The position numbers were made by a program, and so were the translations under genes. A stretch of DNA of 64,000 nucleotides from Tubiluchus corallicola (Eukaryota > Animalia > Priapulida), in NCBI GenBank assembly GCA_030141605.1, contig JAQGDQ010000016.1, positions 1,332,388 to 1,396,387 on the forward strand. The letters run 5' to 3'. How positions within the stretch are numbered: position 1 is the first letter of the stretch; every line of letters begins with the position of its first letter. A model generated the notes under the pieces. The model searched no databases. It saw nothing but the letters and a program-made list of their open reading frames with translations, and was not told the DNA's origin. This document shows, in pieces, positions 1 to 64,000 of this stretch.

Positions 1-604
1 TGCGTGCATGCAATATTGTGACAAATTTCCCCATAGGCCAGATACACACAAGAAAATTTTGTAATACGTTTTTATAGGTTCTCTGGAATGAGCCTATATT
101 GTAAGTGTAATGTTGCAGACATATTGCACTATTCTGTAAAAATATTTGCTCGTTATTTGTGCGCGATGCATAAACACTTATCATTTATTTAATCAAAATT
201 GATGATTAAAGCTATAACTGCTGATCTTTTATTACTTGCTGTTTGTGGCATTACAATGGATAAACGTAGTTGTGAGGTGTTTTTACAAAAAAACCTTTGC
301 AACCTTTCCTTAGAAAAATAAACCTCACTTAGCACACCCTCCTCTTAATTTTACATCTTTTTGAATGGCGTACCTAGCAACCGCCTGCTGATTTCTCTGC
401 TCTGATTACCTGGGTGGAAGTGCATTAACTCACCTGTAACTTACACCTGTATTGCCCTGGATATTGATGTTGGGGAATTCCGCGGCAACACATTCTCTTT
501 AGCCGTGTAAATCTTATGTGATCAAAAAACCATTCCGTGTATTTGTAGTAGGGTTGTAAACTTGCTGTAAACTACAATCCAGTCTATCCACTCCTAATAA
601 ATAG

Positions 605-1110
<506 letters not shown>

Positions 1111-3050
1111 TCTGTGTCTGTGTCTAACCGCATATCTGTCGCTCTTTCTGTCTCCTGTTTAATTTTCTATCTCATTTCAAATCTACGTATTTCAGATTAT
1201 CAGAAGTTATTTTGCGTTTCGCTTTTCAATGCGGTATGCACGTCGAATTATTTTCTTGCTGTCTTTCAAGCTTTTAATTTTCCTATTTTTAAAGGCTATT
1301 TTGCTTGAAAAAATGCACAGGATCTAAGCTTTAGTTGTTAAGCTTTGGTAAGACAAATTGTCGTACTTCTGTAAATTAGTTGAAGTACATTAGGCCTAGT
1401 GTGCTTTGGGAATTCGAGTATGCAGAATGTTGTAAGACCTGTGTAGAAGGATGAATGATTCATAATTGCATATGGGAAATTGGGACCACAAAGCATTAAG
1501 AACTGTTGTCGTAGAAGCTGACGAACCGTTGCCCTTGAAGGGCCTTTCTGTTTCTGAATTCCCCATGCAGTGAAGTTCCAAGGTCCTGTGGCTTCCAACA
1601 CTACTACACAGCATTCGTTTGCTGAACAGATTAAACCATGTTATGTTAGGTAGTTTGCTTCAATAAGCTGCTTTAGTGTCCAACTGGATTGGCTCAACTA
1701 ACTGAGCTAAGCCATGTACAAGTATGTACATTTGCTGGAAACTTAATACTTTTGAAATAGAGGTTTCTACATGTTTACCTTGGCGTAGTCTGTCATTGAC
1801 TTTACTTATTAGGCATAAATGGCATCCGCTGCAGTAGCATGCCTCTGAAATAACTTCATTAAATAATCGCTGTTATGGTTTATATTTCTCATCATGTAGT
1901 TTCCAACCTAGAGCGCATGATTGTTTTAAGTTAGGTTTTTACAGGTAGCCTTAATTAAATTCAGAGCAAGAGATAGTAAGATTGTAGCGTTAACTTCTTT
2001 AATCTTGCAAAAGTGCACGAGCACACCATTGGTTAGCAATTAAAATAAGTACTGCAGATAGTTCAGTAAGACTTAATCTTTAACTAAATTTTATACTCTC
2101 ACCGCCAGTTCCTGAAATAGTAGATGATTGTTGTAAACTGAAAACCCTTGTTTCAGTTGCTTTGTTTAAACGAATGCTTGTCTAATTTCTCGAAAAATAG
2201 GGAGTCTGGGCCCTCCATCTTATTTTGCACTGTGAAATCTAACTACTGTGTATACACGTATTAACTCTCCAGGTATAAAATATTTGCACTTGTGTATTTT
2301 GGAGTTACATGTAAGGCGCGATGTTCTCAACAACGACCGAACTATTTACGCGTCAAACGAACGGTGATTTTTCCCTTTTTTCCGCAAAAGTCATAGAACG
2401 GAAATGTAAAGAACCGGACTGTTAGAGTTCTAGACATTACTGTAAAGAAAATTCAACGTAGGTGTTAACAGACAGAATTTTGTTTCCTGGGTGGCTACAC
2501 TTTCTCGCAGTGGGTATTTTCCCGGATAGAATCCAAGCAAATTTTGTAAAAATGTTGCAAACAATTTCCTGAAAAAATCGATTTGTGCAACTACGAGGTC
2601 GCCCCGAAAAAATAAACACATTATTAGAAAGAGAAAGACCGATTGCAGTGTTTGAGTGTTTCGTGTAAGATAATGTTCACTGAACGAAAGGGAAGGGTGT
2701 ACATATTTTGAAATTCTTTTAACATGTGAGTATATTTTGTTGGGCGGCTTTCGCGAAGTCATAGAATTTAACAAAGTTGAGAATGAGAGACACCTGGTTT
2801 AGCGTTTTTATGAAACTCGTGTTTATTGCACGGCGCCAACTAAAGTCGCAATTGGACTAGAAAGAAATTTGTAGCAATGCATTGACGATTGATCTTTCTC
2901 TTCCTTTTATATTAGTGAAAAAAAAGTCAAATGTGTGTCAGGCTGTCGTTAGACGTTGTCCAAGCGTTGTCAGCCTAGGTGTTAAACTTTTTTGTTTGAT
3001 TAACACGTGAGATTGAGGGGGTCTTGAAAGTAATAATCTTAATTATTACC

Positions 3051-3185
3051 GGGTGGCGTAGTTCAGTGGTATCGTGCTCACTTCTCACTCGCGAGGTCGC
3101 GGGTTCAACTTCCGATCGAGTCATACCAAAGACTTAGAATATGGTATCGCTGGTTCTTCAGCCAAGCACACGGGTTTATCGAAAT
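3051..3185 (+). mobile_element. tRNA-derived SINE (head plus central domain resembling Meta-SINEs)
   Basis: A-box-like TAGTTCAGTGG and B-box-like GGTTCAACTTC, followed by GTCATACCAAAGACTT..ATGGTA..GCCAAGCAC, which I recall as similar to the Meta-SINE central domain. No intact cloverleaf; 3' boundary approximate. Confidence 0.7.
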
Positions 3186-5743
3186 TACGTGCGGTTATTA
3201 TTGATTGGGACCACCTTGGAAATAAGTATTATTTAAGTGTTACCTAAGGTGTTTTCTCTGGATTATATCATATAAAGTTATCCTACAAGTGTAATCCATG
3301 TCTGTGCAGCATTTGTGTACACTCCATCTCGTCCAAACTTGGCTGACTATTAGCTTTGCCAAACTTACCCAGGGAAAACAGAAAGACCACAAAACAGAAA
3401 AGGCAAACTACTTTCTGCTAGAGTAGACCATTGTTTACTCTGGAAGGAGAATTTTTTGGCTTCACATTCAGTTTGCTTTGCCTACTTTTCCCTCACTTCA
3501 TTGTTTCTTCAGTTTTTTATTCATGCGTACTTTGTGAGTCTAGTAATAAGCAAAATTGTTGCCCTCACGCAGATCTAGGTCAGTCAACGTTAGCGATATT
3601 GGCATCCTTGATGGATATCGCTGCCCGGGAATAATGCTGATCGATATGTCGACCAATCGCAGGCGCTGATGGCCAGGAAAAATGGAGCAGCTAATCCTTT
3701 CGGATTAATTGCGGATTATGAGTAGATATTTTAGCGGCTGTTTGTGATTAGATCCCATTGGGCTGTTAATGTCTGTTGGATTAATTAGCGACACGTGCTT
3801 TTCTCAGTAATGAAAATGTGATCATTATTCGATTGCCTATATTTAGCACAATACACACAGTAAGCTCATTATTATTTCAAAGCCCAGCCTTGTCTAATTC
3901 ACAGTGACGTCATAGCTGCTAATGTAAGTAATACATAGAACCCTCAGCACTGAGATGCTGATTTGCCAGTCTCCATAGCATGCGAGACAAAGCTGATAAC
4001 AGTAACCAAAAAAACGAGGTCTGATCTGTACCTGTGCTGGGTTGTTAAAACTTAATGCCGTGGCTTCTTGTTTGGTTCGTAGCACAAGTTTTTTACAAGA
4101 TAGTACGAGATAGTTATCTGCGTTATCTTACAGGCTTTGTTTATAGCAAAATGTTTGAACTGTGAATTTACCAAAATGTAATTTTTAAACTGTGTCTGAA
4201 TTCCTGGCCAAACAAAAGTTGCAGTTTGGAATAAATCTAAGTTGTTATTTGAATTGAAAATGGTTTCCTAAAACTTTGAAGAAAATCCACGTTCGAGGAC
4301 GTCAACGTTAAAATAATATTGAAATAAAGGCGTTAAGGAAAATTAAACAAGTTCCAAGTCTCTGGTTTTGTTTTGTTGATGTATTTAGTTTTCACAAATT
4401 AAGATGCTGACCAATTTTTATTGGTATTTCAACAAATTGCTGCGGCGTTAAGTGCAGTGCTGCCAGCATTGTTGTCAATTTATTTATTATGTGCACAAAA
4501 TAAACAAAAATTTAGTTAATTTTGGTACAGTCTTGCCACTCCATTCTGTTTTAATTGTGCAAAAAACGTGTTTGGGATAATACAACGTCTTCAGAAAAAT
4601 TATAATGTAATTAGCCTTTGACAAGTGCTAGTGTTTTTGCCAAATAAAGCAAGATTACTTTTTTATATACATGTACATTTACTATAAATGTAAAGTGTAA
4701 AGGCAGTATTGAAATACACACAGATATAAGACAGCTGCAACACATAAAGAATTTGCAGTTAAGTTTCAAAAACTCGTTTATATAAAAATTTAAAAATCAT
4801 TTGAATTAACCTATATGTAGTTATGTTATGTAGGCACGTTAACTACAGTGTTTTCAATATTCCTGTTGATCTTATGGGCTTTTTCAACTATTTATAGTGT
4901 ATTCTATTGACACCTGTGGCCTATCCATTAATATCTAATGCTGACTCAGGCAATTCCCCTAGTGGCTTGGAAATCAATACAGTTAAGCTAATACCTTGTT
5001 GGATAATTAAGTTAATCATAGTTATGCAATTGGCATATAATGCGTTGCTGCTAGATCTTGGAATAATAGCGGAGAGAAGGCAGATACCCTGGTGCTAAAG
5101 AAAGCATACATTAAAAATGTTTCCAAAGTATTTATTATGTAATCATTGCCACCATCATTTTCATTTTGTTATTATCATTATTGTAAACATTGAACTGTAT
5201 CACTATTATTGTTATTATTTTTATAAGCTAGGCATATAACTAAATAATCGCTATGATGTGTATCCACCAAGAAACCAGTCCTGATACCAGCCCCTGTTCT
5301 GATTAGACATCTCACCTTGGAGTATCTTTGCTATTAAGCTGGAGGATTATTTTTTGTATTAAACTAAATTTTAGTCCTGCCGCAATTGTCAGGTGTTGAA
5401 TTTTAAACCTCAGCTTGCAGAGGGCTAAACTATTTAAAATTGTTGTTTCTTGAACGTTTGACTGATTTCAAAAGGATTATTTTCTCTGCCAATGATTGTC
5501 TTCAAAAAGTGTGTAGGCTTTCTAATGTATATAATTTTTATTTTACTGTAAAAATACAGAAAATACATATCAGTTCTGGTCAAGTATGTGTATATGTATA
5601 TGTTAGTCCAGTAAATACAAAAGTGGCCACCTTTGGATGTCCATGACTTGCAGTTCCATAAATGTACCCTGCCATTTGGATACTATGTATTCAGAGCAGA
5701 TGCTTTAGTTAGCTATTTACACATTTTCATTTCTGTATTGCAG

Positions 5744-19569
<13,826 letters not shown>

Positions 19570-19724
19570 TATCAGGTACATTGTTTTTTGTTTTGTTTTT
19601 GTCGTAATTTTTTTCTCCAGGGTGGCAAAGAAGTTACTTAAGTTGAATTGAGTTCTTTGAATTTAAGAAATGAGTGTTTAGTCCAATACGTACAATGACA
19701 CATAAATCTTATAAAGTACTATAC

Positions 19725-19789
19725 TTTCTCCTCTTTCCCTCCCTCCCTCTCTCCCTTTTCTCCCTCTCTCTTCCTCTCTCCCTCTCTTC

Positions 19790-19820
<31 letters not shown>

Positions 19821-19830
19821 ACTCACTCTC
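19725..19830. repeat. CT-rich simple repeat
   Basis: Visible (CT)n/(CTCA)n run downstream of the calcineurin stop codon. Confidence 0.9.
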
Positions 19831-22800
19831 TGTGATTTACTGTTTCTGATCTGCTAGTTTATAAATTCAAAATGCATTTTACAATTAATATCTGTTTTAT
19901 TTTTATTTGTTGCAGAAACTTTCATTTCTGAGTTCCGTTTCACGTCATTCTGGTCACACTTAACAACACATGCACATTCACAATATTAATGAAATAAACA
20001 AAACAGATGTGGCATTCACTCGTGAAACATTACCAAGTATGGTCGAGCAGTGATGAAGCTACATCTGCCATCACGTACTGTGTTACTATGATCTGTTTTT
20101 TGTCTCAGAAAAGCTATTGTTTTGCTACGTTATTACGTTATTAGTCAGTTGTTGTTTTTGAGTTTTCACTATTTGTACAGTGTTCACAACACTATAGTTT
20201 TAACTTGTTGAATTTATTCATGTCCGTCATGCTGAATGCACAAGGCTTTTGATTCACATCATCAAACTAAAGCATTTTATGTATAACTTGTTAACATCTA
20301 GTAATTTTTAGTTTATTTATTTATATTTGCGTGCAGCTACCTCATTATTTCGCACTTGTTTTGTAACACAGTTTGTGAGTGGCTGGTATTGGGTGGCCCA
20401 CTGGCCAATGGCCAGTCAGAAGTGCCTTTTCAGAATGTAGGCTGAATCAGCATTTCTGATTAATAGTTGTTAATAGCAACTGTCTTTAGTCAGTTAATTT
20501 TGACAGACATTACAAGAGTAGGTCACTTGTAAAATATTAGACAATTGAGCTGTGACATTGAATGTGATTGGTTGATTTTGTGATCTGGAAACTGTATGAT
20601 CAGCCACTGAACTTCATTTGCTATTTCATCATTAGTTATTATTATAAGTATTCTTATTGTAATTTTTCACCTATTCGCATGTGTCACCTTCCCCGTTCCC
20701 TTCAAAATGAGCTACTTCATTTCTTTCGACTGGCCAAGATGGAGCGTCTCATTTTGTCGAAGGGGTGTGACTGTTTTTTTATCATCACTTGGGTATTTAA
20801 CTTACTTATTAACTTATTCATGGAAAACTAAAACAGTATACAAGGAATATTTCCATGATATTGTTAATATTTCTTGCAAATGCATGCATGTTAATAAAGC
20901 CTTTCAGTTTATTAAAGGATTCTTTGTGATACTGGTGTAAAATGTCAGTTGTCACGGACTTGAGTGAACAATATATATATGTCTGCGAAGGTGGGTAGCA
21001 AGTTATTTCGTAAGTTGCTTGAATATGGTGTTAAAGAACATTTCTATGAAAGTACGAATTACCATTACCATTGTAAATTTTCTAATTATATTTATGAATA
21101 TAATATATAATGTATAATTAATATATTAAAACTTCCACAATGCAAGGCGAAACTGTGCACAATATGCGTGCCAGGCTTTCTCGTTGCTACTAGCAATGTA
21201 TGTGTGCCTCGTGTGGAAATCTTTTTATCATTTTTGGAATAATATATTATTGGTATTGAGAGGCCAGAGATCTATAAACTGAACTTGTTTAATATATAAA
21301 TATAAATGGATTGTTCTCTTGTTTGCATTTCTATTTATTTCTCAAATTTTTGATGAACTTGTTTTCGATTCTGATTTTCGTTATAAATTTTATAAATATT
21401 CTGGTCGTGTATGATGTCTTCTGTAAGAGAAGGTCTTGCAGGCTTGTTGCAGGAATTTAGCGAGTACACTCGAACGTTGCACTCACACACTACACTCACA
21501 GTGCCGTTACCGTTTAGGTTTCTGTCTTCCATTGTGAGTATAGTGAAGTAACTAAGGCAACAGAATTTGTTTATTACATAATTTTTAACCTATGCATTTT
21601 TTGGTGTGACGTGTATATGTGAATTAAATGTTCAGCATTTGAATTTTATACATGTTTTCCATCTGCTTTCAAGCTATTGTGTCATTGATATTGCAGCTTG
21701 TTATTTGGAATTTGATATTTAAATACTAGTATTTAGTAGTAGTGTCATACATAGTGTTTTTCTTGCTAACTTCTTAAGTGCACAATATATTGCCAGACTT
21801 CATCTTTAAATCGCAGATGAAAGCAGTAATTTCATGCCTGTGTATATACTTTGAATATTTTGATAAAAAGAAACAATTGGTGTACTAGCTTATTTTTAGC
21901 CAAACTTGTTCCGTTTATTCACACATTGTAAAATTTGTTGATTTATCATTACTTGCCTTTAATCTGCATTTCGTTGTGGTTACCTGTTTACTTTTATACT
22001 AAAGTTCGTTGTTACATATAAAGTTCCCACATGTAAGTGGGAATTGTACAGTTTATTAATTTACACATCAATTAGTGAAGCTGTCAAACTTGCCCAGTCA
22101 AAATTAATCTTTACTATCAAATTTTGTATATAGTTGGTTCATGTCTGAGTTTGGTTAGTATCCCATTTGTGTGATTTTTTTTCGTTTTACGTAAACTTTA
22201 CATTTCAAAAGACGTCATGTGTTCTGGCTATCCGCAGTGTAATAAATACAAGATTTTTTGCTTATTTTTTGCAATTTGAATGTTGATAGAACTAAAGTAC
22301 TCTTCAAAATTCGTAGATGCTATTCTTGTGTGAATTTTACCGCAGTTATTATAAGTGCTTCATAGTGTTTATCTTTCCATTTTGACACTTTCTTATACTG
22401 TTCTTTTAATTAAATAAGTAATGTGGTTAATTAATCGCAAAAATCTCTCATTATCAAAAGCCTGATAACCTCAGCTGCCTAGATTTGAGATAGTTTATTC
22501 CAGATAGTTTAATCCTATATTCCAAAACAATATAAGATTAGTTTTTATTTGGCAAATCTGGAGTAAAGAGTAGTAGCTAAAGTTACTTAAGTAATATCTG
22601 TTCCATGTTTAGTTTTATGAAGCTCTTCCAGATTACTTTGCAATCATTTTTGCATGTCAGCTTGACTAGGTGCCTGTACAACTATGATTTGCTGAATATC
22701 AATGGGTGTTGAGCCATATGCTGAATTAGTCTGTGAAATTGTAGAGTTAATATAAAAAAGCTGAAGTACACATGGTTGTCTTTTTAAAATGTTAAGATTT

Positions 22801-24253
22801 TTCTCCTACTTAACTTAAAATCTCTTCTTTGTCTAAATCTAAAACACACAACTTTAAAATGATGTCAGTAAATTGTAATTTTATGTGTTTGCTGTGTTGA
22901 TACTGATAATAACAATTACACTGTATAAAACGTTTAGTGCATGCTGTTGTTTTATTCTTGTTTATTTAAACTTTAACTATATTTCTGTGTTACAATAAAT
23001 GAACTCAAAACAGAAAATGCAATGCCTTATATGTTTAAAATTCCTGGCAAGAGCAAGGGGGTATTTTACAGTACAATTCTAATGTTGTATATGATAGATA
23101 TCATGAAGCAACATATTTTTATCATAATAGCTTATTGCCACACACACTAACATTTCTGGAAGTCAGTGATCAAAAGTTATATTACTGCATACCTAATTGC
23201 TCAGTTTAACAATATTAAATTATAAATCTACTCGTATTTTGCTTAATAAAAACTTTAATTTGCAAACAATATGCAGCCAATAATATGCTAGAATCTGTTT
23301 TGTTTCTCGTGTCAAGTCAAACTCATGTACACAACCTTTTAAGATCACTCTCCACAGTAAGAACAGTGACACATGGGGACCTCGTGTTAAAATTAATGCT
23401 TTAGTATTTACAGTGAATTGCAGCTTTGTATTATGTATAACAAATAGATATCAGTTGTCAGAGTTTCACAATGTAGTGAAATGAAAAAGTGAACTCATAC
23501 AGTATCATGCTGAGTGCATTTGATGCTGCTCATTGTCTAATAATCAAAATACGAGAAAAAATTCACTAATAATTCTTGTTGCTGGTGTTGATCAAATGCA
23601 CTAATCTTGTAATCTGATGTGACTTATCAAATGCACTTTCATTGTTTCTTTCATACACGTTCCTTAATCATTGCCTTCTTTTTGGTTGTTAAATGTACGG
23701 TGTCATTTTGAGTAATTTATCTTACTTAGCTGTCCACATTGTTTTTCATTTGACAGGTAGTTTTGATTTTTGTTAAGCGGCCATGCAATTTGTTTTTTTT
23801 ACAGAAAAAGTGGCAATTTGTTAACATTCTACTTTATTTACTCTCATTTTATGTGTCTGTTTATGTGCGTAATGTATAGGTATTGTAAATTTTTTTCGTA
23901 TTATGCTACTCTAATTTTTTTTCATTAAATTTCTATTTATGTGCAAGTTGCTGCAAATCTTTTAGGTGCTAATCGATGAAATAAAAGAAATGTTCACCTT
24001 CCATGCAAATAATTATATGTAAGTCTTAGTAAAATTAATAGTTGATCACTACAGCAATTTACCGTTAAAAATAATTAACAATGTTAATACTCAATTAAAA
24101 ATTATTCGCAAATGAGCATAACCATTAACCAAGCCTAGCCCTAAGTGTCCAACGTGAGACTCGTCGTAAATATTCCGTCAATGTGTTACCAAGTGATTGG
24201 CTTTCCTGTTGAAGATATCCCGTAATGCTTATTGGGGAATCGCGACGTGACGT

Positions 24254-26347
24254 GCAGAAATTGCTGAAATTCTAAACAATATTTTAAAAACAGGCACATT
24301 TCCGCAGGATATTCATAAAGGAATACTTATCCCTTTACCCAAGCCAGGTAAGAAACGAGGTCCTATATAAAATCTTAGACCATTGATGTTGCTTACACTA
24401 CTATACTAAGGAAGATCTGTACCGTTACCGTCGAAGGATAGAGGTTAAGCATACATAGCTTATAAACCTCTCCACTCTTCCTTGTTTACTTTGTCAATAT
24501 TAAGAATACATAATGGGTGGCGACACTACGATCACGAAGCGAAGCATAGGGTTTCTTGTTGCCATTGTGGCAACCTGGGGTCTATATATTTTTCAGCATT
24601 GTTTTTCCAAAATCTATGGAGACGAGACTTAAACTGGGCAGGATTGGGTGCTTGTATTACATGGTCAGGCAGCTTGTTCCACTCATTAATTACTCGCCTT
24701 GCGAATGTGAATCTTCTTCTGTTCCACCTTTTGGGAACTGTTCTCTTCTTGATTTTGTAGGAGTGACCTCTGGTACCATGATATGTCTGTCGGTGAAAAA
24801 ATATTTCACTGTTGATGGTTTCTATGCCTTTAAGAATACGGAATGTTTGGATTAAATCTTGTCTTTTGCGTCTGTATTTCAGAGTTGTAAGGCCGAGAAT
24901 CTTAAGTCTTGCAACATACGGTAAATGAGAAATGGCAGGTACAAGTCTAGTAGCTCGACGTTGTATACTTTCAATTTTTCTTATCATGTCTTGACGATTT
25001 GGGCTCCAAATCACATCACCATAATCCAGAATAGGACGAACGATTGATTTATATAGTTTGGTCGCCACTGTATGTTGACTAGGATCTATGACAGGTTACA
25101 CACTTACATTCCAACAAGCCAAGCAGCATATCAACCAGGACGGAATACTACTGAATTAGTACAAGCCTGTAAATTACTAGCCGGAAAAGCCATCTCTTCT
25201 GCTGATTACTCAATACATATTCATGATCGATATGTCAAAGGCCTTTGATTGTGTGCGGAGAAAAACTCTGCTATGCTGCCTGGAAGAAATCCTTGAACCT
25301 GATGAAATATACATCATAAGTATAATGTTAGAAAATTTATTAATTCAAGTCAGGTGTGAAGGGAAATTGAGTCAGCCGTTTTCTACAGACAAAGGAGTAC
25401 CTCAGGGTGACTGCCTAAGCCCTGTACTTTTCACTTTATATCTTGCCATAGCTCTCACTGAGGACAAAGTTATACCATTGAAAGACCTAGAAGATCACAA
25501 CTACACAATTCTTGATCCTGAATTAATACCGAATGAAGTAAGACAAGAATGCAGTTACAGTTCTCTACAAAGTAAGTCAACTACTATATCTATGCAGTAT
25601 GCTGATGATGTGGCATGGATTACAAGAAACAAAGAAGACGTAGATGAAATAAAAAACTCAATAGAGGAGAAACTGAACAGAATGGATCTCATTGTAAACA
25701 AAAATAAAACTGAAGAGTTTCACATAACACGCCATGGTGATGAATCATGGCAAAGATGCAAGTATCTCGGTAGTCTGCTGACAACAGAAGACGACATATC
25801 AAGACGGAAGATAATGGCATTATCAGTTTACTCAAAACTTAAAAAAATTTCTTTGGAAACAAAAATTAGAATATTCTCAGCCTTAGTTGAAACTGTATTT
25901 CTATATAACTCTGAGCTCTGGACATTAAAAGCAAATCATAAAGCTGAAATCGATGCGTTTCAAAGGCGAAATTACAAAAACATGTTGGGTATTAGATGGC
26001 CAAAGAAAATTTCAAACAAAGATCTATATGAAACAATAAAAGAAGAACCTTGGACAAGAAAAATAAAAAGACGCCGTTTAAGATGGATTGGGCATATGCT
26101 TAGACTACCTGATGATACTCCAGTGAAGATAGCTCTTCAACAAGCCATAGAACCAGCTAAAAAACCTGCAGGAGGACAAATGTTAACATATTTAGATTTT
26201 GCACAAAAAGATTTAAACACTTTAGCATTGATCCTTAGAAATAAATCTACTTGGGGCATTGCGGCGAGCAGGGAGTCCTGGCATAGGGAGGTGAACAGAA
26301 TCATGTCACTGGATGTGTGATTCATTGGATCATGATGATGATGATGA
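24254..26347 (+). mobile_element. 5'-truncated RTE-like non-LTR retrotransposon (reverse transcriptase pseudogene), interrupted by a CR1-like insertion
   Basis: EIAEILNNILKTGTFP...LIPLPKPGKKRGPI*NLRPL (24257-24390), then QAAYQPGRNTTE, then ORF 25223-26320 with DMSKAFD, GVPQGDCLSP, YADD, KYLGS and RRRLRWIGH; (GAT)n tail at 26330-26347; contains a stop and a frameshift. Confidence 0.9.
24422..25067 (-). mobile_element. 3' fragment of a CR1/L2-group LINE inserted antisense into the RTE-like element
   Basis: ORF 24532..25068(-) LYKSIVRPILDYGDVIWSP...IESIQRRATRLVP...RVINEWNKLP is a typical CR1-group RT C-terminus; (GGTAAC)-type tail; CTGTA on both sides (24417-24421, 25068-25072). Confidence 0.9.
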
Positions 26348-27330
26348 CATAGAGGAATTACAAGATGCAGAATGTACGATCAGCTGCCGTTTAGAAAAAT
26401 ATAATCTTAAAGTCAGCAATAGAAAGACTGAAGAATACCATATTCGAAGAGGAGGTAATTATTCATGGAAATGATGTAAATACTTTGGTGGCTTGTTAGA
26501 CACCGAAGCTGACATACAAAGAAGGAAATTTCTTACATTGTCTGATTATACAGATGTCAACGGTTTTTGAAAACAATAGACTGTCTCTTGAAACCAAAGC
26601 CCAGATCCTTTCATCTTAGTTGAATCTGTGTTTTTGTACAGTGTTGACCTATGGGCAATAAAATTTAAGTAACAGAAGGAAATTGGCACTTTTCAAAGAC
26701 ATCTCTATAGAAATTACTCGCAATTAAATGGCCTGACTGAATATCTGCTTTACAGTCTTTTTTACAATGACATCAGGACCTAGAGTTCAACTCGTTAAGG
26801 TCCCTTCTCATATTCATTTTAAATTTATCGATAGCGTTTGATGATCAGTATAATGTGGTGAAGAAGAATCCTTGGAGTAAACAAATACAAGTAAGAAGAT
26901 TGCTTTGGTTTGGTGGCAGCAGTGCATAATGCGTGGCATCAACAAGTGAGATGGGCCGTGTTATTTTTAGAACATAGCAGCACAGAAACGACGACGAACA
27001 TATTTTAATATTCCTTGGTTCAAACGACTTTAGTCCAAAAGTCGAGCTCCGAACATCAAGATGGCTAGCATATGTTCTCTAATTACCAAGTAAAGCATAA
27101 GTAAGAATTGCCTTAAAGGAATCCTTAAAGAACCTTGCAAAAAACCATATGTCAAATGAAAAACAACGTGGACAGCTAAGTAAGATAAATAAAGATGTTC
27201 AATAACTTTAACCCATTTATCTTTAGGAGTAGAAGAACTTACCGCACTAGCTGCAGATAGGAGTAGATGGAATGCTCTAATGAATGGTAATGCCTCAATG
27301 TCTACAACAGATGGAAGAGACTTTGAAGAC
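26348..27330 (+). mobile_element. Older, degraded RTE-like LINE remnant
   Basis: Translates to RLEKYNLKVSNRKTEEYHIRRGGNYSWK*CKYFGGLLDTEADIQRRK, homologous to the neighbouring RT; many stops and indels. Equivalent pieces at ~43500-43605 and ~44660-45100, and again in unit 3. Confidence 0.75.
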
Positions 27331-28971
27331 CATCTTTTATTTTAGAATTCTGACTGCCTAGTGGGTCACTGATTCAAACCCAGGCTCAGTGTAGTCAAGT
27401 TTGATACCAAAATTCAGCAGTTGAGGTTTTATATAAACACATTTTATTTTTCATGACCTTTAGTATTAAAAAAAATCTGATTGATAAACATTAGTAAGGA
27501 ATTGTGCAGTTACTGTGTTTAGGTAAATACGAGGGTCAAGCACATATAAGCACATATTTAAAACAGTTTAAACAAGTGTCAGAAATAATGCTTGGGCCTT
27601 TATTTGCTTTAATTGTCTTCGAACATTGAGAAACGTCCAGCTGAGATTTAGTAGCGCTTAAACTGTACAGACCGTGAAAAGAACCTACCGATCATTAAAC
27701 TAGATCAGTGTCGTAATAAACTTGAATAATTTCCATTGTCAAATCTGTGGTGAAATTACAATCAAGGTGAATAAGGTAAATAACAAGTATGATTGATCTG
27801 CTCTCATCTGACCTACTAATTCGCGTTAATTAAGCGGTTCTTTAACATAATTGTGCTACGTTATTAAATATGAGAGTCGTAATTAGGTTTAACGATAGGC
27901 TATTTGATTAATTCCGCCTTAGGAATGAGTAAGTACTATAATATAATGTTCACACATTTACATTCAGATATCCACATTTTAACAGCGACAGTGCATCAAC
28001 AACAATCTAGTGATACAAATGTTAAACTAAAACATTACTGAAAGTTTACGATTTTGTAGTTTTTATAAGTTTCTGTGCTATATATGCCCCCATCCCTCCC
28101 ACTCCTAGCATTCATCAGACATTTCAACAGATAGTACATATACTTCATATACATCTTCGTCATTGATTGGGATTGTAACACTTCATTAATAAATATTTAT
28201 GCTGGTTTTTCAAAATGTTTATTTGTAACATAGTATTTGTTCTTCATTTTTGTATAGTCATTGACATAAAACAGTGCAATAGCTTGTGCATATGAGCTAG
28301 TAGTGTAATCAGTGTCTGCCAAATTGAAGCCTGACTCAGACCTGAATAATAAAAGACTGTCGAAAGGTGTTTAGGACGATTGCCTTATACAGAGGGAGAG
28401 GAAAGGGATTACAAAGTAGAGTACACAGATGTCCTGTTCTCATAAAGATCTGAATAATTAGTATGTAGAGTAACATTCGTTTCTGGCTATTGAAGTTTGC
28501 CTTTACAAATACGCTGTATCAGTTTGCTACACGACACAGATTACATGCTCACCCCAATGCTCAACTCAAACCAGCAGTATGCTAAGAATCCAGAAGTACA
28601 TGCCGCATACACGCCGTACATACATAACATACGTTCATAGATAGAATACATGTGCACATAGCTCCACAATTGATTACCTGCATATGTTATCACAAGTGGT
28701 ATTTCCAGCGATTTAATTTGCTCATCATTATTTTTTGTCTGTTTATCATTACCATGCCCACTAGAACATAAATATAATTTACATTTTTAAGTATGTCAAC
28801 TTTAGAAATGTCGTGATCCACATAACAGCACCTCTTTGAACTTTTGGAAGTTTAAAATTAGAACATTGCACTGAGTGCAGTCAGAGTGCAAAAATCAGGC
28901 TTAAGGCGTCTGAAATCATTAGGTGAAGTGTTAAATGTTTTAAGTTTTTTGGTAGATGTTTACGATCTAAC

Positions 28972-29326
28972 TGTTGTGGAGATCGCTGACGTCAAGTAGA
29001 ATTGCACAGAACGTCGTAGAATGTTCTGTCGGGATGACCGCTTTAGCGTCTGGATTGTTCTCGAACATTTGTTCCAGAAGTTTCTGCAGTGCGCTATATA
29101 AGGCGAAGCAGGCTGCCGACAGGGGATCGCACGCAGATCTAACACGGACTTATACTTACGCATTTATACTTACTTAAACGTTTTCCAGATTTTCACGTTT
29201 ATTGTAATCATTTCAACGTTCCTTCATCTTTTGTATAGTAGAATTCTCGCTAAATAAAGCAGTTTTATTTGACGGCGTGTTTTCTGGTTTTCTCTACGAG
29301 CCTTTCGAGAGAAACTAAACACAACA
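28972..29326 (+). mobile_element. Solo LTR (355 bp; 5-bp TSD, BEL/Pao- or Copia-like)
   Basis: CTAAC|TGTTGTG...CACAACA|CTAAC; TATATAA at ~29095, AATAAA at ~29252; empty site with a single CTAAC in units 2 and 3 (~45120, ~59507). Confidence 0.92.
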
Positions 29327-29421
29327 CTAACTTGTATATTAAGTAATACGATACAGACAACATACTAGATTAAAAATTTCTAGCTTCATATTTGCATTTT
29401 GTTTCTACTCAACAGACCAAG

Positions 29422-32400
29422 ATGACAAGTTTAAATAAGGGATGCACGTTGCCTTTATATGTGGTGGATGCTTTCACAAGCCAGGCATTTGCTGGAAATG
29501 CTACTGTTGTATGTCTAGTGTCACACAATCAGGTAAATTAATGATCTGTCATTAACAAACTTTTCGTCTTAATCTGTTGTCAGCTATTTTTATTGCACTG
29601 TTCTTCACTGCAAATAACTTGTGATCCTATAGCACAAAATCAAAGTCAATGTATGTGGCTTAATCGCACTCTTATTTATGTAAAGATACGAGTTTTTAAC
29701 TACTAACTGATAATGTTTCTTGTTATTTATTTATGCGATTAACTCAATTAATCTACTGTGTTACAATAAATAAATCATTATATTATAATATTTAAATCAC
29801 AGGCTTGCATAATAAAAATCACTGGTTTCCTTTTAGAAATATTGAAACAAATTTAACAAGTTAGATGAAAATAAAAGTGTCCATTTGGTCACAGCTGAAA
29901 TCAATTTGTAATCAATTAAACTTATAACATCAGTCATAATAATGTCAGGATAATGGTGACTGTGCCTTTCAGTTATGTTTGTATTTGGATCTATTATAAC
30001 AGTAGGTGTTTTTCATAAAGCGTTAGTATAATTTTAAGTGAGAATTACAATGAGTATCAATGCAGAAAATGCATTTTGTTGTTGTTGTTGTTTCCGTCTC
30101 TACTGAGGCTTTGTAGTTTCTTTTTGCAATTAGAATAGATATTCTGTGTATTATTTGAACTGTACAAAACAGCAGATATGTTATATGTTCAAAATGTATC
30201 CCAAACTGCCCAAAAGCTGTGTTGTTTTTATTAGTTGAATTGTGGTGTAATCTGCATTTCTTGGGTTATATTATTAAATGGCTGTAGACATTGTGATGTA
30301 TATAGTCCTTCGGTTATTCTATTTTAGGTAATCGACGATGCAAAAATGCAAAAAATTGCTTTCGAAATGAACTTGCCGATAACCGGTTTCATTGCACTGC
30401 CAACAGAAAACGATTCGTTCAAGAATTCTTCCCGTTTTGGTCTACGATGGTTTACCCCTGCCTGCGAATTCCAACTGTGCGGTCATTCCACTCTTGCTGC
30501 TGCCACGGTGCTTTTCTCTTGTGTTGGTAAATTTGCTAAGCAGGACAGAAATGTAAATCTAGAAGCTGAAGCTGAGTCAGTTGCTACTAAATCAGCTGAG
30601 TCACACAGTAAATCAGCTAGCTCGGCTGAAACTGAGTCAGTTGCTACTAAATCAGCTGACACTCACAGTAAATCAGCTAACTCGGCTGAAACTGAGTCAG
30701 TTGCTACTAAATCATCTGACACTCACATAGTAAATCAGCTAGCTCGGCTGAAGTAATTTTAATGTTGTAATTGTAATTTTAAACAAACAAGCATACAAAA
30801 ACATACGTAAACTTGATAAAATCCTAAACAAAAAAATCTTTGCTTACGAATAGCCTAAATTGCTGCAGTTCAAGAATATGCCGGTACATGGTTTTTAAGA
30901 ACGTGACAACTGACAACTGTGTGAGTGACAGTACTTTCTCTACCTTACTGCAGATGCTAGCAGTGCAGCACCATCATGTGCTCTGGTTCCGTACAAGTAT
31001 AAAGAAAGAACTAAAGAAAAAAGACTTATTGTATTGAATATTATCGATAATATTGAGTGAAAATAGGGGGCGCTGCAGTTCTGATACTTATACACAACCG
31101 CCACTGTGCTGCATAAACACTAGGCCAAGTTGACCAAAACCTAAATTTTCCTAAGTGAACTTGGTTCAGGAATTGACACTTATGATTACTCCTTCAGTGG
31201 CTTACTTACTGGAGTTCACCATTACGAATGACAGATTGTGATTCTTATGTCCTGCAGCAACAATTTAGTGTTAGTTTGAATAGTTCTATTTGTGAACTGG
31301 TTTAAGTGATTCGACAGCACGCCCCTTTATATGCCATATATCTCTCATAATTTATGTACTCGCGATGTTAAAAAAATCTCCTGGCTTATAATCTGGCAAC
31401 TCTAGCAATGGATTTATTGAAAATATAATTTAAATCCAACCCTTGGCAAGGCTTATCTGGATTACCAACAAATCAATACTAAACACCAAAATGATCCCAT
31501 ACCTGTGGCTAATGTTGCCTATTTGTGCATTTTATTTAATTTTGAATTGACTGCTTTCTCATTCAAAAATTTCTGAAGTTTAGTATCTCTGCCAGCACAC
31601 GTACAATATGACCGCATTGCAACCAGTGATTTCATCATCATCATAAGCCTGTTACATTATTTCTAGACATTGGGCAGGCAAAATTCTAAAATAATAGAAA
31701 TCTGTCCTCAAAACAGGTAAACACAGCAGTAATCTAACAAAAACTGGACACTGCTATGCCAGTGACTTTTTCGCAAGAGCAAAAATCATCACAGCCGGCA
31801 AAAATGTCAGCTACCTCGACTTCCGTCACCGAGCGGCTGGCACGACTAAAGCTGGGTTTCTTATCGGCTAGGTCGACTGTAGAAATAAACCGGCTGGAGC
31901 TGAGCTGAAGCGGTACGGCTCTGGCTTCTATGGCGATCCCATAAGTATTTTTCACGTTGTCTTGAAAATCAGGGAGTTTTTATTTGCCAACCTAATACCA
32001 AACGAATTCACTGTGAATTTATTTGTGTGCTAATGTGTTTACTTCAAATAAGCTTCCATGCAGTTTTGCTTTTTTTTCTTCTATTGCTTGGAGATTGTGT
32101 GCCTTTTTTTGCATTTTAGGACTTAAAGCATTCCGCTGTTTTCAGTTCTCATCATATTTGGCATTTTCTTAGGAGACTGTCAGCTTTCCCTTCTTTTTAT
32201 CTGCACTTTAAAAAATTGGAAAAGAAAAATAGTGCCTGTTAACCATATTCTAAACCATATTCTATTCAAATAATGAAATTACAATTAGGCATTGCAATAT
32301 TTGATTGTATTGCTAATCCACTAATGCTACGATTAGGCTCTAAATATTTGTGAAATTGATAATCATTATGATAGGCAGGTCTGAAATTAAAAGGCAGCTA

Positions 32401-35400
32401 GTGAATATATCTACAGCTATGTAAATTATTACAGGTAACGAATTTACAGAGATTACATTTGATACGCTGAGTGGACCACTTGTTGCCAGAAAAAAAGAGG
32501 ACAATATGATTCTGCTTGATTTTCCTGCTAATCCAACTATTAGTGTTAACAAGGAAAATGTGAAAGAGCTTTTAAAGGTACCTACTCTTTTGAATGAGCT
32601 GTAAAACAAGTTTGCTTGGGTTTTTGTTGTAAGTAATTTTATCATTGAAGCTTTTAGCAGGTAGGTGGTTGACAGTTTGGAAGACATTCTGACACCTTGG
32701 TATATTTATGTATTTTAGGAAATTTCCAGGCTTACTCGTTTTAACTGTGTGTGCTGGCCATGTTTTTCAAATGTATCATATGGGCTGTTTTTTTGGTCAA
32801 TAGCTAAATTGCAGCTTTGCACAGACTTTTTTGAAGGCATATTACTTAGTATTATCTTACTTGTATTACTTAGTATTACGCTTTCTTGCCTGCAATACTC
32901 ATGTAAATAGAAAAGACACATTTTCTAGCTTTATGTAAGTAAAGGGCTTTCTTGCCTGCAATACTCATGTAAATAGAAAAGACACATTTTCTAGCTTTAT
33001 GTAAGTAAAGGGCTTTCTTGCCTGCAATACTCATGTAAATAGAAAAGACACATTTTCTAGCTTTATGTAAGTAAAGGGCTTTCTTGCCTGCAATACTCTT
33101 GTAAATAGAAAAGACACATTTTCTAGCTTTATGTAAGTAAAGGGCTTTCTTGCCTGCAATACTCATGTAAATAGAAAAGACACATTTTCTAGCTTTATGT
33201 AAGTAAAGGGCTTTCTTGCCTTTTATGACAATTTTTTGGTGTTTTAATTAACCCTATTCAGTTTTTGAATTTACCTGAAGAGGGGGACAGCATGAGAGGA
33301 GCATGGAAATTATTCAAAGGTGGGACGGGGTGGGGTGGTTACAGTAATGGTGGCAGTGAAGCGCTTGCTGTTACTTTATTGTTTCTTTTTACTGGCTGTT
33401 ACACACCCGTGCATGCATGCACACGCACGCACACACCCACACACACACACTGTTACATAATATAGTAAAGTATATCATATCACTCTTTTCGGTGATTCTA
33501 GATTGCATAGCACTCCTACAATAGGACTAGTTGAAGTTTAGCAAACAACTATCACAATTACTAACCTGACATTCTGTGCATTAAATTTAGAAATCCACAG
33601 ATTAAAGATACGAGACAATGCCGCTATGATAAAACTAAGGGTGCATTCAGACTAGCGAGTTTTCTGTTGGGAGTTTTTCTCTAACACCAAACTTGCAAGT
33701 GTGAACTGCTTTGCGAGTTACTATCGACAAGTCATTGCACACTTTCAGACAGTTGCTACGAAATGATTTCCTGTTTAGTGTGAACAGTCTCAGCGAGTTA
33801 CTCTTGACACTGCTCCCAGTGAATAGAGGAGGAGTATCAGCTGGTGTTTACTTCATGCTGGAGAATTTTGTTCTTTAGTCTGAACGTGCTTGCGAGTTAC
33901 TTGGCGAGAAAATTTGCTAGTATGAATGCTTCATTACTCTCAAAAGCAGTGCGACAAAATATCAACATTCTTGCAACAGTCAAGTCATCTAAATTCTTCT
34001 TTGTAAAAAGTATTTTGGTCCAAACTTTAATACACTGTAGAATCTTACGTGAATGTTTTTTATAATACAGGTACTTGTTGGAGATTTACCTATTGTTGAT
34101 GTGGAGTATGCTCCTGTTATACAACAAATGATTGTGTGTCTTCAAGATTCTGTGTCCAGGTGTGCATGTTGATAATTTTTTATTTGGTTTGTCGTGTGTC
34201 ATTCGTTTTGCACTTTTCATTTGCTTTCATGTTATTATACATACTATAAAATTGCTGCAAATTGCACAAATCTGCAATTAATCTCTATTTCTATGAAGTG
34301 TGTTTGTGTATGTTTGTTTATTTGTTTGCTATAAAGTCCTGTTTTATTTATTTAACTTAAAATTTGGTCTATTAAGTTGCTAATACATCACACTCCCCAT
34401 TGAATTATGGGATATGTACAGTTATGTGCAGAAATCAATTAACAAAAGCTGAAGTCAGTCTACTTTTTAACTTTTGGCAGGAGTTCTACTTACATGAAAA
34501 AGAATTTAAAATACACTATGTTTCAGTCCATTGTTGGGTTCATTCTCTCATTGTCTCATTTTTCATTCATTAGTCATTGATGTTATTATTGTTGTAAGTA
34601 TAAGGCTTCATGTGTGTGTGTGTGTTTTACCTTCAGGCAAGGACTACTATACAACAGGACGTGCACAGTCAGATCTCTGATTCCGCCAGCGGAGGCGATC
34701 AATACTTGTAATGAACGTAATCTAGAAATAGTGCGCTTTAGAGAGTAGTGATCTTGGAAATTAAAGAATGGACGGATCGGTAGATAGCGAGTATTATTTT
34801 TCATTTAATTGGTTCTTTACATTACGGGAGAAAAGTTCCAATTGTTTATTTTATGTATCAAAGGAAATTAGTGTTCATTTTTACTTCTTAAATAGCGCAC
34901 TACTTTAGGCGTAAGTGTGTTTTACCGGAAGTAGTGCTTTGTCATTGTTAATGTGTCATTGTTCAAAGTCAAGTGAAGCGTTGTTTTCGTGCTTGTGTTT
35001 GTTTCTTTTGGGATTATTTTCAAAATTTCTCGTGGATTTTATACATCTGTGCTCAGCAGCATGCCTAACAAGGTAACTATGACACGGAGAACAAGTGTCG
35101 TGTGTTCAGACTGCCAAGAGATCATGTAGAAAAACAGAAATGGCTAAGTGTTCTTCCCCCACGCGAAGGCTTTGTTGTTGATCCATCGAAATTTTTCATT
35201 TGCGAAAAGCATTGGCCATCGGATACTCAAATAGTCAAAATTCCAGGTGGTCACACCAGCCAGTGGATCCACCCAGTATTTTCAACGTTCCAACATCATG
35301 CTTGCCCACTCCAAAGCCACCACCTCGCCCTCCAAAAACTGAGGACCAGCAGCTGAATTATTTCTTTAAAAAGGATAAAATAACTTATCTCAATGAATTC

Positions 35401-38400
35401 ACTCCTGAGAAAGACCTGCATAAGACGTATCAGAACCTCATTATATCTCGCGCACAAGACAAATTTGTGTGCATGTTCATGGAAGAGGACCACAGTCAAT
35501 GTTATATGTCAATTATTGTTCACAATAAGCCTACCTTGTGTTCCCCTCTTACTCTGTATGCTTTCAAAAACGGGATCAGTGTGCCATTAATTAAAATCCT
35601 CAGTCCGAACAATGGACTGTCCTCTTACTCACAATTTTTCGCGGTTGTGAATTCTGTTGTCAACCACATTCATCATGTTGATGATATTGTCAACAAAGTG
35701 ACAAAGTCTCTTGAACTTGAACTAGCTCAAAATCGAGAACAATCTCCTAGTGTTAATGCTAAAGCCAAGAAGCTCAAATTTCTAACACGACAGCTTCGAC
35801 TATTATGTGATAAGACTTTCACAGTGTCTGATTATTGCTTTGCAATAGAGTCATTTCCCCATTGCAATTACGAACAACTGCGTGACTTTTTAGTGTTACC
35901 CAGCAAAAGAAAGCTGCAGTCAGTTATTTCATCGACAGATATTGACAAGGTGCTAGGTAAAACATTTCAGAAAGTAAAAAGCTCTGAGCAGAAACACTGT
36001 ATGCTATTGGTGGATGAAGTGAAAATATGCCCAACAGTGGCTTAAGGTCCCATGTTGCTTAATTTTGCAGCTAAGGACACTGTGAGCAACAAGCTAATCC
36101 TGTCATTCGTGATAAAACAATAAAGAGACATTTATTTTCAGGGAGATCTTGGAAGCAAGGGCACCGGATATTTTTGCTCTTCCTGCAGCTAACACATCCC
36201 TGATGAAACTGTACGGTGTCCACTTGACGGTTAAAGCTCCAGCCAACTCCGGCTATGACTTTTATTCCCGCAGTTTTTTTCCCTGGATTGGAACGTCTGA
36301 AGATCCAGTTTGTGGTAAACAATTTGCATTGTTTATGTAAGAATGAATGAATATACTATTGATATATATGAATTAATTATAATTATCTTTGCTTTAAAGT
36401 AAAGCTAAACAAAAGAAATTATGTTTATTATTCTTGATGTGCACCATTTTGCTGCGTCTGTGTTTGCCAGTAAGTGGCGTACTCTACTGGCGTTGTTTTG
36501 TAACTTTTCTTTCTCTTTTGAAATGCAGCACAACTAGGGTTGTGGTTTATACAGTAAAATAATTAATATTGGAACATACGATAATTTGAGGCTTCATGCC
36601 ATACAAAAGAGGTAGCTATACGAAGATTGTTAATTAGTTAGTTAGCTATATAAGCTAGTCAGTTAGTCAATCAGTTAGTTTTGGCAAGTTTTCAGTATGG
36701 CATGTTGGGTTGGACAGCTGGGTGTTCTTGGCACTCTTGGCGGCTTTACATTCTTGGAGGCTTGGCGATGGGGTGGAAGACAGAGGCAAGATTTGGAGTG
36801 GAAAACAGGTAGAGTGTCGGCAGTGGGACTGATGTAGGAAGATAGTAGGGTGTGAAGAGAACCACCTAAACTGCAAGAGTGCCCAAATCAATACCAAAAC
36901 ACTAAAATGATCCCATGCGTGTGTCTAACATTGCCTATTTTTGTGTTTAATTTTGAATTGACTGCTTTCTCATTAAAAAATTTTTCAAAGATAGTATCTC
37001 TGCCAGCACACGCACACAGTATGACCACGAATCCGTAGTGCATTCGCCAAATTTCACCCAGTGATTTCGTCATCATCACAAGCCTGTTATGTCAATTGTA
37101 GACATTGGGTAGGCAGAACTCTAAAATAAAAGAAATCTGCCCTCAAGACAGGTAAACACAGCAGTAACCTAGCAAAAAACTAGACACTGCTTTGGCAGTG
37201 GCTTGTTCGCAAGAGCTAAAATCTTCGCAGCCGGCAAAAATGTCGGCTGGCTCCACTCATCTCTGAGTGGCTGGTGCGACTAAAGCTGGGTTTCTTATCG
37301 GCTAGGTCGACTGTAGAAGTGAATTGCCTGGAGTTCAGCTGAAACGACATGGCTCATGCCTCTAGTTTTAAGATGAAGATTAGTTTTAGTTTTGTTCTGT
37401 GTTAGTCTTGCATTTTCTGTCTTAAGTCTGACTGAAAATCACTATGTCACTGAAGGAGTTGCCAGTTTTATGGTTTTTCTGTTGAGGTGGTTTCTAACTT
37501 TGCAGTTTTTATGAGAATAATGAAATTTTGGCCACAAAATATTCTATCCAGTACAGAAGGACTTATGTGGTAATAGTTCCAGTGAATAAAGTATACATTG
37601 TAGGCCTGATTTTCAAAAACATGAAATGTTTTTTTTTCAAAAACATGAAAAGCCTATCTTAATTCATTATATTTGCATGTTTAAAGTTTGCAATGTTTGA
37701 TGCCAGTAATCTCCAACTAATTTCTGACTATGTTAGGGTCGGCTCACACTATATTTGGTTGTTACTGGCAAAAAGTGCTGGGAAAATCAACTTTTCAAGG
37801 TAGGATAATTTGCTGTTTTATGACGTTTGTTATAATTTAACTTATGATGCTTATTCGTTTATGATCTGATTTTGTATGTTTTTCAGTATGTCAGTAGATC
37901 TCAATTTAAATTCTGTGCAAGATTATTACCATGCTGACAAAGAGCGACATAGGTTTGATTTACTTAATGTCGTACAGCACACTGTAATTTAATGTGTGTA
38001 AAGTCCTCGAAAGGTTAAAAAATGAAAATTTCCAGCCATTGTAAATAACTGCGTCTTAGTTTACATAATTTTTCACAAAAAATTACAGAATGCTATAAAA
38101 TATAATTGTTATTTTGAACAATATATATTTTTAGTGGCCAGTCACAAAGTATAATTACTGCCCTGCAATACCATATCACATAGACTTGTGCAGCATATGT
38201 TACCGGAACAGTATCTTGCTTAACCCTTTTACCGCCTCCATGATGTACTATTATGTCTATTTTTTGTATTGGCTTATGCCTATTTGATGTACATATTTAT
38301 CATTAGTATCTAGCGCTCCATTTAAACTCTGGCGAAGTGTATTATCGCTTAGTTTAGTACGTTTAGACAGCTAGCAGGGCCCAGCACAGCTCCAGGAATA

Positions 38401-39391
38401 TGTGTAAACTGAGTTTGACCTTATTTCCTTGGCTACATAGCACATCTGCTACGTACATATATGTCTTCGACTGTGAATTCTGCATCATTTGAAATTTGCT
38501 GTTTTTGCACATTTTTATTATTATTAATAATAATCTTTTGTTCGTATAAAATTTTTTATACAGCAATGTAGTTTTAGTATAAATAATTAATACAATGAAA
38601 AATAATTTTTGTTAGTAATTAAAAAACAAGAGATTTAGAGATTTTAAGACAATTTTCAGCAAAAAGCTTAAAGATTTGATAGTTTTGGAGGTTTTAATGC
38701 ATATGCACACTCTCCCACTTATTTTAGAGATGATGGACCTATATATATATATATATATATATATATGTTCTAAACATTCTTGATAGATATATAAAAATGA
38801 TCTGTAAAGGGATTATTATTCTTGTACACAATTCTACGTGATTTTAAGGCTTTTGGTTTTTGCATGTATTTTACTTTTGATAAATGTATACCAAAACAAA
38901 TATATTTTTAATTGTGACTTGCACAAGTTGATTTTCGGGCTGAATTTAGGGGCTGAAGCTGTTTTACTTGCATGACACTATAATTTTGCTTTGGAGGTTC
39001 ATTTATTGATCTAAATTCAGTTTCATGTGCAGTTTCATATCACCATATTGCCTCATTTGCAAATAAATATAAAACTTAAACAAGTAAGTAAATATATAGG
39101 CCTAACAAATTTTCGTGAATGAATGTAATGATTGATTGATTGAATGAATGAATGAATAGGTGGGTGCATGATTGATTTTTATTTGGCTTGTTGAAATCAT
39201 ATCTTTTTTTCTTATGAACAATATCAAAATAAAGTTGCAAAGTTGTTATTTTGTCATGTGCTTTGTGCGTTTTTGTAGCTCGTCAGTGCTCAAAAAGAGG
39301 AGGAGATGTCTACGTGAATGTACGAGAAGACAAGAGAGTCGAGATTGGAGGCAAGTCTGTAGTCGTTATAGAAGGAAAGATCTATTTATAG
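29422..39391 (+). CDS. PBLD: PhzF/PBLD-family isomerase-like protein, copy 1 (296 aa). Exons: 29422-29532, 30328-30526, 32435-32577, 34071-34159, 36142-36314, 37737-37799, 39279-39391
   Basis: Seven AG/GT-bounded exons total 891 nt in open frame; motifs VVDAFT..AF.GN, LRWFTP..E..LCGH.TLA, FDTLSG.L, LDFP, DFYSR.F.PW.G..EDPVCGSAH, QCS.RGG. NLSET is changed to NLPIT. Confidence 0.93.
30565..30752. repeat. ~60-bp tandem repeat x3 in PBLD copy 1 intron 2
   Basis: GCTGAA.CTGAGTCAGTTGCTACTAAATCAGCTGA... repeated three times; single unit in copies 2 and 3. Confidence 0.9.
31474..31930. repeat. Interspersed ~450-bp repeat present twice per PBLD unit (introns 2 and 5)
   Basis: CAATAC.AAA.AC.AAAATGATCC...CGACTAAAGCTGGGTTTCTTATCGGCTAGGTCGACTGTAGAA...GGCTCTGGC.TCTA recurs at ~36888-37363, 46695-47155, 51842-52318 and 61082-61540; probably a transposon end. 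Confidence 0.75.
32880..33220. repeat. 66-bp minisatellite x5 in PBLD copy 1 intron 3
   Basis: GCTTTCTTGCCTGCAATACTCATGTAAATAG...GTAAGTAAAGG repeated nearly perfectly; one unit only at ~48106 and ~62493. Confidence 0.97.
33639..33933. mobile_element. PIF/Harbinger-like MITE (also at 48610-48904 and 62999-63293)
   Basis: TAA|GGGTGCATTCAGACTAGCGAGTTTTCT ... AGAAAATTTGCTAGTATGAATGCTTCA|TTA imperfect TIRs with TWA flanks and internal GT.TGAAC...GCGAGTTA subrepeats. Confidence 0.75.
34638..36045 (+). mobile_element. P-element/THAP9-family DNA transposon, 5' half, frameshifted and truncated
   Basis: Begins CAAGGACTACTATAC exactly where homology to copy 2 stops. THAP remnant (GNYD...VFRLP...W...ICEKHW...PPSIF) is followed, after a frameshift, by YEQLRDFLVLPSKRKLQ and LLVDEVKI (first catalytic Asp region). 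Confidence 0.85.
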
Positions 39392-39639
39392 TCTAAATCA
39401 TGGAATCGTACTTTATCTGATTGCTTTATCACAGTGTTGCCATTCTGGTTGATAAAGATTATTGTTTTGGAAGCTAAAAATTATAGTATTTTCCACCATA
39501 TTATCGCATCTTCATGCAAAATTCAAAATTTCTGTGTATTTGCAGCAAATTGTTATTATTATTGTATAATTATGCATTTAATAAGTAACCATAACACCAA
39601 AAAGTACTGTAGAAAACTGGCTATTTGTTTTACAGATTT

Positions 39640-40250
39640 TATTTTCCACTCATTGTAAAAAAGGTGAAACTGCAAGAGAAACAAGAAAAAAGAACATGAA
39701 ACAAAAGTAAATCCATAACAGACATGCAAAAAATAAATAAAGGAACAAGCATTAGCAAATTAACAAGCATACTGAAGCAGAATTTACTAATAAATAAACT
39801 TCCTGACATATCACAAATCAGCATGCACGCCTACACAAAAACACGCATATGCATATGCAGTTGCAAAAAAAAAACAATAATTAGGCATCACCGTAACACT
39901 ATTAGAAACTACCAAGCTGACAAATAAATTACTGCAAAGTTCTGCATAAAAATGAAGAAACATAAGAACTTACAAACGTTTGAGGATCTGTAGAAAAAAC
40001 TTTAAGCCAGTCTTCAGAAATTAACAGAGACATACTGATTCTACAACGGTGGCATACTGACTTCACAACTACTATACCACTAAAAACACAATTTTTTCCT
40101 ATTCTAAGGCTATCTAACCACTCATACAAGAGCGGCCAAGCATGTCAAACAAACTCTACAGGTAATGCAAAATGAATAATGACACTCTAGAATCAAAACA
40201 CCTGGCTTCACTGTACCCAAGCTGGCCTGAGAGATAACAAGTACCATTAG
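39640..40250 (-). mobile_element. Degraded non-LTR retrotransposon 3' fragment (largely absent from the unit 2 spacer)
   Basis: Minus strand reads LDSLRIG...VCHRC, resembling a decayed LINE C-terminal zinc-knuckle region; boundaries approximate. Confidence 0.45.
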
Positions 40251-42595
40251 CAAGTGTAAAATTAAGTTTATCAAAACACAGTAGAATGTCGCTACCAGTC
40301 TCTTTTGAAATTACTGCTTTTTTCTGAAAACTTTGACCACTAATTGCGACCAGCATGGTTTGGATTACAACGAAGTCAAAATTTGTTTACTTTCCCCTGG
40401 TAAGCAGTAATGTTTTTTGTCTAAATTATCGTATAATTATCTGTTATCGTACAGTCTGTTTTTTTTGTATGGTATGAAGCATCAAATTATCGTATATTCG
40501 AATAATTATCATATAAAAAGCAACCCTGTTTATCATTTTCATGTCAGGTAAGTGCTAGAAAATAGAACGAAGGTAGAACTGTAGCAGTGCGTAGTTAATA
40601 TAAAAAAGAGTTCCTTTAAGGGAAAATAGAATGGTGTATAATGTTCTCTTATGATCAGTGATTATTTTATCATTGTTGTGTTTTTAATTAGAAATGCTCC
40701 TTTTAAGGGAAAATTAAAATAAGCTTTTAGCATGTAGTGAACTGAGTGGAATTCTGAAATAGTGTTGTTCCCTATAATAATTTTACAATTTTAGTCAAAG
40801 GATTATGTGCAGTTTTAATAGAAATATTATTTTATGTTCTATGCACTAAGTGGGATGGACGTTTTTGTTGTTGTTGATGTATACTATCTTTTCTCTATAT
40901 ACCAGCTAGACTACACCACTATTGTTATGCATTTGGGAAGTTTTACTTATGGACCAAAGTTGACCTTACCTTTTTTGCCCATTTCTGAAGTTAATTATTG
41001 TAGGTTTTATATTTTAGAATTTAAATGTGCCACATTGTTGCTTTATTAGGGTAGAGGATTGAGTGATATTTTATCAATTGTGCCAAATAAATTAACTTGT
41101 TCTCGGTTAAAGCGGCTTAGGACTATAATAATGGCGGTTATATGCGCCATGCAATTTCTATATTTGAATGAAAATACAGCATTATTGTGTAAATTGTGCC
41201 AAATAAGTTAATATGTTTCTGCTTAAAGTGGATTATCAAGTTACTGCTGTGTTATTTGATTACAGTAATTTTTGTGGCTTTATAAATCGACCAAGTCCAC
41301 ATTAAGATGAAATTATATTTTTTGTAAACAGGATGAAACAGGATAGGAAATAAGTTAACAGGTTTCTGCTTAAAGCAGATTACGAAGTTACAGATGCGCT
41401 AAGCTATACTTTTTGATTACAGTTATATTTATAGCTGTATAAATCGTGGATTGAATAATTAAAATGAAATTATTTTTGTTTGTTTAATGAGATTATTCTT
41501 GTTTATTTAAACTTTAACTATGTTTCTGTGTTACAATAAATGAACTCAAAGCAGAAAATGCAGTTCCTTATATGTTTAAATTCCTGGCAAGAATAAGGGG
41601 GCATTTTATAGTACAATTCTAATGTTGTATATGTTAGATATCATGAAGCAATATAAATTTATCAGAATAGCTCATTGCCACACTTAAGATTTCTGGAAGT
41701 CAGTGATCAAAAGTTATATTACTGCATATTTTATTTAATAAAAACTTTAATTTGGAAACAATATGCAGCCAATAATATGTTAGAATCTTGCTTGTTTCTT
41801 TTGTCACATCAAACTCGCATGTACACAATCTCTAAGAACACTTAAATTGTTGCATGAGGTCTGTCTCAACAGTAAGAACAGCTACGTGTGAGAGTTTTCT
41901 ATACAATAGCTTACAATAACTGTACGATAAAATGATTTACTATTACCAGTTGACAGAGTACCAAAATGTGTAGAAATGAAGAAGTGAACTCATAAGATAT
42001 CATACTAAGTGCAGGTGATGCTACTCATTGTATAATAAATAAAAATTGGAAAAAGTCAAAAAGTTGATAAATCTTGTTGCTGTCTCAGTTGATGTGACTT
42101 ATCAAATGCACTTTCACTGTTTCCTTCATGCACTTTACTTAATCACAGCCTCTTTTTGTTGTTAGCTGATGTTATTTTGCGTAATTTGTTGTGATTTTTG
42201 TTATAAAGTTATGCAATTTGTTTTGTTTTTTTACAGAAGAAGTGGTAGTTTGTTAACATTCTACTTTATTTAATCTCATTTTAGGTGTCAGTTTATGTGC
42301 GTAATACATATTTATGGTAAAGTTTTTTCGTGTTAGGCTGCTTTAAAAAAATTTCTTATTGACAAATAAGAGAAATGCTCACCTACTATGCAAGCAATTA
42401 TTTAAGTCTTGCTAAAATTAATAAATGATCATGGCAGCAATTTATCGTTAAAAAAATTAACATTGTTAATACTAAATTACTAGCAAAATGAGCTTAACCA
42501 AGCCTAGCCCTAGGTGTCTGATATGAGAGTCGTCGTAAATACGCTGTCAACGCGTTGCCAAACGATCGGTTTTCCTGTTGAAGATATCCCGTTGT

Positions 42596-43350
42596 GGGAT
42601 GTGTGAAAAAGTGGGATGCATCGTGAGGGATATTTTAAATTTGAGTGATATAAACAAAATTGGTAGGTTTGCAATACAGATAAGGCTGAACCTCTTACAG
42701 TCAGTTATGATACTAGTGATTTATAATACAGAAACATGGAGTGAAGTAACAAAAGTAGAAATGGGTAGGATGGAAGAAATTCAGAAGGATATGTTACAAA
42801 AACTAGTAATTTATCACAGAAGGTGTCAACTAGTTATAGGGGTATGCTAATAGAACAGTGTACATAAGTATATACTGTAGGTATACACTTTGGGCATATT
42901 AAGACTCTTAAAAAGTTAACCTGGAAGAAACATGTAAAAGAAAACGTAAAAAAATTATTAAAATTACTGCACATCACCAGATATACTCAAGAACTAAGTT
43001 AAGGTTTTTATCTTATGAGCTGAGCACGATAAACCCAAGCAGTATATAACTGAGTTAACACTAGAACAGACAAAAAGGGTTTTAGAGATAAAGCTTAATA
43101 TGCTACCACTAAAATGTAATTATAGAAGTAAGTTTAAAGGAGATATATGGTGTCCGCTATATGGTAAAGACAGGATCTATTTAGATTGTTATAAGAAATG
43201 TGCTACCAACTACAGAAGTAAATTTCCAAAGTCTGATTGAGTCAGAAGATGCACAAATAGCAAAGCAGTAGGTGGAATTTGTTCAAATAGCAATGGAAAC
43301 AAGAAAAAGAAGAGGTGTCGTGCTGGAAATTTAGCTACAATAATAATAGT
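42596..43350 (+). mobile_element. Degraded LINE 3' fragment (copy at ~56983-57735)
   Basis: IRLNLLQSVMI.VIYNTETWSEVTKVEMGRMEEIQKDML and KLNMLPLKCNYRSKFKGDIWCPLCGK; (TAA)-like tail; absent from unit 1. Confidence 0.7.
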
Positions 43351-43619
43351 CATAAATGGTTGATTAGCATCAATGCTGATTACGTTACTTGTGTCTTGCG
43401 CGGTAACATTCCTTTGTGCCTATCTAACCAGATAGAGTTAACACCGAGGAAACAACGAAACAACATGTGCTTACTGGAGAACCGCAACTGCCGCGACATG
43501 ACATAGAGGAAGTTGAGGAACTGCAAGATGTAAAATGTACAACAGTCGTCGTATAGAAAAATATAATCTTAAAGTGAACAATACAAAGACCAAAGAATAC
43601 GTTATACCCACTGCTAATT

Positions 43620-44420
43620 TAAACATCAACAATTCTTCCTAAATATCTTTTAATGACACAGATAAAGTCAAGGAATACATTATTTAAAAATGTGTATAGT
43701 TACCAGTCTCATGAAGAAGTGAAACAGCTTTGTACAAAAATGGGCAAATTTTCCAGGATTTCAAACATGTGGTGTAGATGAAATTGATAAAATGCATCTG
43801 AATTGCATATTAAAAGAATTTTGTAATAAACTTAAATCAATGTACAGAAAACTATTTTTTACAAAGCTACATAATGATCCTAGACACAGTGATGGCAAAA
43901 ACAAACTAAGATTTTATAGATATGTAAAAATCAATAATGAATTAGAAGATTATTTCAAAATTATTTCTAATGAGAAACAGCGACAAATGATTACGAAATT
44001 ACATAACAGCGAATATGACCTGGAAATAGAACGATTTAGATATCAAAATAAAAAAGGGCATGAAAGGCTTTGTCAATACTGTCACAACAATAGCTCAAAA
44101 TTAGTAGAAAACAAATTATATTACCTTTTTACTTGTCTTTTGTATAAAGATATTAGACAAAAATATGAGCATAAATATATCTTTGCAAAAAGGTAACATA
44201 TACTCAGTAATGTGGTTTTTTTCTAATTGCAAACCCAGAAGACCTTATTCACTTTGGAAACTGCTTAAATGAATGTGATAAAAAAGGCAGTTATATCTTG
44301 GTGGTAATCTGTGAGTGCTGGATAAACCTTGTGCTGTGATTGTGTAATTTAATCTCGTTTGTGATTATATTAATTATTTAGGTTTTGTGTTTTTACTACT
44401 ACTTTGTAGTTGTAGCATAA
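43620..44420 (+). mobile_element. LINE 3' fragment with C-terminal zinc knuckle (copy at ~58010-58810)
   Basis: KLRFYRYVK...ELEDYF...ITKL.NSEYDLEIE..RY...ERLCQYC...LFTCLLYKDIR matches the pattern of non-LTR ORF2 C-termini; it splits the old RTE remnant. Confidence 0.75.
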
Positions 44421-45214
44421 AGTTTTATTTCGTAAGAGCACATAATTTCTTATTAGATTTAAGTAAGTTGTACAAACTCGTGGTTTTGCAATGTTGCATA
44501 ATTGCATCTGTATTTGTTGTTTTTCGTGTTTCTTGTACTTTGACTTTTTTGCAATTGTAATTTTTTGCCATGATACGCTATTGTATTTGTGCAATAGAAC
44601 AAAATTGAAATTGAAGATGCGGTAATGATTCGTGGAAAAGATGTAAATAACTTGGTAACTTGTAAGACACCGATGCCCACATACAAAGAAGGAAAATTCT
44701 TAAATTGTCTGCTTATTCACATATCTCAATGATTTTTGATAACAATAGACTTTCTCTTGAAACCAGAGTCCGGATTCTTTCAACTTTAGTTGAATCTGTG
44801 TTTTTGTACACTGCTGAGCTATGGACAATAAAAGTTAAGCAACAGAAGGACAGTTGATGCTTTTCGAAGACGTCTCTATAGGAAATTACTCGCAATTAAA
44901 TCGCCTGATAGAATATCCAATGATGATCTGTATAATGCAGTCAAGAAGATTCCTGGTAGTAGACAAATACAAGTAAGAAAATTGCTTTGGATTGGGCACA
45001 CACTAACAGTAAGATTACCTCCTCTTCCTATGGTATTGCATAAAGCTCTTGAAACGACAAAAAACCAAGAGGCTGTCAACTAGGCTGACGTATTTAGGTT
45101 TTTGGTACAGATTTATGATCTAACATGTACATTAGGCAATTTGATACAGACATCATACTATATTCAAAATTTGTAGCTGCATATTTGCCATTAGTTTCTA
45201 CTCAACAGACCAAG

Positions 45215-48200
45215 ATGACAAGTTTAAATAAGGGATGCACTTTGCCTTTATATGTGGTGGATGCTTTCACAAGCCAGGCATTTGCTGGAAATGCTGCTGC
45301 TGTATGTCTAGTGTCACACAATCAGGTAAATTAATGATGATCTGTCATTAACAAACTTTTCGTCTTAATTTGTTTTCAGCTATTTTTATTGCACTGTTCT
45401 TCACTGCAAATAACTTGTGGTCCTGTAGCACAAACTCAGTCAATGTATGTGTCTTAATCGCACTCTTATTTATGTAAAGATATGAGTTTTTAACTACTAA
45501 CTGATAATGTTTTTGTTATTTATTTATGTGATTAACTCAATGAATTAACTGTGTTACAATAAATAAATCATTATATTATAATATTTAAATCGCAGGCTTG
45601 CATAATAAAAATCACTGGTTTATTTTTAGAAATATTGAAACAAATTTAACAAGTTAGTTGAAAACAAAAGTGTCCATTTAGTCACAGCTGAAATCAATTT
45701 GTAATCAATTAAACTTATAACATCAGTCATAATAATGTCAGGATAATGGTGACTGTGCCTTTAAGTTATGTTTGTATTTGGATCTATTATAATAGTAGGT
45801 GTTTTTCATGAAGATTTAGTATAATTTTAAGTGACAATTACAATGAGTATCAATGCAGAAAATGCATTTTGTTGTTGTTGTTGTTGTTGTTTCCGTTTCT
45901 ACGGAGGCTTTGTAGTTTCTTTCTGCAATTCGAATAGATATTCTGAGTATTATTTGAACTGTACAAAACAGGAGATATGTTATATGTTCAAAATCTATTC
46001 CAAACAGTCCGAAGGCTGTGTTGTTTTTATTAGTTGAATTGTGGTGTAATCTGCATTTCTTGGGTTATATTATTAAATGGCTGTAGACATTGTGATGTAT
46101 ATAGTCATTCGGTTATTCTATTTTAGGTAATCGACGATGCAAAAATGCAAAAAATTGCTTTCGAAATGAACTTGTCGGAAACCTGTTTCATTGCACTGCC
46201 AACAGAAAACGATTCGTTCAAGAATTCTTCCCGGTTTGGCCTGCGATGGTTTACCCCTGCCTGTGAAATCCAACTGTGTGGTCATGCCACTCTTGCTGCT
46301 GCCACGGTGCTTTTCTCTTGTGTTGGTAAGTTTGCTAAGCAGGACAGAAATGTAAATCTAGAAGCTGAACCTGAGTCAGTGCTACTACATCAGCTGACAC
46401 TCACAGTAAATCAGCCAGCTGGAGTTCACCATTAAGAATGACAGATTTTGATTCTTATGTCCTGCAGCAACAATTTAGCGTTAGTTTGAATAGTTTTATT
46501 TGTGAACTGGCTTAAGTGATTCGACAGCACACCCCTTTATATGCCATATATCTCTCTATATCTCTCATATTTTATGTACTCACAATGTTAAAAAAAATCT
46601 CCTGGCTTATAATCTGGCAACTCTAGCAATGGATTTATTGCAAATATAATTTAAATCCAACCCTTGGCAAGGCTTATCTGGATTACCAACAAATCAATAC
46701 TAAAATACCAAAATGATCCAATACGTGTGGCTAATGTTGCCTATTTGTGCATTTTATTTAATTTTGAATTGACTGCTTTCTCATTCAAATATTTCTGAAG
46801 TTTAGTATCTCTGCCAGCACACGTACAATATGACCGCATTGCGACCAGTGATTTCATCATCATCATAAGCCCGTTATGTCAATTGTAGACATTGGGCAGG
46901 CAGAACTCTAAAATAAAAGAAATCTGCCCTCAAAACAGGTAAACACAGCAGTAATCTAGCAAAAAAACTGGACACTGCTATGCCAGTGACTTGTTCGCAA
47001 GAGCAAAAATCTTCACAGCTGGCAAAAATGTCAGCTACCTCGACTTCCGTCACCGAGCGGCTGGCACGACTAAAGCTGGGTTTCTTATCTGCTAGGTCGC
47101 CTGTAGAAATAAACCGACTGGAGCTGAGCTGAAGCGGTATGGCTCTGGCTTCTATGTCGATCCCTTAAGTATTTTTCACGTTGTCTTGAAAATCAGGGAG
47201 TTTTTATTTGCCAACCTAATACCAAACGAATTCACTGTGAATTTATTTGTGTGCTAATGCGTTTACTTCAAATAAGCTTCCATGCAGTTTTGCTTTTTTT
47301 CTTCTATTGTTTTTTTAGATTGTGTGCCTTTTTTGCATTTTAGGACTTAAAGCATTCCGCTGTTTTCAGTTCTCATCATATTTGGCATTTTCTTAGGAGA
47401 CTGTCAGCTTTCCCTTCTTTTCATCTGCACTTTAAAAAATTGGAAAAGGAAAATAGTGCCTGTTAACCATATTCTAAACCATATTCTATTCCAATAATGA
47501 AATTACAATTAGGCATTGCAATATTTGATTGTATTGCTAATCCACTAATGCTACGATTAGGCTCTAAATATTTGTGAAATTGATAATCATTATGATAGGG
47601 GGGTCTGAAATTAAAAGGCAGCTAGTGAATATATCTACAGCTATGTAAATTATTACAGGTAACGAATTTACAGAGATTACATTTGATACGCTAAGTGGAC
47701 CACTTGTTGCCAGAAAAAAAGAGGACAATTTTATTCTGCTAGATTTTCCTGCTAATCCAACTATTAGTGTTAACAAGGAAAATGTTAAAGATCTTTTAAA
47801 GGTACCTACTGTTTTGAATGACCTGTAAAACAAGTTTGCCTGGGTTTTTGTTGTAAGTAATTTTATCATTGAAGCTTTTAGCAGGTAGGTGGTTGACAGT
47901 TTGGAAGACATTCTGACGCCTTGGTATATTTATGTATTTTAGGAAATTTCCGGCGTTACTTGTTTTAACTGTGTGTGCTGGCCATGTTTTTCAAATGTAT
48001 CATATGGGCTGTTTTTTTTTGGCCAATAGCTAAATTGCATCTTTGCACAGACTTTTTTGAAGGCATATTACTTAGTATTATCTTACTTGTATTACTTAGT
48101 ATTACGCTTTCTTGCCTGCAATACTCATGTAAATAGAAAAGACACATTTTCTAGCTTTATGTAAGTAAAGGGCTTTCTTGCCTTTTATGACAATTTTTTG

Positions 48201-51200
48201 GTGTTTTAATTAATCCTATTCAGTTTTCGAATTTGCCTGAAGAGGGGAGACAGCATGAGAGGAACATGGAAACTATTCAAAGGTGGGATGGGGGTGGGGG
48301 GGTGGGGGGTTACAGTAATGGTGGCAGTGAAGCACTTGCTGTTACTTTAATGTTTCTTTTTACTGGCTGTTACACACACGTGCATGCACGCACGCGCACA
48401 CACACACCCACACACACGCACTGTTACATAATATAGTAAAATATATCATATCACTCTTTTCGGTGATTCTAGATTGCATAGCACTCCTACAATAGGACTA
48501 GTTGAAGTTTAGCAAACAACTATCACAATTACTAACCTGACATTCTGTGCATTAAATTTAGAAATCCACAGATTAAAGATACGAGACAATGCCGCTATGA
48601 TAAAACTAAGGGTGCATTCAGACTAGCGAGTTTTCTGTTGGGAGTTTTTCTCTAACACCAAACTTGCAAGTGTGAACTGCTTTGCGAGTTACTATCGACA
48701 AGTCATTGCACACTTTCAGACAGTTGCTACGAAATGATTTCCTGTTTAGTGTGAACAGTCTCAGCGAGTTACTCTTGACACGGCTCCCAGTGAATAGAGG
48801 AGGAGTATCAGCTGGTGCTTACTTCATGTTGGAGAATTTTGTTCTTTAGTCTGAACGTGCTTGCGAGTTACTTGGCGAGAAAATTTGTTAGTATGAATGC
48901 TTCATTACTCTCAAAAGCAGTGCGACAAAATATCAACATTCTTGCAACAGTCAAGTCATCTAAATTCTTCTTTGTAAAAAGTATTTTGGTCCGAACTTTA
49001 ATACACTGTAGAATCTTATGTGAATGTTTTTTATAATACAGGTACTTGTTGGAGATTTACCTATTGTTGATGTGGAGTATGCTCCTGTTATACAACAAAT
49101 GATTGTGTGTCTTCAAGATTCTGTGTCCAGGTGTGCATGTTGATAATTTTTTATTTGGTTTGTCGTGTGTCATTCGTTTTGCACTTTTCATTAGCTTTCA
49201 TGTTATTATACATACTATAAAATTGCTGCAAATTGTACAAATCTGCAATTAATCTCTATTTCTATGAAGTGTGTTTGTGTATGTTTGTTTATTTGTTTGC
49301 TATAAAGTCCTGTTTTACTTATTTAACTTCAAATTTGGTCTATTAAGTTGCTAATACATCACACTCCCCATTGAATTATGGGATATGTACAGTTATGTGT
49401 AGAAATCAATTAACAAAAGCTGAAGACAGTCTACTTTTTAACTTTTGGCAGGAGCTCTACTTACATGAAAAAGAATTTAAAATACACTATGTTTCAGTCC
49501 ATTGTTGGGTTCAAATTCTGATTGGATGAAAATTTTTCATTGTCTCATTCTTCATTCATTAGTCATTGATGTTATTATTGTTGTAAGTATAAGGCTTCAT
49601 GTGTGTGTGTGTTTTACCTTCAGGTAAAAGGAAAAAGTTATGTGAGTAGCAAGTACATGTTTGCTGCATGTCTGGTGCTCTTAGCATTGTGCTAAAATGT
49701 GTTATTTTTAGTCTACTTCTTTTGTAATCTTTGCTGTGCTGCTTGTGGTTGTATTGTACAGTGTCCAGAAAGGTAATCCCCCACTTTGCCAGTTATCTTT
49801 TTGCCAGTCTACTTTTTCACCAGTCTACTTTTTTGCTAGTCTACTTTTTTGCCAGTCTACTTTTTCGCTAGTCTATTTTTTGCCAGTTTTCTTTTTCGCC
49901 ATTCCACTTTTTCACCTCTCCACTTTTTCGCCAGTCTTCTTTTTTGCTAGTCTATTTTTTGCCAGTTTTATTTTTCGCCATTCCACTTTTTCGCCAGTCT
50001 TCTTTTTTGCCAGTTTTCTTTTTCGCCAGTCTTCTTTTTCGCCAGTCTTCTTTTTCGCCAGTCTATTTTTTGCCAGTCTACTTTTTCGCCAGTCTACTTT
50101 TTCGCCAGTTTTCTTTTTCGCCGGTCCACTTTTTTGCCAGTCTTCTTTTTTGCCAGTTTTCTTTTTCGCCAGTCTTCTTTTTCGCCAGTCTTCTTTTTCG
50201 CCAGTCTATTTTTTGCCAGTCTACTTTTTCGCCAGTCTACTTTTTCGCCAGTTTTCTTTTTCGCCGGTCCACTTTTTTGCCGGTCCACTTTTTCCCCGGT
50301 CCACTTTTTCCCCGGTCCACTTTTTCGCCAGTCTTCTTTTTGCCGGTTTTCTTTTTCGCCGATTTTCTTTTTCGCCAGTCTTCTTTTTCGCCAGTCTACT
50401 TTTTCGCCATTCTACTTTTTTGCCAGTTTTCTTTTTTGCCAGTCTTCTTTTTTGCCGGTCCACTTTTTTGCCAGTCCACTTCGTTAGGTTAATAATGATT
50501 AACAATGAAGACTTGACGCTTTAAATGCTTTGTGAACGGAAGATATAAATCCTACAGAGCGTGCCATATATCACTGGATTTGCACTGAAATGATGAATCT
50601 GATGCACTGTGCCAAAATCGCGAGTCCAATCGAAAATTTAACATTCAGAATCTGCTGTTATTTTCATTCTGAGATGTTTAGTTTCCGAGATATGCACCTT
50701 TTTGGAATAACTTAAAAATATACATAGCTAGTCCACCAAATTTAGTATGCTTGTAGTTAGGGTAGAGGGCCACCTCAGGTTGTGACCCTGTGACCCTCCT
50801 GAGTTATAACCCAAAAATCATCAAAAGAGGTCTATTTTTGAGAAATAGTTACTCCTGCAGGAAGCGCCATCTATTCAAACGAAAAAAAACATGAAAGTAC
50901 TATGCCTTGGCTATCAGTAACTTGCTTAGCTTTGTCGAACACTGAACCATTGCCCTTTTACAATGCCACAAACATGCCATTGTCTGTATAATGCTTAATA
51001 TACTTAACATATACGACAGTTGCAAAGATTAGTATCTTCAATACTAATGAATAAAAGTATCATCACCATGTTCGAATGCATATACATTGTACGTTCTTTG
51101 TCACTCAGGTTAATAGTGAGTGGGGGCAACCGGCAACCAGTTTTTTAAATGACTATCAATTCATTTAGTGAGCAGGTCCCATGTTGCTTAATTTTGCAGC

Positions 51201-54200
51201 TAATGACACACTGTGAGCAACAAGCTAATTCTGTCATTCATGATGAAGCAATAAAGATACATTTATTTTCAGGGAGATGTTGGAGGCAAGAGCACCGGAT
51301 AGTTTTGCTCTTCCTGCAGCTAACACGTCCCAGATGAAACTGCACGGTGTCCACTTGACGGTTAAAGCTCCGGCCGACTCCGGCTACGACTTTTATTCCC
51401 GCTGTTTTTTTCCCTGGGATGGACTGCTTGAAGATCCAGTTTGTGGTAAACAATGTGCATTGTTTATGTAAGAATGAATGGACATACTATTTAAATATAT
51501 GAATTAATTATAATTATCTTTGCTTTAAAGTAAAGCTAAACAAAAGAAATTATGTTTATTATTCAACCGTCAGTTGCTACCACACCAGCTGACTCACACA
51601 GTAAATTAGCTAGCTGAGTAAAAAGTTAAAAAGAGCTTCTGGGGAATGTTCTCGATGTGCTCCATTTTGCAGTGTCTATGTTTGCCAGTAAGTGGCGTAT
51701 CTACTGGTGTTCTTTTGTAACCGGGGCGAAAGACACAGGCAAGGTTTGGAGTGGAAAACAGATAGAGTATCGGCAGTGGGACTGATACAGGAAAGTTGTA
51801 GGGTGTGAAGAGAACCACCTAAACTGCAAGGGTGCCCAAATCAATACCAAAACACTAAAATGATCCCACACGTGTGTCTAACGTTGCATATTTGTGTGTT
51901 TAATTTTGAATTGACTGCTTTCTCATTAAAAAATTTTTCAAAGTTAGTATCTCTGCCAGCACACGCACACAGTATGACCACGAATCCATACTGCATTTGC
52001 CATATTTCACCCAGTGATTTCGTCATCATCACATGCCCGTTATGTCAGTTGTAGACATTGCGTAGGCAGAACTCTAAAATAAAAGAAATCTACCCTCAAG
52101 ACAGGTAAACACAGCAGTAATCCAGCAAAAACTAGACACTGCTATGGCAGTGGCTTGTTCGCAAGAGCTAAAATCTTCGCAGCTGGCAAAAATGTCGGCT
52201 GGCTCCACTTCCATCTCTGAGCAGCTGGCGCGACTAAAGCTGCGTTTCTTATCGGCTAGGTCGACTGTAGAAGTGAATTGCCTGGAGTTCAGCTGAAACG
52301 ACATGGCTCTGGCCTCTAGTTTTAAGATGAAGATTAGTTTTAGTTTTGTTCTGTTTTAGTCTTACATTTTCTGTCTTAAGTCTGACTGAAAATCACTATG
52401 TCACTGAAGGAGTTGCCAGTTTTATGGTTTTTCTGTTCTAGTGCAGAAGGACTAATGTGGTAATAGTTCCAGTGAATAAAGTATACATTGTAGGCCTGAT
52501 TTTCAAAAACATGAAATGTTTTTTTCAAAAACATGAAAAGCCTATCTTAATTCATTATGTTTGCATGTTTAAAGTTTGCAATGTTTGATGCCAGTAATCT
52601 TCAACTAATTTCTGACTATGTTAGGGTCGGCTCACACTGTATTTGGTTGTTACTGGCAAAAAGTGCTGGGAAAATCAACTTTTCAAGGTAGGATAATTTG
52701 GTGCTTTATGACGTTTATTGTAATTTAACTTATGATGCTTATTCGTTTATGATCTGATTTTGTGTGTTTTTCAGTATGTCAGTAGATCTCAATTTAAATT
52801 CTGTGCAAGATTATTACCATGCTGACAAAGAGCGATATAGGTTCGATTTACTTAATATTGTGCAGCACACTGTAATTCAATGTGTGTAAAGTCCTCGAAA
52901 GGTTAAAAAATGAAAATTTCCAGCCATTGTAAATAACTGTATCTTAATTGACACAATTTTTCACAAAAAATTACAGAATGCTAGAAAATATAATTGTTAT
53001 TTTGAACAATATATATTTTTAGTGGCCAGTCACAAAGTATAATTACTGCCCTGCAATACCATATCACATAGACTTGTGCAGCATATGTTACCGGAACAGT
53101 ATCTTGCTTAACCCTTTTACCGCCTCCATGATGTACTATTATGTCTATTTTTTGAACTGGCTTATGCCTATTTGACATACATATTTATCATTAATATCTA
53201 GCACTCCATTTAAACTCTGGCGAAGTGTATTATCGCTTAGTCTAGTACGTTTAGACAGCTAGCAGGGCCCAGCACAGCTCCAGGAATATGTGTGAACTGA
53301 GTTTGACCTTATTTCCTTGGCTACATAGCACATCTGCTATGTACATATATGTCTTCGACTGTGAGTTCTGCATCATTTGAAATTTGCTGTTTTTGCACAT
53401 TTGTATTATTATTAATAATAATCTTTTATTCGTATAAAAATTTTTATACAGCAATGTAGTTTTAGTATAAATAATTAATACAATGAAAAATAATTTTTGT
53501 TAGTAATTAAAAAACAAGAGATTTAGAGATTTTAAGACAATTTTCAGCAAAAAGTTTAAAGATTTGATAGTTTTGTAGGTTTTAATGCATATGCACACTC
53601 TCTTACTTATTTTCCAGACGATGGACCTATATATATATGTTCTAAACATTCTTGGTAGATATATAAAAATGATCTGTAAAGGGATTATTATTCTTGTACA
53701 CAATTCTACGTGATTTTAGGGCTTTTGGTTTTTGCATGTATTTTACTTTTGATAAATGTATACCAAAACAAATATGTTATTAATTGTGACTTGCACAAGT
53801 TGATTTTCGGGCTGAATTTAGGTGCTGAAGCTGTTTCACTTGCATGACATTATAATTTTGCTTTGGAGGTTCATTTATTGATCTAAATTCAGTTTCATGT
53901 GCAGTTTCATATCACCATATTGCCTCATTTGCAAATAAATATAAAACATAAACAAGTAAGTAAATATATAGGCCTAATAAATTTCCGTGAATGAATGTAA
54001 TGATTGATTGAATGAATGAATGAATGAATAGGTGGGTGCATCATTGATTTTTATTTCGCTTGTTGAAATCATCTCTTTGTTTCTTATGAACAATACCAAA
54101 GTAAAGTTGCAAAGTTGTTATTTTGTCATGTGCTTTGTGCGTTTTTGTAGCTCGTCAGTGCTCAAAAAGAGGAGGAGATGTCTACGTGAATGTACGAGAA

Positions 54201-54263
54201 GACAAAAGAGTCGAGATTGGAGGCAAGTCTGTAGTCATTATAGAAGGAAAGATCCATTTGTAG
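45215..54263 (+). CDS. PBLD: PhzF/PBLD-family isomerase-like protein, copy 2 (296 aa). Exons: 45215-45325, 46127-46325, 47659-47801, 49042-49130, 51273-51445, 52625-52687, 54151-54263
   Basis: Same exon lengths as copy 1, open frame, canonical motifs GNAAAVC, EMNLSETCF, LCGHATLA and EDPVCGSAH. Confidence 0.95.
49782..50482. repeat. ~16-17-bp minisatellite (TTTTTCGCCAGTCTAC / TTTTTCGCCAGTCTTC variants), ~700 bp
   Basis: Directly visible array; produces spurious F/S/P-rich ORFs on both strands; possibly the internal array of a non-autonomous element. Confidence 0.97.
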
Positions 54264-57200
54264 TCTAAATCATGGAATCGTACTTAATCTGATTGCTTTA
54301 TCACAGTGTTGCCATTCTGGTTGATAAAGATTATTGTTTTGGAGGCTAAAAATTATAGTATTTTCCACCATATTATCGCATTTTCATGCAAAATTCAAAA
54401 TTACTGTGTATTTGCAGCAAATTATTATTATCATTGTATAATTATGCATTTAATAAGTAACCATAACACCAAAAAGTACCATTAGCAAGTGTAAAATTAA
54501 GTTTATCAAAACACAATAGAATGTTGCTAATTCCTGCATGTGCAGAACGAAGCCTGATCGTTGTCATCATGGCCATTTGACAACTATGAATGGCCCCTTT
54601 AAACTGATTAACTGTAACTGCTTCCCTTTGAGGTAAACCATTCCACAGATCCTATGACTGATAAAAAATTTCGTAATATAAAATTTATTCTTTAATTTTT
54701 ACCGTTTGTTAAACTACTCTCTTTTGAAATTACTGCTGTTTTCTGAAAACTGTTACCACTAATTTGCAACCAGCATGGTTTGAACTACAACAAAATCAAA
54801 ATTTATTTACATTTCCACGGTAAGCAGTAATGTATTTTCATATCTAAATTATCCTGTAATTATCTGTTATCATACAGTCTGTTTTTTTGTATGGTATGAA
54901 GCATCAAATTATCGTATATTCGAATAAATTTCATATAAAAAGCAACCCTGTTTATCATTTTCATGTCAGGTAAGTGCTAGAAAATAGAACGAAGGTAGAC
55001 TGTAGCAGTGTGTAGTTAATATAAAAAAGAGTTCCTTTAAGGGAAAATAGAATGGTGTATAATGTTCTCTTATGATCAGTGATTATTTTATCATTTTTAT
55101 GTTTTTATTTAGAAATGCTCCTTTTAAGGGAAAATTAAAATAAGCTTTTAGCATGTAATGGACTGAGTGGAATTCTGAAATAGTGTTGTTCCCTATAATA
55201 ATTTTACAATTTTAGTCAAAGGATTATGTGCAGTTTTAATAGAAATATTATTTTATGTTCTATGCACTAAGTGGGATGGACGTTTTTGTTGTTGTTGATA
55301 TACACTATCTTTTCTCTATATACCAGCTAGAACTACACCACTATTGTTATGCATTTGGGAAGTTTTACTTATGGACCAAAGTTGACCTTGCCTTTTTTGC
55401 CCATTTCTGAAGTTAATTATTGTAGGTTTTATATTTTAGAATTTAAATGTGCCACATTGTTCCTTTATTAGGGTAGAGGATTGAGTAATATTTTATCAAT
55501 TGTGCCAAATAAATTATCTTGTTCTCGCTTAAAGCGGCTTAGGACTATAATAATGGTGGTTATATGCGCCATGCAGTTTCTATATTTGAATGAAAATACA
55601 GCATTATTTTGTTAATTGTGCCAAATGAGTTAATACGTTTCTGCTTAAAGTGGATTATCAAGTTACTGCTGTGTTATTTGATTACAGTAATTTTTGTGGC
55701 TTTATAAATCGTGGACCAAGTCCACATTAAGATGAAATTATATTTTTTGTAAACAGGATGAAACAGGATAGGAAATAAGTTAACAGGTTTCTGCTTAAAG
55801 CAGATTACCAAGTTACAGATGCACTAAGCTATACTTTTTGATTACAGTCATATTTATAGCTGTATAAATCGTGGATTGAATAATTAAAATGAAATTATTT
55901 TCGTTTCTTTAATGAGATTATTCTTGTTTATTTAAACTTTAACTATGTTTCTGTGTTACAATAAATGAACTCAAAGCAGAAAATGCAGTTCCTTATATGT
56001 TTAAATTCCTGGCAAGAATAAGGGGGCATTTTATAGTACAATTCTAATGTTGTATATGTTAGATATCATGAAGCAATATCAATTTATCAGAATAGCTCAT
56101 TGCCACACACTTAAGATTTCTGGAAGTCAGTGATCAAAAGTTATATTACTGCATATTTTATTTAATAAAAACTTTAATTTGCAAACAATATGCAGCCAGT
56201 AATATGCTAGAATCTTGCTTGTTTCTCTTGTCACATCAAACTCGCATGTACACAATCTCTAAGAACACTTAAATTGTTGCATGAGGTCTGTCTCAACAGT
56301 AAGAACAGCTACATGTGGGAGTTTTCTATATAATAGCTTACAATAACTGTACGATAAAATGATTTACTATTACCAGTTGACAGAGTACCACAATGTATAG
56401 AAATGAACAAGTGAACTCATAAGATATCATACTAAGTGCAGGTGATGCTACTCATTGTATAATAAATAAAAATTGGAAAAAGTCAAAAAGTTGATAAATC
56501 TTGTTGCTGTCTCATTTGATGTGACTTATCAAATGCACTTTCACTGTTTCCTTCATGCACTTTACTTAATCACAGCCTCTTTTTGTTGTTAGCTGATGTT
56601 ATTTTTCCGTAATTTGTTGTGATTTTTGTTATACAGTCATGCAATTTGTTTTGTTTTTTTACAGAAGAAGTGGTAGTTTGTTAACATTCTACTTTATTTA
56701 ATCTCATTTTAGGTGTCTGTTTATGTGCATAATACATATTTATGGTAAAGTTTTTTCGTATTAGGCTGCTTATTGACAAATAAGAGAAATGCTCACCTAC
56801 TATGCAAGCAATTATTTAAGTCTTGCTAAAATTAATAAATGAACAATCACAGCAATTTATCGTTAAAAAAATTAACATTGTTAATACTTTTGTGGTGTGT
56901 GGTGTCTGATATGAGAGTCGTCGTAAATACGCTGTCAACGCGTTGCCAAACGATCGGTTTTCCTGTTGAAGATATCCCGTTGTGGGATGTGTGAAAAAGT
57001 GGGATGCATCGTGAGGGATATTTTAAATTTGAGTGATATAAACAAAATTGGTAGGTTTGCAATACAGATAAGGCTGAACCTCTTACAGTCAGTTATGATA
57101 CCAGTGATTTATAATACAGAAACATGGAGTGAAGTAACAAAAGTAGAAATGGGTAGGATGGAAGAAATTCAGAAGGATATGTTACAAAAACTAGTATTAT

Positions 57201-59601
57201 CACAGAAGGTGTCAACTAGTTATAGGGGTATGCTAATAGAACATTGTACATAAGTATATGCTGTAGGTATACAGTTTGTACATATAAAGACTCTTAAAAA
57301 GTCAGCCTGGAAGAAACGTGTAAAAGAAAACGTAAAAAAATTATTAAAATTACTGCACATCACCAGATATACTCAAGAACTAAGTTAAGGTTCTTATCTT
57401 ATGAGCTGAGCATGATAAACCCAAGCAGTATATAACTGAGTTAACACTAGAACAGACAAAAAGGGTTTTAGAGATAAAGCTTAATATGCTACCACTAAAA
57501 TGTAATTATAGAAGTAAGTTTAAAGGAGATATATGGTGTCCGCTATGTGGTAAAGACAGAGGATCTATTCAGACGGTTATAAGAAATGTGCTACCAACTA
57601 CAGAAGTAAATTTCCAAAGTCTGATTGAGTCAGAAGATGCACAAATAGCAAAGCAGTAGGTGGAATTTGTTCAAATAGCAATGGAAACAAGAAAAAGAAG
57701 AGGTGTCGTGCTGGGAATTTAGCCAAAATAGTAACAGTCATAAATGGTTGATTAACATCAATGCTGATTACGTTACTTGTGTCTTGCGCGATAATATTCC
57801 TTTGTGCCTATCTAACCAGATAGAGTTAACACCGAGGAAACAACGAAACAACATGTGCTTACTGGAGAACCGCAACTGCAGCGACATGACATAGAGGAAG
57901 TTGAGGAACTGCAAGATGTAAAATGTACAACACTCATCGTATAGAAAAATATAATCTTAAAGTGAACAATACAAAGACCAAAGAATACGTTATACCCACT
58001 GCTAATTTAAACATCAACAATTCTTCCTAAATATCTTTTAATGACACAGATAAAGTCAAGGAATACATTATTTAAAAATGTGTATAGTTACCAGTCTCAT
58101 GAAGAAGTGAAACAGCTTTATACAAATTGGGCAAATTTTCCAGGATTTCAAACATGTGGTGTAGATGAAATTGATAAAATGCATCTGAATTGCATATTAA
58201 AAGAATTTTGTAATAAACTTAAATCAATGTACAGAAAACTATTTTTTACAAAGCTACATAATGATCCTAGACACAGTGATGGCAAAAACAAACTAAGATT
58301 TTATAGATATGTAAAAATCAGTAATGAATTAGAAGATTATTTCAAAATTATTTCTAATGAGAAACAGCGACAAATGATTACGAAATTACGTAACAGCGAA
58401 TATGACCTGGAAATAGAATGATTTAGATATCAAAATAAAAAAGGGCGTGAAAGGCTTTGTCAATACTGTCACAACAATAGCTCAAAATTAGTAGAAAACA
58501 AATTATATTACCTTTTTACTTGTCTTTTGTATAAAGATATTAGACAAAAATATGAGCATAAATATATCTTTGCAAAAAGGTAACATATACTCAGTAATGT
58601 GGTTTTTTTCTAATTGCAAACCCAGAAGACCTTATTCACTTTGGAAACTGCTTAAATGAATGTGATAAAAAAGGCAGTTATATCTTGGTGGTAATCTGTG
58701 AGTGCTGGATAAACCTTGTGCTGTGATTGTGTAATTTAATCTCGTTTGTGATTATATTAATTATTTAGGTTTTGTGTTTTTACTACTACTTTGTAGTTGT
58801 AGCATAAAGTTTTATTTCATAAGAGCACATAATTTCTTATTAGATTTAAGTAAGTTGTACAAACTCGTGGTTTTGCAATGTTGCATAATTGCATCTGTAT
58901 TTGTTGTTTTTCGTGTTTCTTGTACTTTGACTTTTTTGCAATTGTAATTTTTTGCCATGATACGCTATTGTATTTGTGCAATAGAACAAAATTGAAATTG
59001 AAGATGCGGTAATGATTCGTGGAAAAGATGTAAATAACTTGGTAACTTGTAAGACACCGATGCCCACATACAAAGAAGGAAAATTCTTAAATTGTCTGCT
59101 TATTCACATATCTCAATGATTTTTGATAACAATAGACTTTCTCTTGAAACCAGAGTCCGGATTCTTTCAACTTTAGTTGAATCTGTGTTTTTGTACACTG
59201 CTGAGCTATGGACAATAAAAGTTAAGCAACAGAAGGACAGTTGATGCTTTTCGAAGACGTCTCTATAGGAAATTACTCGCAATTAAATCGCCTGATAGAA
59301 TATCCAATGATGATCTGTATAATGCAGTCAAGAAGATTCCTGGTAGTAGACAAATACAAGTAAGAAAATTGCTTTGGATTGGGCACACACTAACAGTAAG
59401 ATTACCTCCTCTTCCTATGGTATTGCATAAAGCTCTTGAAACGACAAAAAACCAAGAGGCTGTCAACTAGGCTGACGTATTTAGGTTTTTGGTACAGATT
59501 TATGATCTAACATGTACATTAGGCAATTTGATACAGACATCATACTATATTCAAAATTTGTAGCTGCATATTTGCCATTAGTTTCTACTCAACAGACCAA
59601 G

Positions 59602-62600
59602 ATGACAAGTTTAAATAAGGGATGCACTTTGCCTTTATATGTGGTGGATGCTTTCACAAGCCAGGCATTTGCTGGAAATGCTGCTGCTGTATGTCTAGTG
59701 TCACACAATCAGGTAAATTAATGATGATCTGTCATTAACAAACTTTTCGTCTTAATTTGTTTTCAGCTATTTTTATTGCACTGTTCTTCACTGCAAATAA
59801 CTTGTGGTCCTGTAGCACAAACTCAGTCAATGTATGTGTCTTAATCGCACTCTTATTTATGTAAAGATATGAGTTTTTAACTACTAACTGATAATGTTTT
59901 TGTTATTTATTTATGTGATTAACTCAATGAATTAACTGTGTTACAATAAATAAATCATTATATTATAATATTTAAATCGCAGGCTTGCATAATAAAAATC
60001 ACTGGTTTATTTTTAGAAATATTGAAACAAATTTAACAAGTTAGTTGAAAACAAAAGTGTCCATTTAGTCACAGCTGAAATCAATTTGTAATCAATTAAA
60101 CTTATAACATCAGTCATAATAATGTCAGGATAATGGTGACTGTGCCTTTAAGTTATGTTTGTATTTGGATCTATTATAATAGTAGGTGTTTTTCATGAAG
60201 ATTTAGTATAATTTTAAGTGACAATTACAATGAGTATCAATGCAGAAAATGCATTTTGTTGTTGTTGTTGTTGTTGTTTCCGTTTCTACGGAGGCTTTGT
60301 AGTTTCTTTCTGCAATTCGAATAGATATTCTGAGTATTATTTGAACTGTACAAAACAGGAGATATGTTATATGTTCAAAATCTATTCCAAACAGTCCGAA
60401 GGCTGTGTTGTTTTTATTAGTTGAATTGTGGTGTAATCTGCATTTCTTGGGTTATATTATTAAATGGCTGTAGACATTGTGATGTATATAGTCATTCGGT
60501 TATTCTATTTTAGGTAATCGACGATGCAAAAATGCAAAAAATTGCTTTCGAAATGAACTTGTCGGAAACCTGTTTCATTGCACTGCCAACAGAAAACGAT
60601 TCGTTCAAGAATTCTTCCCGGTTTGGCCTGCGATGGTTTACCCCTGCCTGTGAAATCCAACTGTGTGGTCATGCCACTCTTGCTGCTGCCACGGTGCTTT
60701 TCTCTTGTGTTGGTAAGTTTGCTAAGCAGGACAGAAATGTAAATCTAGAAGCTGAACCTGAGTCAGTGCTACTACATCAGCTGACACTCACAGTAAATCA
60801 GCCAGCTGGAGTTCACCATTAAGAATGACAGATTTTGATTCTTATGTCCTGCAGCAACAATTTAGCGTTAGTTTGAATAGTTTTATTTGTGAACTGGCTT
60901 AAGTGATTCGACAGCACACCCCTTTATATGCCATATATCTCTCTATATCTCTCATATTTTATGTACTCACAATGTTAAAAAAAATCTCCTGGCTTATAAT
61001 CTGGCAACTCTAGCAATGGATTTATTGCAAATATAATTTAAATCCAACCCTTGGCAAGGCTTATCTGGATTACCAACAAATCAATACTAAAATACCAAAA
61101 TGATCCAATACGTGTGGCTAATGTTGCCTATTTGTGCATTTTATTTAATTTTGAATTGACTGCTTTCTCATTCAAATATTTCTGAAGTTTAGTATCTCTG
61201 CCAGCACACGTACAATATGACCGCATTGCGACCAGTGATTTCATCATCATCATAAGCCCGTTATGTCAATTGTAGACATTGGGCAGGCAGAACTCTAAAA
61301 TAAAAGAAATCTGCCCTCAAAACAGGTAAACACAGCAGTAATCTAGCAAAAAAACTGGACACTGCTATGCCAGTGACTTGTTCGCAAGAGCAAAAATCTT
61401 CACAGCTGGCAAAAATGTCAGCTACCTCGACTTCCGTCACCGAGCGGCTGGCACGACTAAAGCTGGGTTTCTTATCTGCTAGGTCGCCTGTAGAAATAAA
61501 CCGACTGGAGCTGAGCTGAAGCGGTATGGCTCTGGCTTCTATGTCGATCCCTTAAGTATTTTTCACGTTGTCTTGAAAATCAGGGAGTTTTTATTTGCCA
61601 ACCTAATACCAAACGAATTCACTGTGAATTTATTTGTGTGCTAATGCGTTTACTTCAAATAAGCTTCCATGCAGTTTTGCTTTTTTTCTTCTATTGTTTT
61701 TTTAGATTGTGTGCCTTTTTTGCATTTTAGGACTTAAAGCATTCCGCTGTTTTCAGTTCTCATCATATTTGGCATTTTCTTAGGAGACTGTCAGCTTTCC
61801 CTTCTTTTCATCTGCACTTTAAAAAATTGGAAAAGGAAAATAGTGCCTGTTAACCATATTCTAAACCATATTCTATTCCAATAATGAAATTACAATTAGG
61901 CATTGCAATATTTGATTGTATTGCTAATCCACTAATGCTACGATTAGGCTCTAAATATTTGTGAAATTGATAATCATTATGATAGGGGGGTCTGAAATTA
62001 AAAGGCAGCTAGTGAATATATCTACAGCTATGTAAATTATTACAGGTAACGAATTTACAGAGATTACATTTGATACGCTAAGTGGACCACTTGTTGCCAG
62101 AAAAAAAGAGGACAATTTTATTCTGCTAGATTTTCCTGCTAATCCAACTATTAGTGTTAACAAGGAAAATGTTAAAGATCTTTTAAAGGTACCTACTGTT
62201 TTGAATGACCTGTAAAACAAGTTTGCCTGGGTTTTTGTTGTAAGTAATTTTATCATTGAAGCTTTTAGCAGGTAGGTGGTTGACAGTTTGGAAGACATTC
62301 TGACGCCTTGGTATATTTATGTATTTTAGGAAATTTCCGGCGTTACTTGTTTTAACTGTGTGTGCTGGCCATGTTTTTCAAATGTATCATATGGGCTGTT
62401 TTTTTTTGGCCAATAGCTAAATTGCATCTTTGCACAGACTTTTTTGAAGGCATATTACTTAGTATTATCTTACTTGTATTACTTAGTATTACGCTTTCTT
62501 GCCTGCAATACTCATGTAAATAGAAAAGACACATTTTCTAGCTTTATGTAAGTAAAGGGCTTTCTTGCCTTTTATGACAATTTTTTGGTGTTTTAATTAA

Positions 62601-63519
62601 TCCTATTCAGTTTTCGAATTTGCCTGAAGAGGGGAGACAGCATGAGAGGAACATGGAAACTATTCAAAGGTGGGACGGGGGTGGGGGGGGGTGGGGGGTT
62701 ACAGTAATGGTGGCAGTGAAGCACTTGCTGTTACTTTAATGTTTCTTTTTACTGGCTGTTACACACACGTGCATGCACGCACGCGCACACACACACCCAC
62801 ACACACGCACTGTTACATAATATAGTAAAATATATCATATCACTCTTTTCGGTGATTCTAGATTGCATAGCACTCCTACAATAGGACTAGTTGAAGTTTA
62901 GCAAACAACTATCACAATTACTAACCTGACATTCTGTGCATTAAATTTAGAAATCCACAGATTAAAGATACGAGACAATGCCGCTATGATAAAACTAAGG
63001 GTGCATTCAGACTAGCGAGTTTTCTGTTGGGAGTTTTTCTCTAACACCAAACTTGCAAGTGTGAACTGCTTTGCGAGTTACTATCGACAAGTCATTGCAC
63101 ACTTTCAGACAGTTGCTACGAAATGATTTCCTGTTTAGTGTGAACAGTCTCAGCGAGTTACTCTTGACACGGCTCCCAGTGAATAGAGGAGGAGTATCAG
63201 CTGGTGCTTACTTCATGTTGGAGAATTTTGTTCTTTAGTCTGAACGTGCTTGCGAGTTACTTGGCGAGAAAATTTGTTAGTATGAATGCTTCATTACTCT
63301 CAAAAGCAGTGCGACAAAATATCAACATTCTTGCAACAGTCAAGTCATCTAAATTCTTCTTTGTAAAAAGTATTTTGGTCCGAACTTTAATACACTGTAG
63401 AATCTTATGTGAATGTTTTTTATAATACAGGTACTTGTTGGAGATTTACCTATTGTTGATGTGGAGTATGCTCCTGTTATACAACAAATGATTGTGTGTC
63501 TTCAAGATTCTGTGTCCAG
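59602..63519 (+). CDS. PBLD: PhzF/PBLD-family protein, copy 3, partial (exons 59602-59712, 60514-60712, 62046-62188, 63431-63519; continues beyond the window)
   Basis: Exons 1-4 appear identical to copy 2 at offset 14387-14389. Confidence 0.92.
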
Positions 63520-64000
63520 GTGTGCATGTTGATAATTTTTTATTTGGTTTGTCGTGTGTCATTCGTTTTGCACTTTTCATTAGCTTTCATGTTATTATAC
63601 ATACTATAAAATTGCTGCAAATTGTACAAATCTGCAATTAATCTCTATTTCTATGAAGTGTGTTTGTGTATGTTTGTTTATTTGTTTGCTATAAAGTCCT
63701 GTTTTACTTATTTAACTTCAAATTTGGTCTATTAAGTTGCTAATACATCACACTCCCCATTGAATTATGGGATATGTACAGTTATGTGTAGAAATCAATT
63801 AACAAAAGCTGAAGACAGTCTACTTTTTAACTTTTGGCAGGAGCTCTACTTACATGAAAAAGAATTTAAAATACACTATGTTTCAGTCCATTGTTGGGTT
63901 CAAATTCTGATTGGATGAAAATTTTTCATTGTCTCATTCTTCATTCATTAGTCATTGATGTTATTATTGTTGTAAGTATAAGGCTTCATGTGTGTGTGTG

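Follow-up and report, generated by a model that had tools for sequence, protein, structure and literature searches.

Tandem PBLD genes with a two-cysteine active-site pair in Tubiluchus corallicola: a candidate cofactor-free racemase or epimerase of animals

A tandem array of PBLD genes

The window is the whole stretch of 64,000 nucleotides that was analysed (Tubiluchus corallicola, contig JAQGDQ010000016.1, positions 1,332,388 to 1,396,387). It contains a tandem array of PBLD/PhzF-family genes, with two complete genes (copies A and B) and a third (copy C) that is cut by the window end.

29422..39391, + strand: PBLD copy A, 7 exons, 296 aa, intact
Copy A exons, + strand: 29422-29532, 30328-30526, 32435-32577, 34071-34159, 36142-36314, 37737-37799, 39279-39391
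34640..36045, + strand: likely THAP-type transposon fragment inside intron 4 of copy A
45215..54263, + strand: PBLD copy B, 7 exons, 296 aa
Copy B exons, + strand: 45215-45325, 46127-46325, 47659-47801, 49042-49130, 51273-51445, 52625-52687, 54151-54263 (stop)
59602..63519, + strand: first four exons of PBLD copy C (59602-59712, 60514-60712, 62046-62188, 63431-63519)

All introns in the three models are GT-AG, and the frame is open over 296 aa in copies A and B. Exons 2 and 5 match PF02567 with 76.7 and 27.9 bits, respectively (curated cut-off 27); given the score of exon 2, the PBLD assignment is not due to chance. A homologue search with exon 5 alone gave no matches, and the ESM Atlas returned only the family name. 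Copies A and B differ at 21 amino acids. Copies B and C are 98.2% identical across 9.3 kb of DNA, and the four exons of copy C within the window have the same coding sequence as copy B, with no differences. The THAP match of the intron 4 fragment scores 21.7 bits, under the cut-off of 23.9; the fragment stops ~97 bp short of the exon 5 acceptor of copy A, which is intact.

The window proteins are ~45-48% identical to vertebrate PBLDs. In quick LG+G4 searches, used for all trees in this study, they group with vertebrates, Idotea, and Watersipora in a clade of 27 rows (SH-aLRT 98). The wider animal PBLD clade also takes in Capsaspora and one fungus, and placement inside the clade is not settled by the tree. 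As the copies group among animal PBLDs, horizontal transfer from plants or bacteria is not favoured. Vertical inheritance as animal genes is part of the overall explanation developed below, which we regard, taken whole, as somewhat probable.

Both complete copies encode two cysteines at the predicted active site

30478..30480, + strand: copy A Cys88 codon (LCGH), site 1
36311..36313, + strand: copy A Cys238 codon (EDPVC), site 2
46178..46180, + strand: copy B Glu55 (SET motif), equivalent of the PhzF catalytic E45 (PMC5524880)
46277..46279, + strand: copy B Cys88 codon (LCGH), site 1, aligned with the first catalytic Cys of DapF
51442..51444, + strand: copy B Cys238 codon (EDPVC), site 2, aligned with the second catalytic Cys of DapF; mostly Thr in the family

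The preliminary description of this DNA reported LCGH and EDPVCGSAH in both complete copies, and our gene models confirm this, with Cys codons beginning at 30478, 46277, 36311, and 51442. LCGH is also encoded by copy C (Cys codon at 60664), in which the exon carrying site 2 falls past the window end. In both complete copies EDPVCGSAH is interrupted by a phase-1 intron after TGT-G (51445/52625 in copy B and 36314/37737 in copy A), so the motif is present only in the spliced message.

Contigs from sequencing runs were aligned over the PBLD exons. One contig of run X6, which we guess to be RNA, joins exon 5 directly to exon 6 at the predicted junction, across the second motif, and further X6 pieces join exons 4-5 and exons 6-7. 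None of the runs that contain the stretch is recorded as RNA, which counts neither for nor against transcription. The X6 exons differ from the window by ~10-15%, which indicates a divergent copy or population as their source. No difference is listed at codon 51442-51444 in 3/3 contigs from X1, in 2/2 from X4, or in the one of three X6 contigs that spans it; in X5 the codon sits near a contig end. Run X1 contains three variants of exon 5, all of which keep the Cys codon while the preceding loop varies. The copy A form of exon 5 was found in two runs, and the copy B form of the exon 5 loop in one of four. Only Cys was seen at site 2 in contigs aligned at 80% identity or more, a limit that a distant Thr paralogue could escape.

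The cysteines match the catalytic pair of DapF

The family profile aligned to E. coli DapF with hhalign (91%, E 1e-6), pairing LCGH with QCGN and EDPVCGSAH with ETQACGSGAC. Mapped onto the profile columns, the window proteins have a Cys at the equivalent of each catalytic cysteine of the DapF/ProR-type racemases and epimerases. As a proxy for the window protein we used an AF2 model of P0164, a natural Cys/Cys protein of the carp family (pLDDT 96). This model shows the two-domain fold, and in it each Cys heads a central helix: the helices begin at 79 and 229, immediately after Cys78 and Cys228. It is closest to 1S7J (Z 36.5, rmsd 1.4), followed by PhzF (Z 31.6, rmsd 2.5) and by DapF or hydroxyproline epimerases (Z 23-24, rmsd 3.0-3.3). 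The profile alignment and the proxy model together bear out the earlier proposal of a shared DapF/proline-racemase fold with Cys at two symmetric positions. For a two-Cys racemase, the expected geometry is a pair of opposed thiols on either side of the cleft, with 7-8 A between the C-alpha atoms in the closed state (PMC4113996).

Cysteine at site 2 is sporadic and recurrent

Cys/Thr is the family norm. Among 369 homologues, site 2 is Thr only in 330, Cys in 23, and Ser in 1. PhzF itself has Thr at this site (EDAATG), as stated in the preliminary description, and YddE and the retrieved mammalian PBLDs likewise have Thr. The Cys/Cys pair occurs in 5 of the 120 top animal-profile matches (Thr in the other 115) and in 6 of 150 diverse representatives, including birds, carps, amphioxus, Aplysia (sea hare), and the tardigrade Hypsibius. 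It also occurs in bacteria (PDB 1S7J) and in plants, where several homologues read EDPVCG; the Arabis protein P0038 has Thr. Cys/Cys is thus sporadic in the PBLD family and not widespread, which makes this locus less unique and the claim wider. The pair singled out as notable in this array is real, but it is shared with these other animals and with a solved bacterial structure. Widespread occurrence, which would have reduced the novelty of the locus, was not found by this survey.

Cys and Thr paralogues occur together in Sapayoa, Cyprinus carpio, Sinocyclocheilus grahami, Branchiostoma hybrids, and Malus. On a 90-row tree, Cys at site 2 requires 14 changes for 19 rows, and the AU test rejects (p=0.0007) a single animal Cys clade and with it an ancient Cys/Cys subfamily shared by these animals. 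A change from Thr to Cys takes two base changes, by way of Ser. That the two-step residue recurs while the one-step residue is nearly absent, together with the 14 changes and the rejection of a single clade, speaks for a thiol having been selected more than once.

The same distribution bears on the reading that the change to Cys238 is tolerated or only tunes an enzyme that does the same job as Cys/Thr PBLDs, with Cys88 and/or Glu55 catalytic and residue 238 capping its helix and binding substrate. We judge this unlikely overall, though it is the alternative to which we give most weight. When 24 Cys domains were compared with 336 Thr domains, no other column convincingly co-varied with Cys238 (the weaker matches are uncorrected for kinship), which counts for this reading and against a two-base enzyme. 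Near-identical plant paralogues hold either residue: apple and pear proteins of one 90% cluster split into 8 Cys and 7 Thr of 15 listed, a mix that is also compatible with a tolerated swap. Against this reading stand the near absence of Ser beside recurrent Cys and the X1 variants, in which the Cys codon is constant while the loop ahead of it is not.

Copy A has a remodelled pocket

30376..30387, + strand: altered SET motif of copy A, PITG in place of SETC (PhzF-type Glu to Ile)

Of 75 conserved columns, 10 hold a non-consensus residue in copy A, among them the near-invariant Ala28 and Glu55; homologues have a median of 3 such departures, with a 90th percentile of 9. Eleven of the 21 amino-acid differences between copies A and B lie in four motif segments (41/296 residues), compared with 1 of 16 synonymous codons (Fisher p 0.004, for segments picked after the differences had been seen). 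At the 75 conserved columns there is no enrichment (7/21, p 0.27), and overall dN/dS is ~0.5. Both cysteines are preserved in copy A despite the changes in the motif segments.

These departures would also fit redundant duplication under relaxed constraint, with copy A decaying and B/C perhaps a very recent or assembly-level duplicate. The transposon fragment in intron 4, the near-identity of copies B and C, and the presence of the copy B loop in a single run are in keeping with this. However, the frame, splice sites, and cysteines of copy A are intact, dN/dS is ~0.5, its exon 5 appears in two runs, and its PIT is paralleled by PVT in Aplysia (PVTA in the Cys/Cys protein) and PMT in P0360 and Coemansia. 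Relaxed constraint also leaves fixation of Cys before the duplications unexplained, and we consider it very improbable.

The SET Glu is present in 20 of 23 Cys domains. It is missing from the other three (two lineages) compared with 6 of 321 Thr domains, a weak association of Glu loss with Cys at site 2. PhzF isomerises using this Glu alone (PMC5524880), and since copy B keeps Glu55, its second Cys may be non-catalytic. This retention favours a tolerated Cys238, whereas the finding of two cysteines without the Glu in copy A, in Aplysia, and in the two domains of Hypsibius speaks against it.

A two-base mechanism is the best reading

Among enzymes of this fold, those with a Cys-Cys pair are racemases or epimerases and those with Cys-Thr dehydratases, and human C14orf149 gained epimerase activity when its Thr was mutated to Cys (PMC3958920). 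Because of this relationship, the best reading is that the Cys88/Cys238 PBLD is a cofactor-free racemase or epimerase, with an amino acid or a comparable small carboxylate as its likely substrate; on the combined analysis we consider this somewhat more plausible than not. The preliminary proposal of a PLP-independent racemase/epimerase is partly supported by the DapF cysteine match and the proxy fold, but the cysteine pair is not special to this array.

In this mechanism, the pair arises from the second Cys that stands in place of the usual active-site Thr of PBLD. As in DapF and proline racemase, one thiolate would take the alpha proton and the thiol facing it would deliver a proton from the other side, while the N-termini of two helices would hold the carboxylate. 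The ancestral Cys/Thr PBLD would have worked with one base, as a dehydratase, lyase, or isomerase, and Thr-to-Cys following duplication would convert it to a two-base enzyme. Copy A, with its altered pocket and no Glu55, may act on a different substrate than copy B, perhaps a more hydrophobic one.

The tandem expansion with hypervariable pocket loops resembles that of detoxification families. The second thiol could serve other chemistry, either as a redox (disulfide) switch or by isomerising or detoxifying electrophiles from the diet or the environment, in which case the pocket loops would evolve fast to follow varied substrates. A disulfide between the two DapF cysteines can inactivate that enzyme, and regulation by redox state has been speculated on (PMC13728532). 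However, the characterised Cys/Cys enzymes of this fold are all racemases or epimerases in the literature examined, and nothing in our analysis points to an electrophilic substrate; we regard such chemistry as improbable.

Animals may have evolved their own PLP-independent amino-acid racemases/epimerases repeatedly, by Thr-to-Cys in duplicated PBLDs. We put this forward tentatively from the sequence comparisons, as something short of probable. The lineages covered are this organism, birds, carps, amphioxus, Aplysia, and the tardigrade. If true, animals would have a source of D-amino acids that has gone unrecognised, and ordinary Cys/Thr PBLD would act with a single base, as a dehydratase or lyase of a related substrate. 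The PLP-independent amino-acid racemases given in a 2024 review (PMC10851380) come solely from prokaryotes, trypanosomes, and, in the case of DapF, plants; if Cys/Cys PBLD has racemase activity, animals, vertebrates included, would join them. No earlier account of a Cys/Cys PBLD in animals was found in a search of titles and abstract openings that left most subscription papers outside.

Ordinary PBLD is a tumour-suppressor-linked protein. The titles and abstract openings of the PBLD literature found concern cancer and innate immunity and name no substrate or activity. Species with both Cys/Thr and Cys/Cys paralogues provide a natural experiment on PBLD function. If the switch is neutral, the locus is an ordinary small tandem array; the interest rests on the recurring Thr/Cys switch and not on this genome alone.

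Comparison with known systems

Animal PBLD/MAWBP proteins (PF02567, PhzF-like) have the motifs and the site 1 Cys in common with the window copies. They differ in having mostly Thr at site 2, whereas the window copies have Cys, are in tandem, and include one copy without the SET Glu. Arabidopsis DAAR1/DAAR2 belong to the same Pfam family (PhzF), in which plant homologues form a clade separate from the animal clade that holds the window copies. The plant enzyme (At4g02850) is entered as an Ile racemase in Table 1 of a review (PMC7432710), which counts in favour of a racemase reading of the window copies.

Pseudomonas PhzF, a DHHA isomerase, has the fold in common, and its catalytic E45 corresponds to Glu55 of copy B. 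Its two sites are Ala (FAGH), not Cys, and Thr, so it does not use cysteine chemistry. A PhzF-type isomerase, with Glu and no active-site cysteines, does not match the window copies, both of which have two cysteines and one of which lacks the Glu.

DapF, proline racemase, hydroxyproline 2-epimerase, and the histidine racemase CntK have the same fold as the proxy model (Z 20-24, rmsd 2.8-4.0), and E. coli DapF has cysteines at the positions of Cys88 and Cys238. Identity in structural alignments is 10-19% and the substrate-pocket motifs differ. The activities of these enzymes have been measured; that of the window PBLDs is predicted. The C14orf149-type swap from Cys/Thr dehydratase to Cys/Cys epimerase belongs to the proline-racemase family, not PF02567, and is an analogy only. 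The best sequence and fold match is the Enterococcus faecalis PhzF-family protein 1S7J, a bacterial protein with both LCGH and EDPVCGSAH whose PDB title names no activity; in 4DUN, a close relative of this protein, site 2 is Thr.

PBLD array and neighbouring genes

Self-BLAST of the window revealed three PBLD/PhzF-like genes in tandem on the + strand. Copy C is interrupted after exon 4 by the window end, and its coding exons are identical to those of copy B.

5743–19570, +: calcineurin A (PPP3C) gene, 3' half, upstream of the PBLD array; translated exons
24532–25095, −: second LINE-like ORF fragment, calcineurin–PBLD interval; no Pfam match
25181–26320, +: LINE-like reverse transcriptase fragment, calcineurin–PBLD interval; RVT_1 match
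29422–39391, +: PBLD copy A; seven exons, GT-AG introns, open 296-aa frame
34640–36045, +: fragment of a THAP-like transposase, restricted to copy A (intron 4); THAP match weak
45215–54263, +: PBLD copy B; seven exons, GT-AG introns, open 296-aa frame

The preliminary description had placed two cysteine codons in each of copies A and B, and these positions were confirmed: Cys88 of LCGH (site 1) at 30478 (A) and 46277 (B), and Cys238 of EDPVC (site 2) at 36311 (A) and 51442 (B). The GSAH part of the second motif is encoded by the exon following the EDPVC exon. A contig from sequencing run X6, taken as RNA by guess, passes from exon 5 straight into exon 6 at the predicted junction, and further X6 contig pieces connect exons 4–5 and 6–7. 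Since X6 contigs diverge from the window by approximately 10–15%, they document splicing of a related copy rather than of copy B itself. Run X1 has three variants of exon 5 at comparable depth: that of B, an A-like one, and one reading approximately WNGVPED (a rough reading by hand from the difference table). Run X4 contains the last two. The site 2 Cys codon has no listed difference in any of the three X1 variants.

A 9.3 kb stretch that takes in upstream DNA is shared by copies B and C at 98.2% identity (40299–49611 versus 54718–64000), reflecting either a duplication of very recent date or the merging of haplotypes. A degenerate ~17 bp tandem repeat (49770–50480), high-copy in the genome by contig depth, lies in the fourth intron of copy B. 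Within the calcineurin A gene, a divergent second calmodulin-binding-like exon (13714–13813, +; the canonical one is at 16543–16631) is followed by two candidate exons (14106–14200 and 14326–14336, +) with a stop at the end; both short exons lack a Pfam match. These candidate exons could produce a different C-terminus that lacks the autoinhibitory domain, much as in vertebrate CnA-beta1.

Site 2 across the family

Three homologue searches yielded 369 distinct proteins, which are top-scoring cluster representatives and not a census. Site 2 is Thr in 325/369, plus five two-domain Thr/Thr proteins, and Cys in 21/369, plus one two-domain Cys/Cys and one two-domain Cys/Thr protein; the others have Asn (7), Ser (1) or a missing residue (8). 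Asn (EDPVNG type; P0294, P0297, P0319, P0333, P0340, P0346, P0368) represents a third active-site type. EDPVCG, the subject of a suggested survey of animal PBLDs, is not peculiar to this array but is sporadic, with Cys in 13/120, 5/120 and 6/150 of the top-scoring representatives per search (the profile behind the second and third searches included three Cys rows).

Cys/Cys was found in birds (hoopoe, scimitarbill, waxwing, Phainopepla, Sapayoa), cyprinids (14 of the 15 members listed of one 48-member cluster, plus Garra), a Branchiostoma hybrid, Aplysia californica, and both domains of one Hypsibius protein. The window locus is one instance of this sporadic, recurring variant, for which our literature search found no earlier description in animal PBLDs. 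Thr occupies site 2 in the mammals surveyed and in Capsaspora, Elysia, ticks, a bryozoan and a sea cucumber, as it presumably does in human PBLD. With Thr in Capsaspora and varied animals, this residue is probably ancestral. In plants both forms occur; the bacterial structure 1S7J (Enterococcus faecalis) has the Cys/Cys pair, and 4DUN and YddE have Cys/Thr. PhzF is Ala/Thr: the Thr expected at its second site is present, and its first site is Ala.

On a 90-row tree (19 Cys rows and a chosen Thr subset), the Cys/Thr label required 14 changes (shuffled mean 17.4, range 13–19). Constraining the named animal Cys rows and those of the window, 11 in all, to a single group was rejected (AU p 0.0007; quick LG+G4 tree, trait column removed, group chosen after the tree was seen). 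The three bird Cys rows could represent one old paralogue. Cys and Thr paralogues occur together in Sapayoa, common carp, Sinocyclocheilus grahami, Branchiostoma hybrids and Malus, and those of M. sylvestris have adjoining locus numbers. Thr-to-Cys takes two base changes. This two-step path, with the Ser intermediate nearly absent, argues for selection, rather than drift, as the probable source of the recurrence.

Divergence of copy A

Between copies A and B there are 42 base differences, which account for 21 amino acid replacements and 16 synonymous codon changes (dN/dS 0.47–0.53). Four motif segments (41 residues, defined post hoc) hold 11/21 amino acid differences versus 1/16 synonymous codons (Fisher p 0.004); scored on conservation alone, there was no significant excess (7/21 at 75 conserved columns, p 0.27). 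In copy A, PIT replaces the SET motif, with loss of a Glu kept in 355/366 homologues. At this position PVT stands in the Cys/Cys protein of Aplysia and TTT in each domain of the Hypsibius protein. The SET acid is absent from 3/23 Cys domains versus 6/321 Thr domains (p 0.017 by domain, with only two Cys lineages). The parallel Glu loss in these Cys/Cys proteins weakly suggests that copy A has diverged by specialisation rather than decay. Fused or tandem PBLD pairs recur in Coemansia (P0436–P0440), Hypsibius (P0224) and Sinocyclocheilus (P0380); one Coemansia partner lacks the SET Glu yet is still Cys/Thr.

Mechanistic precedent and fold

The window proteins are PhzF/PBLD family members. AtDAAR1/2 presumably belong to the same PhzF family and have two active-site cysteines. 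Table 1 of PMC7432710 gives them as Ile racemases, and an extract of PMC4978887 gives the DAAR gene id as At4g02850. In the proline-racemase superfamily, which shares its fold with PBLD/PhzF proteins, passages of PMC3958920, PMC8142540 and PMC4113996 describe Cys-Cys enzymes as racemases/epimerases and Cys-Thr enzymes as dehydratases, and a Thr-to-Cys mutant of human C14orf149 as an epimerase. By analogy, a two-cysteine racemase/epimerase mode of action is, on balance, somewhat probable for the window PBLDs. This reading is weakened because copy B retains the PhzF Glu (Glu55, equivalent to E45, the single catalytic Glu in the relevant portions of PMC5524880 and PMC5958127), no residue clearly co-varies with site 2 Cys, and near-identical plant paralogues bear Cys or Thr.

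The proposed correspondence to the DapF dyad was borne out by aligning a profile of 110 homologues with E. coli DapF (probability 91%, E 1.1e-6): LCGH pairs with QCGN, and EDPVCG with ETQACG. As a proxy for the window protein, we modelled P0164 from Garra rufa, a homologue that is naturally Cys/Cys, using the family alignment as input (pLDDT 96). Helices begin at 79 and 229, immediately after Cys78 and Cys228, which is the arrangement of DapF in the section of PMC13728532 that describes it. Structural comparison of the model gave matches to 1S7J (Z 36.5, rmsd 1.4, 260 aligned), to PhzF (Z 31.6) and, at Z 20–24, to DapF, hydroxyproline epimerases, CntK and proline racemase.
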